Shown here: piece after piece, positions 1-63,595 of the stretch | Position numbering within the stretch: position 1 is the stretch's first letter | Layout of the letters: each line of letters opens with the position of its first letter | DNA from: Fidelibacterota bacterium | GTDB taxonomy: Bacteria > Fidelibacterota > UBA2242 | Direction: 5' to 3' | DNA: 63,595 nucleotides | Assembly (NCBI GenBank): GCA_018002295.1 | Contig: JAGNGI010000005.1 | Location: 1 to 63,595 of the forward strand | The notes under the pieces: model-generated | Told to the model about the DNA's origin: nothing | Databases searched by the model: none | What the model saw: the letters and a program-made list of their open reading frames with translations, nothing else | Program-made: the position numbers and the translations under genes

Positions 1-303
1 TTGATACCCAAAATAATCGAGAATTGCCTTTAGAAAAAAAGTAAGAGAGAAACAGGTACCGCCTAATTTATATTTTTCATAGTCGCAGATGATTTCCTGA
101 GGCCAGCGGAAATGATTTTCGTCCCAATTTTGGTTCAGACTAAGGATTTTGCTGATATTTTCATAGGGAAGAAGTGAAAATTTGCGAAGAATACTGGTGA
201 CGTGGTTTATGGAAGGTAGTGAAGATTCGATACGGAATAACTTGCAGAAATATTTTACCCCGTCGCGGTGTCTTTCGGTATTAAGGATTTCAGAAGATAC
301 CAT
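1..303 (-). CDS. Arylamine N-acetyltransferase-family protein, 3'-truncated by the window edge (not in the ORF track)
   Basis: Manual translation from ATG at 303 (alternative in-frame ATG at 357) stays open to position 1: MVSSEILNTERHRDG...LPYENISKI...KLGGTCFSLTFFLKAILDYFGYQ. PYEN and GGxCF match NAT-family motifs. Confidence 0.7.
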   Translation of the reverse strand, partial: MVSSEILNTERHRDGVKYFCKLFRIESSLPSINHVTSILRKFSLLPYENISKILSLNQNWDENHFRWPQEIICDYEKYKLGGTCFSLTFFLKAILDYFGYQ

Positions 304-484
304 AGTCAAAATTAAATGACCGACATTAGACATCAAAGAGATGTTTATAGAATTCATAATAAAGGCAAGCCATTATTTTTCTATAATTAGGCTTATCCTT
401 TTGTCATAATAGTAGAGGATTTTGACCAAGTACGATTTATATGACACAACATTTCAGACTTTCAGAAAGGGAAAACCGTTTGAC

Positions 485-2290
485 TTAGCTTTTAATTGAC
501 TGGTAAATTACGATCCGCTGACCGGGATAAATTGGTTTGCGACCATCCAGATCGTTCCACGATTTCAATTTTGTAAGACTAACATTGTATTTATTGGCGA
601 TTGAAGTTAAAGTATCTCCTTTTTTAACGACGTGGATTACTTTAGTACTGCCCTTGGGATTGTCGGAAGGTTCTATCTGGCTGGCTAGATTAGTAGGTAC
701 CTTGAGTTTTTGACCAACCTGTATATGGCTATTATGAATATTATTCATTGATCTTATTTTACTTACACTGGTATTATACTTTTCAGCAATTTCACTTAAT
801 GTTTCACCTCGTTGGACGACATGGGTTACTACATTAGTTTGGGACGATTTTTTTTCAGGTGCCGAATAATAGGAGCCAGTCGGTATCAGGAGCACTTGAC
901 CCACACGTAATTGGTTGCGATTACGAAGGTGATTGGCAGAAACTAAAGCCGAAACCGAGGTGCCATATTTACGAGCAATTGAACTCAAGTTTTCACCTTT
1001 CCGAACTTTATGATAAACCACCTCGGGTTTTACGTCCTTTGGTTCTGGTAGTGATACCAATTTTTCTGTTAAACCCTCGGCTTTACCTTTGGGTACCCGC
1101 AGTACATATTGATTATCATTAGCTGGGGTCATCCAGCGTCGCAGTTCGGGATTATATTGCCGCAGGATGTCGGGTGTAGTTTCACAAGCTTTGGCAATGA
1201 CATCGAGTTCATAGCAACGATCTATTATCACTTCTTCCCATTCCCAAGTGGGTGTGGTGGGTGTGGTAAGTCCATACTTTTCCGGATCTTTGGCAATGAT
1301 TGTGATAGCCATAAAGGATGGGACGTAATTCCGAGTTTGGGAGGGTAACGAGCGTAATTTGAAGTAGTCACGGGTGCCTTCGCGTCTGATAGCACGCCAG
1401 ACATTACCTTCACCGCAATTATAAGCCGCTAAAGCTAAATACCAGTCGTCAAATTCTTCATAAAGCTTTCTAAGATATTTAGCTGCCGCATGGGCAGACT
1501 TAATCGGATCACGACGCTCGTCTACATACCAGTTACGCTTTAGACCATATTTGGCGCCAGTACCAGCGATAAATTGCCATATTCCGGCGGCATGGGCATA
1601 AGAATAGGCATTAGGATTATAGCCGCTTTCTAAAATTGGTAAATAAATAATTTCTTCCGGTACGTTATATTTTTTTAGAATCGGGAGATAATGATCTTTA
1701 TATTTATTGAATGCTTCAAGATATCTTTGAATTACGGGGGCTTGCTGACCGGAATAATATATTATAAGTTTATCGATTTTTTTGGATCGAACGATTGGAA
1801 TATGTCCTGGTCGGTCTTCGACCACGATTAAGGTATCATTGCCTATATCGACCGTATCTAATGGTGTTACAAATAATTCCTCTCCTACCGAAACTATCAT
1901 CACTGAGTCAGTTTCTTCTATCAAGTACGAAAAATGGGTTTGATAGTCATTTGATACCATCTCATTAAAACGGTTGAAGTCATCTTGTTCAACCAGAGTC
2001 AGGCTATCAAGTTCACTGATTTCGGCGATAATTTCAAATATGCGATCAAAACAGTATTTTACGGCGGCTGTGTCATTATAATAAGAAGATACTAAAGCAT
2101 CTACATAGAATAACTTAGCTTCATTGAAAATAAGTTCAAAAATATCATTCCCAGAATTATCTGATAGTTCTTTCTCTTCTCCATTGTTGTTATTTATTTT
2201 TTCATAGGAATTATTAGCAGATAATGCTACACTAATTGTTATCGTCATCCAAAATAATAAGATTAATCTCAATTTCTTTCTATTATTCAT
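485..2290 (-). CDS. mltD: MltD-like lytic murein transglycosylase with three C-terminal LysM domains
   Basis: SLT motifs PILESGYNPNAYSYAHAAGIWQFI and ALAAYNCGEG; three LysM repeats (HKVRKGENLSSIA, HVVQRGETLSEIA, HVVKKGDTLTSIA); N-terminal signal-like segment; GGAG RBS. Confidence 0.88.
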   Translation of the reverse strand: MNNRKKLRLILLFWMTITISVALSANNSYEKINNNNGEEKELSDNSGNDIFELIFNEAKLFYVDALVSSYYNDTAAVKYCFDRIFEIIAEISELDSLTLVEQDDFNRFNEMVSNDYQTHFSYLIEETDSVMIVSVGEELFVTPLDTVDIGNDTLIVVEDRPGHIPIVRSKKIDKLIIYYSGQQAPVIQRYLEAFNKYKDHYLPILKKYNVPEEIIYLPILESGYNPNAYSYAHAAGIWQFIAGTGAKYGLKRNWYVDERRDPIKSAHAAAKYLRKLYEEFDDWYLALAAYNCGEGNVWRAIRREGTRDYFKLRSLPSQTRNYVPSFMAITIIAKDPEKYGLTTPTTPTWEWEEVIIDRCYELDVIAKACETTPDILRQYNPELRRWMTPANDNQYVLRVPKGKAEGLTEKLVSLPEPKDVKPEVVYHKVRKGENLSSIARKYGTSVSALVSANHLRNRNQLRVGQVLLIPTGSYYSAPEKKSSQTNVVTHVVQRGETLSEIAEKYNTSVSKIRSMNNIHNSHIQVGQKLKVPTNLASQIEPSDNPKGSTKVIHVVKKGDTLTSIANKYNVSLTKLKSWNDLDGRKPIYPGQRIVIYQSIKS

Positions 2291-2362
2291 TTCACTCCAT
2301 TCTATATATTTTTGGGTGGGAAATTATTTCAAACAAAACTTAATGTCAAGAGCATTTATTAA

Positions 2363-2842
2363 TTAAAGTTGAAATATGGTATTTATCAGGTCGGAAGTTG
2401 ATTTGCCACGAACCAGGGGAAATACAATTACCTTCCCCCCATAAGATTCGACAAATTCACTACCAACAATAGCATCCGGGCGATAATCACCACCCTTGAT
2501 CAGAAAATCAGGCTTAATGGTTTGAATTAACTCTAAAGGGGTGTCTTCATTGAATATTACTACATAATCTACAACTTCCAGAGCGGCAAGAATCCGAGCA
2601 CGATCTAATTGAGTGTTAATTGGGCGCTGAGGACCTTTTAAGCGTCGTACTGAATCATCTGAATTTAAACCGACTATCAGAATATCACCTAATTTCCTAG
2701 CATGCTCCAATAGTTCAAGATGGCCAATGTGAAGAAGATCAAAGCAGCCGTTGGTGAAGGCAACCTTTCGGCCTTCTCTTTTGAGTCGACTAACGATTTG
2801 GCTGACTTGTTCACGCGTGATTATTTTATCATTTTTGGGCAT
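2363..2842 (-). CDS. rfaE2: D-glycero-beta-D-manno-heptose 1-phosphate adenylyltransferase (RfaE2/HldE C-terminal type)
   Basis: FTNGCFDLLHIGH (HxGH), VGLNSDDSVRRLKG, IKGGDY, STS motifs. Confidence 0.9.
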   Translation of the reverse strand: MPKNDKIITREQVSQIVSRLKREGRKVAFTNGCFDLLHIGHLELLEHARKLGDILIVGLNSDDSVRRLKGPQRPINTQLDRARILAALEVVDYVVIFNEDTPLELIQTIKPDFLIKGGDYRPDAIVGSEFVESYGGKVIVFPLVRGKSTSDLINTIFQL

Positions 2843-4229
2843 ATTTTTCTAACGGACATAATTTACAAATATTCATGTTACAATACCGACGTGTAAACTC
2901 AATTATTCCCTGAGTTAAATAATTTTGGTGCAAAGTGATAGTATCCAGTGGCAATCGGTTCAGAGCAACCTTAACTGATCCCGGCACTTCAAGGCACTCA
3001 ACCTGCTCCGCGAAAGTCGCGGCTTTATCAATTAATTCATACTGATTGTCGAGGGACGCTATCGCCCAGCTGAATGGCAATAGCAGATTACTCAACAAAT
3101 CATTAAGGCGCTGAACGCCGATCAGCATTTTTCCCGGCTGTTGTTTCAATAATGGATGATTGCGCCAGAGTCCGTCCGGTTGTTGAAACATTTCACTTGC
3201 ATAGCGTCGAATATCAGTAAAATTTTTGGCATTTTGAATTACTCTTAACCAAGTTTCAGCTAGATAGTTAGGATAAAATTTATTAATTATCTGGGCCAGT
3301 GCCGCAATCCGCAAAGTCGGAAAATTCGGCGGTCGCGATCCGGCGAAATGCCAGTCCGCTGATTCCAATTCTTCCAGTTCGTATTTTTGCGATATTTTCA
3401 CCCAGATTTTATATAAACCTTCTGAATATTTTGTATTTCTGATGAATACTTTTAATTCAGGTTTGGTCAGAAATCCAGCCGAACCAAATAGAAGACTTTC
3501 CAATACTATAATGCGCTGTTCGGGATCAGTATCTCGTAAAATTTTCCGTATCAATTCAAGGGTCACTTTTTGGCTTAGTATTCCAAACATTTTCCGATTC
3601 CGACTGTATCCCAGCACATCAGCCAGTCCTTCATATAATGTCTGCTCAGCGCCTTTTGTTAAAATCAGTGAGCGCCATATTTGGGCTTTACGTTTGAAGC
3701 GAATTTCGGCGAATGTTTTTAGAACTTGGTTGAGATCGTCGTTAGATAGATGTTTCCAGCTTAAGCAAGCATATTCATCAGGTGCTGAGATCGCAAATGG
3801 CGTTATGATCAATGTGGGAATAATACGGTTGTCACAAGATTTTATCGGTAGTAATTTACCTGAGTTTAAAACCACGTGTAAAATCACATTATTGTAATGA
3901 GGGTCCCGGTCGTGTCCATGGCTGTACCAGTCATTCGATTCGAGATGTAATTCAACGTCACCTCGCTCGAACTTTTCATTTAACATAATCAAAGCATCGT
4001 GAAAATCCGGACCTTCAGTTTCGTTTCGATTCCCGGGTGATAATATACTGAGCGAGTAACCTTCAACCGTTTGCAAATCCGCGAGATTGAATTCCTGATT
4101 CAACCAAGCTTTGTAAAGGGATTTTTCCTTTTTGGTAATGGATATTTCTGGTTCGGCAATCCGGTTTGGGATACAGTTAATCAAGGCTACCTTGCTTCCT
4201 TTTTTCTTCGTATTGTTCCTTTTGGACAA
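2829..4229 (-). CDS. DUF2851-family protein
   Basis: PGNRN..EGPDF.DA, GDVELH...SNDWYSHGH..DP.YNNVILHVV, NFPTLRIAALA and a C-terminal C..C..CP motif are typical of this family. Confidence 0.8.
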   Translation of the reverse strand: MSKRNNTKKKGSKVALINCIPNRIAEPEISITKKEKSLYKAWLNQEFNLADLQTVEGYSLSILSPGNRNETEGPDFHDALIMLNEKFERGDVELHLESNDWYSHGHDRDPHYNNVILHVVLNSGKLLPIKSCDNRIIPTLIITPFAISAPDEYACLSWKHLSNDDLNQVLKTFAEIRFKRKAQIWRSLILTKGAEQTLYEGLADVLGYSRNRKMFGILSQKVTLELIRKILRDTDPEQRIIVLESLLFGSAGFLTKPELKVFIRNTKYSEGLYKIWVKISQKYELEELESADWHFAGSRPPNFPTLRIAALAQIINKFYPNYLAETWLRVIQNAKNFTDIRRYASEMFQQPDGLWRNHPLLKQQPGKMLIGVQRLNDLLSNLLLPFSWAIASLDNQYELIDKAATFAEQVECLEVPGSVKVALNRLPLDTITLHQNYLTQGIIEFTRRYCNMNICKLCPLEKYAQK

Positions 4230-4890
4230 TCATTTGGTTACGTAAATCAGCCACGCAATCATTCATTGTCGGATAATCACTCAAACGGACTTCTTTCCCA
4301 ATATGCACTTCGACTATTCCGGGAATGATCGAAAGACTCTTGTTCGGTACACAATGCCGAGCTCCGAGAATCAATACCGGAAGAATCGGCAAGTTATGAA
4401 TTTCAGCCAGCCGGAAAGCGCCCTTTTTAAAAGGTGCAATTTTACCATCGTAACTGCGAGTGCCCTCTGGACTGACAGCAATACTGAGCCCGTTCCGGAT
4501 TAATTCTTTAGCAACACGGTTAATTACCGTATATGATTTGCGAGGTCTTTTACGGTCAACTGGTATATGACGCGCCAGATTAAGTGTCCATCCAAAAAGA
4601 GGAATCTGAAATAATTCCTTTTTTGCCATAAAACGAATAGGAACTGGTAAAGCCGCCATCAAGATCGGAATATCCAGAGCACTTTCATGGTTGCTAATTA
4701 CGATTTTTGAACCTCGATTTACTATATTTTCAAGGCCATGAACCTGTAATTTGACTCCAAGAAATTGGAGAATCATCTGCGACCATTTGCGCATCATTGT
4801 ATTGTGGCTACCCGGCAAAGCCATACTCAGGCTACCAAATACAATCGTAACTAAAACTACCCAGATTACAGCAAAGAAATTCCTAATCAT
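4177..4890 (-). CDS. plsC: 1-acyl-sn-glycerol-3-phosphate acyltransferase
   Basis: NHESALD (NHxxxxD), FMAKKELF and SPEGTRS motifs. Confidence 0.9.
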   Translation of the reverse strand: MIRNFFAVIWVVLVTIVFGSLSMALPGSHNTMMRKWSQMILQFLGVKLQVHGLENIVNRGSKIVISNHESALDIPILMAALPVPIRFMAKKELFQIPLFGWTLNLARHIPVDRKRPRKSYTVINRVAKELIRNGLSIAVSPEGTRSYDGKIAPFKKGAFRLAEIHNLPILPVLILGARHCVPNKSLSIIPGIVEVHIGKEVRLSDYPTMNDCVADLRNQMIVQKEQYEEKRKQGSLD

Positions 4891-4897
4891 ATAAGAA

Positions 4898-5554
4898 CTA
4901 TCGATAAGTTACTTGTAGTTTTTCGGATACATTAAATAAACGATACAATTCTGCAACCTCTGCTTTGCTCAGGGTTCTAATTTCTCCTATTTGTTTAGCC
5001 AGCGCCACAATTCGAAAGACATGCTCGGCGCGTTCGGTCTTGTAATAGGCATCCAATAAATCCTTGCCGACTGTTACTAATCCATGATTTTGGAGTAATA
5101 GCACATCGTTTTTCTGAGCCGCATCGGCTACTATATCTGCCAATTCTTGAGTTGAAGGAGGTTTATACGGGATTAACGGGATTTGCCCGATTGATACGAT
5201 AGTTTCAGGCAAGATTGGATCCGTCAATCCCAGACCAATTACAGCCCAAGCAGTGGCATAAGGCGGATGTGAATGAATGACTGCCTTGACCCAATCACAT
5301 CGTTTATAAATCGCCAGGTGCAAGCGGGATTCTGACGAAGGACGATTTTTATCTAATGGATTTCCAGATAAATCTATTTTAGCTATTTGAGAAGGTTTCA
5401 CCGCACCTTTGGATACATTAGTCGGTGTAATTAAAACCATTTCCGAATTCAAACGCATACTGAGATTGCCGTCATTAGCCGCAACATAACCATTGGCATA
5501 GATTTTCTTGCCGATTTCGCAAATAAGTTTTCTATATTTTCTTTCACCTGTCAT
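4898..5554 (-). CDS. Class II aldolase/adducin family protein (FucA/MtnB-like; substrate not assignable)
   Basis: DGNLSMR, PSSESRLH, IHSHP and LLQNHG metal-binding motifs. Confidence 0.85.
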   Translation of the reverse strand: MTGERKYRKLICEIGKKIYANGYVAANDGNLSMRLNSEMVLITPTNVSKGAVKPSQIAKIDLSGNPLDKNRPSSESRLHLAIYKRCDWVKAVIHSHPPYATAWAVIGLGLTDPILPETIVSIGQIPLIPYKPPSTQELADIVADAAQKNDVLLLQNHGLVTVGKDLLDAYYKTERAEHVFRIVALAKQIGEIRTLSKAEVAELYRLFNVSEKLQVTYR

Positions 5555-6828
5555 TTTTTAGTCCTTATCTGATTAAATCCAGTATATTTCTGTAAAACCT
5601 GCGGAATTATGATTGTGCCTTCTGGCGTTTGGCAAGTTTCGAGTAATGCAATCATAAGTCGGGGAGTGGCTACACCAGAACCATTTAAAGTATGCACGAA
5701 ATTTACCTTATTATCGCTGGTTCGGCGGTAACGGATATTTGCCCGGCGTGCCTGAAAGTCCTCAAAATTACTGACACTTGAGACTTCGAAATATTTACCA
5801 CTTCCCGGTGCCCAAACTTCGATGTCGTAACATTTAGCCGCCGCAAAACTCAAATCAGCCGAACAAAGTTCCACCACTCTATAATGGAGATTCAAAGCCT
5901 GTAAAATATCTTCGGCGTCCCGCAGTATCTGTTCGTGCACTTGGTAGGAGTTCTCAGGCGTGGTGAACCAAACCAACTCCACTTTATTAAATTGATGCAC
6001 GCGTGATAAACCGCGGGTATCTTTGCCATACGAACCGGCTTCCCGTCGAAAACAGGCAGAGTAAGCTGTATATTTAATCGGCAGTTGGTTTTCCGGAAGT
6101 ATTTCATCACGATGAATATTCGTTACCGGTACCTCTGCTGTCGGGATTAGAAAAAGGTCCTCAATTTCAATGTGATACATATCTTCTTCGAGTTTAGGTA
6201 ACTGACCGGTACCGAAGGCTGATTCACGGTTAACCATAAATGGCGGAAAGACTTCCTGATATCCGTGATGATTCCGATGAAAATCCAGCATGTAATTGAC
6301 TAAGGCGCGCTCGAGAGTAGCACCATCTCCGATATACATAGGAAATCCCGAGCCTGAAATTTTGGCAGCTCTTTTCATATCAAGAATTCCCAGTGCTTCT
6401 CCTAAATCTAAATGATCTTTTAAGGGAAAATCAAACTCCGGTTTGTGTCCCCATTCTTTTATAGTAACATTATCAGCGGCTGATTTTCCGATTTTAACAC
6501 TTGTGTGCGGTAGATTAGGTAAAGTAATTAGGATACTATTTATCTTTTCATCAATTTCTTTCAATTTATGGTCAAGGTTACTGATTTGATCGCCTACCGA
6601 GCGCATTTCCAGGATCTTTTCTGCGACTGGTAATCCTTTTTTTTTCAATTGGCCAATCTCGTCACTGACCCGATTGCGGACAGCCTTCAATTCATCAGCT
6701 TGGTTAATGCATTTTCGGCGTTCGCCATCCCATTTTAACAGCTCATCCAATTTATCGCCGGCATTTTTGGCTTCCAATCCTCGCCGAAATTTTTCCGGTT
6801 CGTTTCTAATTTGTTTAATGTCTAACAT
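5551..6828 (-). CDS. serS: Serine--tRNA ligase
   Basis: MLDIKQIR start, coiled-coil arm, LIPTAEVP, FRREAGSYGKDTRGL.RVHQFNKVE, EVSSVSN, HTLNGSG. Confidence 0.97.
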   Translation of the reverse strand: MLDIKQIRNEPEKFRRGLEAKNAGDKLDELLKWDGERRKCINQADELKAVRNRVSDEIGQLKKKGLPVAEKILEMRSVGDQISNLDHKLKEIDEKINSILITLPNLPHTSVKIGKSAADNVTIKEWGHKPEFDFPLKDHLDLGEALGILDMKRAAKISGSGFPMYIGDGATLERALVNYMLDFHRNHHGYQEVFPPFMVNRESAFGTGQLPKLEEDMYHIEIEDLFLIPTAEVPVTNIHRDEILPENQLPIKYTAYSACFRREAGSYGKDTRGLSRVHQFNKVELVWFTTPENSYQVHEQILRDAEDILQALNLHYRVVELCSADLSFAAAKCYDIEVWAPGSGKYFEVSSVSNFEDFQARRANIRYRRTSDNKVNFVHTLNGSGVATPRLMIALLETCQTPEGTIIIPQVLQKYTGFNQIRTKK

Positions 6829-6920
6829 TCATTCTCCATTTCAACCTTATAAAATAGAAAAAATTTTGGAATGATAATAGAGTATATTATAATCTAATCG
6901 TTATTTCCAGTCGCTAATTT

Positions 6921-9464
6921 TCAGACGTAGCTGGTGCGGTGTTTACGCCGTAGTCCAATTAATAGAGTCTGAATGATAATTTTTAAGTCTAAAATAACTG
7001 ACATATTTTCGATGTAATATAAATCATAGCGCAATTTTTCGCGTACATCATCAATGGTTTCATCGTATTTATATTTAATCTGCGCCCAGCCGGTGATTCC
7101 GGGTTTGATGATTAAGCGACGCGAGTAAAATTGAATGGAACGTTCTAACTCATTAACAAAATAATCCCGCTCGGGACGCGGTCCCACAATGCTCATATCA
7201 CCCATTAGGACATTGAAAAATTGCGGAATCTCATCGAGCCCAGTTTTTCGCAAAAATTTACCGAAACGGGTGACTCGCGGATCATTTTTTTCAGCCCATT
7301 TCGGTCCGGTTTCCTGCTCGGCACCCTGAACCATCGAACGGAATTTAATTACTTCAAATTCGCGACGATTTTTGCCAATTCTTTTTTGTTTATAAAATAC
7401 CGGTCCCGGAGAGTCGAGTTTAATTATCAAACTTATGATTAGCCAGATAGGTAGAAATCCGATTAAAACTACTAACGAAATAATGATATCAATGAGCCGT
7501 TTCAATACCCATTCCCAGGTTTTCATATTAGAGCCGAAAAACTTTACCAATGAGACTCCATAAATGTGACTGGTTCGAAAACCGGTGAGTAGATTGTAAA
7601 AATCAGGCAGTAATTTGATCGAAACGTTGTACCTTGAAAACAGATCAATCATATCAATAACCTGATTCATATTATTGTCATCAAGGGCAATAATGACTTC
7701 TTTAATTTTTCTTTTTTTAATAATCTCGGGAATGTTTTCAAAACTACCAATAATCGGTACCCCTTCAATTATTTTCCCGATATTTCCATTGGCGTGATCA
7801 TCAACCATTCCAACTATGTTAAATTTTAACTCAGGGACAGAATTTATTTTCCGAACTACATTGAGCGCACGACGTGAAGCGCCGATAATTAATGTCGGAC
7901 GTTTTTTAAATTCTAACAAATTGTATTTTTTCAAAATAGTAATTAATACTAAACGACCAACACTAATACCAGTAACCAGAAAAATACCATAAGTGACTAA
8001 TATTCGCCTCGAAGGAAGAAAGGGAATTTTGAATTCAAAACTCAGAAAGAATAATACAATCGTGCCGAAAAATATTATTTTAAAAACAGTAAATATTTCA
8101 TCAACTCGCGAAGTATCCCATTCAATTCGGTAAAGATTATTCAAGCCCAATAACGAAGTCCAATAGATAACTGACCAGGCGATCCATAAAATTAAATTAT
8201 AGGGAGTCAACAATTGCTCCGGTAAAAGATTGGGAACAATCTGCCAATAATAAACCGCTAAAAACGAACCAACGATAAATAAGACATCACTCAAGAAAAA
8301 GATAAAGGATTGAATAAACTGCGACGTATCAAACGGGATAAATCTTGGCTCTGAATGTCCATTGCTAAATCCATTGGTCTTGCTGTTATTATTGGTACCA
8401 TTGGGCACAACGATTAGGTTTTTCTCGATCTCAAAATAACCCAGTCGGCGTATCACTAAACCTACAAAAATTGCACCGGCGAATAAAATTGTCACGATCG
8501 CCCGATTATCAAGGTAAATGAAAGAACAGCCGATAAATCCGGCAATAATACTTAAAAAATACATTACCTTGACCGCATTTTTATGCGAAAATCCAATTGA
8601 CATTAAACGATGATGAATATGTTCCTTATCCGCCATAAATGGGTTCATATGCTTATTGATTCGTCGGAAAAAGGAAATTGTAGTATCCAATATCGGTACA
8701 GCTAAAATCGTAAGCGGAATAATAATATCCAGACAATTAGTGTGACCAATTCGGCCTACTTCTAATGAAATAACTGCCGTTGAAAAACCAATAAAAAGCG
8801 AACCAGTATCACCCATAAAGATTGAAGCCGGATGAGAATTGAATTTTAAAAATCCTAAGTTAGCTGCAATAAATAATAGACAAACTAAGGCTACCAATGT
8901 TCGACCGGAATGTAATGCTACTAATGCAAAAGCCAGAAAAATAATCGTAGAAACTCCAGCCGCTAGTCCATCCAATCCATCCAGCAAATTCATCGCATTG
9001 GTTATAAATACAATCCATAATATCGTAAAGATTATCGAAAACCAACCTAACCCAACCTCACCAATAATCGGAATATATAAAGATTCAAATCTTAAGCCAC
9101 CTAAAACCACGATGATAGCCGCGAGAATTTGGAAATAAAATTTGGTAGAAAAACGTAACTTTTTAATATCGTCGTACAATCCTACCAGGGCGATTAGCAC
9201 ACCGGTTATACCTAGGAAATAATATCGCCGCGGGACCTCTTCAGCGACCATAGGTAATAAATAGATTGATAATACGGTACCAATTATGATTGACAGGAGA
9301 ATTGCCGCACCACCTAAATAAGGCGTAAACACTTTATGAACTTTCCGTTCACTGGGCATATCGCCAATATGATAACGGAGAGCTATCTTGCGTGCTAGAT
9401 AAGTCAATCCTAACGCGCATATATAGGTAGTCAAAAAGACTGCTAATAAAGATGCCAAAGCCAC
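6921..9464 (-). CDS. Fusion of a WecA/MraY-type polytopic phosphoglycosyl transferase (about aa 1-345) and a WcaJ-type large monotopic sugar transferase (about aa 375-847)
   Basis: N-half: [33 protein letters not shown]. Asn/Gly/Ser-rich linker. C-half: TM bundle, Rossmann-like LIIGAS region, [47 protein letters not shown]. One continuous 847-aa ORF, GTG start with GGAGG RBS. Confidence 0.88.
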
Positions 9465-9624
9465 TACATTCCTCCAGCCAAGATTACTAAATGAATATTA
9501 AATTTCTACTCAAAACATAAGATTTACAGTTTTTCTAAGTTGATAAATTTTAGGGTTATTTAAAGAATCGAGGCCGGTACCAAGTTGATTTAGTCTTTTT
9601 CCTCTTCTTTACTCATCGTGATTA

Positions 9625-9653
9625 AATCTACAAGTATTTTTTGATGAGGTCAA
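9625..9653 (-). promoter_or_regulatory. Sigma70-like promoter for the WecA-WcaJ fusion gene
   Basis: Minus strand TTGACC (9653-9648), 17 nt spacer, TAGATT (9630-9625). Confidence 0.55.
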
Positions 9654-9666
9654 GTAAAAAATATTT

Positions 9667-10320
9667 TTATCTAAAAATCATTTCCTCAGTAATAACTACT
9701 TTTTTATTAATAACCGCCAAAATCGTAAGTAATATGATTCTAATATCTAATTTGAGGCTCCAATTATTAGCATAAGCTAATTCTAATCTTTTTTTATGAG
9801 GTAAAATTACTTTCCTGTCATACTCAAAGGGATTATTCACTGTTGCTAATAATTGATCTTCATGATGATAAATTAAAGAACCTGCACCAGTAATACCGGG
9901 CCGCATTGTATAGTATTGAACAATTTGCATTTCAGATAATGTTGTGGCTAATTGTTCGCGAACTAATGGACGCGGTCCTACTAAGCTCATATCACCCAAT
10001 AAAACATTTAATAGCTGTGGCAGTTCATTTATTTTTGTCTTGCGCAAAAACTTGCCAAATTTAAATGGCCGATTGTCATTTGCTGTTGTAATGTAACCCA
10101 TTTTTTCAGAGCCTTTAGGCATCGTTGTGAATTTATAAACATAAAAATCATTTCCATTATAGCCGACTCTTTTTTGAAGATAAAATACATCTTGTTTTTT
10201 AAGTTTCAATCCGATCGTGACAAAAAAAAAGATTGGTGAAGTAATAAATAACCCCAGAATAGCCATAATTTTATCAATGAGATATTTACTAAATAAGGTT
10301 CGATTTTTATTTTCGACCAT
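9667..10320 (-). CDS. Small monotopic sugar transferase (PglC/Bac_transf family) with an Asn-Glu dyad
   Basis: KFTTM, GKFLRKTKINELPQLLNVLLGDMSLVGPRP, RPGITG. The start is placed at ATG 10320, overlapping the legC end, rather than 10347. Confidence 0.88.
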   Translation of the reverse strand: MVENKNRTLFSKYLIDKIMAILGLFITSPIFFFVTIGLKLKKQDVFYLQKRVGYNGNDFYVYKFTTMPKGSEKMGYITTANDNRPFKFGKFLRKTKINELPQLLNVLLGDMSLVGPRPLVREQLATTLSEMQIVQYYTMRPGITGAGSLIYHHEDQLLATVNNPFEYDRKVILPHKKRLELAYANNWSLKLDIRIILLTILAVINKKVVITEEMIFR

Positions 10321-11476
10321 TCTTAAGAGCCTCACAAACTTGATCAATTTGAGTTCTACTGAGATTTACTGAACAAGGAATATTTAAAGTTATATCTAAA
10401 AGTCGCGGTGCTTTCTCTATTCGATATGACTGGCAATTACGGTAAGGTTTTTGTAAATGATTTAAATACCAAATTGGACGAGTTTGAATCTTTTTGTTTG
10501 TGAGAAGTGCCATAAGGCTTTCTCGATCACGCCCATAAATCTTTTTGTCAATCTGTAAACAGTACATCCAATAATTCACCACCGCATAGTCAGGAACAGG
10601 TGCTAAATTTAATCCATCAATTTTATCAATCTGGTTTTTATATATCTGGTAATTTTCTTGTTTGATGTCTATGTATTCTTTGAGTTTTTCAAGCTGGGCT
10701 ACTCCCATTGCGGCTTGGATATTTGTTAAACGGTAATTATACCCAATTTCATTATGGATAAAACGCAATTCATCATCTTTAGCTTGTGTGGTAAGGTAAC
10801 GAGCTCTATTGGCGATTAATTTGTCATTCGTTATTATCATCCCTCCACCACCGGTGGTGATTATTTTATTGCCGTTAAATGAAAAACAGCCGATTGTCCC
10901 AACTGTTCCTGTGAAGCATCCTTTGAGATTTGTATCTGTATAGTAAGTTCCGATAGATTCCGCCGCGTCTTCGATGACAATGATATTCCTTTGATGGCAT
11001 AATTCAAGTAATTCGGCTAGATTGACGGCGTTACCGAAAACATGCACTGGTACTAATGCGGCTATTCGTTTGCCAGTTATTGAGTTATAAGTATAACCAT
11101 TTTTAAACTTCGTCTGTGATTTAATAAATTCGATTGTCTTTTCTACGTCCAGGCAATAATAATCATCGCAATCCATAAATATTGGTTCGGCGCGACAATA
11201 ACGGACAACGTTTATTGAAGCTATAAAAGTTAATGTTGGGACGATAACCTCATCATTCTCAGTTACGCCAGCCAATTTGAGAGCTATTTCAAGCGCTGCA
11301 GTTCCGTTAACACACGCGATAGCATATTTACTTCCACATAATGAGCAAACATTCTCTTCAAATTTATTAACGTATTTACCGACAGAAGATACCCATTCTG
11401 TATCTAAACATTCCTTGATGTATTTCCATTCATTCCCGCGAATGGAAGGTACAGATAAAGGGATAAATTCAGACAT
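10307..11476 (-). CDS. legC: LegC-type PLP-dependent sugar aminotransferase (DegT family)
   Basis: FIPLSVPSIRGNEWKYIKECLDTEWVSSVG, EDAAESIG, FSFNGNKIITTGGGGM (PLP Lys), GYNYRLTNIQAA. Confidence 0.82.
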   Translation of the reverse strand: MSEFIPLSVPSIRGNEWKYIKECLDTEWVSSVGKYVNKFEENVCSLCGSKYAIACVNGTAALEIALKLAGVTENDEVIVPTLTFIASINVVRYCRAEPIFMDCDDYYCLDVEKTIEFIKSQTKFKNGYTYNSITGKRIAALVPVHVFGNAVNLAELLELCHQRNIIVIEDAAESIGTYYTDTNLKGCFTGTVGTIGCFSFNGNKIITTGGGGMIITNDKLIANRARYLTTQAKDDELRFIHNEIGYNYRLTNIQAAMGVAQLEKLKEYIDIKQENYQIYKNQIDKIDGLNLAPVPDYAVVNYWMYCLQIDKKIYGRDRESLMALLTNKKIQTRPIWYLNHLQKPYRNCQSYRIEKAPRLLDITLNIPCSVNLSRTQIDQVCEALKNGRK

Positions 11477-12440
11477 TATAGATTCCAGCCTTATAAAATG
11501 AAAGATTTTCTTTAATCCAATTTATTGTCTCAGTTAATCCTTGAATGAGCTCATATCGAGGACGCCAGGGAGTCTTGGTAGTAATTTTTGTATTATCACA
11601 CCGTAAATGTTCTACTTCGCTATCTTCCGGTCGAATTCGTTGTTCTTCGAGATTTATAGGTTTTGATAAATTCATAATTTCCATAATTGATTTGGCTAAA
11701 TCACCAATACTAATTTCTTGGTTCATACCAATATTGGTTACTTCGCCAAAAAGTTCTTGGCTCTCGAATATTTTAATAAATCCTGCAACAGTATCTTTGA
11801 CATAAGTTAGATCACGTGTAGGTGATAGATTCCCTAATTTCAGAGTCTGACATTCGGATAGGATTTGAGTAACGATGGTTGGAATAACTGCACGTGCAGA
11901 TTGACGGGGGCCGTAAGTATTAAATGGACGAACAATTTTAACCGGTAGGCCAAACGAACGGTAATAGCTAATTGCCAGTTGATCTGCTGCGATTTTTGTT
12001 GCTGAATAAGGTGATTGCCCAACTAATGGGTGCTTTTCGTCAATTGGAATGTATTGGGCAGTGCCATAAGTTTCACTCGTGGAAGTCATTAGAATTTGTT
12101 CAACTCCAGATTCTTTAGTTGATTGCAGAATATTATAGGCACCTTCCACGTTGGTTTTGATATAAGCAAGTGGAGAAATATATGAATAAGGAATCCCAAT
12201 CAGCGCAGCCAAATGAAAAACAACCTTACAACCTTTCACTGCGTTATAAACAGAATCATAATCCCGAATATCACCAGTTATGACCTCAATATCTCTTTTT
12301 ATGGGCAATGTATCTAACCAGCCCCAACGGTTATTAGAATTATAGCGCACAAATGCTCGGACTTCAAACCCCGAAGCAGCTAAATATTCAGTCAGATGCG
12401 AACCAATAAATCCACCTGCTCCTGTTACTAATACTTTCAA
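11469..12440 (-). CDS. legB: LegB-type NAD-dependent nucleotide-sugar 4,6-dehydratase
   Basis: VTGAGGFIGSHL, FVRYNSNNRWGWLD, HLAALIGIPYSY, TSTSETYG, SPYSATK, RPFNTYGPRQSARAVIPT. Confidence 0.82.
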   Translation of the reverse strand: MKVLVTGAGGFIGSHLTEYLAASGFEVRAFVRYNSNNRWGWLDTLPIKRDIEVITGDIRDYDSVYNAVKGCKVVFHLAALIGIPYSYISPLAYIKTNVEGAYNILQSTKESGVEQILMTSTSETYGTAQYIPIDEKHPLVGQSPYSATKIAADQLAISYYRSFGLPVKIVRPFNTYGPRQSARAVIPTIVTQILSECQTLKLGNLSPTRDLTYVKDTVAGFIKIFESQELFGEVTNIGMNQEISIGDLAKSIMEIMNLSKPINLEEQRIRPEDSEVEHLRCDNTKITTKTPWRPRYELIQGLTETINWIKENLSFYKAGIYNV

Positions 12441-12517
12441 TACTACCTCAAATAAATCTTCTTATATTTTTTCCTATGATTAATAACAAAATAAATCTTC
12501 TATTAGTAATCATAAAT

Positions 12518-13681
12518 TTAGGATAATATTTCTTGATAGGAATGAAATAAATTTGCTTTGTTTTTTATTAAAAAATCTTCTATGCGATTGATATAATTCT
12601 GATTTATTTCTGCATGAGTTGGTAGGTTTACGATATGCCTCGCAATTTTTTCTGCTATTGGACAAGCGCCCCATTGGTAATTAAAAATTTCCAAGTTGTC
12701 CAAAATTGGGTGGATAGGCGAAAGAAACCAATCCCCTAGCTCAATCTTCATTTTCTCAGCTTGATGGAAAAAAGCCGGTCGGTCTTTTACTAACAATGGA
12801 AACTTGAGAAAAGTATGAATAGCATATTCCGGTTCAAAAGGTGGCTCAATATTCATACTTTTTAAAATATCTATATAATTCTGAGCAACTTTCCTGCGAT
12901 GTTGAAGTATTGCTGTAAAATTAGACAATTCCCTTTCACCACGTCGGATTTGCGTTTTCGAAATCCCTTTTTCAAATCCATCTGGCATCTGAGGAAAACC
13001 TAATTCTTCTCTTTGTGAAGATCCCAAAATTAAATTATTTTTACTCAGCCAGCGGTAAATTTTAATTGCTGGCCAATAGAGGTTAGTGCTGAGATTATCT
13101 CGAATAAAGAGGAGAACTTTCAAAGTAATTTCGTCTTTGAAGGAAGGTCGTGTATAATTAATTTCCATTTCCCTTAATTTTCTAGCAATTAAAGGATTAC
13201 GGGATACCGCAAAACCACCAATTCCGGTTGAAAAAGGTTTGTTCCATTGAGTACTGAAAAAAGAAACATCAGCAACTGTTCCATTAGGTTTACCCTTATA
13301 ATAACCGCCAAAACCATGGGCACAATCTTCAATAACGGAGAGGTTGTATTTACGAGCAATTTCAAAAATTGCATCAAGGTCAGGGGCCAAACCATAGGTA
13401 TTTTGGGCTAATATGGCTTTAGTTCGAGGCGTTATTTTACTTTCTATGGCGGATACATCAATTGTATATGTCAATGGATTAATTTCTACATAAACAGGTA
13501 TAGCACCTAAATACATTATGGGATTGACCACTACAATGCAAGTATATCCCGGTAGAATAATCTCATCGCCAGACTCAATGCCAATTGCTTTTAGTATCGC
13601 ATATAGAGCCACACGACCTTTCCAGAAAAAGGTAACTTGACTGGGTTCAACACCTAAAAATTCGGCTATAATTTCACGCAT
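12518..13681 (-). CDS. DegT/DnrJ/EryC1/StrS-family aminotransferase
   Basis: KGRVALYAILKA, LPGYTCIVV, IEDCAHG, SFFSTQWNKP (PLP Lys), VNLPTH. Confidence 0.82.
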   Translation of the reverse strand: MREIIAEFLGVEPSQVTFFWKGRVALYAILKAIGIESGDEIILPGYTCIVVVNPIMYLGAIPVYVEINPLTYTIDVSAIESKITPRTKAILAQNTYGLAPDLDAIFEIARKYNLSVIEDCAHGFGGYYKGKPNGTVADVSFFSTQWNKPFSTGIGGFAVSRNPLIARKLREMEINYTRPSFKDEITLKVLLFIRDNLSTNLYWPAIKIYRWLSKNNLILGSSQREELGFPQMPDGFEKGISKTQIRRGERELSNFTAILQHRRKVAQNYIDILKSMNIEPPFEPEYAIHTFLKFPLLVKDRPAFFHQAEKMKIELGDWFLSPIHPILDNLEIFNYQWGACPIAEKIARHIVNLPTHAEINQNYINRIEDFLIKNKANLFHSYQEILS

Positions 13682-13706
13682 TATTTACTTCTAATTCTAT
13701 TCAATT

Positions 13707-14732
13707 TTAAGAACGTGTTAATTGACTAAACTTAGCTATATTCAACTTTTTAAAAACAATAAAATCTAATAATCCACGTAAAAATCCATAACCATAACCT
13801 AAATGAAAAGCTGCTAATACAAATGGTATAATTGGGATATATTTCCAATTCTGTGGCTTTTTACATATGCTTAAAGTTGCAATTAAATTAAATATCAAGT
13901 AAGTGCCAATCATTAAAATAAAAAATAATCTGCTAATTTTAAATTTAATTCCAAGTAATAAACTAATAGTTAAAAATACTAAAAAAGTTCCTGGTATGAT
14001 ATGTCTGATAGAAGCCGGTATTTTATGCTTCTGAATCACTCTTACTTTCCAGTAGCCATATTGCATATATTGTTTAAATAGAGATCTAATAGATGATCTT
14101 GGATAATACCAGGATTTTATACTTGAGGATTGCCAGATTTTGCCACCAGACCGAATAATACGGAGATTTAGTTCATCATCTTGATTACGAACAAGTTCTT
14201 CATCAAATAGTCCAATTTTTTCCAATGTTGACTTTTTCCAACAGCCAAGATAAACCGAATCAATATATCCGGTATATTTATGATTATGTGAACCTGCCCC
14301 TCCTGAAGAAAACTTAGATTGAAATGCTTTGGCAATAGCCTTTTGGACATAGGATTCTCCGGATGCAACCCAAGGCCCTCCCACATTGTCTGCACCAGTT
14401 TGGTTTAAAATTTTAATACACTGGGTTACATAATCCTCGGCGTATTTTGTATGTACATCCATTCTGATTATTATATCACCTGTAGCTGCTTTGATGCCGA
14501 GATTTAATGCTGAAGGTACGATCTTTTTAGGATTGTCTAATAATTTGATGAAATTATATTTATCTATATAATTTTTAATAATAAATCTTGTTCTATCCGT
14601 GCTCATACCATCAATAATTAATACTTCTATTAAATTTTTGGGATAATCCTGATTAATAATTGAATTAAGACAACTAGCTATATTTTTTTCTTCATTTCTA
14701 CAAGGGACTAAAATCGTAACTTTATTACTCAT
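13707..14732 (-). CDS. Glycosyltransferase family 2 with C-terminal TM helices
   Basis: VPCRNEEKNI, DGMSTDRT, RMDVH (DxH), FDEELVRNQDDELN. Confidence 0.88.
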   Translation of the reverse strand: MSNKVTILVPCRNEEKNIASCLNSIINQDYPKNLIEVLIIDGMSTDRTRFIIKNYIDKYNFIKLLDNPKKIVPSALNLGIKAATGDIIIRMDVHTKYAEDYVTQCIKILNQTGADNVGGPWVASGESYVQKAIAKAFQSKFSSGGAGSHNHKYTGYIDSVYLGCWKKSTLEKIGLFDEELVRNQDDELNLRIIRSGGKIWQSSSIKSWYYPRSSIRSLFKQYMQYGYWKVRVIQKHKIPASIRHIIPGTFLVFLTISLLLGIKFKISRLFFILMIGTYLIFNLIATLSICKKPQNWKYIPIIPFVLAAFHLGYGYGFLRGLLDFIVFKKLNIAKFSQLTRS

Positions 14733-14995
14733 GTTTTATTCAATAATATAGAAAATAATTGCCAAAAAGAGTCTATCATAAATATCGAAAACCATCCAAT
14801 GCTAAGGTATTTTTTAATTTAATTTCCTACTTAAGAATACATTCGATTCTTGTAATAATTTCTGATCCCCATTTAAAATAAAGCGCCAAACACAGGTCAG
14901 GAATTAACAATTCCTTGTAAAAATACCAATCAGCGCTATTATTGATATAGAGTTCAATATTGTTTTGCTTTAAAAACTGACTACCAATCATTTGA

Positions 14996-16093
14996 TCACC
15001 CTCTATTTTCTTCAATTATCTGGTATAGGTATTTTTCCATTAATTTTAAATTTTCTTGCCAATCATAATTTTTCGATACAAATTTACGCCCTTCTAGTCC
15101 AATTTTTTTTCTTAATTCTTTATCAATAACGAGATGATACATTTTTTCAGATAAATCTTGTTCATTACCAGGTTTTACCAAATAGCCAGTTTTACCATCG
15201 ATAACAACTTCAGGCAAGCCTCCAATATTGGAGGCAATCACCGGCACTTCACAGGCAGAAGCTTCAATCGCGGCTACTCCAAAACTTTCAGACATGCTGG
15301 GAAAACAAGCAATATCGAACTGATTTAAATAATAAGGCACATCGGTATTTTTCACACGTCCTATTATAGACACCTGTTTATCTAAACCGAGTTGGGTTAC
15401 AAGGGATTGCACCACGTATTTTTGCGGTCCGTCGCCAATAATAACTAATCGCAGACGGTCAGCAATTTCTGTTCGGCCTTCTAACTTTAGTCGTTCAAGT
15501 AATAACTTGAAAGCTTTTATTAGGCACGTTTGACCATACTTCTCATCAATAGTTTTAATAATTCCAATAGTAATATTTTGAGAATCTTGTTTTCTATTTG
15601 GCTTGAATATATCAAGATCGACACCAAATGGAGTAACAAATATTTCGTAAGGTGATTGATACAGCTTTAGTACTTGTTCACGCATGATTTTACTGGTTGA
15701 GGCAATTCTCGTAGCCGCCTGCAAATTTCTCCGCACAATATTATACATTATCCTGTTTTGATATGGTACATCAAAAACATCCGAACCCCAGACGGAAAGC
15801 AAAGTCGGTCGAAAATTTATTAATCTGGATAATGTTCCGTAACCACTGGCATAATGTGTATTAAGTATATCGGGTTGGATTTGGTTTATCAGTTTCCGTG
15901 TCCAAAGCCAATTTAGATAATACCCAGCTGATGGTCGGAAAGGGAGGACAAACAAGCTCACTTTTGGATTGATTTCATCTATTCCGGGTTTATCTGCACT
16001 AAGAAGATAAACTTCATGATCAATTCCACTTAAACCATTAGCCCATTTGACTATATGGATATTCGACGCATTTCCGATTATACAAATTCGCAA
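14996..16093 (-). CDS. Glycosyltransferase family 4 (GT-B)
   Basis: THYASGYG, LSVWGSDVF, ESFGVAAIEASAC (Ex7E), SNIGGLPEVV. Confidence 0.9.
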   Translation of the reverse strand: MRICIIGNASNIHIVKWANGLSGIDHEVYLLSADKPGIDEINPKVSLFVLPFRPSAGYYLNWLWTRKLINQIQPDILNTHYASGYGTLSRLINFRPTLLSVWGSDVFDVPYQNRIMYNIVRRNLQAATRIASTSKIMREQVLKLYQSPYEIFVTPFGVDLDIFKPNRKQDSQNITIGIIKTIDEKYGQTCLIKAFKLLLERLKLEGRTEIADRLRLVIIGDGPQKYVVQSLVTQLGLDKQVSIIGRVKNTDVPYYLNQFDIACFPSMSESFGVAAIEASACEVPVIASNIGGLPEVVIDGKTGYLVKPGNEQDLSEKMYHLVIDKELRKKIGLEGRKFVSKNYDWQENLKLMEKYLYQIIEENRG

Positions 16094-16102
16094 GATCTTA
16101 TC

Positions 16103-17419
16103 CTAAAAGTGCTCTGAAACAAAGTAATTATTAGTATTGTTATTTTGCCAACTTCTATTTTCTAATTTTAAATAATTTAATACCCGGAATATAGTTATCA
16201 TTATTAGATAGATGAAAATGAACTCATATAAAGATAGAAGTGTTAAATACTGAACAAAAAATGTCAGGGTTGCTAAAGTCATACAAAAGATATTTATAAA
16301 GGTCAAATAAATATTAGGTTGCCTTCTGTTTTGAAAAAATACCCAATAATAAATAACTGAAAGTAAGACTGTCATAAACAAGGTAAACATCCAACCTCCA
16401 ATGAGGTAAAACACACCATAAGCAGTTCCAGTATTAGAAAAAGTAATATTAGAAATCGGTAAAAAACCAATGCTAACATCTTGCCCGGGATCAGACCTCA
16501 AAGGATTACCAATGATAACATTTTTTATATTATAAAAAACGCTCAACATCGTCGAATCCGGTTTAATAGCAGGATAATTGAGCCACTCATCTAAATTAAT
16601 TGGAGAAGAAGTGATATAAAGCATAGTATGTTCGAGAAGAAATTTCCAAACTCCTTCTGAAGTAAATGAAAATGTTTTCCAGGCAATTGTCAATAAAACC
16701 CAAAATAAGTTCATAATAAATAAAACTATTATTCCTGTCCATAAAAGAGCTTTCCATTGTTTCGACGGTGGTATTTCATTTATTTTATAAATAAATAACA
16801 TAATTACAACCCATAATAGATGGTATTTAACCTGCATTGCGGCTAGTGCAATAAACAATCCTACTAATGTTAAGAATGACAGTACTTTCCTTTTCGAGAA
16901 CCGGAAAAAGATCCCAAGTAAAATAAAACATACTTTGGCCACCTCGCCCATATGAGCTGCAAATCCATGCGTCATCTTATCTTCAAATCGTGGATCGCCT
17001 AAAAAAGCGAAACCACCGAACTGATTAAATAAACTAATTACTTTTTTTAAAATTACTCCAATCACAATCCATGAGATAATTATTACCAGCCATTCATAAT
17101 CAGAATATTCCATAATTAGGTTATCTAAACGACCACTATTTTGATTTATCGTTTTCTCTGTTTTATAAAAATGAGAAAATAACTGGCCTATAATCCATAA
17201 TATCATTAGGTTGCATAGGACAAAAAGCTGAGCTCGCATGGTAAATGGTTTAAATCCAATATAAATTAAAATATAATTAACTAGTACACTAATTATTGCA
17301 AAAGGCCAGGCAGTTACAATAAAAGGTGTAACAAGAGTATTTAACCGCCTTTTCTCAAAAGTAGTTAGGGCAAAGACTATTGAAAAAAAGGTTAGACTCG
17401 TAATCTGATCTAAGTTCAA
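16103..17419 (-). CDS. wzy: Putative polysaccharide polymerase (Wzy-like)
   Basis: About 10-11 hydrophobic segments with a large loop (NTGTAYG), AT-rich, located between GT genes and next to the flippase. Confidence 0.65.
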   Translation of the reverse strand: MNLDQITSLTFFSIVFALTTFEKRRLNTLVTPFIVTAWPFAIISVLVNYILIYIGFKPFTMRAQLFVLCNLMILWIIGQLFSHFYKTEKTINQNSGRLDNLIMEYSDYEWLVIIISWIVIGVILKKVISLFNQFGGFAFLGDPRFEDKMTHGFAAHMGEVAKVCFILLGIFFRFSKRKVLSFLTLVGLFIALAAMQVKYHLLWVVIMLFIYKINEIPPSKQWKALLWTGIIVLFIMNLFWVLLTIAWKTFSFTSEGVWKFLLEHTMLYITSSPINLDEWLNYPAIKPDSTMLSVFYNIKNVIIGNPLRSDPGQDVSIGFLPISNITFSNTGTAYGVFYLIGGWMFTLFMTVLLSVIYYWVFFQNRRQPNIYLTFINIFCMTLATLTFFVQYLTLLSLYEFIFIYLIMITIFRVLNYLKLENRSWQNNNTNNYFVSEHF

Positions 17420-17422
17420 TTT

Positions 17423-18481
17423 TTATTCCTGATCAATAATAGATTGAACTACATTTTTGTCTACCTTTGTAAGGGGAGCACTGATTTTTCTGGCTGAATA
17501 TATCGTATCCCAGGCTTCCTTAAATGATACTCGATATTGAAGTATTAAAAGAAGGAAAAAATAACTTAACGCAGGTCCAAGCCATAACCGCCATTTTACT
17601 GGCGATAAATATTTTTTCATATTAACTATCCTGTTAACTGCAAAAAGTAATACTTTTTTACTGGCTTTTTGATTTAAATATTCATCCGATGAAATACCGA
17701 TTTTATGATAGACTTTTGTATTGTTAATACAGGCCTTATTTATATTCAATTTTTTAAGCTTCATACTAAACTCAAAATCTTCTTCGCCGTAAAAAAAATC
17801 TTCTGATAAAGCGCCGTACTTATCAATAATTTCACACCTAATACAAAGAGCGCAACCATTGAGAAAAGCGACTTCTCGTACGTTCGAATTACTAAGTTTC
17901 TTATAATATTTTGTTTGTCCCCATGGCCAGATCATTCCACCAGCATTAGCGATCTTATTCGGTTGATAATAAGAGTAGATAGTTGCCTGTGATGCTCCAA
18001 TCGAAAAATCGGATTGCATTATGGAAATAATTTCATTAATTGTATGAGGCTCGATTACCGTATCATTATTTAAAAGAAAAACATATTGACTTTGATATAT
18101 TTTCAAAGCCAAATCTATAGCGATATTGTTAGCAATTGCAAATCCATAGTTCTCATCATTTACTAAAAATAAGACCTTAGGTTTTTTATCTTTTAAAGGT
18201 GTAATTTTCAATTTTCGATTATGTATATCAACAGCTATTAAATCAATCGGTTTTTTTTCAAGGGGGAAAACTAAATCCGGAAAATTAGTGTTGATTACAT
18301 CTTCCAGCCCAATTTTAGCCCATGTTTGAATTTTTGATACTGAGTTATTATCCGAGCCATTATCAACCAGAATAATATTGAAGTTCGGATAATCCGATTT
18401 CAATACCGACTCCAGGCACTCAATCGTATCAGCCCATTTATTCCAGTTCAAGATTATGATAGATACGTGCGGATAACTCAT
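17423..18481 (-). CDS. Glycosyltransferase family 2 (WbbL-like)
   Basis: IILNWNKWADTIECLES, DNGS, NYGFAIANN, LLNNDT, FFYGEEDFEFS. Start ATG at 18481 overlaps the wzx stop (ATGA). Confidence 0.85.
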   Translation of the reverse strand: MSYPHVSIIILNWNKWADTIECLESVLKSDYPNFNIILVDNGSDNNSVSKIQTWAKIGLEDVINTNFPDLVFPLEKKPIDLIAVDIHNRKLKITPLKDKKPKVLFLVNDENYGFAIANNIAIDLALKIYQSQYVFLLNNDTVIEPHTINEIISIMQSDFSIGASQATIYSYYQPNKIANAGGMIWPWGQTKYYKKLSNSNVREVAFLNGCALCIRCEIIDKYGALSEDFFYGEEDFEFSMKLKKLNINKACINNTKVYHKIGISSDEYLNQKASKKVLLFAVNRIVNMKKYLSPVKWRLWLGPALSYFFLLLILQYRVSFKEAWDTIYSARKISAPLTKVDKNVVQSIIDQE

Positions 18482-19785
18482 AATTCTAAGGGATTTGTTG
18501 ACCATTTATATTTATTATGTTGAATATGGTAAACCAAAAGCATAAATAGAATAAATTCGGAAAGCAATAGAGCAGTTGCAGCACCAATTTCGCTGATTAA
18601 ATGACAAAGAATTGCGCAAATTATAGTATTCAATATTCCCACAATCATCACGCTCTTTAAAAATTCTTTCTTCATATCGTAGTTTGTCATAAAAATTATT
18701 CCAATACAATAATTCAAACCCCCGAATAAAATTACAAAAGAGGCGATTCTAATCACTCGTACCATTGCCAGATTAACTGACCCATTTAAAAGATAAGCAA
18801 TTTTCCCTGCAAAGATAAATAGTAATATTGAGATAATACATCCAATAAAACCCATAATCGTAATCATTCTACTGATATATCTTATGGATTTTTCCGGTTC
18901 TTCAATTTTCTTTCGGGAGATAAAAGGATACAAGGTTTGAGTAAGAGGTGATAAGGTACTTTGGATTGCTTTGACTATCTTTTCACCGGCACTGTATATT
19001 CCCACGCTTATATCTGATGAAAAGATTCCCAGAATAATAACATTAGTATTGCGATATAAATTCATAGCAATATTTGAGAGAAAAATGTGCCAACCTTCTT
19101 TTAAATATCTCTTCAAAATATCCTTATTCGGTTTGAGAAAACGGATGATGAATTTTTTCCTTAAAATGATAATGCTAACAATCCCCGCCAGAAAGGTAGT
19201 CGCCGAATTAAATATCGGCACTAAAACAAAATCGTTTTCATTTTTAATAAAAATGATAATTAAGAGTATATATAATAATTTTGATATAGAAATAATTACG
19301 TTGACATATTTGACTTTTTCCACTCCAATGTAAAACCAGGTAAATAAAAATATATTCGCTAAGATATAGCCGTAGGAAAATAGATAAATGGATCTATAAT
19401 CGTGTATTTTAGGAATCAAAAAACATAATATCCCTAATAGTATAAAACAAATACTGAATAGTATAATTTGAATTATTAAAACATTCGATACTATTTCTGA
19501 TTGTTTCCTACTATTATTCTGACTCTGGGCAATCATCTGGATTCCCGTTATCCCAAATCCATACTCTACGACTATTTGAAAATAATAGACGAGAGCCATT
19601 GCAAAGCTGATGATACCAAATTTTGCTACTCCAATATACCTCAAGAGATACGGAACAGTAATTAAAGGTGCTAAATAAATAATAACCTGATATATGCCAA
19701 ATTGAGCAAAATTAGCAAATAAACTTTTACCTTCTTTATTAGAGAAAAATCCCTTTAACTCATTTAGGGTGGGGAATTGGTTCAT
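18478..19785 (-). CDS. wzx: Polysaccharide flippase Wzx
   Basis: About 12 TM; LITVPYLLRYIGVAKFG, IVEYGFGITG, VGIYSAGEKI motifs. Confidence 0.88.
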   Translation of the reverse strand: MNQFPTLNELKGFFSNKEGKSLFANFAQFGIYQVIIYLAPLITVPYLLRYIGVAKFGIISFAMALVYYFQIVVEYGFGITGIQMIAQSQNNSRKQSEIVSNVLIIQIILFSICFILLGILCFLIPKIHDYRSIYLFSYGYILANIFLFTWFYIGVEKVKYVNVIISISKLLYILLIIIFIKNENDFVLVPIFNSATTFLAGIVSIIILRKKFIIRFLKPNKDILKRYLKEGWHIFLSNIAMNLYRNTNVIILGIFSSDISVGIYSAGEKIVKAIQSTLSPLTQTLYPFISRKKIEEPEKSIRYISRMITIMGFIGCIISILLFIFAGKIAYLLNGSVNLAMVRVIRIASFVILFGGLNYCIGIIFMTNYDMKKEFLKSVMIVGILNTIICAILCHLISEIGAATALLLSEFILFMLLVYHIQHNKYKWSTNPLEL

Positions 19786-20752
19786 CAGGCTTGAGTTCTT
19801 TGCGAAAATTATTAATAATTAAAATGAGAGCATTTACACATATTTGTAAAATTAGAAAGAGCCCTCCCAGACTGATCATAGTTAGTAATCTTTTAGGTCT
19901 ACTCTTCAAATAAGGTGCTTGGGCTATATCAAGGACTTTAACTTCTGCCAGGCTTGGGATTGACTTTAATGTATAAATTTCTTTTTGCTGTTTAAGTTCG
20001 ATCCAGATAGTAGAATACAATTCCAGATCCCTTTTTAATGCCAATTCTTTGATCTGGTTAGCCGGCTCAGCAATTGATTTTACCTGCTCTAAAAATGTTT
20101 GTAAATTTTTTTCTGCAATTTTGATACTGTCTTGGGTATTTTTGATGTGATCTTCAATGTATAATAATTGTTGACGATTTTCATGCTGGATTTGGGTTAC
20201 GACAATTTCATTTAATAGTTCTACCATCCTATTGGCTACATTAGCCGCATAAAAAGGATCGGTGAGTGTCACCGATAACTTAGTAACATTACTTTCATTA
20301 TTGATATTTACATAAATAACATCTTTGAGTAATTTTTTCAATGCCTTGTCAATTTTTTCTCTTTCATTTTTGGCTTTGATGTCAAGCATATCAATTAACT
20401 TTTTTCGATAAATTGTACCGCTGGAATCAACTCCTTCAAATTCTTCAAATAGGATTGTATCTAAAACTTTTCTTGAGGTAAGGATTTCTTTATACATCTC
20501 AGGACTCTGGAGTGTACTTTGAGGTAAATTTATTCCAGCTAAATTTGCCAAAGCACCCATCGAGCTGCCTATACCTGATGATAAATCCTGGCTGGGAGGT
20601 AAAATTGACACTGTAGCGGTATATTTTTTCTTCATTCCAAAAAATACGATTACAAAAACTAGGATAGCTCCAAGTAGTAAAATTAATAGGTTTGTGACGC
20701 GATGTTTAAAAATAAAATAGAGAAGCGGATGTTCTTTTTTTATAGGTGCCAC
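19760..20752 (-). CDS. wzz: Chain-length determinant Wzz-like polysaccharide co-polymerase
   Basis: Two terminal TM helices, YTATVSILPP, coiled-coil periplasmic region, proline-rich VLDIAQAPYLKSRPKR before TM2; no kinase domain. Confidence 0.75.
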   Translation of the reverse strand: MAPIKKEHPLLYFIFKHRVTNLLILLLGAILVFVIVFFGMKKKYTATVSILPPSQDLSSGIGSSMGALANLAGINLPQSTLQSPEMYKEILTSRKVLDTILFEEFEGVDSSGTIYRKKLIDMLDIKAKNEREKIDKALKKLLKDVIYVNINNESNVTKLSVTLTDPFYAANVANRMVELLNEIVVTQIQHENRQQLLYIEDHIKNTQDSIKIAEKNLQTFLEQVKSIAEPANQIKELALKRDLELYSTIWIELKQQKEIYTLKSIPSLAEVKVLDIAQAPYLKSRPKRLLTMISLGGLFLILQICVNALILIINNFRKELKPDEPIPHPK

Positions 20753-20790
20753 GTAATTCTCCTGTTATTTATGAAAATTTTAAATTTCAT

Positions 20791-22029
20791 TTACTTCATT
20801 GCGGCAATAAAAGTTAATAAAATAGTTGCAATGGAAGTAAATATTTCCAGAACTGATAAATCTCCGAATATTGTACTCTTAGAACTACGAGGGATAATTA
20901 TAACATCACCTCGTTTAAGAGTTGCAGATTTACCTGGCTCGGTACTTCCATCCAAGTGACGTATGTAAACCTTATCGATATCTCCTTCATAGGTGTTTCC
21001 ACCAGCCATATTAATATAATCCAAATATGAATAGCCCGGATAAAAATAAAAACTACCTGGAGATTGGACGAATCCATTAACTGATATTCCTCTTTCTGAG
21101 AGAATGTCAATTGCATCACCTGGCTTTAATGGAGTGGAGAAGAAATCTCGCGGATATACCGTCATTACTAGCTGGTGATCAGCCTCTTTTCGCGTAATTG
21201 TTACATTTTCCAAGTCAGCGTTTTCAATAAACTGAGCTTGGCGTCGTAGATAATAGCCTAAGGATTCATTTTCTTGGATAATATCATAGCCACTTCCATA
21301 CACTGCGCCTCGAATAACGATAGCTTCTTTATCCGGATCTCCAAATGGGACGAATATTCTATCGCCCTCTAAAAAAGTAGGGTTATGCTTCAGGTCTCCC
21401 TCGAGTTTATAATTAAAGTAATTTATTGTGTCAATTCTGCCATCGTTTCTAGTTATCTGGATATTAAATTCCTTGGCAAATTGGTCAAATCCCTCAGCCA
21501 GCTCAATTATTTCATTTAATCTTGTAACCGCAGTAACATCATAGAACCCTGGTTGAAACACGGCGCCGGCAATTTGAATCTTGAAAGTGCGTAAGTTTAC
21601 CAATGCTACATCGACTTTGGCACTTGGATAGACTTCATTGATTTTCTTTTTACATAGTTCGATGGCATCTTTCAGAATTAAACCATTTACATTAATTTTT
21701 CCAACCGATGGTATTAATAAATCCCCAGTAGGAGTTATAGCTAATTCTATGTTTATATTTTCAGTGATAATTATATCAATCCCAAATATATCACCAGGGC
21801 CTACGATATATTCTTCGGGTGAAACTGCTTTATCAAGAGCAATTAGTTCTTGCATTTTTGAAACTTCTTTTGCTTTTTCTTTTAAAGTAGTTTTTTCTTT
21901 TTCAGTCTCTTGTTCAAACATTTTCCCATAGGATCTATACGATTTTTGAGATTCGGAGGATCTATATTGTTGCCCTAATGAAATATCGAATAAAATAGCC
22001 ACCATTAGAATAACAAATGCTTTTTTCAT
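20791..22029 (-). CDS. SLBB-domain polysaccharide export protein
   Basis: Signal peptide, YIVGPGD, IPSVGKINV.GL, repeated beta-grasp SLBB units (IAGAVFQPG, VNGFVQSPG..AGG). Confidence 0.78.
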   Translation of the reverse strand: MKKAFVILMVAILFDISLGQQYRSSESQKSYRSYGKMFEQETEKEKTTLKEKAKEVSKMQELIALDKAVSPEEYIVGPGDIFGIDIIITENINIELAITPTGDLLIPSVGKINVNGLILKDAIELCKKKINEVYPSAKVDVALVNLRTFKIQIAGAVFQPGFYDVTAVTRLNEIIELAEGFDQFAKEFNIQITRNDGRIDTINYFNYKLEGDLKHNPTFLEGDRIFVPFGDPDKEAIVIRGAVYGSGYDIIQENESLGYYLRRQAQFIENADLENVTITRKEADHQLVMTVYPRDFFSTPLKPGDAIDILSERGISVNGFVQSPGSFYFYPGYSYLDYINMAGGNTYEGDIDKVYIRHLDGSTEPGKSATLKRGDVIIIPRSSKSTIFGDLSVLEIFTSIATILLTFIAAMK

Positions 22030-22040
22030 TAATATACCTC

Positions 22041-23060
22041 TTAGATTTTATAATGCCTTTTATAATATTCTAGGTATTCGCCGCTTTTTAATGGTTTCCA
22101 CCATTGCGGATTGTCAATATACCACTGGATAGTATTGCGCATAGCATCTTCGAATTTGTTTTGTGCTTGCCAGCCGAGTTCGTGCAGTTTAGCCGCCGAA
22201 ATCGAGTAACGCCGGTCATGTCCCAGTCGGTCCGCGACTGGTTTTATCAATGTCTTCGGTTTATTCATATATTCAAAAATAAAGTTGGTGATGAAGATGT
22301 TTTCCAACTCGTTTTCTCCGGCGATATTATAAACTTCGCCGGGTTTTCCATTTTTCAGAATGAATTCAATCGCATCACAATGATCCCAGACGTACAACCA
22401 ATCACGCACATTTTTTCCATCACCATACAAGGGAACGGGTTTATCCTCGATTAAATTTGTGACAAACAGCGGAATGAGTTTTTCCGGGTATTGGTAAGGA
22501 CCGTAATTATTCGAAGCGCGCGTAATAATTACCGGCAAGTTATAAGTATTGAAATAGGAATACGCCAGACGATCGCCACCGGCTTTGCTGGCTGAATAAG
22601 GATTACCCGGTTTCAATGGCGATTCTTCGGTAAATGAACCTTCCAAAATTGAGCCATAGACTTCATCAGTACTAATCTGGATGAAACGCTCAATCCCAAA
22701 TTCTTTGGAAGCTTCCAATAAAACAAAAACGCCAAACATATCCGTCCGAATAAAATCGTCCGGCTTACCGATACTACGATCTACATGCGACTCGGCCGCA
22801 AAATTCACGACGTAATCCGGATGATATTTACGAAAAATATTATTTACAGTATCCGCATCACAAATATCGCCTTTAACAAAAATATAATCGGAATTGTTAG
22901 CCAGATCTTGCAGATTTGCCAGGTTGCCGGCATATGTAAGTTTATCGAGATTAATCACCCGAACATTTTTGTACTTTGCAAATAGATAGTGGATATAGTT
23001 ACTGCCGATAAATCCGGCGCCACCGGTCACCAGATAGACTTTTCGTTCGGAATCAGACAT
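22041..23060 (-). CDS. rfbB: dTDP-glucose 4,6-dehydratase
   Basis: VTGGAGFIGSN, DKLTYAGNL, NFAAESHVDRSI, ISTDEVYG, PYSASKA, NNYGPYQYPEKLIP. Confidence 0.93.
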   Translation of the reverse strand: MSDSERKVYLVTGGAGFIGSNYIHYLFAKYKNVRVINLDKLTYAGNLANLQDLANNSDYIFVKGDICDADTVNNIFRKYHPDYVVNFAAESHVDRSIGKPDDFIRTDMFGVFVLLEASKEFGIERFIQISTDEVYGSILEGSFTEESPLKPGNPYSASKAGGDRLAYSYFNTYNLPVIITRASNNYGPYQYPEKLIPLFVTNLIEDKPVPLYGDGKNVRDWLYVWDHCDAIEFILKNGKPGEVYNIAGENELENIFITNFIFEYMNKPKTLIKPVADRLGHDRRYSISAAKLHELGWQAQNKFEDAMRNTIQWYIDNPQWWKPLKSGEYLEYYKRHYKI

Positions 23061-23074
23061 TAGTATATTCCTAA

Positions 23075-24388
23075 TTAATTGACAATTTTACGGCCGATAC
23101 AATCGTAAATGAAGCCTACTGCTTGGACTTTTTGAGGATCGTAAATATTCCTCGCATCAATCATAATCGGATTTTTCATCACTGATTTTAGATAATTTAA
23201 GTCCAAATTGCGAAATTCGTTCCATTCCGTCATAATAATCAAAGCATCAGCTCCTTTAGCGGCATCTTCGGTGGAAGCCACATAAGTAATTTGGGGATAA
23301 TATTTGCGCATTTCTTTCATAGCTTCCGGATCATAGGCTTTGATTTGCCCGCCGCGTTTCAAAATTTCTTCAATTACGGTTAATGCTGGCGTTTCGCGGA
23401 CATCGTTAGTGTTGGGCTTGAAGGCTAATCCCAGGATTCCAATCGTTTTATCGGAGAGGTTTGGTAGAACTTTCAAGAGCTTCTCGACGACCCGCAATTT
23501 CTGACGATTATTGGCCTCAATGACAGCTTCCACAATTGTGGCTCGCATTCCGGCTTTTTCAGCTATTTTAGTTAAAGCTAAAGTATCTTTTGGGAAGCAA
23601 GATCCGCCATAACCCGGTCCAGCATGTAGAAATTTCTTACCGATCCGTCCGTCCAGCCCCATAGCCTTGGCGACTTGCTGAACATCGGCGCCTACTAGTT
23701 CGCAGAGATTAGCTATTTCGTTAATAAATGAAATTTTCGTCGCTAAAAAAGCATTCGAGGCATACTTAATCATTTCCGCGGTGTGGATATCGGTTGCCAC
23801 AATCGGCGTTTCGATTAAATAGAGGGGACGGTAAATTTCCTTCATTATCTCGAGGGCTTTTGGTGAACTGGTGCCGATCACAATCCGATCCGGCCGCATA
23901 AAATCGCTAACCGCCGAACCCTCGCGTAAAAATTCGGGATTTGAAACCACTTCGAACATTTCCGGCGCAATTTTATGTGATAATAGACGTTCGCGGATTT
24001 GATCATTAGTTCCAACCTCGACTGTACTTTTGGTGACAATAACTTTAAAACTGTCAATAACCTTGGCGATTTGGTCAACCGCATTAAAAATATAGGAAAG
24101 ATCAACTTCACCGTTTTCGCCGGAAGGAGTCGGTACCGCCAGAAAAATCACTTCCGATTCCCGTATTGCCAGCGTCAGATCGTCGGTGAACTTCAGTCGG
24201 CCTTTAGCGACGTTCTTTCTAACCAAATCAATCAAACCCGGTTCATAAATTGGCATTTCTCCGTTATTTAGTTTTTCTATTTTAGTCGTATCAATATCAT
24301 AACAGATTACTTCATTACCGAAATCAGCCAGTCCCGTTCCGGATACTAAACCGACATATCCTACTCCCAGCATTGCAATTTTCTTCAT
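23075..24388 (-). CDS. ugd: UDP-glucose/GDP-mannose 6-dehydrogenase
   Basis: GVGYVGL, IYEPGL, SNPEFLREG, IKYASNAFLATKISFINE, GYGGSCFPKD (catalytic Cys). Confidence 0.93.
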   Translation of the reverse strand: MKKIAMLGVGYVGLVSGTGLADFGNEVICYDIDTTKIEKLNNGEMPIYEPGLIDLVRKNVAKGRLKFTDDLTLAIRESEVIFLAVPTPSGENGEVDLSYIFNAVDQIAKVIDSFKVIVTKSTVEVGTNDQIRERLLSHKIAPEMFEVVSNPEFLREGSAVSDFMRPDRIVIGTSSPKALEIMKEIYRPLYLIETPIVATDIHTAEMIKYASNAFLATKISFINEIANLCELVGADVQQVAKAMGLDGRIGKKFLHAGPGYGGSCFPKDTLALTKIAEKAGMRATIVEAVIEANNRQKLRVVEKLLKVLPNLSDKTIGILGLAFKPNTNDVRETPALTVIEEILKRGGQIKAYDPEAMKEMRKYYPQITYVASTEDAAKGADALIIMTEWNEFRNLDLNYLKSVMKNPIMIDARNIYDPQKVQAVGFIYDCIGRKIVN

Positions 24389-24548
24389 AAAATCACTCCG
24401 GTATTTTTTTCTATTTAATGAATGGGGTAAGCGTTTTACGTGCTAAGACCAGATCGGATTTACCAATTCTTGCTGAAATACCTCTTTTTTTGAATTCTAG
24501 TCTGCACGGTGGAAATTTGAACATAAACAATTAAAAGGTCAAGACTTT

Positions 24549-26672
24549 TTATAGAAAGCCCTGAAAACGTCGCATACTCCATTCTACTGTAAGTAAAACA
24601 ATCAAAATCACAAGCGTCCATCGCCAGTTTAAAAACTTGATAACGTGTGACTGGGTGATAATCTTTTCCGTTACTTGTAAGCGATCAATAATTTCGGGAA
24701 TCCGGTTCGTTTTTAAACCGCCACTCCGTAAGGCAATTGTTCTGAGTAAATCCACGTTTTGCCGAACCTCAAGTAATTCGATCGGGCGATCAATTACGGT
24801 AATTGGCTGTTCGCGAATTCCGATTAAATTATCGCCACTCCACGCCGAAATGCGTACCTGACAATCGCCGGCATTTCTAACGGGTATAACTCCCGAATAA
24901 TTATTTCCATTCCAGATCAAATTGCTTGAGGCGATCACGTCGTTTTGTTGAATTAGTTCGGCTTTGACTACGGCATCGTTTACTACTAAGCCCTTCAAAT
25001 CGTACAGCAGGCAACTCATTTCGACGGTTTCACCGTTCAGAAATATTCTTTTATTGATTGACAGTTGAATTGGGGAAGAGCTGAGGGTATCGGTCAACCA
25101 TTTTGCCATTCCTTGAAACAGTTCATCATAAATATCAAACCGTCCTATCTCATTGGTCATAAATGACCAGCGCCAAAAATCTAATCCGATACAGAGCGCC
25201 AAAGGTTTATTTCTTTCTTGATTGATGGCAATAACCGGATTTTCGGTGATATCAGTGCTTTCAATAATCGTTAGCAAAGACGGCTTAAGGCGAATCCGTC
25301 GGAAAGGCGAGCCAATCGGTGGCAATTCCCGCCAGATTATTTCAGAAACATTTGCTTTTTGAAAATTTTTTATCAGAGGATGTTCCAGACCTGCGCGCGT
25401 TGGTTTGACGCTAATCTGATTTACTGATTTATCAACCAACAATTCATTCATCGGATTCCAGCCCAGCAGTCTTTCTAATTGTTTGGAATCGACATCTCCA
25501 TCGAGAAAAAATATTAGTGGCAAATTGTAATCGGAAATTTTTTGCCGGAGACGAATTAAATCGTTCTGGCTGGATTCGGCTGTCGGATAGCCGATAAAAA
25601 TTATCAAATTCCACTCTTTTGCCATTATCTCTTGAAATGAGAGCGGCAACCACTGTCCTTTATTTATAACAACATTCTGAACGAAAACATCTTGCAATCC
25701 GCGTAGAGTGCGAGTCAGAAAAGGCGCTTCGAAATTAGCCTGCCCGCTGACAATGAGTATTTTAATTTGGGATTCGAGCACTTTCACCGCATTCATCCTG
25801 AGATTATTGTAGGGATTTTTATCCTGCGCGGCTGTAATTTCAACAGAATATATTTTTTCGCCCGGTTTGGACGGAATTGCTTGAAAAGACAGCGTTTTTC
25901 TCATAGCTTGGCTTTGACTCGCTATGACTTTTTTATCAAGAATTATTTCACCTTCTTTAAGCATTACAGTAATCGGATCGCCGTTTCCAGTCGGTATTAT
26001 TTCAGCATTGATAGTAACTGTATCTCCAGCTTTGACGGTTTGGGGCATTTCAATTTTCGTAACGGCAGGATCCATAACCAGTTCGCTATCGCCAATTCCA
26101 ATAGTAAACACGGGAAATGGCATTTCGATATCGCTAAAAGTTGGGTCTTCGCCTCGGGTGATGACACCGTCGGAAATAATTAGCGCACCTATGATATTTT
26201 CGTTCTCAAACTCGAACTTAGAATATCGTAAAACTTGGGCTAAGTCGGTGGCGAGCCCATTATTCTCGATATTTTTCAGTTTTCCCGTTACGGGAATAAT
26301 TTTTTCATCAAATAGAAAAAGATGCGGCTTGATTCCTTTCCCATCCAGTGCTGTATTAATTTCCTGGACAATTGAAAGCAAACTGTCTTTAGAAAAATTA
26401 TTTTGAGCGGCAACGCTAAGCGAATTATCAATCCAAACCAAAGCTGATGGCGCTTTTTTGCGACTACTTGTCCAATGAATTTCCGGCTTAAGAATTAATC
26501 CTGCCAGTAGAATTAGAATTAAACTGCGTAAAACCAGCAAAGTCCTCGTTACCAACCGCGACCTTCCGCCGGGAATTTTCCTGAAGGAGAAGAATAAAAG
26601 TCCAACTAATCCCAATAAAAGGATAAGCCACCACCATTCAAATCCCGGAAATTTCAAGGTCAATGAATGCAT
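24549..26672 (-). CDS. Membrane-anchored protein with a vWA-like domain and Ig-like/GATase-like regions
   Basis: Two N-terminal TM helices, WIDNSLSV and IISDG vWA-like motifs, C-terminal TM ending VEWSMRR; function unknown. Confidence 0.6.
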   Translation of the reverse strand: MHSLTLKFPGFEWWWLILLLGLVGLLFFSFRKIPGGRSRLVTRTLLVLRSLILILLAGLILKPEIHWTSSRKKAPSALVWIDNSLSVAAQNNFSKDSLLSIVQEINTALDGKGIKPHLFLFDEKIIPVTGKLKNIENNGLATDLAQVLRYSKFEFENENIIGALIISDGVITRGEDPTFSDIEMPFPVFTIGIGDSELVMDPAVTKIEMPQTVKAGDTVTINAEIIPTGNGDPITVMLKEGEIILDKKVIASQSQAMRKTLSFQAIPSKPGEKIYSVEITAAQDKNPYNNLRMNAVKVLESQIKILIVSGQANFEAPFLTRTLRGLQDVFVQNVVINKGQWLPLSFQEIMAKEWNLIIFIGYPTAESSQNDLIRLRQKISDYNLPLIFFLDGDVDSKQLERLLGWNPMNELLVDKSVNQISVKPTRAGLEHPLIKNFQKANVSEIIWRELPPIGSPFRRIRLKPSLLTIIESTDITENPVIAINQERNKPLALCIGLDFWRWSFMTNEIGRFDIYDELFQGMAKWLTDTLSSSPIQLSINKRIFLNGETVEMSCLLYDLKGLVVNDAVVKAELIQQNDVIASSNLIWNGNNYSGVIPVRNAGDCQVRISAWSGDNLIGIREQPITVIDRPIELLEVRQNVDLLRTIALRSGGLKTNRIPEIIDRLQVTEKIITQSHVIKFLNWRWTLVILIVLLTVEWSMRRFQGFL

Positions 26673-26673
26673 T

Positions 26674-27678
26674 TTATTTAGTAGTAAGTGTTAGATTCGG
26701 TACGGCTGAGATTGAAAAAGGCGAAATTTGGTTGCGTGACAACATTTCCTGCCCGGTTCTGGCGATCATCGCGGCATTGTCCGTACAATATTTCAAAGAT
26801 GGAATTATCAATTCGATTTGGTAGTAATCAGCCTGTTCCTGGAAAACTTGTCTTAGTCTGGAATTAGCGGCTACGCCACCGGCAAGGACCAGTTTATTGG
26901 CGTGCAGATTTTCAACGGCGGTGAAAGTGTTGATTTTCAGGACATCTACGATCGCTTCCTGATAAGCGGCGCATAAATCGGCTAAATTTTTCTGAGCCCA
27001 ATCCTGACCTCTCTGACGGACTAAATATAACATCGCGGTTTTCAAGCCGCTAAAGCTGAAATCGTACTGCTCGGAGCGGACTTTAGCCCGCGGAAATTGG
27101 TAAAAATTGAGATTACCACGACGTGCCATTTGATCAATTTGTGGACCTCCCGGATAAGGTAATTCCAGAATGCGGGCGGCTTTGTCAAAAGCCTCACCGG
27201 CGGCATCATCAACACTGCGTCCAAGGATCTGATAATTACCAAAGTCATTCACCTGGATAATTTGGGTATGGCCGCCGGAAACCAGTAAACAGAGAAAGGG
27301 AAATTTTAAATCCGGGCAGGTCAAAAAATTAGCCATAATATGGCCTTCGATGTGATTGACGCCCAGTAAAGGTTTACTGAGTGAATACGCCAAACCTTTT
27401 GCGAAACTTAATCCAACCAATAAAGCTCCCATTAACCCGGGACCGCGAGTCACAGCAATACCATCAAGATTTTCGGGCTGCAATCCGGTCTGGACGAATG
27501 CTTCTTTTACCATCTGATCAAGCAGACGCATATGTTCACGAGAAGCAAATTCCGGGACAACGCCTCCGAACTGCTGATGAAGTAATTGAGAAGAGACCAG
27601 ATTGACTAAAATTTCATTATCATTTAAAATGGCAACGGCGGTTTCGTCGCAGGATGTTTCGATGCCGAGAATTAGCAT
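26674..27678 (-). CDS. tsaD: tRNA N6-threonylcarbamoyladenosine biosynthesis protein TsaD
   Basis: LGIETSCDET, GGVVPE.ASREH, NHIEGH, LVSGGHT, DDAAGEAFDK, CTDNAAMIA. Confidence 0.97.
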   Translation of the reverse strand: MLILGIETSCDETAVAILNDNEILVNLVSSQLLHQQFGGVVPEFASREHMRLLDQMVKEAFVQTGLQPENLDGIAVTRGPGLMGALLVGLSFAKGLAYSLSKPLLGVNHIEGHIMANFLTCPDLKFPFLCLLVSGGHTQIIQVNDFGNYQILGRSVDDAAGEAFDKAARILELPYPGGPQIDQMARRGNLNFYQFPRAKVRSEQYDFSFSGLKTAMLYLVRQRGQDWAQKNLADLCAAYQEAIVDVLKINTFTAVENLHANKLVLAGGVAANSRLRQVFQEQADYYQIELIIPSLKYCTDNAAMIARTGQEMLSRNQISPFSISAVPNLTLTTK

Positions 27679-28755
27679 TCAGGGTTGCCTCTCGCGAATT
27701 ATCCGAATTTCAAAAGTATCGGGTTCGAGATTCCACCAGTTTAAGAGTCCGGGTGGCAGTTCTACGGTTGGAGTGTAAAAGGACTCATCCGGTCGCCAAT
27801 CTGTGGCAAAATCAAATACGATTTTAATATCTTCCGGCTGAACTGTTTTCAATTTTTCGATTCCACCGGAAATAGTCAATGTGGCTGTTGGAGGAATAAT
27901 TTCGGCTTTCTGATCTTGAGCAAGATTGATTACTCTAATTGGGATGTCGGTTAATTTTTTTTCACCCAATTGGTCGACCTTCTGCAGGATGCGGACGCGC
28001 GTTACATCAATATAAACATTATACTTAGGGACAAATTCTAAATCAATTTCCTGCGAAATCGAACTGGAAACATTAGTGAGAACCAGCTTTTTAGTTGGCA
28101 CTTCATTATATTGTCTGACATAAGTTCGCGGACCCCTTAAAGTAACGCTGTCTGGAATTATACGCATTGAACCGGCTAAGACATAGCCAGGTGCTAATTG
28201 TATTTCAACCTCCGGTTTGACCGGTACTTTTGCCGTGACTAAATCGTCCAAAACAACGCGCAAGGTTTCCGGCCAGATAATGTGATCGAGTTTGACATTA
28301 ATATTTCGTGGAGTGATGACTTTTTCGGGATTATTTTTAAAGTATTCATTTAAAGGGAAATCGTAATATTGTTTAATGGAGTAGCAATCTACGACAAATT
28401 TGATTGATTGTTGAGGTGATAGGATAAGATAAAACAGGTCAATTCCTTTACCTGAAAAACTAGCTTGGACTTGCGACGGTAATTTCTCAATCGTCGTTTT
28501 AGTCGGGTCAATATTTCTCACCTCCAGTTTAGCTGAAAAAGTATAAGAATAAGTATTATTCAATACGACGTAGAGCCAGAGAAAAACGGTGAAAACGAAG
28601 ATCCAAATCTTAGTACGCGTATTGGTGGTAATCCATTTTCGGACGGCTTGCCTGACATTCCGATAGGACAATTTCTCATTAAATTTGCGGCGTTTTTCTT
28701 TAAGACTTGGATTCATACAACTTTGCAAAATAACAATGGGGCTGTCAAAATCCAA
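27679..28755 (-). CDS. YbbR/CdaR-like protein
   Basis: One N-terminal TM followed by YbbR-type repeats (VPVKPEV, PDSVTLRGP, IIPPTATLTISG). The true start may be downstream of 28755. Confidence 0.7.
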   Translation of the reverse strand: MDFDSPIVILQSCMNPSLKEKRRKFNEKLSYRNVRQAVRKWITTNTRTKIWIFVFTVFLWLYVVLNNTYSYTFSAKLEVRNIDPTKTTIEKLPSQVQASFSGKGIDLFYLILSPQQSIKFVVDCYSIKQYYDFPLNEYFKNNPEKVITPRNINVKLDHIIWPETLRVVLDDLVTAKVPVKPEVEIQLAPGYVLAGSMRIIPDSVTLRGPRTYVRQYNEVPTKKLVLTNVSSSISQEIDLEFVPKYNVYIDVTRVRILQKVDQLGEKKLTDIPIRVINLAQDQKAEIIPPTATLTISGGIEKLKTVQPEDIKIVFDFATDWRPDESFYTPTVELPPGLLNWWNLEPDTFEIRIIRERQP

Positions 28756-28789
28756 GCCCCATTGTTATTTTTAAACGATTTCAGGCTCC

Positions 28790-31003
28790 TTATTTTTCAG
28801 CGGTATCGTCAGCGGCTGGTTTTTCACTTTCGGCCTGCGGTTTAGATTTTTTAGAAGTCGATTTGGCCGAATTTTTCCTGGTCTTTTCCGGACTGTCTTC
28901 GGTTTCTTTTTTGGTTTCTACTTCAGGTTTTTCCTCAGCAGGTATTTCTTCAGAAATGACTTTTTTGGTACTTTTTTTCTTGGGTTTTTCTTCTTCTGTG
29001 GTGAGATCTTCTGGTTTTTCGACATTTTCCGCTTTCTTGGCTTTTTTGGCGGGAGATTTAGCCTTTGCGGCTGACTTTTCTTCTTTTTCCTGAGTTTTTT
29101 CTTCCGATTCGGCGATTTTCTGAATTATTTCACTCGGGATTTCGAGTTTATTAGTTGTTTCAGCCTGTTGCATCATATAAGCTTCTACTTCGGTCTTGGG
29201 TTCGCGCGGAATAGCCTGTTCACGTGATAGTATGATTTTCTTTTCTTGTCGGTTGACTTCCAAGACTTTGAGCTGCAGTTTTTCACCAATTTCAACTGCC
29301 TTGCTGAGGTCTTTACGATCTTTTTTAGGCATTTGTCCTAATGGAATTATTCCTTCGAGATCGTGTTCTAGATTGACCACAATGAATTTATCAGTCACTT
29401 TAGCGACTTCGCCTTCCACGATACTTCCGACAGAAAAAAGAGTTTCAATCATTGGCCAGGGATCTTCAGTAACCTGCTTTAAACCGAGAGAGATTTTGCG
29501 ATTTTCCTTCGAGATTTCCAGAATCTTGAATTCGACTTCATCGTCTTTTTTTAGCAATTCCCGGGGATGGCGGATTTTTTTCGTCCAGGACATATCTGAA
29601 ATATGGGCAAATCCGTCAACACCTTCTTGAAGTTCGATAAAGGCGCCATAAGGAGTCAGATTTCGAACTATACCTTTGTGAACAGAACCCACTGTGAATT
29701 TCTGTTCAATTGATTCCCACGGGTCTGGTTCAAGCTGTTTATATCCTAATGAAATTTTCCGTTCGGCACTGTCTATGCCCAGCACTTTAGCCTCGATTTC
29801 ATCGCCCAATTTGAACACCTCTGAAGGATGTTTAATATGCTGAGTCCAAGATATTTCCGAGATATGGATTAGTCCTTCAACCCCTTTTTCGAGTTCCACG
29901 AATACGCCATAATTAGTGATATTAACAACTTTGCCTTTAACGATCGTCCCAACAGGAAATTTGCTTTCAATACCTTCCCAGGGATGGGTGGTCAGTTGTT
30001 TGAGTCCGAGCGAAACACGCTGTTTTTCTTGATCGTAATCAATGACTTTGACTGTCAATTCCTGATCCATCTGAACTACTTCTCTCGGGTGATTGATACG
30101 TCCCCAGGAAATATCGGTGATATGGAGTAAGCCGTCTAATCCACCGAGATCAATAAAAACTCCAAAATCGGTTATATTTTTGACCCGACCGGTTAGAATA
30201 TCACCGACTTTGATTTTGGATAATAAATCATCACGTTTTTCCTTCATACTTTCTTCGAGTAATTCTTTACGGCTCAAGACAATATTTTTCCGTAATTCAT
30301 TTAATTTGACAATCCGAAATTCAAAAGTTTTCCCGATATAGGAATCAAAATCGGTAACCGGTCGAATATCAATTTGTGAGCCGGGCAGAAAGGCATCAAT
30401 TCCCATAATATCCACTACCATTCCACCTTTAATACGGCTGACAATTTGCCCTTCTACAGTTTCACCAGCCGCATAAATTTCCTTAATTCGTTCCCAGATT
30501 CGCATAAAATCGGCTTTCCGTTTGGAAAGAATCATCTGACCATTTTCGTCTTCAAGTACATCTACAAATACTTCAATCTGGTCGCCGATTTTCGGTAATT
30601 CCCCTTCTTCAAATTCCTCACGGGTAATAATTCCTTCGGATTTGAAGCCGACATCAACTAAAATTTCATTTTCATTAATGGCTACAACTGTTCCGAGTAT
30701 GCGCTGATCTTTTGCAATATCTTTTAGTGAGTTTTCATAGATTTTTGTATGGTCTTCGGCCTTGGGAGCCTGGACTTCATTCAATTTATCAATATCTTTT
30801 AAATCATATACTCTTACAATTTCTGACAATGGCCCCGAAGTGACTAATTCGGTAGTATAATCCGAAGTGGCGGATGTTCTTTCCTCAATCGTGGCATCTC
30901 TGGCAGTCACTGGCTCGGCGAATGGATCAGCCGGGTTAATGTCCGGAATTACTTCCGATTCTTCGGAGGGTTTAGGGTTTAAGGTTTGTTCTTCTTCTAA
31001 CAT
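28790..31003 (-). CDS. rpsA: 30S ribosomal protein S1 with long N- and C-terminal extensions
   Basis: Six S1 repeats (DVGFKSEG, DAFLPGSQID, ITDFGVFIDLGGLDGLLHITD, GVEGLIHISE and others); follows cmk. Confidence 0.95.
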   Translation of the reverse strand: MLEEEQTLNPKPSEESEVIPDINPADPFAEPVTARDATIEERTSATSDYTTELVTSGPLSEIVRVYDLKDIDKLNEVQAPKAEDHTKIYENSLKDIAKDQRILGTVVAINENEILVDVGFKSEGIITREEFEEGELPKIGDQIEVFVDVLEDENGQMILSKRKADFMRIWERIKEIYAAGETVEGQIVSRIKGGMVVDIMGIDAFLPGSQIDIRPVTDFDSYIGKTFEFRIVKLNELRKNIVLSRKELLEESMKEKRDDLLSKIKVGDILTGRVKNITDFGVFIDLGGLDGLLHITDISWGRINHPREVVQMDQELTVKVIDYDQEKQRVSLGLKQLTTHPWEGIESKFPVGTIVKGKVVNITNYGVFVELEKGVEGLIHISEISWTQHIKHPSEVFKLGDEIEAKVLGIDSAERKISLGYKQLEPDPWESIEQKFTVGSVHKGIVRNLTPYGAFIELQEGVDGFAHISDMSWTKKIRHPRELLKKDDEVEFKILEISKENRKISLGLKQVTEDPWPMIETLFSVGSIVEGEVAKVTDKFIVVNLEHDLEGIIPLGQMPKKDRKDLSKAVEIGEKLQLKVLEVNRQEKKIILSREQAIPREPKTEVEAYMMQQAETTNKLEIPSEIIQKIAESEEKTQEKEEKSAAKAKSPAKKAKKAENVEKPEDLTTEEEKPKKKSTKKVISEEIPAEEKPEVETKKETEDSPEKTRKNSAKSTSKKSKPQAESEKPAADDTAEK

Positions 31004-31027
31004 TGAAAATGTTCCTTTGGTTTAGGG

Positions 31028-31747
31028 TTAATTTTTACAATTGGTTCCGTTAATGACCGGAGCCTTTTCTATCTTTTTGAAGAGTTCAGATGATTTCACA
31101 ATTTGTATAATCATCTCAACCTGTTCTTCAAATTTTAGATTGGAGGTGTCAATTACAATAGCATCAGGGGCTTTTTTAAGAGGTGAATGTTCGCGCGAAG
31201 AATCGATTTTATCTCTTTGTTCGATCTCAGTCATAATTTCCGTTATAGATAAATTCTGGCCGATCTTTTGATAGTCGTTAATTCGTCGGCGAGCTCTTGT
31301 TTCCAAATCAGCTTCTAAATAAAATTTAAAATCAGCATCGGGGAAAACATTGGTGCCGATATCGCGACCTTCCATAACAATATTTGCCGTCTTAGCCATT
31401 TCGCGCTGGCGCTTGACTAAAATGTCACGTACGCCTCCAATGGCACTAACCGGACTTACCAAACGCGCGACTTGAGCTGAACGGATTTCATTACTTACAT
31501 CCTCACCGTTTAAAATCGTACGCAAATTGCCATCCGCCCACTCAAACTGAATGTCGGCTTGTTCGGCAATTTTTATCACAGATTGATGATCTTCGACTGC
31601 AACATTTTGCCGGATAACTGCCAAGGTTATCGCTCGATACATTGCGCCGGTATCAATATAAGTAAAATTCAGTCGGCGAGCTACTTCCCGCGCAGTGGTA
31701 CTTTTTCCGCTACCGGCCGGTCCATCGATTGCTATTATAATGCCCAT
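31028..31747 (-). CDS. cmk: Cytidylate kinase
   Basis: IAIDGPAGSGKST, DTGAMYRA, MEGRDIGT.VFPDA, RDKIDSSREHSPL. Confidence 0.96.
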   Translation of the reverse strand: MGIIIAIDGPAGSGKSTTAREVARRLNFTYIDTGAMYRAITLAVIRQNVAVEDHQSVIKIAEQADIQFEWADGNLRTILNGEDVSNEIRSAQVARLVSPVSAIGGVRDILVKRQREMAKTANIVMEGRDIGTNVFPDADFKFYLEADLETRARRRINDYQKIGQNLSITEIMTEIEQRDKIDSSREHSPLKKAPDAIVIDTSNLKFEEQVEMIIQIVKSSELFKKIEKAPVINGTNCKN

Positions 31748-31870
31748 ATTCTACCTTTCAAAAAGCGCGTAAATTTAATTCCATAGGATAACAATTCAAA
31801 TTCCTTTCAGCTATCTTAAGGTAAATTAATACAATATTTGAATAATCAATTGTAAAAATTTGTCACTCCG

Positions 31871-32584
31871 TCATTGATCTGCCAAACCAACCAGAGTCTT
31901 CAGTCGCCGTACTTCAGATTCATTTAGATTGCGCCATTGACCACGTTCCAATCCTGAATAGCGCACACCGGCGAAACTTACCCGATCCAGTGAAATGACT
32001 TTATAGCCTAAAACAGCAAAAATGCGACGCACCTCGCGATTCTGACCTTCCTTTAATTCTATGGTGACGCTGGAAAAACCATCTAAATATTTTATAGTAA
32101 GGATTTGACCAGATGCTTTTTGCGCCCCTCCGATGGAAATTCCTTCCGCTACCTGTTTTTTAATATCGGGAGAGACTCTACCAGCAATTGCTGCTCGATA
32201 GATGCGTTCAACACCAAACTTGGGGTGAGTCAGCCGGTAGGCTAATTCGCCGTCATTAGTCAGCAGAAGCACTCCGGTTGTAGCCATATCCAAACGACCA
32301 ATAGGTTTGGCGAAGGCATTATTTACTAAATCGGTGACTGCTTTGCGGCCGAATTGTTCGTGCATTGTTGTTATATAGCCAGCTGGTTTGTTTAACAGAA
32401 TATACACCGGTTTAGGTGGAACAATTCGGCGATTGTCAACAATCACTTGATCGGTTTCTTTTACCTGAGTAGCCAGGTTGGTTACGATACATCCATTTAT
32501 TTTAACCCGACCTCCTCGGATCAAATCTTCACATTTGCGTCGTGAACCAAAACCGCCCTGCGCTAAATATCTATTCAGTCGCAT
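31871..32584 (-). CDS. rluB: 23S rRNA pseudouridine synthase (RluB/RsuA family)
   Basis: S4 domain MRLNRYLAQGGFGSRRKCE, LLNKPAG, IGRLD, LKEGQNREVRR. Start placed at ATG 32584. Confidence 0.85.
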   Translation of the reverse strand: MRLNRYLAQGGFGSRRKCEDLIRGGRVKINGCIVTNLATQVKETDQVIVDNRRIVPPKPVYILLNKPAGYITTMHEQFGRKAVTDLVNNAFAKPIGRLDMATTGVLLLTNDGELAYRLTHPKFGVERIYRAAIAGRVSPDIKKQVAEGISIGGAQKASGQILTIKYLDGFSSVTIELKEGQNREVRRIFAVLGYKVISLDRVSFAGVRYSGLERGQWRNLNESEVRRLKTLVGLADQ

Positions 32585-33131
32585 CCTGTTCGACAATATC
32601 AGATTGGAGATTGTCTTCACCGGCAATTTCGGCCAGTTCTTTAACCTGTGGTAAATCTTGCAAAGATGCCAATCCGAAATATTCTAAAAAATGGTTAGTG
32701 GTACCATATAGCAGAGGTCGTCCAGGCCCTTCTTGACGACCGGTAATTTTAATCAGATTTTTTTCTACAAGAGGTCTGAGACTGGTATCAACCCCGCGAA
32801 TCGCATCAATTTCGCTTTTGGTAATCGGTTGTTTGTAAGCAATAATAGCTAGCGTTTCCAGAGCCGAGCGTGACAGACGTAATTTGCCCTTATTTTGAAA
32901 AAGCCGACTTAGCCAGGGTTCGTATTCAGCTCTTGTCATTAGCCGATAACCTCCCGCCACCAACTGAATCCAGACCGGAAGTCCTTCCGTTTCAAGATAT
33001 TGATTTAAATCGGCGATAATTTGTGTCAAATCAATGTCCTCTTCGAGACAAATATCTACCTGTGATTTAGTCAACGGCTCGGTTGCGCCGAATAAAAGCG
33101 CTAATACGATTCTATGCGTTTGAGATAACAT
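32571..33131 (-). CDS. scpB: SMC-Scp complex subunit ScpB
   Basis: LLFGATEPL, VAGGYRLMT, LSRSALETLAIIAYKQPITK, GRPLLYGTT. Confidence 0.95.
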   Translation of the reverse strand: MLSQTHRIVLALLFGATEPLTKSQVDICLEEDIDLTQIIADLNQYLETEGLPVWIQLVAGGYRLMTRAEYEPWLSRLFQNKGKLRLSRSALETLAIIAYKQPITKSEIDAIRGVDTSLRPLVEKNLIKITGRQEGPGRPLLYGTTNHFLEYFGLASLQDLPQVKELAEIAGEDNLQSDIVEQDATE

Positions 33132-33852
33132 TATCCTGAATAGTTTTTTTCTTGGTTATCCATATTTCACCGAAAATATCCTTCTGCGATACGCTAATTT
33201 CCATTGATTTGATCATTTCCAGAATAGCCAGAAAAGTAACCACAACTTCGAGTCGGTCGGTTAATTTAGCCGCAATTTCGGAAAATCGAATACGGCTTCT
33301 TTTTTTTAAACATTCTCTTATGAATAATATTTGCTGACGAATGTTGACCTTCATAATTTCGAGATTGACCGGCTCAACTTTTGGCAGTTTCTCGAGAATT
33401 TGCTGAAAAGCGAGCCCCAGATCGATCAAAGTTATATCACCGAGGAAAAGTTCGGGATCATAATTGCGCTGGTCTGACGTCAGTGTGACTGGAAAATGGC
33501 GGGATTGATTTGCTTCAAGTCGCTTCAGTTGCTCGCCGATCTCTTTGTATTTCTGATATTCGACGAGCATTTGGACTAATTCGGTGCGTGGATCTTCAAT
33601 ATCCTCGAGTTTTTCGGTTTCCGGACGCGGCAGGAGCATTTGAACTTTGATTCTTATAAGGATGGAAGCCATCAGGATAAATTCACCCGCTAACTGCAGA
33701 TTTAAACTCTGCATGAGTTGTAGATAATTAAGATATTCATCCGTTATATAGGCAATGGGTATGTCGTAAATGTTAATCTCATCTCTCTTAATAAAGAAAA
33801 GCAAGAGGTCGAGTGGCCCTTCATATACGTTTAGTTTGACGTTGTAACTCAT
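33112..33852 (-). CDS. scpA: Segregation and condensation protein ScpA
   Basis: YEGPLDLLLFFI, AGEFILMAS, VVTFLAILEM. Confidence 0.95.
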   Translation of the reverse strand: MSYNVKLNVYEGPLDLLLFFIKRDEINIYDIPIAYITDEYLNYLQLMQSLNLQLAGEFILMASILIRIKVQMLLPRPETEKLEDIEDPRTELVQMLVEYQKYKEIGEQLKRLEANQSRHFPVTLTSDQRNYDPELFLGDITLIDLGLAFQQILEKLPKVEPVNLEIMKVNIRQQILFIRECLKKRSRIRFSEIAAKLTDRLEVVVTFLAILEMIKSMEISVSQKDIFGEIWITKKKTIQDNVISNA

Positions 33853-33905
33853 TAATCCGATTAAAATTGCTGGATTCGCCAGTCCAGGTAATGGATTATC
33901 ACGTC

Positions 33906-34895
33906 TTATCCGATTCTCATTTTATTATGGACATCAGCCATAGTGTTTTGGGCGACCTGACGAGCCCGTTTCTCGCCATCAATTAAAATGTCAATGACCT
34001 CAGATTGGTGAGTGGCATAATAGATCCGACGAGTACGATAAGGTGCGATAACACTTTGAATTGCCGTCCCGCATTTCATTTTACATTCGACACAACCGAG
34101 AGCGCCGCTTGTGCAACCGGCGTAAATTTCGGGACATTGAGCAGGATTAAATTTTTGATGATAGGTATAAACCAGACAAATTTCGGGGCGACCGGGATCG
34201 CCGCGTCTTATTTTCTGGGGATCAGTGATAGCTTTTTTAATTTTGGAATTGATTTCTTCATCCGAATCCGCTAAGAGGATCGTATTGCCGACTGATTTAC
34301 TCATTTTATTGCCGTCTAAACCGGGAAGGCGGGCGAATTTGGTTAGCTTGGCTTCCGGTATAGGGAAAACTTTACCCCAGGTCTGATTGAATTTCCGGGC
34401 GATTTCCCGTGTAATTTCTACATGGGGCACCTGATCTTCGCCAACCGGCACAAGGTTAGCTTTATATATCAAAATATCGGCGGCTTGGAGCACGGGGTAA
34501 CCGAGATGTCCGAACGACAAAGTGCCAATATTTAAATCACGCACTTGTTCTTTAAGGGTGGGGTTACGTTCAAGGCGGGCTGTGGTAATTAACATTGCGA
34601 AAATTAGAAATAGTTCGCAGTGTTCTTTGACCTGACTCTGACGAAAAATCGGACTGCGTTGAGGATCTATTCCGACTGCCAGCCAATCGTAAACCATCTC
34701 AATCGTGTTCGAGAATAACTCACTGGTATCCAGATTTGTCGTGAGCGCATGATAATCAGCAATTAGATGATAGTTTTCATATTCGTCTTGTAATTTTACC
34801 CAGTTTTCGAGAGCTCCGACGTAATTACCTAAATGCATTTTACCGGTCGGACGCATTCCGCTTAAGATTCTGCCTTTTACTTTGCGATTTTCCAT
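33906..34895 (-). CDS. trpS: Tryptophan--tRNA ligase
   Basis: SGMRPTGKMHLGNYVG, YPVLQAADIL, VGEDQ, KMSKS. Confidence 0.96.
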   Translation of the reverse strand: MENRKVKGRILSGMRPTGKMHLGNYVGALENWVKLQDEYENYHLIADYHALTTNLDTSELFSNTIEMVYDWLAVGIDPQRSPIFRQSQVKEHCELFLIFAMLITTARLERNPTLKEQVRDLNIGTLSFGHLGYPVLQAADILIYKANLVPVGEDQVPHVEITREIARKFNQTWGKVFPIPEAKLTKFARLPGLDGNKMSKSVGNTILLADSDEEINSKIKKAITDPQKIRRGDPGRPEICLVYTYHQKFNPAQCPEIYAGCTSGALGCVECKMKCGTAIQSVIAPYRTRRIYYATHQSEVIDILIDGEKRARQVAQNTMADVHNKMRIG

Positions 34896-34902
34896 TTTGT
34901 CC

Positions 34903-35433
34903 TTATTCTAAAAATAAATATGGCCGCCACTCGTCAATTGGTGATTCGGCAAATCGTTGTAATGTATGTATCTTGTGAGGCTTAATGGGTTTGGTTCGTA
35001 ATACCATACCAGATTCAATTAAACTGCGGTTTCCTTTTTTGTTATTGCAAGTGATACAGGCGGTAATAAGATTGGTCCAGGTATCTTGACCGCCGTGAAC
35101 TTTGGGAATAATGTGGTCTATAGTTAGTGGTACATTGCGGGCTCCGCAATACTGGCAGGTAAAATTATCGCGCCGGAAAATATTGGCTTTATTAAGAACC
35201 GCTTCCCAGTGTTGAACTTTGATGTATTTGTGAATCCTGATAACGGAAGGGATCTCAAAATTTTGCTGAACAGTCTTTAACATTTGATGATCGAATGCCT
35301 TGACCAGGCTGGCTTTATCCTCCAGAATAAGCACGATCGCCCGTTTGACATCGCAGATATGCAACGGTTCATAGGTCTGGTTTAAAACCAGGACGTTCCG
35401 ATTGATAATATTTGTTTTCGATTCCATATTCAC
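34903..35433 (-). CDS. HNH endonuclease (McrA-like conserved family)
   Basis: VLVLNQTYEPL, PSVIR, RDNFTCQYCG..LTIDHIIPK..GG..W.NL..AC..CN..KG. Confidence 0.9.
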   Translation of the reverse strand: MNMESKTNIINRNVLVLNQTYEPLHICDVKRAIVLILEDKASLVKAFDHQMLKTVQQNFEIPSVIRIHKYIKVQHWEAVLNKANIFRRDNFTCQYCGARNVPLTIDHIIPKVHGGQDTWTNLITACITCNNKKGNRSLIESGMVLRTKPIKPHKIHTLQRFAESPIDEWRPYLFLE

Positions 35434-35643
35434 ACGATGCTGATCAGATTGTCTGACAGCCAGAACGACTCTGTGATCTTAGTAAGGTAATGAAAAATTG
35501 TTAACTGCACGACATCCAATTTTAATCCAGTCAAAACTTCGGGTCCAATTATTTTACAAAGCGGTAAAATTTATACCGCAAGTTGTATTTTCACAACAAA
35601 AAATAACAAGATATAGTGGCTTAAAAATATTCATCATTCGTAG

Positions 35644-36108
35644 CTACATTATCATTCTAATAAATTTTTCTTCTATTCGCAATTGCATTGCGGCAAAGCT
35701 TTCAATTTTCAAAGTATGCTCGAAACATCCATTACGTAAACAACCGATTATTTGTCCTTCGTTAGGTAGTTCCATCGCAAAAGTCGGAGCGGAACAATTG
35801 CGGCAGAGCTCTTGTTCGCGTCGCAAAGATATCCCGCAATGGGGACAGATGATATCGACTATCTCGCCTTTTGGTACCTCGACTTCTGAAATGTTTTCGT
35901 AACTGCCAAATTCTGGGTCAAGATATAACATACCTTCTTTATCTTTCCATCTAATTTTCACTTCAATTGTTTTCAGCCCCTTAATTTTTATTTTTTCTGT
36001 CATTAAATCACAGCCATTGGGGCAGTGAGCATTCTGAATATCAACTATTCGGGGTTGATGAAAAAGGTTTGTATTGTTTAGATCAACGTCCTTTAGTCGT
36101 TTTCCCAT
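35644..36108 (-). CDS. Cys-rich hypothetical protein, probable metal binding
   Basis: HCPNGC, CPHC, CRNC and C...GC motifs. ATG 36108 has an AGGA RBS; the ORF track starts at TTG 36132. Confidence 0.65.
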   Translation of the reverse strand: MGKRLKDVDLNNTNLFHQPRIVDIQNAHCPNGCDLMTEKIKIKGLKTIEVKIRWKDKEGMLYLDPEFGSYENISEVEVPKGEIVDIICPHCGISLRREQELCRNCSAPTFAMELPNEGQIIGCLRNGCFEHTLKIESFAAMQLRIEEKFIRMIM

Positions 36109-36281
36109 TGTTAATCCTATTCTAAATCTCAAATAATCTTGGCAAAATTTACAAATATTTTACTTAATGCCTACAACTGGTTTAGAACTAATTAATATTT
36201 TTTTGCCAAGCTCATAACTATGAATTACGCAAATAGTTTTTTGTTCTTTAAATGAATGTAAGTCGGTATTTATAGATAATT

Positions 36282-36304
36282 AAAAACAGGCTAAAAAGCC
36301 TGTT
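36282..36304 (-). terminator. Intrinsic terminator, probably the original tRNA-Ala terminator displaced by the island
   Basis: Minus strand AACAGGC-TTTTTA-GCCTGTT followed by a T run, 11 nt outside the left direct repeat. Confidence 0.65.
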
Positions 36305-36315
36305 CTACGTTTTGG

Positions 36316-36323
36316 TGATGTGG
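36316..36323 (+). repeat. Left att-like direct repeat TGATGTGG
   Basis: Identical to 40989-40996; lies between the displaced terminator and the island interior. Confidence 0.6.
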
Positions 36324-36416
36324 TGTTTGCTGAACGATGTCAGAACTTTCTTTGAGCAAAATCCAGAGGATTTTGCTGAATGACCCGCCCAGCGTTTCCG
36401 CTCGCTTGACGGCGAG

Positions 36417-36502
36417 CAAAACAGAAAAATTTTATTAACATTATTTAGTTGCGCGCCTCCCAAATTTTTTTCAATTAAGGAAAAGAAAATTTTTCTGTTT
36501 TG
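36417..36502. repeat. 17-bp perfect inverted repeat inside a structured non-coding region
   Basis: CAAAACAGAAAAATTTT (36417-36433) and AAAATTTTTCTGTTTTG (36486-36502), 52-nt spacer. Confidence 0.8.
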
Positions 36503-36642
36503 ATATTCTGCTAACGCAGAATTACAGAAACGCTTTCCCGCCCCCGGACGAGGCGAGCGGGCAAAAATTCATTGGTGGGAATAACATTCAGACCCCTTTT
36601 TTTCCTGTCCACTAGAAGCCCACGGCGGTTTTTTCGGCGGGC

Positions 36643-37146
36643 TTAATTATTGTTCCTAATCTTTATCGCTTCTTCAACCGCATCAGCGATGTATTGTGAA
36701 ATCCAATCGTATCTCTCTTTACTATTTTGTCCGGTAGGATTATAACATTTAACTATTGCAGATAATTTTTTACCACTATCGCCATAACCTATATAATCAA
36801 ATGGATTTTCGCCTTTATCGGAAATATACCCTTCACTATTTTTTAGCCCATGAATATAAATGCCAACGACGCCCATACCTTCATTCCACGACTTTATTAT
36901 TTCGTAATTTATCCATTTTCTGTTTGCGGTTTTACTTCCAACAAGCACAATAGTGCATGACCTATATTTCATTTGTTCATTTATCCACCTCTTAATGGCG
37001 TCATCACCAGCACTTATAATTCGTTCCCAATCATTATCGGGGGCGGGTTTATTTCCTTCTACAACTCCTATATTGCGAACCTGGGATGCCAGCCAACAAT
37101 CGGGTCTGTAATGAAAACTATAAAATACTTGTCTTTTTGTTGTCAT
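36643..37146 (-). CDS. TIR-domain protein (MTH538/DUF1863, ThsB-like)
   Basis: KRQVFYSFHY, SCTIVLVGSKTANRKWINYEIIKS with the catalytic Glu, GVVGIYIHGLKN, GENPF. Confidence 0.85.
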   Translation of the reverse strand: MTTKRQVFYSFHYRPDCWLASQVRNIGVVEGNKPAPDNDWERIISAGDDAIKRWINEQMKYRSCTIVLVGSKTANRKWINYEIIKSWNEGMGVVGIYIHGLKNSEGYISDKGENPFDYIGYGDSGKKLSAIVKCYNPTGQNSKERYDWISQYIADAVEEAIKIRNNN

Positions 37147-37150
37147 ATCT

Positions 37151-37552
37151 TTACTTAAACAAGGAATAAATTAAAGTTGTAATGCAGAGTAGTGATAAAT
37201 AAAAAATCAAAAGCGTCTGGGAAAACATTGATGGCAACCAGCAATTTTTTCTATTTTTCTTAAATTCATTCGTATCCATAGAAAAATCAATGTCTTTCAC
37301 ATCGAGCACCCTAACGTGGTCGTATAAAGCCCTAAATAATCTCTCTTGCGAAAGAAAATATCCATCTAAAACCCAAAATATTATTATAAGAAAATAGGCA
37401 ATCAAAATATAATTTTGGTTTGTATCTTTGGTAAACAACACAAAAAGTCCAGTTATCAAAGTAATCACCCAACCTCTAATGAAAAATAAATTTCCCGCCA
37501 TTCGGTTAATTGCACCCTGAATAAACTCTAAATGTTGTTGCTTATTTTCCAT
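37151..37552 (-). CDS. Small 3-TM membrane protein, putative TIR-signal effector
   Basis: HLEFIQGAINRMAGNLFFIRGW, two TM helices, polar linker DGYFLSQERLFRALYD, C-terminal TM; 4 nt from the TIR gene. Confidence 0.7.
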   Translation of the reverse strand: MENKQQHLEFIQGAINRMAGNLFFIRGWVITLITGLFVLFTKDTNQNYILIAYFLIIIFWVLDGYFLSQERLFRALYDHVRVLDVKDIDFSMDTNEFKKNRKNCWLPSMFSQTLLIFYLSLLCITTLIYSLFK

Positions 37553-37561
37553 TTTTAATTA

Positions 37562-39571
37562 TTAAATACTCTCATCAACGATCTTTACTGTTCTTTTCCT
37601 TAATTCAGCTTTCTCGTTAATAATATCTCTGGTCTCATTAGTAATTTTTTGAATCTCATTTTGATCATTACTTATAGGCAGAATAATTTCACTCAATCTA
37701 TTTCCAATAGTTGAAATTGTTGCCTGTACAAATGTTTTAGAATCTATTTGCTTTCTTACAATTTTACTATTCAAGAGATAAAACAAATAATACGGATCAA
37801 TAAATTCTGTATTTAGTACCCTGATTTTTCTTAAATGACTTTGAATAATTATCTTTAAATCTAATTTTGTAACCATGGCAGTACGTCCAATCAAAAATGT
37901 TCCGTCATTTACGAATAAAATGTCTTTCTCTTGAATATCTTGAGATTTCTTGTATTGATTGTATATATCATCAGAAACGGCTTTTACTGGATCAAATTTA
38001 ATTTCCCAATTAACAATGTCACTAGTTCTTACAAAAGGTATCTCTCCTGTTCCATAGAATTGCGAACCTATTTCGTTACCTCTTCTAATTTGCAAAATCC
38101 CTTTGTCTATTAACTCTCCAATTGAGATTAACGAATATTTGCCACTATTTTTTAATACCTCTAACTCCTTGCGGATTTCAGGATTATAGTACTCAGGAAT
38201 AAAAATATGATCGTTTAAGTCTGAATAAGCGATACGAAATCCTAAATGTTCATCTGTAATTTTATTTTTGTTGTTATATTCATTAAAATTCTTTGCAATA
38301 GCAGGAAGGTCATCATCTAAGATTTTACTACTGTTGGTTTTATCTATTTTATAGACGGGCTTTCCGTTTTTATTATGACCAACATTATAGGCAATTGCCA
38401 TAAAAATTGATTTTGGCTTCTCGGTAGTTTTTTTCAAAAATAAAACACTAGTTTTAGTATGTGTGCTTGGTTGAAAAGTTTCTTGAGATAAACTTACAAT
38501 TCCAATAACTGAGGCAACGCTTGAGATATATTCCCAGATATATCTATCAGACGGATTACCAAAAATACCTTCTGGTAAAACAATGCCAAGGCGACCGCCC
38601 TCGCGGAGCAATTGGAGGCATCTTTCAATAAATAAGACTTGGGGGGATTGCTTATCAAGTAATTTTTTTGTTTGTAGCCATTTTTCGCCATTTTCCCACA
38701 TGTGGCCTAGTTGATATTGACTCAATAATTCCCTCCCAACAACAGGAATTTTTGCCCCAAAAGGAGGATTTGTAAGAACAACATCAAAAGTGCCAAGCTG
38801 GATATTTTCTTTGGTATCTTTGCTCCATTTAATCGGAACCTCTAAGCTGTTTTCGCAATAAATATGAAATTCATGGTCGCCAAGTAATGAAAGGTAAATT
38901 TTTGCTATTTTTGCCAAGAAAGCATCTTTATCAATTCCAGTAAGATAAAAATTTTTCTTATTATTGGAAATAAAATGTCTTAATGTATAGGCGAGAAATC
39001 CCCCACTACCACAGGCAGGGTCAATAATCCGCTCCCCTTCTTGAGGAGACAAAACATCAATCATCATTTGCACAACATTTCTTGGTGTGAAAAATTGCCC
39101 TTCTCCACCTCTAAAAGAAGTGCCTATCAACTCTTCAAAGGCATCACCAATAACATCTCTGTCTGCATTTATGATTGAATAATCTTCTAATTTTGAAACT
39201 ATAAAAGAAAGTTCTTCAGCTTTTATTTCTATTTTTTCATTTTGCTCAAAAATATCAGGATAATTATTTTTGACTTTCTCAAATAAATCATCAATTCTTC
39301 TTTGAAACAAATCATAATTTTCATCGGGGCGGTTAGAAAATTCAACTATGTTTCTGCTATTCTTTTCATCATAAATTTTACAAAAAAGAAGCCGCATTAT
39401 ATTTTGTGCGATCTTTTCATCCCTTGTAATGCCAGTTACATTGCCAGCAAAATAGTCCCGAATTTCTCGAAATATCAACTTAAGATTGTTTATTGGTTTC
39501 AAGTCAACAATCTTGATCATTTTTTTAACTCTTGTTTTTTCGGCTAAATCAAATAAATATAAAGTTTCCAT
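37562..39571 (-). CDS. N6-adenine DNA methyltransferase (HsdM-like) fused to a C-terminal HsdS-like target recognition domain
   Basis: LLFCKIYDE, GQFFTPRNVV, motif I IDPACGSGGFL, motif IV TNPPFG, GRLGIVLPEG; C-terminal TRD-like IPFVRTSDI...GTFLIGRTA...QATISTI..RL.EI.LPI. Confidence 0.88.
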   Translation of the reverse strand: METLYLFDLAEKTRVKKMIKIVDLKPINNLKLIFREIRDYFAGNVTGITRDEKIAQNIMRLLFCKIYDEKNSRNIVEFSNRPDENYDLFQRRIDDLFEKVKNNYPDIFEQNEKIEIKAEELSFIVSKLEDYSIINADRDVIGDAFEELIGTSFRGGEGQFFTPRNVVQMMIDVLSPQEGERIIDPACGSGGFLAYTLRHFISNNKKNFYLTGIDKDAFLAKIAKIYLSLLGDHEFHIYCENSLEVPIKWSKDTKENIQLGTFDVVLTNPPFGAKIPVVGRELLSQYQLGHMWENGEKWLQTKKLLDKQSPQVLFIERCLQLLREGGRLGIVLPEGIFGNPSDRYIWEYISSVASVIGIVSLSQETFQPSTHTKTSVLFLKKTTEKPKSIFMAIAYNVGHNKNGKPVYKIDKTNSSKILDDDLPAIAKNFNEYNNKNKITDEHLGFRIAYSDLNDHIFIPEYYNPEIRKELEVLKNSGKYSLISIGELIDKGILQIRRGNEIGSQFYGTGEIPFVRTSDIVNWEIKFDPVKAVSDDIYNQYKKSQDIQEKDILFVNDGTFLIGRTAMVTKLDLKIIIQSHLRKIRVLNTEFIDPYYLFYLLNSKIVRKQIDSKTFVQATISTIGNRLSEIILPISNDQNEIQKITNETRDIINEKAELRKRTVKIVDESI

Positions 39572-39576
39572 AAAAA

Positions 39577-40584
39577 TTATTTACATCTGTTATGTGCACG
39601 CACTACAAATTCCATGAAGTCTAGAGTTTCATCTAACGAGTGGTCGGTCATCGAAACATTGCACCACCTATGACCATACCTAACATTACTTGAATTATGC
39701 TTAATTTGCATTTCAACAAGAGGATTCACATGCATTATTTGAATGCTTGAATCGTCTCCTTCTTCCTTTTTGGAAGAACGCCAAGCTGGTTGCCATGTTG
39801 TACCTCTCTCAGATTTTCTAAATGCCTCTAAACCTTTTGAAATATTAAGAAGACATACTGGACATTTAGTAATATCCTCTTTTTTCGTAGGGAAAATATT
39901 CGTCGGTAATGAAATTTTGTTATTAATATTTTGTTTTTCAAGTATTTGCTTGATTTTGGTATAAAGCGAATCAAAATCAGCTCCGTATAAATCAACAGCT
40001 AAAGCAAGTCCTAAAATAGCATAGGTTTCAACCGAGTCCCACCAATTACACGCTTCAAGGGCAGGAATCACGCACGAATTTTGTGTCCATAAAGTATCTG
40101 ACCAATGTTTTAGAGTGTTAATGTGTGGATACCAATGTTCAGGAAGGGCGACAAATCTTTCTGGCATTTCATGTACTTTATCTGAGGGGAATTTAAGCTC
40201 CTTACCTTTCGCGTCTTTAACTACGAAAACTAAAATCTGACCGTCGTCTTGCCCGCCAATTTCTATTCTTTCTATTTTTCTTGCAAAACCTGGTTTATTT
40301 TCTGCAACAATTAAAGGATGCCATCTTAAATTTCTATTTGAAAAAGGGGCTTTGCCTTGCCGACCTCTTGTGCATATAGCATCTCTCTGTATTTTTCCGC
40401 CACCTAATCCCAAACCACCATCTCTTGTATAACTAATTTTACCGTATTCCTTTTCGAAGTCTTTTTTGGCTTCTTCATCGGGAATAGAATCGGAAATCGT
40501 TTTTGATATTGAATCGCATAATTCAATAGCCTTACGATCTAAATCTGTTAGAAAACTCGCACTTATTGTTCTTCCTGTGGCCAT
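39577..40584 (-). CDS. Putative restriction endonuclease with a C-terminal His-Me finger (HNH); resembles the BstXI family
   Basis: CPVC...MHVNPL...HNSSNVRYGHRWCN..MTDHSLDETLDFM; directly upstream of the methyltransferase (5 nt gap). The BstXI resemblance is from memory of the family pattern. Confidence 0.7.
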   Translation of the reverse strand: MATGRTISASFLTDLDRKAIELCDSISKTISDSIPDEEAKKDFEKEYGKISYTRDGGLGLGGGKIQRDAICTRGRQGKAPFSNRNLRWHPLIVAENKPGFARKIERIEIGGQDDGQILVFVVKDAKGKELKFPSDKVHEMPERFVALPEHWYPHINTLKHWSDTLWTQNSCVIPALEACNWWDSVETYAILGLALAVDLYGADFDSLYTKIKQILEKQNINNKISLPTNIFPTKKEDITKCPVCLLNISKGLEAFRKSERGTTWQPAWRSSKKEEGDDSSIQIMHVNPLVEMQIKHNSSNVRYGHRWCNVSMTDHSLDETLDFMEFVVRAHNRCK

Positions 40585-40588
40585 GTGT

Positions 40589-40783
40589 TTATTTTATTAA
40601 TTCCTCAATCGGCACATTTAGTGCCTTCGCAATTTTTTCAAGCGTCTCAATCGTCGGGTTATGTTGCTTGCCTGCCTCTATGTAAATAATAGTATTATTG
40701 GAAATATCGGCAAGTCGAGCCAGTTTTTCTTGCGACAAACCTAGTTTTTCTCTCAGCAGCTTTATTTTACTTGATTCTACCAT
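40589..40783 (-). CDS. XRE-family HTH regulator, putative RM controller (C) protein
   Basis: IKLLREKLGLSQEKLARLADISNNTIIYIEAGK.NPTIETLEKIAKAL; 64 aa; first gene of the operon, 4 nt before the endonuclease. Confidence 0.85.
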   Translation of the reverse strand: MVESSKIKLLREKLGLSQEKLARLADISNNTIIYIEAGKQHNPTIETLEKIAKALNVPIEELIK

Positions 40784-40820
40784 ATTATAATAGCAGTATT
40801 AAATTGTGTTATAAGAATTG

Positions 40821-40848
40821 TATACTAAATATTTTTATCCATAGTATA
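40821..40848. promoter_or_regulatory. Candidate operator (inverted repeat) upstream of the XRE gene
   Basis: TATACTA (40821-40827), 14 nt, TAGTATA (40842-40848), 37 nt upstream of the XRE start. Confidence 0.4.
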
Positions 40849-40924
40849 ATATTACCAAAATATTTGGAAATAGTAAAGAACAAAGGGAGTTCCTTAATCT
40901 TTTCTGTGCTGGGAGGGTGGGGCA

Positions 40925-40978
40925 AGGAAAAGAAAGAAAGGCCCGCCGAAGCGAGGGGCGAAGCCCCGAGTGAGGCAG
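40925..40978 (-). terminator. Island-encoded GC-rich hairpin plus U-rich tract immediately downstream of tRNA-Ala
   Basis: Minus strand GCC...GGGGC-TTC-GCCCC...GGCGGGC followed by CTTTCTTTCTTTT. Confidence 0.5.
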
Positions 40979-40988
40979 CTAATCAATA

Positions 40989-40993
40989 TGATG

Positions 40994-40996
<3 letters not shown>
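40989..40996 (+). repeat. Right att-like direct repeat TGATGTGG
   Basis: Overlaps the last three nucleotides of the tRNA-Ala gene; identical to 36316-36323. Confidence 0.6.
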
Positions 40997-41066
<70 letters not shown>

Positions 41067-41082
41067 TTACAAAAAGCGCATA

Positions 41083-41111
41083 AAATTACTATGAATTGTT
41101 TAGTAATGCAA
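41083..41111 (-). promoter_or_regulatory. Sigma70-like promoter for tRNA-Ala
   Basis: TTGCAT (41111-41106), 17 nt, TAATTT (41088-41083), 16 nt upstream of the tRNA. Confidence 0.5.
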
Positions 41112-41117
41112 GCCTTG

Positions 41118-42239
41118 TTAATCGCCCGCTGGTGTTATTTTATAACCTTTGGCGTTCATCCGCCTCTCAAAATCGTTCAATTTTTTACGAATTACAGGAT
41201 CGTCTTCTATTTTCTCATCCAATTCGATTAATTCATAATTGACCGGATTAACGATTTGACTTTTTTGACGTAATAATTCGTTTTGAGTTTCTTGGAGATC
41301 TCGAATTACTTTCAGTTGAGTCGGTTTGTCGGCATAATATTCCTCGATGCTTTTATCGCCGGCATTTGTTTTAAAAGACTTGAGCCGATTGGTGGCAGAT
41401 TCCAGCTGAACGCTAATATTGGAAATATCCTGCAACGGCTTTTTAGGTTGATTAATTTCAGCTGTAATGATTCCTACGTATTTCCCAGTTGTACCACAGC
41501 GGGCGATAAACCTGCCGTCAACCACTTCCAGATTACGCGAATAGCGATAGGAACCCGCCATTAAAATAAAATCTATTTTCTCTTTAATTGCTCCGAGTTT
41601 ATTTTCGTCACCAGCGGTCAAAGCCGCTAATACTATGATATAGTCAGCCTTTTTACGCAGTGCCGGCAAATATTTATTTAAAGTCTGAATGGGATCGGCA
41701 ATCCCGACACCGCGGTATTTTTCATTCCAGACCGAAGTCACACCGATTATACCAAAATTTTTATTACCGACTTTGACGATTTTATATGGTTCAAAAACCG
41801 GTTTGCCGGTCAATGTATCCACCACGTTTGCGGAGATGAAAGTAAACCGGGCTTTGGCTTGTAATTCTTTCAAAAAGTCGAGACCTAAGGCGAAATCATG
41901 TCCACCGACATTATAAGCGTCGTATTTTAAATTATTATAAATATCAACGATCAGTCGCGCAGTTTCTTGCTTAAGTTCTAATTGCTTTGCCTCGATTTCA
42001 TCTCGATCGAAGAAAAGGTTACCGGCGTCCAATGTCAAACTGTTCGGGTAATTCGTCCGATATTTATTGAAAACTTCTGCACGCCTAGCCAGACCGCCAA
42101 GCCGATGCGTTCGTCACCCACAGGGTTCGGTTTCACCCATAACCGAACCTGTGTATAGGATTGCAAAGCGCTCGGCGGCGTTTACCTGGCTCAGCAAGCC
42201 GACGAGTATTATGCAAATTAGCTTAAACAATTTCTTCAT
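41118..42239 (-). CDS. UshA-like (5'-nucleotidase/metallophosphoesterase fold) secreted selenoprotein, 373 aa with Sec at codon 42
   Basis: MKKLFKLICIILVGLLSQVNAAERFAILYTGSVMGETEPCG-(TGA 42116-42114)-RTHRLGGLARRAEVFNKYRTNYPNSLTLDAGN continues in frame into track ORF 41118..42038. The ATG overlaps the fni stop (ATGA); signal peptide; SECIS-like hairpin. Confidence 0.88.
42079..42108 (-). promoter_or_regulatory. Bacterial SECIS-like element
   Basis: The upper stem GCUUGGC/GCUAGGC (7 bp with GU pairs) starts exactly 11 nt after the UGA; loop GGUCUG; lower GCA/UGC pairing. Spacing and loop resemble the E. coli fdhF SECIS. Confidence 0.75.
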
Positions 42240-43291
42240 TTTACATTACTTAAATTGCTATTGTTTTTGATAATCTCTGAATTACCGCGGAAAGTTCCCA
42301 AAGTTTTACAACCGGTGCAAAACATTGCGTGCCGCAAAGTATCGCCGAATAAATTCACGGTTTCAGCCAATCCTTCGGCGCCCTGGGCGTACCAGGTACG
42401 TACGAATAAAGCCGCACCACCGCCCAGAGTTGCCCCAAGAGCAATGGCTTTCGCGAACTGAAGACCGGTTTCGATTCCTCCGGATGCAATGACATTAATG
42501 CCTTTGATTTTTACGGCTTCCAATAAAGCCGATACGGTTGGAATTCCCCATTCGAAAAATTCAGCGGCTAATCGTTTTCGATAGGAATCGGTAATGCGTT
42601 TGGCTTCAATCCTTGACCAGGAAGTGCCACCGGCACCCGCCACGTCAATCCACTTAATTCCCATTTTGCCTAAGCGTCTAATGACCCCGCTCGAAAGTCC
42701 AAAACCTACTTCTTTTACAATAATTGGAATTGGCAAAGTATCTTTTAAAATCTCAATTGCCTGACTGACATTACGGAATGCAGGATCGCCTTCCGGTTGG
42801 AGAGCTTCTTGAAGTGGGTTGAGGTGAATTGAGAGTGCGTCTGCTCCTATTTCATTCAGTAATAATTTTAATGTCTGAAGATCTATTCCTTCCGCCAACT
42901 GGACTGCGCCCAGATTAGCAATTAATGGAATATCCGGTGCATTCTCACGCACGACTGCGTAAGTTCCCAATACAGATTTATCAATTAAAGCCGGTCGCAA
43001 ACTGCCAATCCCTAGAGCGATACGAGCTTTATTGGCTACTTTCGCGAGAGCTTTATTGAGTTCTTTACCATCGCTTTCGCCGCCGCCAATTGGACAAATT
43101 ATCAGGGGTATTTGGAGTTGATATCCGAGAAATTCGCAGGTACAATCAACCTCACGGAGGTCTATTTCTGGTAAAGCGTTATGAATAAAGGTAAATTGTT
43201 CAAAACCGGTTGTTACTTTTTCATACTGAACATTCTCCTCGCAAATAATTCGGAGATGATCTTTTTTACGCTCGGTTATTTTATGAATCAT
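42236..43291 (-). CDS. fni: Type 2 (FMN-dependent) isopentenyl-diphosphate delta-isomerase
   Basis: RKKDHLRI, ALPEIDL, GIGSLR, HLNPLQEALQPEGD, VKEVGFG, DVAGAGGTSW, ASGGI. Confidence 0.93.
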   Translation of the reverse strand: MIHKITERKKDHLRIICEENVQYEKVTTGFEQFTFIHNALPEIDLREVDCTCEFLGYQLQIPLIICPIGGGESDGKELNKALAKVANKARIALGIGSLRPALIDKSVLGTYAVVRENAPDIPLIANLGAVQLAEGIDLQTLKLLLNEIGADALSIHLNPLQEALQPEGDPAFRNVSQAIEILKDTLPIPIIVKEVGFGLSSGVIRRLGKMGIKWIDVAGAGGTSWSRIEAKRITDSYRKRLAAEFFEWGIPTVSALLEAVKIKGINVIASGGIETGLQFAKAIALGATLGGGAALFVRTWYAQGAEGLAETVNLFGDTLRHAMFCTGCKTLGTFRGNSEIIKNNSNLSNVK

Positions 43292-43349
43292 TGCGGCAAA
43301 TCTATTTAATCGTCAGTATAATTCAAAATTACGTTTATCAGTATAAATA

Positions 43350-44105
43350 TTATTGCCGGTGAATTTTGTAACCAGCCCAGGATTGAGCAACTGGCATAAC
43401 TTCTAATTCGTTGACATTGACATGTGAGGGAAGGTGAGTGACCCAGAAGACCATTTCAGCAATGTCTTCAGCGGTCAAAGGCTGATAGCCTTGATAGACT
43501 GCTTGAGCTTTGGCAACGTTACCTTTGAACCGGATCAGTGAAAATTCGGTTTCGGCATTCCCGGGCTTGATATTAGTAACTCGAATCGCCGTTCCGCTGA
43601 CATCTGTTCGGAGATTACGACTAAACTGAGCTACGAAAGCTTTAGTGGCGCCATAGACATTACCGCCTTCATAAGGATAGGAGCCGGCTACCGAGCCAAT
43701 ATTAATAATATGCCCGGCATTCCTCGTAACCATACCGGGCAAAATCGCCCGAGTCACATACATTAAGCCTTTGATATTGGTATCTACCATCGCATCCCAG
43801 TCATCAAGATCGGCCGATTGAGCAGGTTCAAGACCGGCGGCTAAACCGGCATTGTTAACCAGAACATCCACTGCCTTAAATTTTTCCGGTAAATTGGTGA
43901 GAGTTTCCATAACTGCCTGACGCTGACGAATATCGAGAGTAATTGGTAATACAGTTACTTTTTCGCCGAGTTTGGCTGAAATAGCCATAAGGCGATCGGA
44001 GCGACGACCTATCAGAATCAAATTCCATCCTTCTGCGGCGAAACGCTCGGCGATACTTTTTCCAAATCCGGAAGTGGTTCCTGTGATTAAAATTGTTTTA
44101 GTCAT
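43350..44105 (-). CDS. NADP-dependent short-chain dehydrogenase (YdfG-like)
   Basis: ITGTTSGFG, LVNNAGLAAG, DTNIKG, YGATKAFV (YxxxK), PGNAETEFSLIRFKG. Confidence 0.88.
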   Translation of the reverse strand: MTKTILITGTTSGFGKSIAERFAAEGWNLILIGRRSDRLMAISAKLGEKVTVLPITLDIRQRQAVMETLTNLPEKFKAVDVLVNNAGLAAGLEPAQSADLDDWDAMVDTNIKGLMYVTRAILPGMVTRNAGHIINIGSVAGSYPYEGGNVYGATKAFVAQFSRNLRTDVSGTAIRVTNIKPGNAETEFSLIRFKGNVAKAQAVYQGYQPLTAEDIAEMVFWVTHLPSHVNVNELEVMPVAQSWAGYKIHRQ

Positions 44106-44364
44106 ATTTCTCCTTTCATAGGCGAAAATTTCAGAGTAACAATTTAAAAATGCAACTGGAAAATGCGATCGAGAAGCGAATACAAATTAAATTTAAATTA
44201 TAAAAATGTACATAAAAACTATTGGAAATCTCAGCTGGCAAAATTAAAATCCAAAGTTTGAAGATGTTTAGAATTATAAAAAATAAAAATATAAGTCAGA
44301 AACACTACAAAAATGTGTAAATATTTGACTTACTCCATTCTCTTACGATACACTAAGGAATAAT

Positions 44365-45798
44365 ATGGCAAATCAACGCAAGCGGAAGGTTGAAAATGGT
44401 TTAGTAGAAGGCCGACTTTCGCGTTCGATCTGGAAACTAGCGGCTCCGATGATGATTGGCGGGGCTTTGCTTGACCTTTTCTCGATAGTAGATTTATTTT
44501 TTGTTGGCAGGTTGGGTCATACAGAAGTAGCTGCTCTCTCTATTGCCGGGACAGTTATGGCAATCATGATGATGTTAGTTCAAGGTATAGGTGTAGGGAC
44601 AACAGCTTTAATTTCGCATTTTACCGGTGAAAAGAATTATGAGAAGTCGGATGAAGTTCTGGGGCAGACGCTTATTTTAGGATTAATCGGTTCGGCTATA
44701 ATGCTAGTTGTCTCATTTTTTCTGATTGAACCCCTTTTGAAACTTTTTGGTGCCACGGGTGAAGTATTAACCTATGCCGCAGATTATCTGCGAATAAATT
44801 TTAACTACTCTATCATTATTTTTCTTTTTAGCGGTGTGAATAGTGCATTACAGGGTTCCGGAGATGTCAGAACGCCTTTAAATGCCCTGATAATAGGAAA
44901 TGTTCTTAATATTATTCTTGATCCTTTACTGATTATGGGATTTGGACCATTTCCGGCAATGGGAGTATCAGGTTCCGCGGTAGCAACAGTAATAACCAGA
45001 GGAATTGGTCTTATATATCTTTTTGGTCACGTTCTTTTTGGCCATTCTACTATTCATTTAGGAAAAAGACATTTTAAACCAGACCCAGCCTTGATGCAAA
45101 GAATTGTGAGTATTGGCTTTTACGCTTCGCTTCAAGTATTTATTCGGGAAATATCATTTCTCTTTCTAATGCGTTTGGTTACGTCATATGGCGATGTCAC
45201 ATTGGCGGCGTATGGAATTGGTTCACGAATCAGGTCTTTCATTATGGTACCGGGTTTTGGATTTGCCAGCGCGGCGGCGGTCCTGGTGGGTCAAAATCTT
45301 GGGGCAGGAAAACCGGAGCGGGCTAAAAAATCAGCTTGGCGTGCGGTTATATATTACGAAACTATTGCGGTCCCAGTGGCATTAATTTTTCTGATCTTTG
45401 CGCCCACGATTGTAGGGATTTTTAATGATCATCCTGAAGTCATAACGATTGGCAGTTCCTTCTTACGTTATCTGGCAGTTACTTTTCCTTTTTTGGCATT
45501 TTCGCTGGTCTTTTCACAGGCTTTGAACGGCGCCGGTGATACCAGAACTGCTACCATTGTAAACGCCATTGGCCAGCTCGGTTTTCGGATACCTTTGGCT
45601 TATTTCTTTGCTCGTACGGTTGGATTAGGTTATACAGGTGTCTGGCTGGGTATTAATGCCTCTGATGTTGTTCAAGGTATTGGAATGATACTTGTCTTTA
45701 ATGCTGGACATTGGCAAAAGGTATTTTTAAAGCATAAAAAGAAATTAGCTTACGATTTAGAACCAAGAGAAATTATCACAGAGTTGCCTACAAATTAG
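44365..45798 (+). CDS. MATE-family efflux transporter
   Basis: 12 TM; DLFFVGRLG, GSGDVRTP, NIILDPLLI.G.G.FP.MG.SG.A.AT, LAAYGIG.RI, GAGDTR. Confidence 0.9.
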   Translation: MANQRKRKVENGLVEGRLSRSIWKLAAPMMIGGALLDLFSIVDLFFVGRLGHTEVAALSIAGTVMAIMMMLVQGIGVGTTALISHFTGEKNYEKSDEVLGQTLILGLIGSAIMLVVSFFLIEPLLKLFGATGEVLTYAADYLRINFNYSIIIFLFSGVNSALQGSGDVRTPLNALIIGNVLNIILDPLLIMGFGPFPAMGVSGSAVATVITRGIGLIYLFGHVLFGHSTIHLGKRHFKPDPALMQRIVSIGFYASLQVFIREISFLFLMRLVTSYGDVTLAAYGIGSRIRSFIMVPGFGFASAAAVLVGQNLGAGKPERAKKSAWRAVIYYETIAVPVALIFLIFAPTIVGIFNDHPEVITIGSSFLRYLAVTFPFLAFSLVFSQALNGAGDTRTATIVNAIGQLGFRIPLAYFFARTVGLGYTGVWLGINASDVVQGIGMILVFNAGHWQKVFLKHKKKLAYDLEPREIITELPTN

Positions 45799-45993
45799 CG
45801 CAAATAGGAACTTTCAGAATTCAGTAATCGTTACCTAGCTTAATGAAAATTTTGGTGAGATAAATTGAAAATTAATTTTCAGATATTTTGAATTGTAATT
45901 TCTTTGAAAGAATCCTAAATCATTATAAAAAAATGGGTCGCAAGCTAAAATCATAAAAAATTAGATACGATTCAATAAAGGGATAACGTTAAT

Positions 45994-46767
45994 ATGATAA
46001 TCAAAATGGTCTTGGTAGGTATTTTCACAGGTATAGTAACTGGCTTGACCGGTGCATCAGGTGTGATGGTGGTGGTGCCATTATTGAGTATACTAACGGA
46101 TTTCTCTGTCCATGAAGCTATTGGGACAAGTTTGATAGTTGATGTTATAGCTCCCTTGGCAATATCTTATGTTTATTTTAAGCATAAAAATATAGATATA
46201 AAATCCGGAATATGGATAGCCGTCGGGTCAATTATCGGAGCCCAATTAGGCGCAAGTTTTGCCGGTGGAATATCAGAGGTAGGTTTAGGCGGTACATTTG
46301 GAATTTTTATGGTGATTATGGGCATTCTTATCTGGAAAAGAGGACTAAATCACGAGTCTTTAGCAAAAGTAATGAAAAAGGTCGCAAAATTTGAAACCCA
46401 AACTCAAAGAATTGTGACTGCTCTAATTTTAGGATTTTTAGTTGGTATTATGACAGGAGTATTAGGGGCAGGGGGTGGAGGTATGATATTATTAATTTTA
46501 ATATTCGTTCTAAATTTTCCTATTCATATAGCAATTGGGACCTCAGCTCTAATAATGGCGATAACGGCTTGTTCTGGAGCGATAGGGTATGCTTTACATG
46601 GTAATACAAAGCCAGTTGAGGGATTAATATTGGGCATTAGCGCGGCGGGTAGTGGAATGTTCAGCGCTAAGTTCGCTAACAAAGCCAACGAACAGACTTT
46701 AGGTAAGATCATTGGGGTAATATTTTTACTACTTGGGATAATAATGACTATTTTAAATTTTAGATAA
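45994..46767 (+). CDS. Sulfite exporter TauE/SafE (TSUP) family membrane protein
   Basis: GLTGASGVMVVVP, AIGTSL, GVLGAGGGGMI, AIGTS internal repeat. Confidence 0.85.
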   Translation: MIIKMVLVGIFTGIVTGLTGASGVMVVVPLLSILTDFSVHEAIGTSLIVDVIAPLAISYVYFKHKNIDIKSGIWIAVGSIIGAQLGASFAGGISEVGLGGTFGIFMVIMGILIWKRGLNHESLAKVMKKVAKFETQTQRIVTALILGFLVGIMTGVLGAGGGGMILLILIFVLNFPIHIAIGTSALIMAITACSGAIGYALHGNTKPVEGLILGISAAGSGMFSAKFANKANEQTLGKIIGVIFLLLGIIMTILNFR

Positions 46768-46953
46768 TGTTGCAGATATTAGCGCATTCCAAATAGCAAA
46801 CCATTGAGTATTTCTGGGAAATAAAAGAGTTAAATAATGTGAAAGTTTTTTTCCTCCCCCGAGGTTAGAAGATTCAATTTTTATTTTAACCAGGATAACA
46901 ATAATTGGACATAGCTGATTCCATTTCCCAGTGAATTAAAACAATAATAGTTA

Positions 46954-48231
46954 TTGTGCAACTTATTGAATTGTATCATATTCAGGATAATGATTAATAC
47001 GAAAATAATTACTAAAGAAAAAGCGCCTACCAACTCTGGCTCAGATTCAGAGAAACTTGGCCTATACCTGCACTTTCCGTTCTGCCTGCGGAAATGCCGC
47101 TATTGTGATTTTGCTTCCGAAGATCAAAGACTCGAGCGTATTCCTGCCTATACTGAAGCATTAGTAAAGGAAATAGCCTTACGAGCCGATCAACAGGCGG
47201 AGCGAGCTGAATTGCAAACAATCTACTTCGGTGGTGGGACTCCCAATCTCTTCGGTATAAATAATTTTGGTAAAGTGACTCAGGCTATTCGAGAATATTA
47301 CCTTACGAAAAATGTTGCAGAATTTACGGTTGAAATTAATCCGGGTGTGTTAACGGCTGAATTTATGGAGTCATTAAAAGCGGAAGGGGTCAACCGCCTT
47401 AGCCTTGGTGCTCAGTCATATAATGACGATGAATTGCGTACTCTAGGACGTATTCATAAGAGTCAGGAAATTGAAGTAGCCATTGAGCAATTGAGACAAA
47501 CCGGATTTTCAAATTTTAGCCTGGATTTTATCTACGGCATTCCCGGACAAACACTAAGTAGTTGGCAAAAAACAGTCGAAGAAGCCCTGCGAACAGGCGC
47601 TCCGCATCTTTCGTTGTATTGTCTAAGTTATGAAAGGGGTACACCACTATATCAAGCGCAGATGAACGGTGAAATCCAGGTGATTGATGAAGAACTGGAA
47701 TGGCAAATGTTCCAAACCGCGCATAACCTGCTGGTAAACGCCGGATTTCGGCATTATGAAATTTCAAATTTTGCCAAACCTGGTTTCGAGGCGCGACATA
47801 ACTCGATTTACTGGAAGGGAGGAAGATACTTTGGATTCGGAGCCGCTGCCCATTCATACGACGGGCAAAAACGCTGGTGGAATGAACGTTTGGTGGATAA
47901 TTATATTCAAGTCTTACAGAATAATCGCTTACCGGTCGCCGGTCAAGAAATATTAAGCCCTTCCGATCGAATAATCGAAACAATTTTTTTGGGATTGCGC
48001 ACAGCTGAAGGTTTAGATATTGCGTTATTGGAAAAATTTTCCGGTATTGAATTCGCGTACATTTATAGCAAATTAATAAATAAGATTGGCGACAATCCCG
48101 AGCAGTTATTTGCTTTGCAAGAGGGACATTTAATTCTGACGACGCGTGGGTGGTTTCTCTGCGATTCAATCACTGAAAAAATTTTAACAATCATCGAGGA
48201 GACAAAGAATGATAATCCGAAAAGTAAATGA
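46954..48231 (+). CDS. hemW: Radical SAM heme chaperone HemW (HemN-like)
   Basis: LYLHFPFCLRKCRYCDF, YFGGGTP, NRLSLGAQS, YEISNFAKPG..ARHNSIYW (HNxxYW). The true start is probably downstream of 46954. Confidence 0.88.
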   Translation: MCNLLNCIIFRIMINTKIITKEKAPTNSGSDSEKLGLYLHFPFCLRKCRYCDFASEDQRLERIPAYTEALVKEIALRADQQAERAELQTIYFGGGTPNLFGINNFGKVTQAIREYYLTKNVAEFTVEINPGVLTAEFMESLKAEGVNRLSLGAQSYNDDELRTLGRIHKSQEIEVAIEQLRQTGFSNFSLDFIYGIPGQTLSSWQKTVEEALRTGAPHLSLYCLSYERGTPLYQAQMNGEIQVIDEELEWQMFQTAHNLLVNAGFRHYEISNFAKPGFEARHNSIYWKGGRYFGFGAAAHSYDGQKRWWNERLVDNYIQVLQNNRLPVAGQEILSPSDRIIETIFLGLRTAEGLDIALLEKFSGIEFAYIYSKLINKIGDNPEQLFALQEGHLILTTRGWFLCDSITEKILTIIEETKNDNPKSK

Positions 48232-48547
48232 AGTGCTATCAGAACCGGTCGTTGAGCCGGGCGCTGAGAAAGTTCGTCGCCAGGTACTACTTTCCCCGAG
48301 TGAAGGTGCGCCACATTTTACCTTGCGCCGATTCGAGATTGCTCCTGGTGGACAAACTATGTATCATCACCACAATTATGAACACGAAATCTATGTTCTG
48401 GCGGGAGTTGGTAAAGCGCGTGGGAGGAATTCCGAAGTCCGAATCAATCAAGATGATGCGATTCTGGTTTTGCCTAATGAAGAGCACCAGATTGTTAATA
48501 CAGGTATTACCCCATTGATATTTTTGTGCCTGATTCCGAATCAGTAA
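48209..48547 (+). CDS. Cupin-domain protein
   Basis: FTLRRFEIAPGG..YHHHNYEHEIYVLAG.G and EEHQIVN metal-binding motifs. Confidence 0.88.
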   Translation: MIIRKVNEVLSEPVVEPGAEKVRRQVLLSPSEGAPHFTLRRFEIAPGGQTMYHHHNYEHEIYVLAGVGKARGRNSEVRINQDDAILVLPNEEHQIVNTGITPLIFLCLIPNQ

Positions 48548-48572
48548 CTTTTAAATTAAGCAGATAAAATAA

Positions 48573-48598
48573 AAAGGAGCTGAAATTTCAGCTCCTTT
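48573..48598. terminator. Bidirectional terminator between the convergent cupin and PPIase genes
   Basis: Perfect 26-bp palindrome AAAGGAGCTGAAA-TTTCAGCTCCTTT. Confidence 0.8.
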
Positions 48599-48619
48599 GT
48601 AAAGTATTTATTGATATTC

Positions 48620-49639
48620 TTATGGTATCACGACTTTAAAGTCGTTCTCTTTTTTCAGGTTATCCAGTAAGTTTATTAGTAATTCATTCTGGCGCGAATT
48701 GATTAAAATATTTTCAATTTCACTCCGGACGGTATCCAACGGACGGCTCTCTTTTTTACGGTCGATAACTTTAATAATATGGTAACCATAAGGACTTTCG
48801 ACAATATCGCTGATACTGCCGATTGGTAAATCAAAAGCGGCGTCCTCGAAAGGTTTTACCATTTCGCCGCGGCCGAAGTCTTTATATAATCCGCCGTTAT
48901 CTTTTGAGCCTGGGTCATCCGAGTATTTTTTAGCCAGAGATTCGAAATTTTCACCTTTTTGGGCTCGATCAAGAATTCCTTCCATTTCGGAATGAATCTG
49001 GGCTTTTTCTTCAGGCGATTTTCCCTGCGTGATTTTTAAAATATGTCGAACGGTAGCGGTTTGATCGGTTTCGTTATAATACTTTTGAATGTCTTCTTCT
49101 GTAATATTAACCGAGTCCATTATCATTTTGTCGAGATAGCTATTGATAGCCAGATTATCACGGATATCTTCCCGTAAGGCTTTAAAATTAATATTGGCAT
49201 TGCTTAAGTAATTAAGAAATTTTTCCTTACCGCCGACCTGCATGTACTGTAATTCAAGGATGCTGTCAACCTCGGCGTCTGATATTTTTATCCCATTTTT
49301 CTCAGCCGCTTGTAAGAGGAGTTTTTTCTCAGCCAACGCAATAGCGTTTCCCTTGATTATTTCAGTCAATTGATTGGTATCAAGGCTTTTTAATTGCTGA
49401 ATGCCATCTCCGTACAACTGATGTAAAGTGGTGAAAACATCTCCGACGGTAATATCAAATTTTTTGGTAGTAACAATTACGGTATTTTTTTCAGGATCGA
49501 GTATCGGAATTTGCTGGGATAGTTCCTGGGCTAATTGATAAAGATCGGTTCCTTTTTCTAATTTGGCGCTTTTTTCTTTCTGGGCACAAGAAAAGACTAA
49601 AAATCCTACTAATATGATCGGCAATATTCTTTTCATCAT
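48620..49639 (-). CDS. Parvulin-type peptidyl-prolyl isomerase lipoprotein (PrsA/SurA-like)
   Basis: Lipobox-like LVFSC, SurA-like N domain, VRHIL, FESLAKKYSDD.GS..NGG, MVKPFEDAAF, GYHIIK. Confidence 0.9.
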   Translation of the reverse strand: MMKRILPIILVGFLVFSCAQKEKSAKLEKGTDLYQLAQELSQQIPILDPEKNTVIVTTKKFDITVGDVFTTLHQLYGDGIQQLKSLDTNQLTEIIKGNAIALAEKKLLLQAAEKNGIKISDAEVDSILELQYMQVGGKEKFLNYLSNANINFKALREDIRDNLAINSYLDKMIMDSVNITEEDIQKYYNETDQTATVRHILKITQGKSPEEKAQIHSEMEGILDRAQKGENFESLAKKYSDDPGSKDNGGLYKDFGRGEMVKPFEDAAFDLPIGSISDIVESPYGYHIIKVIDRKKESRPLDTVRSEIENILINSRQNELLINLLDNLKKENDFKVVIP

Positions 49640-49772
49640 TTTCTCCTTTACTTAGAAATATTTCTAAAAACGCATTAAAATTAGATAAAAATTGAATTAA
49701 TTCATAATTATTTGTCAAGGAATTCTTTTTGAGAAATTGGAATGTTAGATGTAACTTAAAAGGCTTATTGAA

Positions 49773-49845
49773 GCCCCCATAGCTCAGATGGATAGAGCAC
49801 CGGCCTCCGGAGCCGGTTGCACAGGTTCGAGTCCTGTTGGGGGTA
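49773..49845 (+). tRNA. tRNA-Arg(CCG)
   Basis: GCCCCCA/TGGGGGT acceptor stem, CCGGC/GCCGG anticodon stem with CCG at 49807-49809, ACAGG-TTCGAGT-CCTGT T arm; CCA not encoded. Confidence 0.96.
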
Positions 49846-49945
49846 CTAAGTCTCCGTTAAAAAAATCTTGCCATATTGTAAGTTCATTAACCTTTTTCCA
49901 AAAGCTAAACTTTTATAGTAAGCCGGTTTTAAATATATTATTGGC

Positions 49946-50971
49946 GTGTTTGGTCTCGGTTGTTTAAAGAAAAATTTTAAGAGAAAGTCATTACTGCTAT
50001 TTGCAATAGTACTGTTCTTACGCTTCCAGTTGTTCAGCCAGCAATTTGAATTACGCGATATGGCTAAGATGCAATGGTACAAGGGTAGTCTTCATACTCA
50101 CGCCCGAGAAGGTGAAAGCGATTCCTCGGTTGAGTATGTTGTGAAATGGTATCGGGAACACGATTATAACTTTTTGGTTATTACCGATCACTCGACTGTA
50201 ACTATTCCACCGGCCTACGCCATTGAAGGTGATCCCTCCTTTCTATTTATTCCGGGGGAAGAAATAATGGGATACGGAACTGGCCGTTTGTTGGAGATTA
50301 ATGCCTTTAATATTACCGAAGATATTTCGCCAATTCATAGCGAAACCGATTTAGATGCTCTCCAAAAATGTATTGACACGGTTCGAAGAATGGGAGGCAT
50401 TCCAATGATAAATCATCCCAATTATCAATGGCGACTCGACGCAGACATTATATTGAATTCTAAGGACTGCAATTTATTTGAGTTATATAACGGTTGTCCT
50501 GGTACCAACAATTATGGTGATGATAATCATCCAAGCACGGAGCAGATATGGGATTTTATGCTATCGGCTGGAAAGCGAATTTATGCTACTGCTACTGATG
50601 ATGCTCACGTATATCAAAAATTTTCTGCCGAATTATCTAACCCGGGTCGTGGATGGGTGGTGGTGAAAGCTAAAAAACTTGAGGTAAACGAAATTTTGCA
50701 GAATCTCGAAGCCGGTTTATTTTATTCAAGCACTGGCGTCGAAATTTCTGATTTAATCGTCAAACCTGTCCAAATCGAAATCTTTATCCAGATAAGCGGC
50801 AAAAACCAATATACAACTGATTTTATCGGTACCGAGGGCAAACTCCTGCTACGCACGCAAAATAATCCGGCAGTCTATAAATTGACTTCTAATGAAAAAT
50901 ATGTACGGGCAAAAATTGTGGCTTCCGATGGGAGTTGTGCCTGGATTCAGCCGATATTTGTTGTGCCATAA
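49946..50971 (+). CDS. Secreted PHP-domain metallohydrolase (CehA/McbA-like)
   Basis: WYKGSLHTH, VITDH, PGEE, INHPNY, FELYNG, ATDDAH; start uncertain. Confidence 0.78.
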   Translation: MFGLGCLKKNFKRKSLLLFAIVLFLRFQLFSQQFELRDMAKMQWYKGSLHTHAREGESDSSVEYVVKWYREHDYNFLVITDHSTVTIPPAYAIEGDPSFLFIPGEEIMGYGTGRLLEINAFNITEDISPIHSETDLDALQKCIDTVRRMGGIPMINHPNYQWRLDADIILNSKDCNLFELYNGCPGTNNYGDDNHPSTEQIWDFMLSAGKRIYATATDDAHVYQKFSAELSNPGRGWVVVKAKKLEVNEILQNLEAGLFYSSTGVEISDLIVKPVQIEIFIQISGKNQYTTDFIGTEGKLLLRTQNNPAVYKLTSNEKYVRAKIVASDGSCAWIQPIFVVP

Positions 50972-51196
50972 TTTCGGCTGAAAAATTAGGCAGGGCTTAT
51001 TAATAAAAGCAAAGATCTAAAGTTTAATTGATACTGACGCTCGCAATTATTATCCAAAATAATGGGCAAATTTTGGTAGATTGACAGAGGCTTGATATTT
51101 TAATGGTCAGTTTTTCGGATTGTTGTAAATTATCAGTTGCTAAACTTGATATTGATTGTTTTTTGATATACAATTGTTACAAAAGGAAAAGTACTT

Positions 51197-52036
51197 ATGC
51201 TGAAAGAAGACTTGATTTACCGTGGAAAATCCAAAGATGTCGTCGAAATAAAAAGTGGGCAATACACTGGTAAATATCGTTTAATTTTTACCGATAGAGC
51301 TACAGGTTATCTGGAAAATGGTAAACCTGTTTTTGATCCTGGATATGATAACGTCGTCGGCGAAATTCCTGGAAAAGGCGCTATTGCTTGCCGATTCGCC
51401 ACGCATTTTTTTAAACTGCTAAAGGAAAGGGGTATTCCTTCCCATTATATTGATACCGTCAGCGATAATGAAATGATCGTCGAACCGGCTGTCCCGCTTA
51501 GTATGCCAGCCGAATCACCGGAATTTCCCGGGGCGGCTCCACTCTTGAATCTTGAATTTACCTGGCGGAATAACGCCACTGGTAGTTTCTGGAGAAGATA
51601 TCCTTTTGTGCGACCTTGCCGCAATATTCATACGATCGTTGAAGCCTGGACAAAAGGGGATAGTGATATTCTCATCACGTTTGAGGCGTTAGAGGAAACC
51701 GGTGCTATGACTAAAGACGAGATTAAGCAGAGTATTAAACTGGTTAAAGAGATCGCCGAAATCGTTGCACAGGAATTTGCCAGCAACAACCTCCATGTCA
51801 TTGATGGGAAATTTGAGTTGGGGCGACTGAAGTATGGCGATGGGAAAATTGTAATTATTGACGAGATCTCTCCCGATGTTCTGCGGGTTTGCAAAGGCTA
51901 CTCTCCCGATGCTGACGGCAATTGCACGGTTTATAAAAATTGTACCGTGACGAGTTATGCCGATGGAAAGAGAACTATCAAGAATAAAAACCAGGTTCAA
52001 GCGGTTGATTTTGTCAATATTTTCCTCAGTCATTGA
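51197..52036 (+). CDS. purC: Phosphoribosylaminoimidazole-succinocarboxamide (SAICAR) synthase
   Basis: IYRGKSKDV, FTDRAT, IPGKG, RNNATGS, DGKFELG, DEISPD. Confidence 0.85.
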   Translation: MLKEDLIYRGKSKDVVEIKSGQYTGKYRLIFTDRATGYLENGKPVFDPGYDNVVGEIPGKGAIACRFATHFFKLLKERGIPSHYIDTVSDNEMIVEPAVPLSMPAESPEFPGAAPLLNLEFTWRNNATGSFWRRYPFVRPCRNIHTIVEAWTKGDSDILITFEALEETGAMTKDEIKQSIKLVKEIAEIVAQEFASNNLHVIDGKFELGRLKYGDGKIVIIDEISPDVLRVCKGYSPDADGNCTVYKNCTVTSYADGKRTIKNKNQVQAVDFVNIFLSH

Positions 52037-52215
52037 GTGAATAAGCGTATTTGAGTTCTTTTAAGTGCTAGTAAGCTCTTTTAAGAAATAAGAGAATATG
52101 GGCGCAGTTCTATAAAATTCTCTGATTCTCGACTATTGAATTAATCACCTATTTTTAATTTTAATTAACAGCAAATTTGCTCTTGTCTCTAATAGTGTAT
52201 ATCTTACTTTAGGTT

Positions 52216-52701
52216 ATGGAGAAATGTGGGATTAAAATTATAAATATGGAAGTTGATTTGAGTAAATCGGAACGGGCACGAAAAAGCAAATTTTACCGGA
52301 TTTTTCCGCACACGGCTGATCTGGGAGTGGAGGTGTACGGCGCCAATTTGCTGGAACTTTTCGAACATTCCGCTTTGGCTTTGTTCGATTTGATGGCTAA
52401 TGTGGCGAAAGTTACGGAGCAAAAAACTTGCGAATTTTCAGTAGAAGCCGCTGACATAGAATTACTTCTGCGGGAATGGCTCGGCGAATTGCTTTATTAT
52501 TCTATAAGCCGGCATTTTTTATTCAAATCTTGCCAAATCGAGCAATTTTGCGAGCAAAAATTGATAGCCAGCGCGAGTGGCGAACCTTTCAACCCGCAGA
52601 AACATATTTTAAAACGCGAGATAAAGAGCGTTACTTATCATGAATTACAAATTAAAAATCAAGGTAATCACTGGAAAGCGCGCTTTGTCCTCGATATTTA
52701 A
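52216..52701 (+). CDS. Archease
   Basis: FPHTADLGVEVYG.NL.ELF, EWLGELLY, IKSVTYH, FVLDI C-terminus. The start may be ATG 52246. Confidence 0.92.
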   Translation: MEKCGIKIINMEVDLSKSERARKSKFYRIFPHTADLGVEVYGANLLELFEHSALALFDLMANVAKVTEQKTCEFSVEAADIELLLREWLGELLYYSISRHFLFKSCQIEQFCEQKLIASASGEPFNPQKHILKREIKSVTYHELQIKNQGNHWKARFVLDI

Positions 52702-52710
52702 AGGTTAGTA

Positions 52711-54156
52711 ATGGAGCAATTAAAAATAAATCAAATAAGCGAGCAAGTATGGGAAATACCGCCAACCGGCGCAATGCGCGTTCCTGGGCGAATCTATGCG
52801 AATGAAAACCTGATGCAGGTTATTCGAGATGATCAGAGCCTTAAACAGGTCGCAAATGTAGCTCAATTACCCGGAATCGTAGGCTATTCTATGGCTATGC
52901 CCGATATTCACTGGGGTTATGGATTCCCGATTGGAGGAGTAGCGGCTTTTGATATTAAAGAAGGTGTGATTTCTCCAGGCGGAGTCGGCTATGATATTAA
53001 CTGCGGGGTGCGTTTGATAAGGACAAATCTGGTTGCCGACCAGCTCAAAATTGACATTAAAAACTTGATTGCCGCTATTTTCAATAGTGTTCCCAGTGGG
53101 ATTGGCTCGCATGGAGCTATCCGGAAACTCAGTCGCCGTGAGCTCGAACGGGTAGCAGTTCAGGGGGCTAAATGGGCGATAGAAATGGGATACGGAAGTG
53201 CTGATGATTTACAGTTTATTGAAGATAGGGGCTGTCTTGCGGATGCCGAACCGTCCGTAATATCGCAACGCGCATTCGAGCGGGGTGCCGATCAATTGGG
53301 GACGCTCGGCAGTGGTAATCATTTTATCGAGATTGGAAAAGTAGTGGATATATACGATTCAACGGCGGCGCAGGCGATGGGTATATTTCAGGGCAATCTT
53401 GTTTTAATTCTCCATACCGGTTCGCGAGGTTTCGGTTACCAAATTTGCGATGATTTTATCAAATCAACTCTACGTGCCACCCAAAAATATGAAATAAAAA
53501 TTCCTGACAGGCAGTTGGCTTGCGCCCCATTAAAATCAATAGAAGGGCAAGATTATCTCGGAGCTATGCGAGCCGCGGCGAATTTTGCCTTCGCTAACCG
53601 GCAGGTGATTAGCTCGTTGATTTATGATAGCCTTTTGAAAACCTTAAAAATTAGTCCAAATGAACTCGGTTTTCGCCCAGTCTGGGATATTGCGCATAAT
53701 ATCGCTAAGATTGAAGAACATCAATATGGTGGGAAAAAAATCAAGGTTTGCGTTCATCGCAAAGGTGCAACCCGCGCCTTCGGTCCCGGTAATCCTGAAT
53801 TACCAGAAATTTATCAAGCAATTGGTCAACCGGTACTAATTCCCGGTGATATGGGCACGGCGAGTTATTTATGCGTTGGGACAGAGATTGCCATGCGAGA
53901 AACCTTTGGTAGTGCCTGCCACGGGGCTGGTAGAATTTTATCGCGGCATCAAGCCAAAGCCAAAGCCCGCAGTCTTGATTTATATCAGGCATTAGCGGAA
54001 AGTGGAGTCTATGTAATGGCGGAAGAAAAAGGAACTATCGCCGAAGAAATGCCATTTGCATATAAAGATGTGGGCGAAGTGGTTGATTCGGTAGATGCAG
54101 CCGGTATCGTCCGTAAAGTCGCCCGCTTCAAACCACTGGGCGTAATCAAGGGATAG
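52711..54156 (+). CDS. rtcB: RtcB RNA-splicing/repair ligase
   Basis: MPDIHWGYGFPIGG, GYDINCG, GSGNHF.E, HTGSRG, HN, HRKGAT, PGDMG, HGAGR, EE.P.AYK. Confidence 0.96.
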   Translation: MEQLKINQISEQVWEIPPTGAMRVPGRIYANENLMQVIRDDQSLKQVANVAQLPGIVGYSMAMPDIHWGYGFPIGGVAAFDIKEGVISPGGVGYDINCGVRLIRTNLVADQLKIDIKNLIAAIFNSVPSGIGSHGAIRKLSRRELERVAVQGAKWAIEMGYGSADDLQFIEDRGCLADAEPSVISQRAFERGADQLGTLGSGNHFIEIGKVVDIYDSTAAQAMGIFQGNLVLILHTGSRGFGYQICDDFIKSTLRATQKYEIKIPDRQLACAPLKSIEGQDYLGAMRAAANFAFANRQVISSLIYDSLLKTLKISPNELGFRPVWDIAHNIAKIEEHQYGGKKIKVCVHRKGATRAFGPGNPELPEIYQAIGQPVLIPGDMGTASYLCVGTEIAMRETFGSACHGAGRILSRHQAKAKARSLDLYQALAESGVYVMAEEKGTIAEEMPFAYKDVGEVVDSVDAAGIVRKVARFKPLGVIKG

Positions 54157-54214
54157 AAGTGACAAACCTAATTCCACCAAGTCATTGATTTAGTGAGTGA
54201 TGGTAGCATTTCCA

Positions 54215-54243
54215 TTGACATTGCGATAATTCTTGAGTAATAT
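54215..54243 (+). promoter_or_regulatory. Sigma70-like promoter for the TonB receptor operon
   Basis: TTGACA (54215-54220), 17 nt, TAATAT (54238-54243). Confidence 0.65.
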
Positions 54244-54319
54244 AGGATTGGTGGCTATTTAATAACGAAAATGACTTATTCTCAAAAATTTGTAACAATT
54301 GTCTCAAAAGGGCACTGTT

Positions 54320-56272
54320 ATGTTAAAGTTGAGAATTAGCGTCTTTGCCGTTTCTTTATTTCTTATCAGTGTTACTCTAGCGCAGGATTCTGAATTAGAT
54401 GAATGGCTAGAAATGGATTTAAGTGATTTGATGAATATCAAAGTCACGACTGCTACCAAGAGGGAGCAACTCATTGATAAAGTGCCCGCTACCGTCCGGA
54501 TTATTACTGATAAGGAAATTCAAGAGCGAGCCTACCACAGTCTGGAAGATGTTCTAAAAGATCTGCCCGGATTTCAATTTCGCGATATATTAGGTTTTAA
54601 CAGTTATTCTTTTCAACGCGGAGCACCCAGTCAGAATAATCTAATTTTAGTGATGATTGATGGGGTCGAGATCAATGAATTGAATTCGGGAGGATTTTAC
54701 GGTGGTTATCATTATAATTTGCAAAATATCAAACGAATAGAAGTGGTTTATGGACCTTCATCAGCCTTATACGGAACGAACGCCATTTCCGGAATAATAA
54801 ATTTAATCACCAAAGATGCGGAAGACGGACCGAGAGCCGAAGCGAGCCTAACAGCAGGTTCATTTGGAACGCTTTTCGGCGATGTCGGTTGGCGTCTAAA
54901 GCCGGAAAATTTGCCGTTCAGCGCAACTTTTTCCGCTTTTTATAAACAAACTGAAAAGGCGGATTTGGGAGGTACTAAAGGCGACAAAAACTGGTCAGAG
55001 AATATGGAAAATTTTGAAAATGATTATGGATTTGATTCCAAAATCAAATATAAAAACACCATAATTGGTTTGACACTTCAGGATAAACAGGCTTCCCGCA
55101 CGACAAATTATAAATCGCTCGGCACTAATTACCTTGACTATGGTACGAATTTTCACATTCGCTTTTTGAATGCCTATTTGAGCAACTTGTACACTAAAAA
55201 ACCGAGCTGGTCATTGAAATCGCAAATATATTACAGAAACTCGACGGTAATGGATAATACAATTGCCTATATTACTACTGATACTGGTCAGGTTGGATAT
55301 TATCGTCCGAATTCACTAATCGGGCTGGAAGAAAAATTCGATTATGAGTGGAGCAGTAAAGCCAACTTAGTTGCTGGAGTGGTAATGGAAGCCGAAAAAC
55401 TCGCCAGCGACTTTTCTATAACCTATAGTGATGACCCAGAAAAAGCTCCGGCTAAACCGGAGGAACCGGATTATGAAAATAATACTTTGATAAGTTTCTA
55501 CGTTCAAACCCAATACAAATTTTGGGAATTAGTCGAAATGACGGCTGGGGCACGCCTTGATCAAAGTTCCTATTATGGGACGATTTTGACTCCTCGCCTA
55601 AGTTTTGTTTATAGCCATAAGAATTATACCGGCAAGTTGCTTTATACTGAGGCTTTTCGAGCTCCAAGACCCTGGGATTATAACTGGGGCATTGGTAATC
55701 CGGATCTGAAACCGGAACGAATGAAATCAATTGAATTAGCCAATAATCTGAATTTCAATCAACGCTTACGCTGTGATTTTTCGCTATTCCATAATCAAAT
55801 TTATGATATGCTAATTGAGAAAGATTCGTGCTGGGTAAATGCCGAACGCATAAATACTAATGGTCTGGAATTAAATCTTGATTACCGCCGGAAAAAAATG
55901 CAGCTAAACCTGAATTATACTTTCACAGATTCTAAATTTTCTGACGGCAAACAGGTACCTGAAATTGCCCGCCACGGATTCAATGCCGGGGTTACCTATT
56001 CGTTATTGACGAACCTCAATGTCAATCTGCGTGGTAATTACCTCAGCCGCCGTAAAAATCCCGTTTTTATTTCTACAACTAAAAGTCATTATGTTGATCC
56101 ATACTTTGTGCTAAATAGTGTTATCAACTATAACCCGATCCCAAATCTGAAATTGCAGATTGCCGTCAACAATTTATTAAATGCTCGCTACTACCATACT
56201 AGTAACCGACCGCCAGAACGCTATCGTCAACCACAACGAGCTTTTTTGTTCAAATTGGGGTATCAACTTTGA
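54320..56272 (+). CDS. TonB-dependent outer membrane receptor
   Basis: Signal peptide, LSDLMNIKVTTATKREQ plug start, IKRIEVVYGPSSALYGTNAISGIIN, VNNLLN, C-terminal aromatic ending LGYQL. Start placed at ATG 54320 (track 54299). Confidence 0.92.
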   Translation: MLKLRISVFAVSLFLISVTLAQDSELDEWLEMDLSDLMNIKVTTATKREQLIDKVPATVRIITDKEIQERAYHSLEDVLKDLPGFQFRDILGFNSYSFQRGAPSQNNLILVMIDGVEINELNSGGFYGGYHYNLQNIKRIEVVYGPSSALYGTNAISGIINLITKDAEDGPRAEASLTAGSFGTLFGDVGWRLKPENLPFSATFSAFYKQTEKADLGGTKGDKNWSENMENFENDYGFDSKIKYKNTIIGLTLQDKQASRTTNYKSLGTNYLDYGTNFHIRFLNAYLSNLYTKKPSWSLKSQIYYRNSTVMDNTIAYITTDTGQVGYYRPNSLIGLEEKFDYEWSSKANLVAGVVMEAEKLASDFSITYSDDPEKAPAKPEEPDYENNTLISFYVQTQYKFWELVEMTAGARLDQSSYYGTILTPRLSFVYSHKNYTGKLLYTEAFRAPRPWDYNWGIGNPDLKPERMKSIELANNLNFNQRLRCDFSLFHNQIYDMLIEKDSCWVNAERINTNGLELNLDYRRKKMQLNLNYTFTDSKFSDGKQVPEIARHGFNAGVTYSLLTNLNVNLRGNYLSRRKNPVFISTTKSHYVDPYFVLNSVINYNPIPNLKLQIAVNNLLNARYYHTSNRPPERYRQPQRAFLFKLGYQL

Positions 56273-56315
56273 TATGATGAAATTTGATGTATTCCAAAGA
56301 AAATTGATCTATTGA

Positions 56316-56858
56316 ATGCCGCATAAAAATAAAATTATCGTCTGTATTGTTTGCTTCCTGATTCTTAGTTTTTCCTTTATTTACGCCAATTTGCCATTCA
56401 ATAGTGAAACTGAGATTAATGACTTAAAAGCGGCTTTCATTTATAATTTTACAAAATATATTACCTGGCCAGATCTTGAACGTAATAAAGTATTTTTTAT
56501 CGGAGTGATCGGCAATAGTGATATTGTCAATTCCCTGCGACGAGTGGCTGAGAAAAAATTCGTTAAAAATATACCAATTAGAGTTGCTCACTACCAAAGT
56601 GTTGATGATTTGAGATATTGCCATATTTTATTCATTTCTGCATCTGAAAAAAATCAACTCGATCCAATATTAGCCAAACTTAAGAAAAGGAAGACCTTGA
56701 CGATCGGTGACACTCCCGGATTTTGTGAAAGTGGTGTAATGATTAATTTTTTTATGCAAGAAGATAGGTTAAAATTTGAAATGAATCTTGCCAAATTGGA
56801 AAGTGCCGGCTTGAAAGCCAGTTCCCAAATTAAAAAATTAGCCCGGATTGTTGAATGA
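56316..56858 (+). CDS. YfiR-family (DUF4154) periplasmic protein
   Basis: LKAAFIYNFTKYITWP, CHILFIS, LTIGD..GFC..G.MINF, LKFEMNL, SSQIKKLA. Confidence 0.9.
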   Translation: MPHKNKIIVCIVCFLILSFSFIYANLPFNSETEINDLKAAFIYNFTKYITWPDLERNKVFFIGVIGNSDIVNSLRRVAEKKFVKNIPIRVAHYQSVDDLRYCHILFISASEKNQLDPILAKLKKRKTLTIGDTPGFCESGVMINFFMQEDRLKFEMNLAKLESAGLKASSQIKKLARIVE

Positions 56859-56900
56859 TGCCTTCATTTAAAGCCAAATTAAATTATTTGGTATGATGCT

Positions 56901-59900
56901 ATGGCGAAGATGAAGTCTATCAATCGGGGATTTTTTCAGAAGTTGTCATTTAGGAAAAAACTGATTGTAATTCAGTTAATTACAGTAAGCACTGTTATCG
57001 TATTTTTCATTATTTTTCAGGTAATAATAAATCAGATTGACTATCAGCGAGATGTCAATGAAAAGTTAGAAACGACAGCTCGCATCATTGGCTCGAATTC
57101 TATTCCTGCTATTTTATTCCTTGATAACGAAACGGCTGAAAATATTCTGGCTTCCTTACGAAGTGAAAATGAAATCGTCAATGCTTGGTTATTTGATCAC
57201 AATAAGAATTTGTTTGCAACATTTGCACGTGATGGGTTTGAGAATTATGATTATCCTTTCTTTGATAGCGGTAGACATAAGTCTCATTCGCGCGATGTAA
57301 TTTATTCTTTGGAACTTAACCAGGAAGAAATGCCGGTCGGGCAAATTTTGATTCGCTATAAAATGCATCCTTTAAGTCTGGTAATAATAGAAAATTTAGG
57401 ACTTGGGGTAATCGTTTTGCTGATTGGTTTTGGACTAGCTTTAGTTCTTTCATTTTATACCGGCAAGACCGTTTCAAACCCTATTATGGCATTGGTTGAT
57501 ACGATTAAAGAAATTTCGACTCGACATGATTATTCAATCCGTTTACCAAAAACGACTCAAGATGAAATCGGAATACTCTATGATGGATTTAACGAAATGC
57601 TGGAGCAAATCCAGAAAAAACAGGAAGAAAGGGATAAAGCCGAAAAAAAACTCAGAGAAGCAAACACAATTATCAATCGCAGTCCGGTCGTAGCTTTTAC
57701 TTGGTATAACAAACCCACTTGGCCAGTCGAGTTTGTTTCTGAAAGTGTCATCAATCTTTTTGGCTATACCGCCGATGAGTTTATACAAGGCAAAATATCC
57801 TATGAATCATGTATTTATCCTGAGGATTTACCGAGAGTTAATAGTGAGGTAGTTAAGTATAGTCAAACACCCGACGTGCAATCTTTTAAACATGAACCTT
57901 ATCGGATTGTTACTAAATCAGGCGCAATAAAGTGGATTGATGATCTATCTTTTATCATTAGAAGTGAATCCGGAGAAATTACCCATTATCAGGGCATCGT
58001 TTCTGATATTACTGAACGTATGGAATTCGAAGAATTGCTGAGGCAGAGCGAAATCCGTTATCGTCGAATATCTTCCGTAGTATCGGATTATGTTTTTTCG
58101 GCCAAAATCAATCAAGATGGTGTTCTGGTAACCGACTGGGTTGGCGGTGCCTTTGAGACCATAACTGGATTTACCTTCAAGGAATTTAGTGAAGCCGGTG
58201 GTTGGAGAGCCAGGCTCCATCCGGACGATCTTGAAAAAGATGATCATGATTTTGAAAAATTGAAAAAGAATGAACCGATCCAATCCGAATTACGCTTTTA
58301 TACTAAATCCGGTGAACTATTATGGTTAAGAGTTTATGCTTATCCGGTTTGGGATTATAAAAACAATAGATTAATTGGTGTTCATGGCGCGGTTCAAAAT
58401 ATCAATGAGCGGAAGAAAGCTGAGCAAGCTCTTCAGGAAAGCGAAGCCCGTTACCGATTGCTTTTCGAATCTAATCCGGCGCCGATTATAATCTATGAAC
58501 GTAATACCTATAATATTTTAGCGGTTAATGAGGCTTTCCTTCAGTTTTATGGTTATTCCAAAGATGAAATTCTGGCAATGTGCTTGACGGATCTTTATCC
58601 GGCAGATGAAAAAAAGAAAATAGTTAAAATGCTAAATGATTTATATGATTATCAAGATGCTGTCGAATGGCATCACTTGAAAAAAGATGGAACAATGGTA
58701 ACCGTCATTTTCCGTTCGAATGATTTGAAATATCAGGGGCATGATGCCCACGTCGCAGTTATCACTGACGTTACTGAACGAAAATTAGCCGAAGAAAAAA
58801 TCAAAAATTTGAACATAGAGCTGGAAAAAAGAGTTACTGAACGAACTGCCGATTTAGTAAAAGAAATTGAAGAACGGGAAAAAATTGCACTGACTCTGGA
58901 ACAATCTCGAGAATCTCTGAGAACTATCATTGAATCCATACCATTTCCTGTAGTGCTGGTTAATCAAGATCGAACAATCAGAGATGCTAATCAGGCTACG
59001 CTTGACTTACTCGGGTTTAATTCGTTTGATGAAATTGTTGGGAAAAATTGTTATGAAATTTTATGTATTTATAATAACGATACTTGCCCAATCTTAAGCC
59101 CAGATCAGATAGTAGATAAAAAAGAAACAGTGATCATAAATAAAGATAAGGTAAACATTCCAGTACTAAAAAGTGCAGTTCCAATTAAAATCGAAGGGGA
59201 AGAGGTACTGCTGGAAACCTATGTTGATATACTCAAAATCAAAATTATGGAAATGGAACTGATTCAGGCTAAGGAACAAGCCCAAGCCGCTACCCAAGCC
59301 AAAAGTGACTTTCTGGCTAATATGAGCCACGAAATAAGAACTCCGATGAATGCGATTATCGGTTTAACGTATTTAGCCTTACAAACCGAGTTAGACGCTC
59401 GACAGCATGATTACATAACTAAAATAAAATCATCCGCTCAGAATTTGCTGGAAATCATTAATGATATTCTGGACTTCTCCAAGATCGAAGCTCGTAGACT
59501 AAAACTGGAGAATATTGATTTTAATCTGGAAAAAGTTTTTCAGGATACCGCCAATGTTGTAACCTTTAAAGCCCATCAAAAAAATCTGGAAATCATCTTC
59601 GGCATAGATAAAAATATTCCGCGCTACTTAGTTGGCGATCCCTTGCGTCTGCATCAAATACTGGCGAATTTGACTAATAATGCCGTCAAGTTCACTGATA
59701 CCGGCGAGATTATTGTCCGGGCAGAAATGGATGAGGAATATGACGACACAGTAAAAATAAAGTTCTCAGTTAAAGACACCGGCATTGGTCTTACTAAGGA
59801 ACAGCAGGATAAGCTCTTTCAATCTTTTACCCAGGCGGATTCCTCCACTACCAGACGTTATGGTGGTACCGGTCTGGGATTGGCTATTTCTAAGCAATTG

Positions 59901-61526
59901 ACCGAACTGATGCAAGGCGATATTTGGGTCGAAAGTGTTTATGGAAAAGGCAGTACCTTCTACTTTACCGCTGTCTTTAAAAAGCAGGAAAATCAGAAAA
60001 TCGAAGAATTTGTTCTTACTCCCGATTTACGAGGGTTAAAAGTTCTGGTTTGCGACGATAATAAAAGTTCTCGTTTAATTATCAAAGGCGCACTTGAGAC
60101 TTTCGGTTTTAAAGTCGTGCTGGCATCTTCCGGCAAAGCGGCTATAGAAATTTTAAAGAAACACAAAAGCAAACCATTTCAGCTTATTATAATGGACTGG
60201 AAAATGCCCGAAATGGATGGTATCGAGACTATTCAAACAATCCGAAAGGATCCTGAAATTCCCTCTGCACCAGCCATCGTTATGGTCAGCGCTTATAGTG
60301 AAGAAAAAATCATTGACAATATTGAAAAAATTGGAGTTGATGCATTTTTACTAAAACCGATCACCAATTCGACATTATTTGATACAATTATGCAGGTCTT
60401 TGGCAAAACCACTCCTAGGCGCAAACGCCAAGCCGACCGAGGCCAAAGACTTAAAAGTGAGTTGGCGCTCATCAAAGGCGCCCGGATCTTAGTTGCCGAA
60501 GATAATGAAATCAATGAGCAGGTTATAAATGGATTGCTTACTGCTTATGGAATGGACGTTATCGTAGCCGAAAATGGTCACGTTGCGGTTCAGAAATGTC
60601 AGGCGATGCCACCGGCGGAACTCGACCTGGTTTTTATGGACCTTGAGATGCCGGTATTGGATGGTTATGAAGCGACCAGGGCGATCCGTCAAATTGCGGG
60701 ATATGAAAAGCTACCGATTGTCGCGCTGACAGCCGATGCTATGTCCGGCACAAAAGGGAAAGTATTATCGGCGATGATGAATGATTACATTACCAAACCG
60801 ATTGATCCGAACGAGGTCTATAACATTCTGGTTAAGTGGATTCCAGCTAAAAGAAAAAAAATAAATAAAGGTGAATCTGAACAGCAGTTGGCTAAAAATC
60901 TAAATTTTCCAGAAGTATCTGGTATTGATGTCCAGTCTGGTTTGAGACGGGTCGCCGGTAACCAGCAATTATACGGAAAGATTCTGCAAAATTTTGTGCG
61001 TGAAAATAAAAATTTGATCACAAGCCTTCAAAATTACTTGGTAGATAATGACTTAGAAGCAGTTGAACATCGGGTACATTCTCTCAAGGGAAGCTCTGGT
61101 AATATCGGAGCCCAGAAATTATATGAAGTCGCTTCTGCGCTTGAAATGGAATTAAAATCAAAATCTCCTGATTCTAAAAATATTATGGAATTAATTCAGC
61201 AATTGAGTATGGAACTTGAGTTGGTTTTTAATACAATTCAAAAAATTGAATTGCCAGCCGAAATTATTAGTTCTGATAAAACCAATAAACCCGGGAAATG
61301 GGGAATTGAGCAGAAAAAGAAATGCCAGGAATTAAAAAAATACTTGGCTGAGTATGACGCAAGAGCCAGTGACATTTTCTATTTGATCAAGAGTGAATTA
61401 AGCCAATCAATTCCTGAAGTAGATTTGACAAAAATCGCCGAATCTATTGAGCAATACGATTATGATCAAGCCCTAAGTATTTTAGAGAAATTCATTGAAC
61501 TGGGCGACCAGGTCAATAAGGATTAA
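56901..61526 (+). CDS. Hybrid sensor histidine kinase: CHASE-type periplasmic domain, HAMP, four PAS, HisKA/HATPase, two REC, Hpt
   Basis: Two TM helices, [14 protein letters not shown] (HAMP), [35 protein letters not shown], two DD...D.MP receivers, HSLKGSSG (Hpt). Confidence 0.93.
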
Positions 61527-61527
61527 T

Positions 61528-62622
61528 ATGGAGAATAAAAAACCTACAATCTTAATTGTTGATGACGTAGCAACGAATCTGAATTTTCTGAAAGGGCTAC
61601 TAATAAATGATTACGACATAAAAGCGGCCAATAACGGTCAATTAGCACTGAAAATCGCTCGAATGGGAGCAGGGCCCGATTTGATTCTGCTCGATATTAT
61701 GATGCCTGGTATGGATGGATTCCAAGTTTGTGAAGAGCTAAAGCGTGATCCGCGAACTCAGGATATTCCAATTATTTTTCTGACTGCCAGAACGGCAACC
61801 GATGATATTGTAAGAGGTTTTAAATCCGGTGGAGTTGATTATCTGACTAAGCCGTTTAATCCGCCCGAGCTACTGGCGCGCGTCCGTACCCATCTTTTAA
61901 TTAAGCAACAAAAAGATATCATCCTCGAACAAAACCGCGAGCAGAAAGAATTATTACATATTTTATGTCACGACCTTGCCAATCACTTTACTGTTATAAG
62001 TATGTCCCTCGATTTACTGAAAAGTGATTCAGCTATAACCGATTACCTCAGTAAAATAAAAACTGCGACTACCCATGGTATTGACATCATTAATTTAGTC
62101 CGAGAAATGCGTGCTCTCCAGGAGAAAAAAATAGAAATAAGTGCGGTGAACCTGAGCGAATGTTTGGCAGAATCGGTTTTGCTACTTGGTGATCGCTTTG
62201 AGCAGAAAAATGTTAAACTGTTGATAGATATTAACCATAGCCTATGGGTAATGGCAGAGAGATGTTCTTTAATCAATTCAGTTATTAATAATTTGATGAC
62301 GAATGCCCTGAAATTTTCCTTTGAAGGAGGGCAGGTCGAAATTTCGGCGGCAGAAGAAGATGACGCCGTGATTTTCAAAATCCAAGATCATGGAATTGGC
62401 ATGCCAGCTGAGTTGATGAGCCAGATTTTTGATATAACTAAAATTACAAGTCGCCCTGGGACTAAAGGCGAAATTGGAACCGGTTTTGGGATGCCATTAG
62501 TTAAATCTTTCGTCGAATTTTATGGTGGCGAAATCGAGGTGGAGTCGCGAGATATTAAGAAATACGCCGACGATCATGGTACTTTAATCACAATTAAATT
62601 CATTAATGCTAAAAATAATTAG
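61528..62622 (+). CDS. Response regulator-histidine kinase hybrid (REC-HisKA-HATPase)
   Basis: IVDD, LLDIMMP, LCHDLAN, NALKFS, DHGIG, GTGFGM. Start placed at ATG 61528, 1 nt after the upstream stop. Confidence 0.9.
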   Translation: MENKKPTILIVDDVATNLNFLKGLLINDYDIKAANNGQLALKIARMGAGPDLILLDIMMPGMDGFQVCEELKRDPRTQDIPIIFLTARTATDDIVRGFKSGGVDYLTKPFNPPELLARVRTHLLIKQQKDIILEQNREQKELLHILCHDLANHFTVISMSLDLLKSDSAITDYLSKIKTATTHGIDIINLVREMRALQEKKIEISAVNLSECLAESVLLLGDRFEQKNVKLLIDINHSLWVMAERCSLINSVINNLMTNALKFSFEGGQVEISAAEEDDAVIFKIQDHGIGMPAELMSQIFDITKITSRPGTKGEIGTGFGMPLVKSFVEFYGGEIEVESRDIKKYADDHGTLITIKFINAKNN

Positions 62623-62634
62623 GAGGAGCAATTT

Positions 62635-63595
62635 ATGCTGAAAGTGTTGATTGTTGATGACAATAATGAGAGTCGTTCCCTATTAGAGTCGTTTCTTAAC
62701 CGTCATGACTACCAGGTATTTTCTGCGGTTAACGGCAAATTGGCGCTGGATATTTTGGAGAATAATAGCATTGATTTAATCATTTCGGATATTTTGATGC
62801 CAGAGATGGATGGCTATATGTTATGCAATATTGTTAAATCTGATCCGCGCTGGAAGGACATTCCATTAATTTTCTACTCGGCTACTTTTACTTCACGACA
62901 AGATGAGATTTTCGCCTTGAAATTAGGCGCTTCGCGATTTATACGTAAACCGGTTGAATCGGACCTTTTTCTGAATATTATTCAAGAAGTTCTGCAAAAC
63001 CGAATTGAAGGGAGTCTGGAAGTCGCCTATCCAAGGTTTCAAGATGAAAAAGATGCTTTCAAGTTATATAGTGAACGCATAATCAAGAAATTGGAAAAAA
63101 ATGTAAGTGAACTTGAAGAAAGTGAGGAGCATTATAGAGCCATTTTTGAAAATGCGGCGATTGGGCTCTATCGTTCTACTCCGGATGGCAGAATTTTAAT
63201 GGCAAACCCGACCTTGGTAAAAATGCTTGGCTTCGATTCTTTCGAGGAATTATCAAAGCTGAACGTCGAAGAAGAAGGATTTGTTCTCAAGCACCCGCGG
63301 TCGGAATTTAAAAAACGGATCGAAACCGAAGGAAAGGTTCAGGGTTTAGAATCAGTTTGGAAGCGTAAAGATAACTCGCTCATTCACGTTCGCGAAAGCG
63401 CTATTGCGGTTCGAGATTCAAGGGGTGTAACCAAATATTATGAAGGCACCGTCGAGGATATTACAGCCCGCAAAAAGGCGGAAGAAGAATTAAGGGAAAG
63501 TGAAAAACACTATCGCGAATTAATTGATGGAATGATCGAGACAGTCTGGATTATAGATTTTAACGGCGATCTTATGGACGTTAACCGAACTGCAA
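62635..63595 (+). CDS. REC-PAS-PAS signalling protein, 3'-truncated by the window edge (not in the ORF track)
   Basis: AGGAGG RBS; MLKVLIVDDNNES...ISDILMPEMDG...RKP; then PAS units (YRAIFENAAIGLYRSTPDG, YEGTVEDITARK); open to the end. Confidence 0.9.
   Translation, partial: MLKVLIVDDNNESRSLLESFLNRHDYQVFSAVNGKLALDILENNSIDLIISDILMPEMDGYMLCNIVKSDPRWKDIPLIFYSATFTSRQDEIFALKLGASRFIRKPVESDLFLNIIQEVLQNRIEGSLEVAYPRFQDEKDAFKLYSERIIKKLEKNVSELEESEEHYRAIFENAAIGLYRSTPDGRILMANPTLVKMLGFDSFEELSKLNVEEEGFVLKHPRSEFKKRIETEGKVQGLESVWKRKDNSLIHVRESAIAVRDSRGVTKYYEGTVEDITARKKAEEELRESEKHYRELIDGMIETVWIIDFNGDLMDVNRTA

Follow-up and report, generated by a model that had tools for sequence, protein, structure and literature searches.

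A single uninterrupted gene on the reverse strand of the window, the whole stretch of 63,595 nucleotides analysed here, encodes a WecA/TagO-like polytopic PGT (polyPGT) and a large monotopic PGT (LgPGT) in one polypeptide, and is a genuine, continuous and vertically conserved polyPGT-LgPGT fusion of the Marinimicrobia. Its sequence makes it rather likely that the product is a bifunctional PGT, in essence a dual initiator acting on undecaprenyl phosphate (Und-P), onto which it would probably load both HexNAc-1-P and hexose-1-P. The two PGT superfamilies are textbook convergent solutions to one reaction and compete for Und-P, a scarce lipid carrier that cells have to apportion among pathways.

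The whole fusion gene occupies positions 6921..9464 (-) as one ORF of 847 aa with a GTG start and a stop codon at 6921-6923, an assignment based on ORF and domain calls and on 16 orthologous ORFs. An earlier sequence-only reading had placed a polytopic and a monotopic PGT in one polypeptide, and Pfam bore this out, with PF00953, PF13727 and PF02397 all matching within the ORF at scores well beyond their cut-offs; every motif listed by that reading for the two halves was also found, and the coordinates were checked by translation. The same reading had given the gene its own promoter and RBS. A Shine-Dalgarno-like GGAGG, recognised from the sequence only, is indeed present 6 nt 5' of the GTG (9471..9475 (-)), but the promoter fared less well: a sigma-70-like hexamer pair, TTGACC-17-TAGATT at 9653-9625 (-), lies in the 202-nt gap upstream of the fusion gene, and is weak evidence, such matches being no commoner in the region than expected by chance (18 vs 15.7 +/- 3.7 in shuffles). 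A private promoter is thus possible.

The polytopic half (aa 1-343; 8436..9464 (-)) is predicted to contain 11 TM helices ahead of the linker, and the AlphaFold2 (AF2) model, hydropathy and charge bias agree on this number. Translation places the polyPGT motifs DD (D98 D99) at 9168-9173 (-), NLLDGLDG (N159-G166) at 8967-8990 (-), FMGDTGS (F216-S222) at 8799-8819 (-) and HIHH (H282-I-H-H285) at 8610-8621 (-). Glycos_transf_4 (PF00953) matched aa 85-235 with 144.3 bits against a cut-off of 27 (E 4e-42), and in Foldseek comparisons this half of the AF2 model gave TM-scores on target of 0.70-0.82 with MraY and 0.63-0.71 with DPAGT1. Its sequence matches in the PDB fell in the MraY and DPAGT1 families too, and it shares about 40% identity with proteins that carry the name UDP-GlcNAc:undecaprenyl-phosphate GlcNAc-1-P transferase. 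The NCBIfam cut-offs were missed both for the MraY model TIGR00445 (82.7 bits < 192.05) and for the WecA model TIGR02380 (151.6 bits < 326.05); because of the latter, this half is classified as WecA/TagO-like only and not as an ortholog of the ECA-type WecA. In E. coli WecA there are 11 TM helices, the C terminus lies in the cytoplasm and one loop bears HIHH, a motif relevant to UDP-GlcNAc. The motifs DD, NxxDGxDG, FMGDxGS and HIHH, the 11 TM helices and the MraY/DPAGT1-like fold are thus common to the N-terminal half and the WecA/TagO/WbpL-type polytopic PGTs; the latter, however, ordinarily stand alone with about 340-380 aa, whereas the polyPGT of the window continues into a complete LgPGT.

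The C-terminal half comprises a four-helix TM bundle (aa 380-513; 7926..8327 (-)) with AF2 helices at 380-412, 421-441, 453-474 and 483-513, a Rossmann-like CoA_binding_3 domain or 'DUF' (PF13727; aa 514-648; 7521..7925 (-)) with alternating strands and helices in the AF2 model, and the monotopic PGT catalytic domain (PF02397; aa 649-847; 6924..7520 (-)). The Pfam matches span aa 444-620 for CoA_binding_3 (76.3 bits, E 4e-21) and aa 655-836 for Bac_transf (235.5 bits, E 4e-70). In the AF2 model the catalytic domain begins with a re-entrant helix-break-helix at aa 649-669/671-684, which carries K655, R656 and D659 (7488-7502 (-)) and the breaking proline P672 (7449-7451 (-)); the catalytic Asp-Glu dyad D744-E745 (7230-7235 (-)) and the GPRPE motif (G761-E765; 7170-7184 (-)) follow by translation. 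The EPS_sugtrans model TIGR03025 passed its cut-off over aa 391-841 (433.9 bits > 295.55), while the WcaJ equivalog TIGR03023 was narrowly missed (399.1 bits < 410.75) and the WbaP equivalog TIGR03022 missed by far (234.7 bits < 403). By sequence the half matched WbaP and PglC in the PDB, with WbaP (8t53) aligned over aa 384-840, and Foldseek matched the fold of this half to WbaP as well as to PglC (8e37/8g1n, TM-score on target 0.81-0.84). The 4-TM bundle, the CoA_binding_3 DUF, the re-entrant helix, the Asp-Glu dyad and GPRP are shared with WbaP (8t53), WcaJ and CpsE; in these enzymes the N terminus is free, whereas that of the window LgPGT is tethered to a polytopic PGT. The DUF of S. enterica WbaP mediates dimerisation through a beta-hairpin swap and binds UMP, UDP and UTP, and UMP inhibits the enzyme (PMC10942596).

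The two halves are joined by a linker rich in Asn, Gly and Ser and predicted to be disordered (aa 344-379; 8328..8435 (-)), with AlphaFold2 pLDDT <50 across aa 344-375. It is bordered by a conserved 15-residue segment and a conserved FIPFDTSxF, shows a dN/dS of 0.14 against the relative L001 and differs in length among orthologs through in-frame indels, as seen in the ortholog alignment. That a low-complexity linker of this kind could hide a sequencing frameshift or a missed stop, or mark an assembly chimera of adjacent genes, the more so as the related sequences are mostly metagenome-assembled, was considered and is refuted. The linker is in frame, as the sequence-only reading had held, and the same unbroken ORF, with both halves, is present in all 16 full-length loci, which come from independently assembled, species-level Marinimicrobia genomes; the linker indels are in frame every time. 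The 90%-identity cluster of the window protein has 48 members on many contigs from NCBI, ENA, Logan and JGI, and distant fusions occur in further phyla.

The AF2 model of the 847-aa monomer (pLDDT 80, pTM 0.71) shows 11 + 4 TM helices and the helix-break-helix; both active sites are predicted to lie on the cytoplasmic face, and the CoA_binding_3 DUF presumably faces the cytoplasm too. All the catalytic motifs of both halves are invariant in the 16 Marinimicrobia orthologs (66-92% identity). Both halves are under strong purifying selection, with dN/dS values against L001 of 0.061 for the polyPGT, 0.069 for the 4TM bundle, 0.026 for the DUF and 0.022 for the monoPGT domain (dS 0.6-0.9), although such selection would be expected for a purely structural domain too.

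The polyPGT-LgPGT architecture is rare, not unique. Among the best 150 of 105,247 matches, so that the counts are lower bounds, at least 17 fusion representatives were found, each standing for a 50%-identity cluster, and at least 14 of them are full-length. The sources are Marinimicrobia, Ignavibacteriota, Caldithrix/Calditrichota, Zixibacteria and metagenomic lineages, with identities between lineages down to about 30%; the phyla concerned are taken by us to belong to the FCB group. The distant fusions P0003-P0007, P0017, P0041, P0045, P0060, P0062, P0079 and P0128 (770-842 aa) have the domain order of the window protein and mostly retain the polyPGT motifs, but unlike the intact window clade they have mostly lost the Asp-Glu dyad (YK, EK, NK, ER or QK instead), and several also lack GPRP. 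Among the matches listed, the dyad is absent from 11/15 fusion representatives vs 5/137 other LgPGT domains (Fisher p = 3e-10, for counts that are not phylogenetically independent). Decay also takes other forms: P0002, a syntenic ortholog (locus L082), has all four polyPGT motifs degenerate, and in P0263, although the gene is complete, the polyPGT, 4TM and DUF are present but the monoPGT catalytic domain is missing. Where both centres are intact, no part of the fusion is better conserved than the monoPGT, with a mean pairwise identity of 0.58 against 0.44 in the polyPGT; where the dyad is lost, the monoPGT value falls to 0.30, below the 0.34 of the polyPGT.

In the three distant fusion loci examined, among them that of the both-intact P0003, a GT2-4TM-DUF protein whose Bac_transf is vestigial adjoins the fusion or lies at most two genes away; in contrast, the 63.6-kb window holds no such neighbour of its fusion and no GT2-LgPGT-like partner of the kind seen in L078, L080 and L081. 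Rough NJ trees of each half split the fusions into two or three groups, with stand-alone proteins lying between them, a pattern compatible with one or with several fusion events. A search for a possible origin from adjacent wecA and LgPGT genes found no polyPGT gene within flanks of up to 10 kb in the closest LgPGT-only loci, L021-L033, which belong to Bacteroidota, Ignavibacteria and Kryptonia; such an origin thus gains no support from them.

In the Imperiali/Allen classification, the Bi-PGT class comprises proteins in which a monoPGT core carries a second catalytic domain on its N- or C-terminal side (PMC11626204, PMC10942596). The window protein, with a polyPGT N-terminal to an LgPGT, belongs here, as do GT2-LgPGT fusions that are also among the matches listed. 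In the usual Bi-PGT, however, the partner modifies sugars or is a GT acting downstream, whereas that of the window protein is a PGT of an unrelated superfamily acting at the same step. Unexpected monoPGT-polyPGT fusions have reportedly been noted already by O'Toole, Imperiali and Allen in their SSN paper (PNAS 2021); a full-text literature search, to which that paper was external, found no paper describing a polyPGT-LgPGT fusion, and we know of no biochemical characterisation of a monoPGT-polyPGT fusion. As the fusion recurs in several related phyla and has reportedly been noted before, the Marinimicrobia protein is a good biochemical target and not a new kind of system.

Motifs and family scores suggest what each half may do. 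The polytopic half, depending on Mg2+, would load undecaprenyl phosphate with a HexNAc-1-phosphate, most likely GlcNAc-1-P, taken from its UDP-sugar; the monotopic half would form a covalent intermediate at Asp744 and pass on a hexose-1-phosphate, most likely Glc-1-P, so that one protein could prime glycans beginning with either sugar class. The monotopic half may prime the exported polysaccharide of the adjoining locus and the polytopic half a HexNAc-started glycan. Both halves would share the LgPGT chassis, and UMP would be a by-product common to the two reactions. As the chassis of WbaP dimerises and senses UMP, a coupled feedback on the use of Und-P is plausible by analogy. Within the Marinimicrobia clade, the proposal of the sequence-only reading that one protein starts two glycan pathways is the most economical one, given the genuine fusion, the retained signatures, the purifying selection and the predicted cytoplasmic topology. 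It does not extend to a general reason for keeping the fusion, since one half is degenerate in most of the distant members. The other role put forward by that reading, arbitration of the shared Und-P pool, is hypothetical.

The same degeneration lends some weight to a different view of the Marinimicrobia protein, in which only one half matters catalytically, while the other has become a pseudo-enzyme and is retained for scaffolding in the membrane, for dimerisation or for regulation. The excess of dyad loss among the fusions, the degenerate P0002 and the truncated P0263 all favour it; nevertheless it appears unlikely here, as the catalytic residues are intact in the window protein and all 16 orthologs, dN/dS is 0.02-0.07 in both halves, and the monoPGT is far better conserved in the both-intact than in the dyad-lost fusions. 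The latter drop implies that functional loss is visible when present, and none is visible in the window clade. As the motifs changed quickly where relatives evidently lost activity, their full retention in the Marinimicrobia fusion argues for activity. Quite improbable is the possibility that both halves are active and independent, the fusion being neutral or a convenience of co-translation or co-localisation without cross-talk. Genes needed jointly often fuse, and the disordered, low-complexity and length-variable linker would suit such an arrangement; the fusion, however, has been kept across distant lineages and outlasts the decay of one catalytic centre, which together suggest that the physical association is itself under selection, and the pTM of 0.71 over 847 aa hints at a defined relative arrangement of the halves in the model.

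An action of the two halves in series, the polytopic one making Und-PP-HexNAc and the monotopic one adding a sugar-1-phosphate to an acceptor other than Und-P, would account for obligatory co-localisation. It is nonetheless very improbable, since monoPGTs are known to use polyprenyl phosphate acceptors only, with no exception to our knowledge, and the re-entrant helix with its conserved K655/R656 and D659 is canonical. More tentative than dual initiation, and of wider reach, is the possibility that the selected part is the LgPGT chassis (the 4-TM bundle and the UMP-binding, dimerising DUF), and not a pair of catalysts; in the phyla that carry it, the chassis would serve as a general platform for the regulation and assembly of membrane glycan enzymes with unrelated folds. 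It is seen attached to polyPGTs of the WecA type, whether their monoPGT is live, dead or absent, and to GT2 enzymes, whose monoPGT is vestigial. If this were true, a single dimeric machine in Marinimicrobia, with both centres live, would gate two Und-P-consuming initiations through UMP, which both release, and any repeat unit encoded by the adjoining swappable cassette could be primed by it.

The fusion gene forms a constant border to a glycan locus of the Wzx/Wzy/Wza type that is itself hypervariable. Its invariant downstream neighbour is serS (5551..6828 (-)), found in this position in 15/16 Marinimicrobia loci and in the P0002 locus L082; the remaining locus, L004, ends too soon. Upstream lies a Wzx/Wzy-type glycan locus (10307..24388 (-)) which encodes a LegC-like aminotransferase, an epimerase, DegT, GT2, GT1, DUF6337 (a candidate polymerase), a further GT2, Wzx, Wzz, a Wza-like protein, an epimerase and Ugd. 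The central part of this locus is replaced in close relatives: the order from the fusion gene through serS is fixed, whereas the upstream GT and polymerase genes are exchanged even in L001, a relative as close as 92% identity. Next to the fusion gene is a small monoPGT-like gene (9667..10347 (-); 226 aa) in which Asn-Glu replaces the Asp-Glu dyad, and which forms part of an optional cassette together with the gene for the LegC-family aminotransferase; the locus thus holds a third PGT-like gene beside the two halves of the fusion, and with it a further candidate for priming the local glycan. A low-GC stretch at 36-40 kb, considered as a second glycan locus, was rejected as such and is a defence island.

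A natural protein with one predicted-active copy of each PGT, tethered to a nucleotide-sensing DUF, offers a ready test system in which control of the polytopic PGT by the DUF, the coupling of the two reactions through UMP or Und-P, and the role of the non-catalytic LgPGT domains can be addressed, with relatives that have one dead centre (P0002, P0005 and others) as built-in controls. The current annotation names one half only: PGAP calls the protein 'exopolysaccharide biosynthesis polyprenyl glycosylphosphotransferase', and the IMG name for the fusion relatives is 'UDP-GlcNAc:undecaprenyl-phosphate GlcNAc-1-phosphate transferase'. Because pipelines annotate a single half in this manner, a glycan-initiating capacity of uncultured SAR406/Marinimicrobia is under-reported.

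The fusion gene (6921..9464, minus strand) is a single open reading frame of 847 aa with a GTG start, preceded 6 nt 5' by GGAGG, in line with the ribosome-binding site noted in the sequence-only reading; the promoter of its own that was also proposed corresponds to a consensus-level match of a kind not commoner in the region than in shuffled sequence. The Pfam scan places Glycos_transf_4 (aa 85-235, E 4e-42), CoA_binding_3 (aa 444-620, E 4e-21; hereafter the DUF) and Bac_transf (aa 655-836, E 4e-70) within one polypeptide. By the NCBIfam models, aa 391-841 constitute a complete large monotopic phosphoglycosyl transferase (LgPGT), which passes TIGR03025 (433.9 bits, cut-off 295.55) and scores slightly below the cut-off of the WcaJ model (399.1 bits, cut-off 410.75), while aa 6-314, within the polytopic PGT (polyPGT) half, are closer to WecA (151.6 bits) than to MraY (82.7 bits) and miss both equivalog cut-offs. 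Every motif listed in the earlier reading was located by translation, namely D98-D99, N159-LLDGLDG-166, F216-MGDTGS-222 and H282-IHH-285 in the polytopic half and D744-E745 and G761-PRPE-765 in the monotopic half, where K655-R656/D659 and P672 were located as well. Each half passes the structural and motif tests of its superfamily; since neither reaches a substrate-specific equivalog model, the two are classified as a 'WecA/TagO-like polyPGT' and an 'LgPGT of the EPS_sugtrans subfamily' rather than as WecA or WcaJ orthologs.

An AlphaFold2 model, for which 17 fusion sequences served as input (mean pLDDT 80, pTM 0.71), comprises 11 transmembrane helices (aa 2-340), a disordered linker (aa 344-375, pLDDT <50), four further transmembrane helices (aa 380-513), a Rossmann-like domain (aa 522-642) and a helix-break-helix (aa 649-669/671-684) followed by the catalytic domain, a topology consistent with the hydropathy and the Lys/Arg bias. 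Because of its eleven helices, the WecA-like half is predicted to end in the cytoplasm, on the side where a large monoPGT starts. This puts the polytopic catalytic loops, the monotopic active site and the DUF together on the cytoplasmic side, which makes the fusion topologically legitimate. Foldseek matched the N-terminal half to MraY (TM-score on target 0.70-0.82) and human DPAGT1 (0.63-0.71), and the C-terminal half to Salmonella enterica WbaP (8t53, E 2e-15) and Campylobacter concisus PglC (TM-score on target 0.81-0.84); a PDB sequence search returned the same families.

A scan limited to one genome per species identified full-length relatives, at 66-92% identity, in 16 Marinimicrobia (Neomarinimicrobiota/Fidelibacterota) MAGs from independent assemblies, which also places the origin of the window in this group. 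The joining of the halves without a frameshift, as read from the sequence alone, holds in all 16 orthologous loci, each with one uninterrupted reading frame; in the ortholog alignment, linker length varies solely through in-frame Asn/Gly indels, which are bounded by two conserved segments, and the 90% cluster of the exact protein has 48 members across NCBI, ENA, Logan and JGI data. Together, these observations rule out an assembly artefact. The catalytic motifs of both halves are invariant across the 16 orthologs. In comparison with the nearest ortholog, at dS 0.6-0.9, the polytopic half has a dN/dS of 0.061, the four-helix bundle one of 0.069, the DUF 0.026, the monotopic catalytic domain 0.022 and the linker 0.14.

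Between about 0.5 and 32 kb of the window every gene lies on the minus strand, with serS directly downstream of the fusion and a Wzx/Wzy-type glycan locus upstream. From its far end towards the fusion, the locus encodes Ugd, an epimerase, a Wza-like exporter, Wzz, Wzx, GT2, DUF6337 (candidate polymerase), GT1, GT2, DegT, an epimerase, a LegC-family aminotransferase and a small monoPGT-like protein. The order fusion-serS-(aldolase-like)-acyltransferase-DUF2851-...-SLT/LysM is conserved up to the end of each contig in 15 of the 16 Marinimicrobia loci, the sequence of the remaining one (L004) stopping before this order could show, whereas the upstream genes vary. The fusion, Wza, Wzz and Wzx of the related locus L001 share 92-93% identity with their counterparts in the window, but the intervening glycosyltransferases and polymerase share only 23-58%; window 13707-18505 (GT2, GT1, the DUF6337 candidate polymerase, GT2) and the aminotransferase/small-PGT cassette are replaced there, the small-PGT/LegC cassette being absent. 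The pattern is one of classic cassette exchange between conserved flanks, and the fusion thus forms a conserved flank to a glycan locus whose cassettes are swapped. In L001, L009, L010, L012 and L014, the recovered stretch shows no small-PGT gene ahead of the fusion.

When 1.84 billion representatives were searched exhaustively with phmmer, 105,247 hits were obtained, and 17 of the best 150 carry both halves; 14 of these are full-length (770-849 aa, 67% to ~30% identical to the query), and Pfam confirmed the architecture in the two most distant fusions scanned. Named sources are Ignavibacteriota (P0003), Caldithrix/Calditrichota (P0005, P0156, P0086) and Zixibacteria (P0060, P0296), and the cluster of P0062 occurs at JGI on contigs of ~3.4 Mb, the size of a whole chromosome. 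Many WecA-like proteins of 480-560 aa (P0166, P0181, P0186, P0188, P0201, P0205, P0227, P0233 and others) bear C-terminal extensions of 130-200 aa unlike the LgPGT half of the window protein, and may have other fusion partners or be truncated.

The monotopic Asp-Glu dyad is intact in only 4 of 15 fusion representatives as against 132 of 137 other LgPGT domains of the same hit list (Fisher p = 3e-10), counts that are phylogenetically non-independent since the losses cluster in two or three clades. The remaining fusions carry YK, EK, NK, ER or QK in its place, and GPRP is missing as well from several of them. The monotopic domain is the best conserved part of the fusions with both centres intact (mean pairwise identity 0.58 versus 0.44 for the polytopic half) and falls below the polytopic half in those that lost the dyad (0.30 versus 0.34). 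The reverse decay is seen in P0002 (L082 58-2523), a syntenic ortholog in the same fusion-serS-acyltransferase slot known from one 5.5-kb metagenomic contig, where DD, NxxDGxDG, FMGDxGS and HIHH are degenerate and the monotopic half is intact. P0263 (L079 1203-3014) is a complete 603-aa gene for a WecA-like polyPGT with the LgPGT four-helix bundle and CoA_binding_3; it has no monotopic catalytic domain, and the next gene starts 160 nt further on. In three non-Marinimicrobia loci, a GT2-4TM-DUF protein adjoins the fusion or lies at most two genes away (L078 4840-6942; L080 10433-12487; L081 6446-8392); no such partner occurs within the 63.6-kb window. Similar ORFs of ~670-710 aa were found in L021, L022, L026, L028 and L033; the family is a recurrent one, encoded in loci of Ignavibacteriota, Caldithrix, Kryptonia and Bacteroidota in the neighbourhood of either a large PGT or a polyPGT-LgPGT fusion. 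Bac_transf is vestigial and dyad-less in L078, L081, L022, L026 and L028, where the last ~85 aa alone match, weakly; it is undetectable in L080, and L021 and L033 have no catalytic-domain match.

For the clade of the window, a dual initiating enzyme is the best-supported reading. The polytopic half, which shares ~40% identity with annotated UDP-GlcNAc:Und-P GlcNAc-1-P transferases and carries the HIHH loop, would make Und-PP-HexNAc, and the WcaJ-like half Und-PP-hexose via a covalent Asp744 intermediate, such an intermediate being the established mechanism of PglC-type enzymes. Given a locus of Wza/Wzz/Wzx type and a match to TIGR03025, the EPS-locus family, the monotopic half probably primes the local exported polysaccharide. 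The polytopic half probably primes another HexNAc-initiated glycan or those cassettes that require HexNAc. The DUF of WbaP mediates dimerisation and binds UMP, UDP and UTP (eLife 2024, PMC10942596); WbaP is inhibited by UMP (IC50 4.1 uM), a control termed 'one-size-fits-all' by its authors, as every PGT releases UMP (PMC10942596). Polytopic PGTs release UMP too, so feedback on both halves through a shared DUF would be possible in principle, and this would also account for the retention of the chassis in relatives after the loss of the monotopic centre.

As a whole, the protein fits the definition of the 'bifunctional monoPGT' class (PMC11626204, PMC10942596), its unusual feature being the partner, a PGT of the other superfamily. 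Public annotation names only one half at a time, and a literature search found no description of a polyPGT-LgPGT fusion. In the abstract of their PNAS paper of 2021, O'Toole, Imperiali and Allen reportedly describe the discovery of unexpected fusions between monoPGTs and polytopic PGTs. No biochemical study of a protein of this kind is known to us. The fusion belongs to a known, rare and uncharacterised kind; the reciprocal catalytic decay across its family and its place as the fixed flank of a variable glycan locus may be new.

The small monoPGT-like gene directly upstream of the fusion (9667-10347, minus strand; 226 aa, Bac_transf E 5e-51) has Asn-Glu in place of the catalytic Asp-Glu dyad, the nucleophile Asp being missing, and retains GPRP. 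As Asn-Glu is common to all eight Marinimicrobia orthologs and to all 120 best homologs in a 5.8-billion-protein database, down to ~42% identity, the gene represents a large conserved 'NE' subfamily and not a decayed copy. A 707-aa ORF between Ugd and tsaD (24549-26672, minus strand) has no Pfam match at E <= 0.001. Probably a defence island, a low-GC stretch (36643-40584, minus strand; GC ~0.33) encodes a ThsB-like TIR-domain protein (167 aa) and an Eco57I-like N6 DNA methylase (669 aa), along with a 335-aa ORF for which Pfam gave no hit.

Follow-up and report, generated by a model that had tools for sequence, protein, structure and literature searches.

A predicted type V Thoeris gene pair at the tail of a probable restriction-modification operon, carried by a cassette inserted at a tRNA gene in a Marinimicrobia genome

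The two genes occupying positions 36643 to 37552 of the 63,595-nucleotide stretch of DNA analysed here (the window) appear to form an antiphage system, type V Thoeris, with the gene order thsF-thsB, in which a messenger made by a TIR protein would trigger a breach of the membrane; we put the probability of this reading at about 0.85. Type V Thoeris, composed of ThsB and ThsF, was described in a December 2025 preprint by Yirmiya et al. (bioRxiv 10.64898/2025.12.03.692087), and the system of Bacillus thuringiensis DAR 81934 was validated there experimentally; phage defence, infection-dependent synthesis of 3'cADPR, 3'cADPR-specific toxicity and sensitivity to Tad1 were all shown for this type of system. 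Its effector, ThsF, has three transmembrane (TM) helices, is triggered by TIR-made 3'cADPR, and was modelled as a membrane-spanning, circular homo-oligomer with positively charged ligand pockets between protomers, membrane targeting having been inferred from the toxicity and the modelling. The type V systems of two Bacillus strains protect against phage; another, of Vibrio cholerae, conferred no protection on E. coli (Yirmiya et al.).

The segment holds exactly two open reading frames in the ORF listing, both on the minus strand, encoding proteins of 133 and then 167 residues. The first of these, thsF (37151 to 37552), ends in a TAA stop codon at 37151-37153, and the second, thsB (36643 to 37146), begins with an ATG at 37144-37146, leaving 4 nt in between. 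A preliminary description of this DNA placed a TIR with an intact catalytic Glu (in the motif WINYEI) 4 nt 3' of the 133-residue protein, and both coordinates and motif agree with this. Judged from their sequences, the two genes are a genuine antiphage pair of a TIR and a small membrane protein, and the Thoeris-like arrangement first proposed, a ThsB TIR with a small three-TM effector in place of a SIR2, SLOG or Macro ThsA, matches the type V configuration. The mechanism proposed with it, a TM protein that binds the TIR signal and acts on the membrane, likewise agrees with type V, although depolarisation is a narrower proposal than the membrane targeting put forward by Yirmiya et al.

The 167-residue ThsB is a TIR of the DUF1863/ThsB type. 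It matches Pfam PF08937 (ThsB_TIR) with E 1.5e-26 and the PADLOC ThsB1 model PDLC00433 with E 1.4e-67, and its matches among PDB chains include 8wcf_A (E 1.5e-37) and the solved ThsB structures 6LHY and 9B7D (E about 1e-24). The WINYEI motif spans residues 78-83, with both W78 and Glu82 of the WxxxE signature present, and 80 of the 81 partner TIRs in the alignment retain this catalytic Glu. ThsB is ~40% identical to BcThsB and 79% identical to TIRs that are labelled 'DUF2270 - Type V' by Yirmiya et al. (Table S1); it falls in cluster 2661146773 of that study, which also includes type XI TIRs, a type for which no known signal was detected.

The 133-residue ThsF is 48% identical over 127 residues to B. 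thuringiensis ThsF by BLASTP (E 1e-42), and profile comparison of the two by hhalign gives a probability of 100% (E 1e-51); the B. thuringiensis ThsF gene adjoins, and lies directly downstream of, that of a TIR 100% identical to the validated one. A PADLOC search, which the preliminary description had proposed, returns full-length matches of both window proteins to the models of candidate system PDC-M50, with ThsF matching PDC-M50A (PDLC04686; E 2.1e-49) and ThsB matching PDC-M50B (PDLC04688; E 1.8e-64). B. thuringiensis ThsF also matches PDC-M50A, and for the window ThsF only PDC-M50A models were matched in PADLOC, with no match to any ThsA model. PDC-M50 is a bioinformatic candidate arrived at through 'guilt by embedding', and its name implies no mechanism (Payne et al., bioRxiv 10.1101/2024.01.29.577857; PADLOC-DB v2); no paper in the literature library searched contains the string 'PDC-M50'. 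The system had been called uncharacterised at the outset, a description that does not survive the identity of its TM protein to a validated ThsF and the listing of the pair as a PADLOC candidate. It had also been stated then that mapping of the TM protein to an effector already described would reduce novelty only; since ThsF of type V is such an effector, it is the novelty alone that is lowered.

Hydropathy analysis (Kyte-Doolittle, 19-residue window, score of at least 1.6) gives three peaks in ThsF, centred at about residues 31, 57 and 121; between helices 2 and 3 runs a charged linker of 43 residues. The AlphaFold2 monomer (pLDDT 97.1) has helices at residues 2-43, 47-82 and 112-132, and these three lines agree with the TM-TM-polar linker-TM topology proposed earlier. 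The proposal that the protein has no recognisable SIR2, SLOG or Macro domain also holds, there being no match to these or to SLATT in Pfam at E up to 1; the Pfam matches to DUF3278, DUF3784 and SdpI (E 0.004-0.02) are all below cut-offs, and nothing is significant. The relationship of ThsF to Pfam DUF2270, DUF3278 and 8xMP is distant and below threshold. It does not match PF10028 (DUF2270) at E up to 1 or reach the gathering score, and B. thuringiensis ThsF is likewise without a HMMER match to PF10028; 24 of 106 family members do match it, the best with E 1.4e-5, and from these sequence comparisons the kinship with DUF2270 is remote. SLATT is absent from the 25 Pfam families most often matched by the 106 ThsF relatives. 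Among solved structures, a PDB sequence search with the ThsF family profile gave 0 matches and a Foldseek search of the PDB found no match with E under 1, and NCBIfam has no model for either ThsF or ThsB. In the protein P0170 the ThsF module is fused to an 8xMP domain, and the idea that the module is an internal copy of that domain was rejected (hhalign probability 0.2%).

The conserved basic residues R17, K/R26, R71, R74 and R81 sit on the cytosolic helices of ThsF, and the conserved basic cytosolic helix has the form FWxLDGYFLSQERLFRxLY. Residues R17, K/R26, W28, W60, D63, E70, R74, Y77 and R81 are shared with B. thuringiensis ThsF, and the near-invariant family position H7 is a Tyr in that protein.

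The ThsF family is large, with 687 close relatives and 4,815 clusters at 50% identity, and it is concentrated in Patescibacteria, with archaeal MAGs also represented. A ThsB-type TIR gene lies directly downstream on the same strand in 68 of 80 loci with a ThsF relative and directly upstream in three of the 80, the remaining loci being mostly degraded or cut by contig ends; the pair, whose conservation across genomes was in question, thus lies side by side at about 71 of the 76 loci that are informative, which come from many phyla. The TIR gene is duplicated at several loci (L007, L024, L036, L051). The identities of ThsF and of the TIR to their window counterparts show no correlation (Spearman rho 0.14, p 0.29, n=64), so that one conserved effector is combined with shuffled TIRs, which is the pattern expected for coupling through a diffusible signal. 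There are also SLOG-ThsF fusions in operon with a TIR gene; in P0146 and P0150 the module homologous to ThsF (E about 1e-39) is preceded by a fused N-terminal SLOG domain (LD_cluster2). The P0146 architecture may correspond to the '4TM SLOG' class of the preprint, in which putative 'SLOG and 4TM' Thoeris effectors were tested and gave no defence in E. coli (Yirmiya et al., Table S2); whereas P0146 and P0150 are SLOG-fused, the window ThsF is a stand-alone module.

Among described systems the pair is most like the type V systems of B. thuringiensis DAR 81934 and Bacillus sp. 1NLA3E, which also have two genes encoding a TIR and a three-TM effector of ~135-140 residues. It differs from the B. thuringiensis system in gene order, with the effector first here and the TIR first there; in its ThsB, which is a 167-residue DUF1863-type protein rather than a 252-residue canonical TIR with an N-terminal extension; and in its position, where it closes a C-protein-controlled restriction-modification (R-M) operon within a cassette inserted at a tRNA gene. 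The window comes from a Marinimicrobia MAG, in contrast to the Bacillus hosts. Type I Thoeris of B. cereus MSX-D12 has a ThsB of the same DUF1863/PF08937 family (with the ~40% identity given above) and a similar logic, in that a signal made during infection activates an effector. However, its ThsA is a SIR2-SLOG protein that depletes NAD+, whereas the window effector lacks both domains and would have a membrane output; neither SIR2 nor SLOG is found by Pfam or PADLOC in any protein of the five-gene operon or in the Zn-ribbon gene just downstream. In type II Thoeris (2TM-Macro ThsA/ThsC, responding to His-ADPR or IAD) a TIR signal likewise activates a membrane-anchored effector, which is thought to work by clustering of TM helices, but the window ThsF has no Macro domain, has three TM helices and has a different conserved cytosolic helix. 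The type VII Thoeris effector ThsH, a SLATT protein responding to canonical cADPR, and the TM effectors of CBASS and Pycsar are small and membrane-spanning like ThsF and, as ThsF is predicted to do, oligomerise and bind their nucleotide signal directly; ThsF belongs to another sequence family.

That thsF-thsB forms the 3' end of an R-M operon on a small inserted cassette was overlooked in the preliminary description. The operon has five genes, all on the minus strand, in the order C-protein, probable endonuclease, methylase, thsF and thsB, separated by 4, 5, 9 and 4 nt. The first gene (40589 to 40783) encodes an HTH control (C) protein, matching Pfam HTH_3 (E 2.6e-19) and PADLOC Control_protein (E 4.1e-11). 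The 335-residue product of the next gene (39577 to 40584) lies between the C-protein and the methylase and gives weak matches to PADLOC REase_II (E 1.1e-5) and to the C-terminal parts of DraIII and BstXI in Pfam (to E 0.02); its context suggests, tentatively, that it is a type II restriction endonuclease. The third gene (37562 to 39571), which ends 9 nt before thsF, encodes an N6-adenine DNA methyltransferase (Pfam N6_Mtase, E 1e-39; PADLOC MTase_II, E 4.4e-85) with a C-terminal, S-like target-recognition domain, residues 485-663 giving Specificity_I matches in PADLOC. The best minus-strand promoter-like site (40812 to 40784; 10 of 12 matches) abuts the ATG of the C-protein gene. A scan of the operon for promoters and terminators was uninformative, with 26 promoter-like sites against 19.4 +/- 4.9 expected, and it resolved no canonical terminator or internal promoter, so we infer co-transcription with the R-M genes from spacing alone. 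Because thsF and thsB are the last two of the five genes, the Thoeris pair is probably expressed, along with the R-M genes, from the promoter of the C-protein gene.

The association with restriction extends beyond this genome. The last R-M gene is separated from thsF by 9 nt or less, or overlaps it, in the window and at loci L024, L028, L029, L031, L036, L042, L044-L047, L052 and L063. Upstream sequence of at least 1.5 kb is available at 71 loci, and at 33 of these an ORF with a DNA-methylase motif occurs in the 3 kb preceding thsF; such ORFs are enriched near thsF (39/164) relative to elsewhere (9/212; odds ratio 7.0, p 1.5e-8), with about half of the ThsF loci having no methylase nearby. The R-M systems concerned come from unrelated families, including N4/N6, C5 and gamma-N6 methylases and a type III-like ResIII. 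Related cassettes at other loci share the C-protein and thsF-thsB and have other R-M genes in between, and the window C protein is 56-88% identical to the HTH proteins that head them.

The insertion itself is defined by an empty site and direct repeats. A cassette of 4,665 bp (36324 to 40988) is absent from the near-identical strain L088, whose flanks are 99.1% and 96.9% identical to those of the window, and its GC content is 33.5% as against 38.2% for the whole window. It begins 4 nt past the 3' end of a tRNA-Ala(GGC) gene (40993 to 41066, minus strand; found by ARAGORN and Rfam), and on the same strand is bounded by two copies of the 8-bp direct repeat CCACATCA, of which the left copy (40989 to 40996) overlaps the tRNA 3' end and the right copy lies at 36316 to 36323. 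This 4.67-kb cassette at the 3' end of tRNA-Ala is small, strain-variable and horizontally acquired. On the minus strand its left end (40784 to 40988) is non-coding, contains the promoter-like site, and has about 150 nt that align with L044, L045, L047 and L042; the right end (36324 to 36642) is also non-coding, with L088 homology resuming at 36323, and its last ~90 nt, ending in ...CAACAA(A/C)CACCAC, are conserved with L042 and L044. Long terminal inverted repeats are present in L045 and L047 and absent from the window's cassette. The only Rfam matches in the window are two tRNAs, with no family found in the GC-rich 510-nt spacer downstream of thsB or in the island. The right end was also compared by eye with integron attC sites, and this identification was rejected, there being one RYYYAAC-like core and no matching GTTRRRY partner.

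With homology, gene linkage and conservation of the catalytic residue observed directly, the remaining steps, namely signal production, signal identity, oligomerisation and membrane damage, are extrapolated from the B. thuringiensis homologue. ThsB would sense phage infection and, using Glu82, convert NAD+ into an ADP-ribose-derived second messenger, for which our best guess is 3'cADPR (1''-3' gcADPR). ThsF, predicted to consist of an N-terminal cytosolic helix, two TM helices, the conserved basic cytosolic helix and a third TM helix, would form a homo-oligomeric ring in the membrane and bind the messenger in positively charged pockets between protomers; the membrane would then be breached, and the infected cell killed or arrested. 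An unlikely, though by no means negligible, variant keeps the type V architecture and has the DUF1863-type ThsB make another ADPR derivative in place of 3'cADPR, for instance a second cADPR isomer, the product of a base exchange or a novel compound, to which this ThsF lineage would be tuned. The Bacillus sp. 1NLA3E system made 3'cADPR and yet was not intoxicated by it (Yirmiya et al.), so the activating ligand may differ within type V; the 3'cADPR-responsive protein, which has the Tyr in place of H7, shares only 48% identity with the window ThsF, and ThsB shares its cluster with type XI TIRs, whose product matches no known signal. However, both type V TIRs that were assayed produced 3'cADPR (Yirmiya et al.), as does BcThsB, the nearest functionally characterised DUF1863 TIR (E 1e-24), and most of the conserved basic and aromatic residues of ThsF are common to the B. 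thuringiensis protein.

Two further readings depart from a signal-gated effector acting independently of its neighbours. It is improbable that the pair is an accessory of the adjacent R-M system, for example an addiction or back-up module that senses failure of restriction or loss of the R-M genes and requires the R-M proteins, even though the operon-level linkage at the window and other loci, the enrichment of methylase ORFs, and the discovery of PADLOC's PDC systems through embedding in R-M, BREX and DISARM loci speak for such a role. The B. thuringiensis clone defends with two genes, and no R-M genes lie beside that system; moreover, the loci that have no methylase nearby argue against dependence, and the unrelated families of the associated R-M systems point to co-carriage rather than a specific protein partnership. 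A reversal of roles, with the membrane protein acting as sensor or anchor (of envelope perturbation at phage entry, for example) and the TIR killing by NAD+ depletion, we consider highly improbable. Many bacterial TIRs are indeed NADase effectors, as in SPARTA, CBASS and Pycsar effectors and some stand-alone TIRs, and a ThsF of 133 residues offers little soluble mass for a ligand pocket. Against this, exogenous 3'cADPR alone intoxicated cells with the homologous system and a 3'cADPR sponge abolished defence; the highly conserved ThsF and its diverse, shuffled and sometimes duplicated TIR partners fit a common effector with variable sensors; and some ThsF modules are fused to a SLOG ligand sensor, with a separate TIR alongside.

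Type V Thoeris has been described in a single preprint, with validation in Bacillus; the window pair extends it to a Marinimicrobia lineage that is uncultivated, and its value in this respect is confirmatory. Because the ThsB cluster also feeds type XI systems, the pair is well suited to asking whether all of type V relies on one messenger. The R-M context goes beyond the preprint, in which restriction is never mentioned: thsF-thsB is repeatedly joined to the 3' end of unrelated C-protein-controlled R-M operons. We offer, with some hesitation since the balance is against it, a broader interpretation in which the 4.67-kb unit is one of a class of mobile defence cassettes that lack an integrase, insert at the 3' ends of tRNA or tmRNA genes and have conserved non-coding ends. 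A conserved C-protein promoter/operator would drive interchangeable R-M pairs together with thsF-thsB, such that restriction as a first line and type V Thoeris abortive signalling as a second are co-regulated and jointly exchanged among distant phyla (Marinimicrobia, Patescibacteria and others), presumably through mobilisation in trans. At least in this genome, thsF-thsB moves on a small insertion that is strain-variable and lies at a tRNA gene; should this be general, it would provide a compact case of layered, co-regulated and co-mobilised immunity, and thsF-thsB would be a practical marker for new R-M specificities in uncultivated bacteria.

The two genes are arranged in tandem on the minus strand, thsF upstream (37151..37552; 133 aa) and thsB downstream (36643..37146; 167 aa), with a gap of 4 nt between the thsF stop codon and the thsB ATG, so that the two-gene module placed at 36643-37552 in the preliminary description is present as drawn. 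The 167-aa product is ThsB-type TIR-like, as had been proposed, matching Pfam PF08937 (E 1.5e-26) and the PADLOC ThsB model PDLC00433 (E 1.4e-67), and the WINYEI motif that had been picked out occupies residues 78-83; its sequence also matches the solved ThsB structures 8wcf_A (E 1.5e-37), 9b7d and 6lhy (both ∼1e-24). The 133-aa product contains three hydrophobic segments with a charged linker joining the second and third, agreeing with the small three-TM partner originally described, and an AlphaFold2 monomer model (pLDDT 97.1) predicts long helices at residues 2-43, 47-82 and 112-132. It has no Pfam match to SIR2, SLOG or Macro domains, whose absence had been claimed, or to SLATT; there is no NCBIfam model for either product, and no solved structure is related to ThsF by sequence or fold.

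PADLOC, which it had been suggested be run on both proteins, matches them over their full lengths as the A component (133-aa protein, 2.1e-49) and B component (167-aa TIR, 1.8e-64) of PDC-M50, and by these profile matches the pair is assigned to that system. The PDC systems are 145 candidates recognized through 'guilt by embedding' in R-M, BREX and DISARM loci (bioRxiv 10.1101/2024.01.29.577857); a literature search for 'PDC-M50' found no paper mentioning the name in the library covered. Thoeris types V to XI were defined in a December 2025 preprint by Yirmiya et al., in which type V pairs a TIR with an effector of three TM helices that had been annotated DUF2270 and is there given the name ThsF, and Table S1 of which labels TIR domains of the kind seen here 'DUF2270 - Type V' (bioRxiv 10.64898/2025.12.03.692087). 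One of the type V TIRs in that table, IMG 2627664495, is 79% identical to the window TIR. We located the validated B. thuringiensis TIR as a retrieved protein (P0271) that matches the Table S1 sequence with 100% identity, and the gene immediately downstream of it in its locus, L083, encodes a 141-aa protein. This protein shares 48% identity with the window TM protein across 127 residues (E 1e-42), matches the ThsF family profile with 100% probability (E 1e-51), and matches PADLOC model PDLC04686 (1.8e-48), as the window TM protein also does. Because its effector is homologous to the L083 protein by all three measures, we identify the window pair as a type V Thoeris system, thsF-thsB. The description of the pair as uncharacterised therefore does not stand, its effector being 48% identical to the ThsF of B. 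thuringiensis type V Thoeris.

The type I Thoeris effector is a SIR2-SLOG protein, that of type II carries a Macro domain and that of type VII a SLATT domain; since the window pair has none of these, it belongs to none of the three. The Pfam DUF2270 label is a loose one for the ThsF family: with HMMER, PF10028 is reached by neither the window TM protein nor B. thuringiensis ThsF, and sub-threshold matches to it come from 24 of 106 diverse family members (best 1.4e-5), alongside ones to DUF3278 (32 members) and 8xMP (seven members). One retrieved protein, P0170, is a fusion of 8xMP (PF24838) with a ThsF module that forms its C-terminal half; a relationship between the two modules was considered and rejected, there being no homology between them.

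The ThsF family comprises 687 close relatives, one an Odinarchaeia protein, and 4,815 clusters at 50% identity (E up to 1e-3). With one genome scanned per species, it is present in 217 of 185,579 species, mostly Patescibacteria, with the rest scattered among Pseudomonadota, Chloroflexota, Planctomycetota and other phyla, and including archaeal MAGs (Nanoarchaeia, Thaumarchaeota and one unclassified archaeon). Co-conservation of the pair is evident among the 80 ThsF loci fetched for comparison: a ThsB-type TIR gene lies directly downstream on the same strand in 68 and directly upstream in three more; of the remaining nine, contig ends truncate four, two are degraded and three apparently have no TIR. 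Of 81 partner TIRs, 80 keep the catalytic Glu. Additional ORFs (∼123 aa or ∼225 aa) that lie between the ThsF and TIR genes or follow them belong to PF08937 as well, so that there are two ThsB genes at some loci. The ThsB proteins encoded beside ThsF fall into at least three further size classes, ∼123 aa, ∼145 aa and ∼225 aa (L007, L017, L024, L028, L029, L068; L038, L039, L046, L050, L051, L060, L063), the first of which also matches STALD, a SLOG family, weakly. Identities of ThsF and TIR to the window proteins are not correlated (rho 0.14, p 0.29, n=64), and a conserved effector is therefore combined with shuffled, diverse TIRs, as would be expected of partners that communicate through a common small molecule without needing co-evolving protein contacts.

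Fusion proteins P0146 and P0150 (locus L081 5001-6137) have an N-terminal SLOG domain (LD_cluster2) and, as in P0170, a C-terminal ThsF module; the P0146 gene is in an operon with genes for a TIR_2 protein and a 152-aa protein, and patatin and nSTAND genes adjoin. This SLOG-ThsF fusion, which may correspond to the '4TM SLOG' class of the preprint, supports the ThsF module as the likely output of TIR signalling. The conserved ThsF residues include R17, K/R26, W28, F59-W60, D63, E70, R71, R74, Y77 and R81; most of them are in the N-terminal helix, which is cytosolic, or in the one after TM2, and these residues could plausibly line a nucleotide pocket.

In type V systems infection leads the TIR to make 3'cADPR; exogenous 3'cADPR, unlike other isomers, is toxic to cells carrying the B. 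thuringiensis DAR 81934 system, defence is lost in the presence of Tad1, a 3'cADPR sponge, and AlphaFold3 predicts ThsF to be a homo-heptamer that spans the membrane and has positively charged pockets where protomers meet (bioRxiv 10.64898/2025.12.03.692087). The homology of its effector, the linkage of its genes in an operon and the catalytic residue lead us to judge that the window pair belongs to type V Thoeris and works like it. By homology, ThsB would sense infection and make an ADPR-derived messenger, which would be bound by ThsF oligomers, leading to membrane damage. The proposal that the TM protein binds the TIR's signal directly and depolarises the membrane was a good guess at the mechanism, yet one overtaken by the preprint. 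Homology, gene linkage and conservation of the catalytic residue are shown here; the identity of the messenger is the weakest link, because the validated B. thuringiensis ThsB is another type of TIR, the window TIR clusters with type XI TIRs, whose product matched no known signal, and is only ∼40% identical to BcThsB, and 3'cADPR did not trigger one type V system.

The thsF-thsB pair is the tail of an operon of five minus-strand genes separated by 4, 5, 9 and 4 nt, which begins with an HTH control (C) protein (40589-40783), a probable restriction endonuclease (39577-40584) and an N6-adenine methyltransferase that includes a recognition domain (37562-39571). On the minus strand, the best match to a sigma-70-like promoter (40784-40812; ATAACA, 17-nt spacer, TATAAT) ends at 40784, one base before the C-protein ATG, a predicted position that points to a C transcript without a leader. 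The cassettes share a near-palindrome, CCAAATATTTTGG (∼40865-40877 in the window), a possible C-box operator. Three comparison loci (L044, L047 and L042) have the same gene arrangement and a similar C protein (56-88% identity) with unrelated R-M genes, namely N4/N6 or C5 methylases and differing endonucleases, and thsF starts from 16 nt inside to 4 nt after the last of these. Among 53 immediately upstream same-strand ORFs, Pfam identifies seven N6_N4 methylases, five C5 methylases, four ResIII proteins and several endonuclease families. A methylase-motif ORF is present within 3 kb upstream in 33 of the 71 loci with enough upstream sequence, and such ORFs are more frequent near thsF (39/164) than elsewhere (9/212; odds ratio 7.0, p 1.5e-8). 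Restriction is mentioned nowhere in the type V preprint (bioRxiv 10.64898/2025.12.03.692087).

The host is a Candidatus Marinimicrobia/Neomarinimicrobiota MAG, to judge by the names that occur in the TrpRS cluster. All five genes are absent from an empty-site strain, L088 (GCA_022706055.1), whose TrpRS is identical to that of the window and whose flanks are 99.1% and 96.9% identical. The difference is a 4,665-bp insertion (36324-40988) that starts 4 nt past the 3′ end of a tRNA-Ala(GGC), has the 8-bp direct repeat CCACATCA on both sides, has a GC content of 33.5% compared with 38.2% for the window, and contains no integrase. In L088 the tRNA-Ala 3′ end and terminator (∼56 nt) are duplicated, and a 154-bp GC-rich stretch between the copies (6848-7001) reads like a disrupted second tRNA-Ala; it may have been left behind when an element inserted or excised here before. 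The ∼320-nt non-coding 3′ stretch of the cassette (36324-36642) has several GC-rich hairpins in an AT-rich setting, for example GCTCGCCGTCAAGCGAGC and GCCCGCCGAAAAAACCGCCGTGGGC, and matches no Rfam family.

Comparison of six loci (L042, L044, L045, L047, L051 and L036) with window segments 40784-40988 and 36324-36420 shows that about 150 nt upstream of the C gene are conserved in other hosts' cassettes with different R-M genes (alignment A4 of cassette ends), and that the right end terminates ...CAACAA(A/C)CACCAC, diverging exactly at the junction (alignment A5). Although these non-coding ends are kept, the R-M genes that separate the C protein from thsF are unrelated, which suggests a modular slot in which R-M genes can be swapped. 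In every case the last bases of the right end are ...CACCAC, resembling a tRNA 3′ end. The L044 cassette also adjoins a tRNA-Ala 3′ end, and a same-strand tRNA or tmRNA lies upstream of the cassette in nine of 40 loci scanned, only a modest enrichment, with many contigs cut. Near-perfect terminal inverted repeats surround the whole HTH-RM-thsF-thsB cassette in L045 (103 nt, 96%; 22-124 / 4187-4289) and in L047 (52 nt, its length contig-limited; 1-52 / 3194-3245), though with arms reaching the contig ends they could be an assembly effect; the window cassette has no terminal inverted repeat of the L045 kind. We hypothesize from these comparisons that the cassettes are a family of small defence elements, probably mobilised in trans. 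The thsF-thsB pair itself is already covered as type V Thoeris and PDC-M50; what may be new is its place in a cassette welded to restriction-modification genes and inserted at a tRNA.

Follow-up and report, generated by a model that had tools for sequence, protein, structure and literature searches.

Several described systems lie close to the genes studied here. PDC-M50, a defence candidate of PADLOC, was defined by its embedding in BREX, DISARM or type I restriction-modification (RM) systems (Payne et al., 10.1101/2024.01.29.577857). In Thoeris systems (types I-IV) a single non-TIR partner is paired with one, two or three TIR genes; the partner ThsA is defined by SIR2-SLOG, Macro, SLOG-NucS or caspase domains, and in type II consists of transmembrane helices and a Macro domain. 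The Tragantia / brc22-brc23 integron cassettes, found beside a type II RM system, confer phage resistance (10.1101/2024.07.02.601719). In PrrC-EcoprrI the abortive module is nested in the RM operon; PrrC, an ABC-ATPase anticodon nuclease, is silenced by the RM partner specific to it until the phage peptide Stp frees it.

Here we describe an island within 63,595 nt of Fidelibacterota DNA (contig JAGNGI010000005.1 of assembly GCA_018002295.1; this whole stretch is called the window below), in which an operon of controller, nuclease and methylase genes (C-R-M) is followed by a membrane-protein (TM) gene and a TIR gene. Taken as a whole, the locus probably represents a small mobile defence island of two self-sufficient modules.

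The island and its five genes

The island spans 4,665 bp at the 3' end of a tRNA-Ala gene and has an 8-bp direct repeat at both bounds (Table 1). Its boundaries are given by empty sites in conspecific Marinimicrobia strains, which lack the island and have flanks 100% identical to ours (L175 and L168); the window and L175 agree at 100% as far as position 40989, and the match resumes from 36323, with 8 nt common to both flanks. The repeat may be either a target duplication or an att core. G+C is 0.30-0.38 in the island versus 0.40-0.46 in the flanks, and the ORF list holds no integrase or transposase gene between 36324 and 40988. A related island in L011 sits after a tRNA-Ala(TGC) gene.

Both island ends have relatives elsewhere. 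The non-coding left end shows 78-90% DNA identity to L011, L002 and L088 despite differing RM genes, and the 48-nt right-end motif, which occurs once in the window (chance expectation 0), is 78-81% identical in L011, L002 and L014. In L088 the sequence of the right flanking repeat borders the five genes on either side, in inverted orientation, and L014 has inverted copies of about 200 nt at 1-230 and 4440-4660; of the left copy the window retains only a remnant.

Table 1. Features of the island and its insertion site, in window coordinates
Feature	Position	Strand	Evidence
tRNA-Ala(GGC), 3' end = island insertion point	40993..41066	-	ARAGORN; Rfam tRNA 58.8 bits
Left 8-bp direct repeat CCACATCA, overlaps tRNA 3' end	40989..40996	-	Empty-site comparison with L175
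Inserted island, 4,665 bp	36324..40988	-	Empty sites L175 and L168; composition profile; ORF list
Conserved non-coding left end: left flanking inverted-repeat remnant and operon promoter region	40784..40950	-	DNA identity to L011, L002, L088; promoter scan
Operon promoter, -35 TTTCCA, -10 TATACT	40870-40843	-	Promoter scan
Candidate operator: inverted repeat resembling a C-box, partly over the -10 element	40816..40853	-	12-nt inverted arms; function inferred
C (controller)-type HTH protein (XRE), 64 aa	40589..40783	-	HTH_3 E 2.6e-19; PADLOC Control_protein 4e-11
Putative type II restriction endonuclease (ORF335), 335 aa, C-terminal beta-beta-alpha-metal (HNH-like) motif, DraIII type	39577..40584	-	PADLOC REase_II 1e-5; DraIII 4l0k E 0.008
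Gamma-class N6-adenine DNA methyltransferase, 669 aa, with a single fused type-I-S-like target recognition domain	37562..39571	-	Pfam, PADLOC, PDB
PDC-M50A, 133-aa membrane protein, three long helices, proposed effector	37151..37552	-	PADLOC PDC-M50A 2e-49; alignment; AF2
PDC-M50B / ThsB-type TIR protein, 167 aa, proposed sensor and signal producer	36643..37146	-	ThsB_TIR 1.5e-26; PADLOC; PDB
Right flanking inverted repeat, G+C-rich, begins at TIR stop codon	36516..36657	-	Inverted copies in L088, L014
Conserved 48-nt right-end motif GGATTTTGCTCAAAGAAAGTTC...ACACCAC, terminates in right 8-bp repeat copy (36316-36323)	36320..36367	-	L011, L002, L014

A first-pass annotation of this DNA had read the five co-oriented genes as one unit behind a controller-like HTH. 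The ORF list reproduces its intergenic gaps (4, 5, 9 and 4 nt) exactly, and the tightly packed genes were acquired together as one island, which a strain has or lacks as a whole. Its suggestion to look for the same gene order in other genomes also bore fruit: it recurs in L088, whose proteins are 79-92% identical to those of the window, and in no fewer than six independent metagenome assemblies, which excludes an assembly artefact. The HTH protein is indeed of the RM-associated controller type, with 56-89% identity to homologues in L002, L011, L020 and L088, and 18 of 66 related RM loci without TIR have a homologue immediately ahead of the nuclease gene. In the window, inverted repeats cover the promoter. 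The candidate operator of the window has arms of 12 nt that are 83% complementary; homologous operator regions in L088 and L011 have arms of 17-20 nt, 90-94% complementary, spaced by 27-29 nt.

It is reasonable to consider the 335-aa protein an endonuclease, a call drawn from weak similarity together with gene context. It has no Pfam match; its match to DraIII covers residues 295-328, and a poor AF2 model (pLDDT 62) has a strand-strand-helix at 279-330. None of its 548 homologues is named, and a nuclease homologue followed by a methylase homologue is found in 67 of 80 related loci. The methylase bears the motifs DPACGSGGF and NPPF, matches N6_Mtase of Pfam (1e-39) and MTase_II of PADLOC (4e-85), and has BsaXI and type I M subunits as PDB relatives; its residues 485-663 match Specificity_I (PADLOC, 4e-15). 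From this single specificity domain and the site of DraIII, we would guess that the C-R-M system recognizes an interrupted palindrome.

By profile similarity the remaining two genes are PDC-M50, for which an anti-phage function is presumed. The TM protein has three long hydrophobic helices (AF2 pLDDT 86) and an invariant alignment motif, FWxLDGYFLSQERLFR; a fold search of PDB gave no match, and a domain search found no recognisable ligand-binding domain. A few members of its family (4,741 representative clusters) are fusions, with the TM module joined to a SLOG sensor domain (P0419) or to an 8xMP membrane-protein domain (P0445). The TIR protein matches ThsB1 (1e-67) and PDC-M50B (2e-64) in PADLOC and the ThsB structures 9b7d and 6lhy in PDB (1e-24). 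Its WxxxE motif (W78, E82) is invariant in the family alignment; a motif of this kind is reported to be needed for defence (10.64898/2026.01.22.701046). TM-TIR is spread across phyla at 65-89% identity; a TM gene adjoins the TIR gene in 58 of 80 TIR loci, and in 17 of these 58 a single TM gene is accompanied by two or three TIR-type genes.

Separate histories and recurrent association of the two modules

The C-R-M genes and the TM-TIR pair are two modules with separate histories. Among 30 related C-R-M loci with enough sequence, TM-TIR is missing from 29 and lies downstream in only one, and none of the 80 TIR loci has a homologue of the window's nuclease. The nearest relative of the window TIR (89% identity) adjoins a different RM system, while the TIR of L088, which has the same RM system, is merely 79% identical. 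Nearest-neighbour TIRs adjoin differing RM types, and the TIR and RM phylogenies are discordant.

The link of TM-TIR to RM operons, which the first-pass annotation had proposed for the TIR arm, is recurrent and statistically strong, and does not arise by chance. Of 58 TM-TIR loci, 34 have a DNA methylase gene no more than 3 kb away, versus none of 22 loci in which this TIR family is joined to another partner (ThsA SIR2-STALD, or TIR_2 with SLOG); the Fisher test (p = 3.5e-7) overstates independence, since the loci are mostly metagenome bins and phylogenetically clustered, yet over 10 different RM architectures are among them. Inside the 3-kb limit there are 1.26 methylase genes per 10 kb, and 0.22 farther out. 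With 59% of TM-TIR loci this close to a methylase gene, a functional dependence of the pair on RM is possible; 21 of the 58 pairs, integron cassettes included, are without any RM component over that distance.

The RM partners are unrelated to each other, with gamma, beta, D12 and C5 methylases in type I, II and III systems. Hosts of TM-TIR include: (i) C-R.TdeIII-M (L002), C-M-R (L011), R.HaeIII-M.C5 (L021) and D12 methylases with R.AlwI (L003); (ii) type III Mod-Res (L015, L020); (iii) type I systems, in which TM-TIR either follows HsdS or is nested between HsdM and HsdS/HsdR (L025, L027, L034, L035, L039, L072); and (iv) M-R.CfrBI, located downstream of TM-TIR (L087). The junctions with RM genes are stop-to-start, at -53 to +31 nt.

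Six TM-TIR pairs are attC-flanked integron forms (L040, L042, L048, L049, L069, L073), and another integron form adjoins lnu(F) on plasmid pHRM2a, where a HigBA pair also stands beside TM-TIR. Similarity between loci starts precisely at the TM start codon, and the DNA upstream of it is not conserved. On balance, we read TM-TIR as a promoterless cassette that borrows upstream transcription.

Transcription and proposed working of the locus

No terminator-like hairpin was found between any of the five genes, and no sigma-70-like or Bacteroidetes-type promoter motif in the approximately 440 nt that precede the TM gene. Promoter-like matches in the region (32, against a shuffled expectation of 23 ± 5) are not above expectation; weak matches are present within the methylase and nuclease genes. 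Contigs from activated-sludge RNA libraries, which are sparse and unstranded and may include DNA, cover parts of every operon gene but the controller HTH (no contig over 40589-40783), as well as the 3' untranslated region; they bridge the R-M junction, and none was found across the M-TM or TM-TIR junction. Co-transcription of the five genes is plausible. In the C-R-M order the methylase usually requires its own promoter within the nuclease gene, so the cassette may track a constitutive promoter of the methylase rather than the promoter under C control.

The two modules might instead be adjacent cargo of one mobile element, separately transcribed and acting separately, with their tight spacing due to compaction and selection for small islands. 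Their separate histories would fit, as would the weak matches inside the methylase and nuclease genes and the M-TM and TM-TIR junctions left unbridged by the sparse RNA contigs. We consider this unlikely, given gaps of 9 and 4 nt with neither terminator nor promoter motif, the recurrence of stop-to-start or overlapping junctions behind unrelated upstream genes, integron forms showing TM-TIR to be viable without its own promoter, and the co-orientation of embedded genes with their host system in 96.7% of cases (Payne et al., 10.1101/2024.01.29.577857).

A dedicated guard, as suggested by the first-pass annotation, would have the TIR arm monitor RM and fire once anti-restriction proteins of a phage put it out of action, in the manner of PrrC with EcoprrI. 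The unusual strength and specificity of the RM association, its absence where the TIR family has other effectors, the prrC-like nesting of the cassette within type I operons and the record of embedded systems as backups (Payne et al., 10.1101/2024.01.29.577857) speak for such a role, which is still quite improbable: no homologous protein is common to the partner RM systems, the 80 TIR loci lack homologues of the window's own nuclease, most C-R-M loci lack the cassette, over a third of cassettes lack a nearby RM component, the phylogenies disagree, and neither cassette protein has a detectable anti-restriction sensor domain. Since the partners are unrelated, any guarding would need to sense something generic, with a DNA-mimic inhibitor (such as Ocr or ArdA) or uncut, unmodified foreign DNA as candidates. 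The annotation itself had held that homologous TIR-TM pairs with unrelated neighbours, acting independently of RM, would speak against a specific partnership; the unrelated neighbours were found, which goes most, though not all, of the way.

Very improbable is an addiction module without antiviral role, in which TM-TIR (a toxin that consumes NAD+ or acts on the membrane, plus its regulator) would stabilise the mobile element and add to the post-segregational killing by RM: carriage by mobile elements, integrons and plasmids, the HigBA neighbour on pHRM2a and the spread over phyla suit it, but the TIR is close to Thoeris ThsB sensors in sequence and structure, several TIR genes per TM gene are Thoeris-like, SLOG-TM fusions are typical of signalling immunity, and related integron cassettes of ThsB and a membrane protein defend against phages (10.1101/2024.07.02.601719).

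The reading that we prefer, with some reserve, is a promoterless Thoeris-like abortive cassette carried on an RM operon, in a layered and probably co-regulated defence. The TIR protein would detect infection and then either make a nucleotide signal from NAD+ or act directly on the TM protein, the likely effector, which would damage the membrane. Expression would come from read-through of the upstream gene, part of the RM operon here and in most relatives, and from an integron promoter elsewhere; lacking a promoter of its own, the cassette would follow the RM genes, including any C-protein delay on entering a new cell. DNA cleavage would act first and the abortive backup second, by independent mechanisms and without dedicated guarding of the methylase.

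Comparison with known systems

The window nuclease has the catalytic-motif segment HNxxNVxxxHRxCNV in common with DraIII (PDB 4l0k), but the similarity is confined to 34 residues. As in C-controlled type II RM systems, a small co-oriented HTH gene stands right upstream of the nuclease and inverted repeats lie over the promoter, although this controller has only 64 aa and the operator is a candidate. PrrC-EcoprrI resembles the locus in the co-orientation of an abortive module with its RM operon, and some TM-TIR relatives are likewise nested between hsdM and hsdS/hsdR; the window proteins are, however, unrelated to PrrC, and the RM partners of TM-TIR are interchangeable.

By their description, the Tragantia / brc22-brc23 cassettes are similarly compact and promoterless, encoding a ThsB-like and a membrane protein, and relatives of the window pair are also integron cassettes; their ThsB gene comes first, however, and their partner has about 300 aa and a Deva-like fold. 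The window TIR is ThsB-type with WxxxE, and its family shares with Thoeris the single non-TIR partner and the one to three TIR genes, the partner being membrane-located as in type II; at 133 aa, that partner has none of the ThsA-defining domains.

PDC-M50 is matched full length by both window genes in its two profile sets (2e-49 and 2e-64). In the window, a C-controlled type II system serves as host, with the pair at its 3' end and not nested inside. Relative to the systems described by Payne et al. (10.1101/2024.01.29.577857), the type II and type III hosts, the integron forms and the SLOG fusions of PDC-M50 are new.

A five-gene island at a tRNA-Ala gene

The genes of the HTH controller, the putative nuclease (ORF335), the methylase, a small membrane protein (TM) and a TIR protein are co-oriented, with the spacing of 4, 5, 9 and 4 nt that the first-pass annotation had reported and that the ORF list reproduces exactly. 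The host is a Candidatus Marinimicrobia (Neomarinimicrobiota) bacterium of activated sludge or digesters. Conspecific contigs with and without these genes were collected by searching for exact matches to the protein of a nearby housekeeping gene. The contig of one such strain, L175, is 100% identical to the window as far as position 40989 and resumes at 36323, with 8 nt in common, which defines an island of 4,665 bp (see table). Its insertion point is the 3' end of tRNA-Ala(GGC), and the 8-bp direct repeat CCACATCA occurs at both ends. L175 and a second strain, L168, are empty sites whose flanks are 100% identical to the window. Presence/absence polymorphism, insertion at a tRNA 3' end and direct repeats together identify a tRNA-targeted island, and its G+C content is 0.30-0.38 vs 0.40-0.46 outside.

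Coordinates of the features discussed (L numbers are comparison loci; L168, L174 and L175 are conspecific strains lacking the island)
Feature	Sequence	Position	Strand	Source
Island	window	36324-40988	-	
XRE-type HTH, 64 aa	window	40589-40783	-	ORF list
ORF335, putative type II nuclease	window	39577-40584	-	ORF list
N6 methyltransferase, 669 aa	window	37562-39571	-	ORF list
Membrane protein (TM), 133 aa	window	37151-37552	-	ORF list
TIR protein, 167 aa	window	36643-37146	-	ORF list
Inverted repeat, right copy	window	36516-36657		
HNH endonuclease gene, 176 aa	window	34903-35433		
Zinc-ribbon protein gene, 162 aa	window	35644-36132		
Polysaccharide biosynthesis cluster	window	6921-22029		
Tandem units at empty site	L168	12296-12890		
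Alternative RM-like insert	L168	4040-6210		
Alternative RM-like insert	L174	2882-5052		
Alternative RM-like insert	L175	135-2305		
TIR gene	L142	1-381		
Controller-nuclease-methylase	L142	1682-4900		

The five ORFs take up the whole island; a recombinase domain, as an integrase or transposase would have, is present in none. At the island ends no repeated tRNA fragment exceeds 8 bp, the extreme termini are by eye no obvious inverted repeats of each other, and an Rfam scan of the island with its non-coding ends matched the tRNA only. The first-pass annotation had proposed seeking the five-gene order in other genomes; L088 proved to be the nearest relative with all five, and its unit is flanked by inverted repeats of ~135 nt, of which the window keeps the right copy and a mere remnant of the left. 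Inverted copies of ~200 nt likewise flank the island of L014, and the repeats at these two relatives suggest mobilisation in trans. L011 and L002 share DNA-level conservation of two non-coding segments, one of ~140 nt 5' of the HTH gene and a motif of 48 nt close to the right end, and the L011 island directly follows another tRNA-Ala gene.

We also note some peculiarities of the surroundings: (i) At the empty site of L168 (strain GCA_033810335.1), corresponding to the window junction 40989/36323, stand three tandem units of ~185-205 nt, each with a tRNA-like start ('ctgtagctcaa...') with an internal insert, and ending in a tRNA-Ala 3' fragment plus downstream hairpin; they could be the scar that repeated integration and excision left behind, or a family of tRNA-like repeats. 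(ii) The island-less strains carry another RM-like insert of three genes (an N6_N4 methylase of 290 aa and ORFs of 330 and 70 aa) between HemN-like and TauE genes, where window-type strains have none; conspecific strains thus differ by the RM island they hold. (iii) The HNH endonuclease and zinc-ribbon genes adjoining the island are also present in island-less strains, and so lie outside it. (iv) A low-G+C region (0.30-0.37) is a polysaccharide biosynthesis cluster with sugar transferases, DegT-type aminotransferases, GT2/GT4 glycosyltransferases and Wzx-, Wzz- and Wza-like proteins, probably another variable region unrelated to the RM/TIR finding.

The restriction-modification module

The methylase has catalytic motifs (DPACGSGGF and NPPF, read in the sequence; Pfam N6_Mtase, 1e-39) and its own target recognition, a type-I-S-like specificity domain at the C-terminus (residues 485-663). 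ORF335 has no Pfam match, matches two PADLOC type II nuclease models (best REase_II, 1e-5) and bears in its last 40 residues the DraIII segment HNxxNVxxxHRxCNV (PDB 4l0k, E 0.008). Since its AF2 model (pLDDT 62) was too poor for a fold search, the nuclease call is based on the DraIII motif, the PADLOC matches and co-inheritance with the methylase. The nuclease family comprises 548 homologues, all unnamed; among the 80 metagenome loci used for comparison, a methylase homologue follows the nuclease in 67, so that the putative nuclease gene adjoins the methylase gene and is co-inherited with it.

The HTH protein (HTH_3, E 2.6e-19) was earlier called controller-like, and this is borne out: a homologue lies directly 5' of the nuclease in 18 of the 66 loci with enough sequence, which makes it an RM-associated controller-type gene rather than a regulator specific to the TIR pair. 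The latter role was rejected because homologues stand before the nuclease at RM loci without the TM-TIR pair. Candidate C-boxes at the HTH promoter are degenerate in the window (inverted repeats of 12 nt, 83% complementary), and the same region in L088 and L011 has strong inverted repeats (17-20 nt, 90-94% complementary). Only L088, among the 30 loci with enough downstream sequence, has TM-TIR 3' of the methylase. The RM part of the window is predicted to be a self-sufficient system.

At L142, a TIR gene 88% identical to that of the window ends 1.3 kb upstream of a controller-nuclease-methylase set of the window's RM family, in a module order opposite to the window.

The TM-TIR pair and its restriction partners

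In PADLOC, the TM gene matches PDC-M50A (2.1e-49, profile positions 1-130 of 134) and the TIR gene PDC-M50B (1.8e-64, positions 2-160 of 162); these A and B genes are adjacent, 4 nt apart, as PDC-M50 demands. PDC-M50, cassette CAS_00164 in supplement file 8 of its source, is one of 145 'phage defence candidates' proposed from their embedding in BREX, DISARM or type I RM systems (10.1101/2024.01.29.577857). Our literature search found no paper naming 'PDC-M50'.

The TIR protein is kin to ThsB, matching ThsB_TIR (1.5e-26), PADLOC ThsB1 (1.4e-67) and the PDB ThsB structures (ThsB1 and BcThsB, E 1e-24); the closest solved TIR is PDB 8wcf (E 1.5e-37), for which we found no paper describing function. 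W78 and E82 of its WxxxE motif are invariant among 21 sequences, and in type II Thoeris this motif is required for defence (10.64898/2026.01.22.701046). The family has 3,837 matches, with identities of 65-89% across Patescibacteria, Nitrospirota, Pseudomonadota and archaea, and no homologue at E <= 1e-20 in a phage collection of 50,697 records.

The AF2 model of the TM protein has three long helices (pLDDT 86), for which Foldseek found nothing better than E = 1 in the PDB. The protein has no significant Pfam or NCBIfam match, lacks Macro, SLOG and SIR2 domains, and has an invariant motif, FWxLDGYFLSQERLFR. A full-library profile search gave 4,741 representative clusters, nearly all stand-alone proteins of 130-145 aa. 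In rare fusions a SLOG (LD_cluster2) domain (library protein P0419) or an 8xMP 'octameric membrane protein' domain (P0445) precedes the TM module, a hint at its wiring in other systems.

Of 80 genome loci of the TIR family, 58 have a TM gene adjoining the TIR gene, and the neighbours of the pair were annotated with Pfam; at 17 of these 58 one membrane gene is accompanied by two or three TIR-type genes. The extra short TIR-like genes found beside the pair in many relatives (ThsB_TIR 2e-5 and 2e-7) are either of 124 aa, between TM and TIR (L007, L009, L010, L016, L024), or of ~225 aa (L006, L022, L034, L035).

Gene orders at restriction loci bearing TM-TIR
Locus	Gene order
L002	controller, R.TdeIII, beta-class methylase, TM, TIR
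L011	controller, beta-class methylase, nuclease, TM, TIR
L015, L020	type III Mod, Res, TM, TIR
L021	R.HaeIII, C5 methylase, TM, TIR
L003	D12 methylases with R.AlwI
L009, L016, L024	1-2 methylases (D12 and/or beta-class), TM, short TIR-like gene, TIR
L039, L072	HsdM, HsdS, TM, TIR; HsdR further on
L046	as L039 and L072, plus an extra gene between
L025, L027, L034, L035	HsdM, TIR, TM, HsdS, HsdR, YgjP-like gene
L087	MerR-type gene, TM, TIR, methylase, R.CfrBI

With methylase genes labelled by iterated profile search, 34 of the 58 TM loci have one within 3 kb, vs none of 22 control loci where the same TIR family is partnered by ThsA SIR2-STALD, or TIR_2 with SLOG (Fisher p = 3.5e-7). Methylase genes number 1.26 per 10 kb inside this 3-kb limit vs 0.22 beyond it. 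The junction between TM-TIR and the upstream gene measures -53 to +31 nt, and the TM start codon is the exact onset of sequence similarity between loci.

The partners are diverse. Homologues of the window's nuclease are absent from all 80 TIR loci, and nearest-neighbour TIRs adjoin different RM types: in similarity order, the window goes with L087 (the closest TIR, 89%) and L088 with L024, and the TIR of L035, nested in a type I system, pairs with that of the type II locus L002. Between the window and L088 the controller, nuclease and methylase are 89-92% identical vs 82% for TM and 79% for TIR. These discordant identities and mixed neighbours indicate separate histories of the RM and TM-TIR modules, which have been repeatedly recombined. 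In the lineage of the window, L088, L011 and L002, conservation covers the controller with its promoter and TM-TIR with the right end, and the R-M genes between have been replaced; the conserved parts may serve as a frame for swapping whole R-M pairs. Judged by gene neighbourhoods, the association of TM-TIR with RM is real, but with no particular RM.

What the association means admits several readings. A guard role in generic form, in which TM-TIR responds to a trigger shared by restriction of every kind, would account for the strong RM preference, yet we consider it improbable. Specificity for one RM faces the unrelatedness of the partner systems and the want of a cassette at 29 of 30 loci of the window's RM family, so that the TIR arm is unlikely to be a specific guard of this methylase; the first-pass annotation, which proposed that it may guard the RM enzyme, had itself named as evidence against this TM-TIR pairs with unrelated neighbours that act independently of RM, and neighbours of unrelated kinds, RM systems of types I, II and III, are indeed found. 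Chance adjacency within a defence island conflicts with the higher methylase density near the pair than farther off, and with the TM-less control loci.

The pair also occurs in other mobile settings. An integron cassette was recognised by an attC (RYYYAAC ... GTTRRRY) at its 3' end and a boundary just upstream of the first gene; six loci (L040, L042, L048, L049, L069 and L073) have a GTTAGGC-type core site before the pair and a CCTAAC...GTTAGGC attC after it. By eye, the window has no attC-like site 3' of the TIR gene or at the island ends. On plasmid pHRM2a the pair lies in a co-directional array beside lnu(F) and a HigBA pair, and on a Ligilactobacillus plasmid 1-2 kb from a SinI-type RM system. 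Taken with the stop-to-start position at operon ends, the integron forms make the pair most simply a putative promoterless cassette needing upstream transcription.

Expression, proposed mechanism and known systems

A scan of the window sequence revealed no terminator-like hairpin between the five genes, and no sigma-70-type or Bacteroidetes-type promoter motif in the ~440 nt 5' of the TM gene. Contigs from eight metatranscriptome runs, which are short, unstranded and may contain DNA, represent parts of all island genes but the controller HTH, for which no RNA contig was recovered; they span the R-M junction, and none crosses the M-TM or TM-TIR junction. Co-transcription of the methylase with TM-TIR is thus something we infer. 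Contigs from these RNA libraries continue for at least 260 nt (36384-36642) past the end of the TIR gene and across the right inverted repeat, which is G+C-rich; one of them, X3 (36384-37090), covers the 3' untranslated region down to 36384, so the operon may end near the conserved 48-nt motif rather than at the stop codon. C-controlled systems of C-R-M order probably transcribe the methylase gene from a promoter within the nuclease gene, and the TM-TIR cassette may follow such a promoter rather than the C-regulated one.

The reading we favour, with moderate confidence, is that the island combines a C-controlled type II RM system with a minimal Thoeris-like abortive module, whose TM-TIR cassette would be expressed by read-through from the upstream RM genes. 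The 133-aa TM protein might sense a signal; direct TIR-TM contact would be the alternative. The Thoeris-like part is argued from (i) the ThsB kinship and the WxxxE motif, (ii) the presence of one to three TIR-type genes per membrane gene, (iii) the SLOG-TM fusion, (iv) the requirement of type II Thoeris ThsA for its membrane helices (10.64898/2026.01.22.701046) and (v) the protection against phages afforded by integron cassettes that encode a ThsB homologue and a membrane protein (10.1101/2024.07.02.601719).

More speculatively, and with the odds against it, TM-TIR pairs may be promoterless cassettes that take RM operons as landing pads and expression platforms, with a generic restriction product as possible trigger; phage DNA after cleavage, or an anti-restriction protein that mimics DNA, would be examples. 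Were a generic restriction trigger true, TM-TIR would serve every RM system as a universal second layer, and an RM preference of that origin would explain how one small module backs up many restriction systems.

The pair had been catalogued as a candidate, and the embedding of defence genes in RM operons published (10.1101/2024.01.29.577857). New here are the exact island and the matching empty site; embedding in operons of types II and III as well, with the enrichment quantified; the discordant module histories; the integron-cassette forms; and the fusions of the membrane module to SLOG and 8xMP domains. The locus is a clean and compact natural construct (4.7 kb, exact boundaries, natural strains without the island). 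It bears on whether a TIR can function alongside a membrane partner of 133 aa in which no sensor domain is known, on whether RM-operon embedding reflects shared regulation or functional coupling, and on cassette movement, given a pair that stands stop-to-start in operons of RM types I, II and III and elsewhere forms an integron cassette.

Among known systems, PrrC/EcoprrI has an abortive effector held in check by physical association with a specific RM partner and freed by an anti-restriction factor. The proposed use of RM operons by the cassettes resembles the use of integrons by integron cassettes. As to Thoeris, the window has a ThsB-type protein, a TIR with the WxxxE motif. ThsA types are defined by SIR2-SLOG, TM plus Macro, SLOG-NucS or caspase (10.64898/2026.01.22.701046), but the 133-aa partner has no ThsA-defining domain, which places the pair outside Thoeris types I-IV; its mode of action may nevertheless resemble theirs.

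Follow-up and report, generated by a model that had tools for sequence, protein, structure and literature searches.

Selenoproteins in which a CxU motif is carried by a UshA-like fold are already known and have been catalogued since 2008 (PMC2398784). In that survey of the GOS/Sargasso metagenomes, a set designated "COG0737, UshA-like" was reported with 76 Sec sequences in 20 samples and 92 Cys homologues (Zhang and Gladyshev 2008; PMC2398784). UshA-like CxU selenoproteins also appear in PMC13188914 and PMC9312934, in which WP_263046620.1 and WP_013162925.1, the exemplars of the NCBI family model NF041198 ("UshA_like_PCGU"), are cited. A further model, NF049981 ("UshA-like (seleno)protein family 2"), covers a different branch of the UshA fold that also contains Sec. 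The family has stood without a proposed role since 2008.

In this work, we describe a relative of these proteins encoded in a 63.6-kb window (63,595 nucleotides, the whole stretch of DNA that was analysed) from a Fidelibacterota bacterium. The region 42239..41118 on the minus strand is a real, mis-annotated gene for an exported Sec protein of the UshA-like family, more precisely for a UshA-like PCGU (seleno)protein of the short kind that is usual in Marinimicrobia and has no cytochrome domain. The initial annotation had proposed for this region a hidden selenoprotein that is exported and of the UshA-like CxU type, and the proposal was borne out, among other things by homologues with Sec or Cys at the corresponding codon. 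We hold with high confidence that UGA42 is decoded as Sec and that the gene belongs to the UshA-like PCGU family, and the explanation as a whole, a Sec-decoded, exported, metal-site-less UshA-like protein with a Cys-Gly-Sec loop, is very probably correct. The finding is solid, and it is not surprising, since the recoding mechanism is textbook knowledge and the family had been catalogued before. The features of the locus are the following:

43350..44105 (-): YdfG-like short-chain dehydrogenase (SDR), first gene of the SDR-fni-UshA-like string; NF007829, E = 1.8e-107, under the cut-off of that model
42236..43291 (-): fni, type 2 isopentenyl-diphosphate isomerase, the next gene upstream of the selenoprotein gene; TIGR02151, 365 bits
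41118..42239 (-): complete reading frame of the UshA-like selenoprotein, 373 codons and a TAA stop, codon 42 being UGA (Sec); from translation, the NF041198 match and the full-length homologues P0009-P0012
42177..42239 (-): predicted signal peptide MKKLFKLICIILVGLLSQVNA, codons 1-21, likely cleaved after VNA; read from the sequence
42114..42128 (-): E-P-C-G-U motif, codons 38-42, with the Sec codon UGA at 42116-42114; from translation and homologous loci
42079..42108 (-): bacterial SECIS hairpin with lower stem GCAU/GUGC, upper stem GGCUUGGC/GCUAGGC at 42083-42102 and apical loop GGUCUG at 42090-42095
42036..42038 (-): false start TTG (codon 68, inside the domain), used by ORF finders and public annotation
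41250..41432 (-): two long antiparallel helices, codons ~270-330; from the AF2 model of P0009 (H274-294, H307-329, E333-340, H349-364)
40993..41066 (-): tRNA-Ala(GGC), directly downstream, end of the transcription unit; ARAGORN and Rfam

The best profile match of the window protein is NF041198 (247.4 bits, E = 2.5e-73, residues 16-365 against model positions 15-382), in agreement with the earlier assignment to a known UshA-like selenoprotein family. Like the members described by this model, it has a P-C-G-U/C motif after strand beta-1, a degenerate metallophosphoesterase domain, a helical region and a signal peptide, but it lacks model positions ~385-519, which correspond to a multihaem cytochrome c554-like domain with four CxxCH motifs. 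Because these positions are missing, the curated cut-off of 275 bits is not reached. The short forms from Marinimicrobia that were tested scored between 165 and 247 bits, and the long form P0018 scored 313 bits. A Cytochrome_C554 domain is present in the long forms P0018 and P0022, and both Cys and Sec long forms have four CxxCH, whereas CxxCH is absent from the window protein and from every Marinimicrobia short form examined; the absence of the C-terminal multihaem cytochrome domain is the trait specific to the subfamily. The window protein resembles, by description, the GOS "COG0737, UshA-like" selenoproteins, which likewise have CxU on the COG0737 fold and are abundant in ocean metagenomes, although architecture, SECIS, host assignment and gene context are not part of the account in PMC2398784; marine short forms from Tara assemblies are homologous to the window protein. 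NF049981 proteins differ by having CxxU in place of CxU, and the window protein reaches 56.4 bits with this model versus a cut-off of 140. A weak profile similarity exists to the thiosulfohydrolase SoxB (TIGR04486; PDB 2wdc, 4uwq), the window protein matching with E = 5.7e-16 and the profile search of the PDB with 4e-5. SoxB belongs to the same superfamily, is periplasmic and acts on sulfur compounds, but it has a di-manganese centre with all ligands in place as well as a C-terminal domain, and the window protein scores 57.9 bits against a cut-off of 550.

The open reading frame listed by mechanical ORF finding comprises only 41118..42038 (-), encodes 306 aa and starts with TTG. Upstream of the TTG, the frame is open across one TGA (42116-42114, codon 42) up to an ATG at 42239-42237, which overlaps the TGA stop codon of fni in the sequence ATGA, so that translation agrees with the earlier reading of a mid-domain start and of a frame that continues through a single TGA. 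The expectation that gene callers would truncate the gene is matched by the public records: in five public contigs the 306-aa product has been called, and in one of them the 41-codon N-terminal piece has also been called as a gene of its own. Such truncation to 306 aa or splitting in two of public Marinimicrobia records, together with the fact that short forms score below the cut-off of the NCBI family model, accounts for the label "hypothetical protein". The N-terminus encoded from the ATG, MKKLFKLICIILVGLLSQVNA|AERF, is hydrophobic and ends in an AXA-type site, as predicted for a signal peptide from the sequence; this is what the initial annotation had suggested. Equivalent hydrophobic N-termini are found in homologues, some of them with a Cys-containing lipobox-like end, and in the AF2 model of P0009 residues 1-21 have a pLDDT below 50 and are followed by a strand at 25-32. 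A Sec-type signal peptide of this kind would deliver the protein to the periplasm.

The peptide around the TGA reads ETEPCG-U-RTHRLGGLARR, and its TEPC is a four-residue insertion immediately after motif I relative to UshA. The TGA had been described as lying within a CxU-type motif, EPC-G-U, and in 68 distinct homologous loci, almost all of them from Marinimicrobia (Fidelibacterota) MAGs, a TGA directly follows [ED]PCG. The coding sequence is conserved on both sides of it across these loci (26-96% identity), which is more than expected by chance for a TGA at the same codon. The four codons ahead of the TGA vary synonymously in the same 68 loci (four codons for P, two for C, and four for G). 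Alignment of the homologues, which had been suggested as a check, revealed a Cys codon at the position of the TGA in a few relatives, namely TGT in L007 and L008 and TGT or TGC in L064, L068, L085, L087, and L088. The recoding of UGA42 as selenocysteine is therefore well supported, and the selenoprotein seems to be near-universal in Marinimicrobia/Fidelibacterota, an abundant ocean phylum.

These data also bear on the possibility that TGA42 is a true stop codon, in which case the locus would consist of a 41-codon leftover and a 306-aa protein starting at TTG 42038 and would represent a decaying or N-terminally truncated gene. The five public contigs have been called in this manner, one of them with the 41-aa piece as a separate gene, and the window itself is devoid of Sec machinery. 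A start at codon 68 would, however, deprive the protein of its signal peptide, of strand beta-1 and helix alpha-1 and of the sole family-invariant motif, and the 41 upstream codons are conserved at the protein level with synonymous variation throughout the 68 loci. Moreover, the TGA is itself conserved, is replaced by Cys in relatives and is followed by a covarying SECIS. We therefore regard a true stop at this position as very improbable.

Another conceivable explanation, a reassignment of UGA to Trp or Gly in this lineage (genetic code 4 or 25), might appear to be favoured by the W present at the motif position in the database homologues P0010-P0012 and P0014-P0017, but these residues are mistranslated TGA codons generated by annotation pipelines. 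TGA serves as a normal stop codon elsewhere in the window, where it ends 13 of the 44 long ORFs, fni included, and the housekeeping genes of the window are intact under code 11, with no other long frame requiring read-through. As the homologues show Cys rather than Trp or Gly at this position and a tRNA-Sec with a UCA anticodon occurs in a relative (see below), reassignment can be considered practically negligible, and UGA42 is read here as Sec. A scan of the window for further selenoprotein genes, i.e., for frames broken by one TGA and for TGA codons with a GGUY-loop hairpin, yielded this site as the only plausible one.

In E. coli fdhF, the upper stem-loop of the SECIS is part of the coding sequence just 3' of the UGA, starts 11 nt after it and exposes GGUCUG at nt 22-27. 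The window hairpin has the same arrangement: GCUUGGC-GGUCUG-GCUAGGC starts 11 nt past the TGA, and the GGUCUG loop occupies nt 22-27, the U of UGA being nt 1. The two elements differ in their stem sequences, and the window hairpin is without an established equivalent of the bulged U. The stability of the 30-nt hairpin including the lower stem was calculated as -13.2 kcal/mol (z = -1.96), and the 66-nt context is not unusually stable compared with shuffled sequences (z = -0.08). Since thermodynamic stability alone is weak evidence, comparative evidence was preferred. The loop codons are GGC GGT CTK in all 68 TGA forms, with the two Gly codons being GGC in 68/68 and GGT in 68/68, whereas Cys forms vary at these Gly codons. 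Two loop registers occur in the family, one of 6 nt with an Ala codon next to it and one of 5 nt with a Ser/Pro codon after it, and the fraction of paired stem cells is 93% for 6-nt loops and 82% for 5-nt loops versus 25-55% in slid controls. None of 500 shuffles reached the observed stem covariation score, stem pair 18:30/31 occurs as GC, UA, AU, CG, and GU, i.e., with compensatory changes, and RNAalifold independently recovered the same helices. The previously noted hairpin with a GGUCUG loop exactly 11 nt after the TGA is thus substantiated by the fdhF register, by covariation and by absolute conservation at synonymous sites. No bacterial SECIS family of Rfam matched the region, the sole match (E = 7.7) being due to chance. 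Via its GGUCU(G) apical loop, the hairpin presumably recruits SelB carrying Sec-tRNA(Sec). The conserved peptide LGGLA(R/K) likewise places a constraint on part of the hairpin sequence.

With respect to the decoding machinery, neither selA, selB or selD (NCBIfam scan of all ORFs of at least 150 aa) nor a tRNA-Sec (ARAGORN, Rfam) is located within the 63.6-kb window. An 8.6-kb contig of a syntenic Neomarinimicrobiota relative carries a tRNA whose anticodon is UCA and which matches the tRNA-Sec model of Rfam (56.2 bits, cut-off 47), and this contig also carries the TGA form of the gene with SDR-fni-UshA synteny. When E. coli SelA, SelB, and SelD were used in tblastn searches of 0.94 Mb of related loci, only SelA was found, in the Syntrophaceae locus L079; an apparent SelB match in L029 was rejected as false, its sequence reading as a TypA/BipA-like GTPase. 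Single-cell genomes of SAR406 have been reported to contain SelD, and in earlier surveys SAR406 genomes were listed only under "orphan SelD" (PMC5029168). Our literature search on Marinimicrobia selenoproteins retrieved no reports, and the gene and the tRNA-Sec of the relative indicate Sec decoding in Marinimicrobia/Fidelibacterota.

The fold was deduced from P0009, a natural Cys homologue of equal length and 49% identity, for which the AF2 model reached a pLDDT of 87.6; the CGC loop of this model is of low confidence (residues 43-45, pLDDT below 50). In Foldseek searches with this model, CD73 and UshA were the top matches (E ~1e-20, TM 0.61), a profile search of the PDB retrieved CpdB/5'-NT at 1e-21, and hhalign gave a probability of 99.4% against the UshA/CD73/CpdB group. 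The window protein shares with this group the N-terminal calcineurin-like fold, the structural motifs FPxxSAN and GKYxG and, by prediction, the periplasmic/extracellular location, but it has kept neither the dimetal ligands nor a nucleotide-binding domain at the C-terminus and has in addition the four-residue C-G-U insertion and a helical hairpin. In place of the UshA motifs stand YTGSVMG, DAGN, and GGHD, the altered phosphoesterase motifs to which the initial annotation had drawn attention. The dimetal ligands of UshA, namely D41, H43, D84, N116, H217, H252, and Q254, are replaced in the alignment (D41 by S32, H43 by M34, D84 by N74, N116 by G113, and H217 by A206), and no His is present at the positions of H252 and Q254. 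The former ligand positions are variable across the family. The C-terminal 5'-nucleotidase domain, likewise described earlier as absent, yielded no Pfam match (5_nucleotid_C) in the window protein, whose sole Pfam match was Metallophos with 14 bits versus a cut-off of 21.5. The two long helices are followed by a strand and by a helix equivalent to the interdomain linker of UshA, and the protein stops there; this region corresponds to NF041198 model positions ~270-384. Of the earlier claim of a coiled-coil-like insert, the helical nature stands, as two long helices are present in the P0009 model; its specificity for this gene does not, as both the insert and the loss of ligands are family-wide. 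Conserved acidic residues (E36, E38, and D71) surround the C-G-U loop.

A working periplasmic 5'-nucleotidase or phosphodiesterase of the UshA or CpdB type, in which Sec would be merely accessory, would be in accord with the clear homology to UshA, CD73, and CpdB, whose fold is matched as well, and with the retention of an equivalent (H114) of the catalytic His117. This residue is, however, Q, K, N, or E in relatives, D120 is changed to A, and the Metallophos score is well under its threshold. Because all dimetal ligands are replaced, at positions that the family does not conserve, and the substrate-binding C-terminal domain is missing, the protein is not expected to be a nucleotidase, and we consider such an activity very unlikely. 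The earlier view of a redox-active or Se-binding protein rather than a nucleotidase is a reasonable inference.

As to what the metal-site-less protein does, the mature form would retain the 5'-nucleotidase N-terminal (calcineurin-like) fold, as judged from the homologue model, with the invariant E-P-C-G-U placed on the four-residue insertion in the loop after strand beta-1, i.e., at the normal place of metal-binding motif I. The Cys40-Sec42 selenenylsulfide couple is likely to be a redox centre or the site of a chalcogen or persulfide carrier, and electrons or sulfane sulfur would then be passed to partner proteins. Candidate partners are seen elsewhere in the family: in the long members the fused tetrahaem cytochrome c554-like domain and in many marine Marinimicrobia an adjacent membrane rhodanese and a MauE/DoxX protein. 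In more distant relatives, genes for the latter two are neighbours of the selenoprotein gene, which holds for about 31 of 63 distinct loci, and L071 has the two as a fusion; by tblastn, no rhodanese or MauE gene was detected in the window, and the clade of the window is also without such neighbours. A literature search for the rhodanese-MauE-UshA-like trio retrieved no report. The rhodanese and MauE/DoxX context and the tetrahaem fusion point to periplasmic redox or sulfur-transfer chemistry, and we tentatively assign to the protein a role in periplasmic redox or sulfur/selenium transfer, an assignment held with some reserve. For a family of this kind, these associations supply partners and substrates that can be tested.

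Alternatively, the Cys-Gly-Sec loop could form a high-affinity site for a metal, metalloid or chalcogen (e.g., Se, S0, Hg, Cu, or As), the protein then being a periplasmic chaperone, sensor or detoxification protein. The location of the loop in the former metal-binding pocket, the acidic residues nearby, the function of rhodanese neighbours as sulfur/selenium carriers and the lack of an obvious electron-transfer partner near the window copy are consistent with binding. On the other hand, the tetrahaem cytochrome fusion of the long forms argues for electron transfer, and Sec is mostly selected for catalytic redox roles (PMC2398784); a pure binding function appears rather unlikely.

A further reading, which we put forward as speculative and somewhat doubtful, is that a periplasmic relay of a so far undescribed kind (sulfane-sulfur/selenium or thiol-selenol) may have its catalytic centre in the C-G-U loop on the metal-free phosphoesterase scaffold. 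Such a relay would consist of three parts in marine Marinimicrobia, the additional ones being a rhodanese anchored in the membrane (YCxGGxC) and a membrane protein of the MauE/DoxX type with a CGC motif, whereas a direct connection of this catalytic domain to a tetrahaem cytochrome would exist in Desulfobulbaceae and allied groups. If correct, this would represent new enzyme chemistry, with selenocysteine in place of a dimetal centre, and it might account for the SelD of SAR406 genomes that has been regarded as an orphan.

A functional link between fni and the selenoprotein was also considered and set aside, as a rationale for it was not found. The order SDR-fni-UshA-like is kept within the clade of the window, and the coupling of fni to the selenoprotein gene may reflect a gene order inherited within this one clade.

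The UshA-like gene is represented in the window by one reading frame of two alternative extents:
41118..42038, minus strand: mechanical ORF of 306 aa with a TTG start
42239..41118, minus strand: full UshA-like frame of 373 codons, whose sole internal stop is a TGA at codon 42 (42116-42114)

In the translation of 42239..41118, the context of codon 42 is MKKLFKLICIILVGLLSQVNAAERFAILYTGSVMGETEPCG*RTHRLGGLARR. The start ATG (42239-42237) and the TGA that ends the preceding gene share bases, as ATGA; that upstream gene encodes type 2 isopentenyl-diphosphate isomerase (fni; TIGR02151, 365 bits). Judged from the sequence, the N-terminus of the protein resembles a Sec-type signal peptide (basic start, hydrophobic core, VNA|AE). 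The initial annotation had proposed a secreted selenoprotein hidden from standard gene callers; its coordinates and motifs were all reproduced by ORF search, translation and inspection of the hairpin, and its overall interpretation was essentially right, the finding being real. The expected truncation is indeed seen in all public gene calls on contigs carrying an identical gene (L094-L097), which begin at the internal TTG and yield 306 aa; in GCA_035365455.1 (NCBI), the 41-codon N-terminal piece is additionally called as a gene of its own. The eight closest relatives, all from Marinimicrobia, are annotated with about 305 aa, and thus these calls begin just past the TGA.

This public annotation matches a reading in which the TGA is a true stop and the locus a pseudogene or two genes, but the TGA and the codons upstream of it are both conserved, which contradicts that reading. 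A database search returned 24 relatives, and a scan covering a single genome for each GTDB species gave 80 loci, mainly from Neomarinimicrobiota/Marinimicrobia MAGs. A TGA immediately follows (E/D)PCG in 68 distinct sequences, preceded by 35-50 codons for the signal peptide and the first strand and followed by about 330 codons. Variation in the four codons ahead of the TGA is synonymous (Pro CCC/CCA/CCT/CCG, Cys TGT/TGC, Gly GGC/GGG/GGT/GGA), so the upstream piece is under selection at the protein level. Full-length relatives carry C (P0009) or W (P0010-12, P0014-17) at the TGA position; in the homologue DNA each W is a TGA, and P0009 has a genuine TGT. Cys codons, anticipated in homologues at this position, were found in one short form lacking the C-terminal cytochrome domain (L007/L008) and in long, cytochrome-fused forms of Desulfobulbaceae, Ca. 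Electronema, Bacteriovoracaceae and other Deltaproteobacteria-type MAGs. Reassignment of UGA in this lineage is excluded, since TGA serves as an ordinary stop (13 of the 44 long ORFs in the window terminate with it), the housekeeping genes of the window are intact under code 11, and homologues have Cys at the position concerned. The Marinimicrobia MAG CAJWLO01 contains two divergent TGA-containing paralogues on separate contigs (L027 and L075).

The hairpin GCUUGGC-GGUCUG-GCUAGGC starts 11 nt past the TGA and is extended by a lower stem GCAU/GUGC. Its 30 nt fold at -13.2 kcal/mol (z = -1.96), and the stability of the 66-nt context is unremarkable (z = -0.08). In the SECIS of E. coli fdhF, GGUCUG lies at nt 22-27 past UGA140, the same position as in the window hairpin; SelB requires a spacing of 11 nt together with G23 and U24 of the loop. 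All 68 TGA forms read GGC GGT CT(G/T) at nt 19-27, numbered from the U of UGA, so that the two Gly codons of the loop region are GGC and GGT in 68/68 cases each; for the Gly located seven codons before them, all four synonymous codons occur. The Cys forms are unconstrained at the loop codons (GGTGGCTTT, GGCGGCTTT, GGCGGGCTC), and in P0009 one codon of the spacing is missing as well.

Alignment of the hairpins (A3 and A4; window 42083-42102) revealed two registers, which go with differences in the protein sequence. In the register with a 6-nt loop, an Ala codon (GCN) follows Leu, 93% of the cells pair (39 distinct sequences; slid controls 27-55%), pairs 16:33 and 18:31 occur as CG/UA/GC and GC/UA, respectively, and none of 500 shuffles reached the observed covariation score. 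In the register with a GGUCU loop, a Ser or Pro codon (TCN/CCN) follows Leu, the 3' arm is moved by one nucleotide, 82% of the cells pair (28 sequences; slid controls 25-52%), and pair 18:30 occurs as GC/AU/CG/GU/UA. RNAalifold, unprompted, returned the same helices in both registers. Several compensatory changes leave both amino acids unaltered (Leu CUG/CUU with Arg CGG/AGG) and therefore reflect selection at the RNA rather than the protein level. The fdhF register, the stem covariation and the invariant loop codons thus bear out the proposed SECIS hairpin. Rfam contains no family covering it. In L093:100-180, a long cytochrome-fused member with EPCG-TGA, seven codons instead of five precede the GG pair and the loop sequence differs (GGCGGGCUG), so the SECIS is not uniform across the family.

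A search for the Sec machinery had been recommended as a check. No selA, selB, selD or tRNA-Sec gene was found within the 63.6-kb window, which is unsurprising in a stretch of this size. ARAGORN, run over 0.94 Mb of fetched loci, detected a tRNA-Sec (547-640, anticodon UCA; Rfam RF01852, 56.2 bits, cut-off 47) in L014, an 8.6-kb Neomarinimicrobiota MAG contig which also bears a TGA-form gene in the SDR-fni-UshA-like order of the window, and a second one, with SelA alongside, at a Syntrophaceae locus. A survey from 2016 listed three SAR406 single-cell genomes with an 'orphan' SelD (PMC5029168), the only heading under which SAR406 genomes had so far been listed. Together with the L014 tRNA-Sec, this indicates that the phylum possesses Sec parts, as seen in genomes of relatives of the window organism.

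A structure model was made of P0009, a natural Cys homologue equal in length to the window protein and 49% identical to it (pLDDT 87.6, pTM 0.86; the signal peptide and CGC-loop residues 43-45 are of low confidence). Top Foldseek matches of the model were CD73 and E. coli UshA (E ~1e-20, TM 0.61), and a profile search of PDB sequences returned CpdB and 5'-nucleotidases (1e-21) and SoxB (4e-5). UshA binds its metals via D41, H43, D84, N116, H217, H252 and Q254 and uses H117/D120 as catalytic pair. In the profile alignment with E. coli UshA (probability 99.4%), D41, H43, D84, N116 and H217 correspond to S32, M34, N74, G113 and A206 of the window protein, no His is present at the positions of H252/Q254, and the catalytic pair corresponds to H114/A117, confirming the reported erosion of the phosphoesterase motifs. 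The former ligand positions are variable across the family; E38-P39-C40-G41-U42, G48-G49 and D71 are fully or almost fully conserved. Compared with UshA, TEPC is a four-residue insertion immediately after motif I, a placement by which the Cys-Gly-Sec loop would occupy the former metal site. The C-terminal third of the model consists of helices 274-294 and 307-329, a strand, and a helix aligning with the UshA interdomain linker. As the protein ends at this helix, the nucleotide-binding domain is cleanly absent, as had been noted, and the loss of this domain and of the metal ligands contradicts an active nucleotidase. The 'coiled-coil-like insert' corresponds to the two long helices, which lie within the NCBIfam model NF041198 and hence are a trait of the whole family, not particular to the window gene.

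NF041198 ('UshA_like_PCGU, UshA-like (seleno)protein') is the best NCBIfam match (E = 2.5e-73; residues 16-365 against model positions 15-382 of 519). The window protein scores 247.4 bits, below the curated cut-off of 275; other short forms reach 165-240 and one long form 313. The model positions missing here represent a multihaem domain of Cytochrome_C554 type, which has four CxxCH motifs and is present in long members, including the Sec-containing L093, and absent from every Marinimicrobia member. Known from the time of the ocean metagenome surveys, the family is listed in the GOS paper as 'COG0737, UshA-like, CxU' with 76 Sec sequences from 20 samples (PMC2398784), and recent reviews include it too (PMC9312934, PMC13188914); none of the three proposes a function. 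The window gene thus belongs to an already catalogued selenoprotein family with decoding by the textbook mechanism. New are the assignment to a host phylum, a short architecture, mis-annotated and scoring below the NCBI cut-off, the strong comparative proof of the SECIS in both registers, the tRNA-Sec in a syntenic relative, and a conserved rhodanese/MauE neighbourhood which makes the function of the family testable.

Within the window clade (42-96% identity), the UshA-like gene always follows a YdfG-like SDR gene and fni (window 42236-44105), an arrangement that may be inherited gene order and has no apparent functional rationale. In more distant marine Marinimicrobia clades (about 30% identity), genes for a rhodanese and a MauE/DoxX protein directly adjoin it on the same strand at about 31 of 63 distinct loci (within L004-L006 and L025-L084; e.g. 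L025:2617-3105, L050:7525-7986, L071:1973-3199). The rhodanese-domain protein is membrane-anchored with a YCxGGxC loop, and the MauE/DoxX membrane protein has a CGC motif; the pair lies upstream or downstream of the UshA-like gene and is a single fused protein in L071. The window contains no homologue of either, and our literature search found no paper on this trio. In Desulfobulbaceae and Electronema, a gene for a membrane multihaem cytochrome follows the long form. Periplasmic location, the Cys-x-Sec motif, membrane partners of sulfur-carrier or thiol-redox type and the haem fusion tentatively point to a role in periplasmic redox chemistry or in the transfer of sulfane sulfur or selenium; the main alternative, a non-catalytic chalcogen- or metal-binding role, is somewhat less likely.

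Elsewhere in the window, 36643-40783 (minus strand), beside tRNA-Ala (40993-41066), is likely a defence island:
40589-40783, minus strand: XRE-type HTH protein
39577-40584, minus strand: 335-aa protein, family unassigned
37562-39571, minus strand: MAD2-like N6 methyltransferase with Eco57I-type tag (E = 8e-105, below cut-off)
36643-37146, minus strand: ThsB-like TIR protein

Within a polysaccharide biosynthesis cluster of about 24 kb, 6921-9464 and 9667-10347 (minus strand) comprise an 847-aa fusion of a WecA/MraY-like transferase (residues 6-314) with a polyprenyl glycosylphosphotransferase (391-841) and then a second, standalone copy of the glycosylphosphotransferase domain. The NCBIfam trio 'TOL_0244 / TOL_0243 / HK_near_YfiR_like' has counterparts at 54299-61526 (plus strand) in a TonB-dependent receptor, a periplasmic protein of YfiR-like type and a hybrid histidine kinase of 1541 aa, with only the YfiR-like protein above cut-off; the receptor, whose gene has no in-frame TGA, weakly matches a Sec-motif TonB family (FCYXU type).
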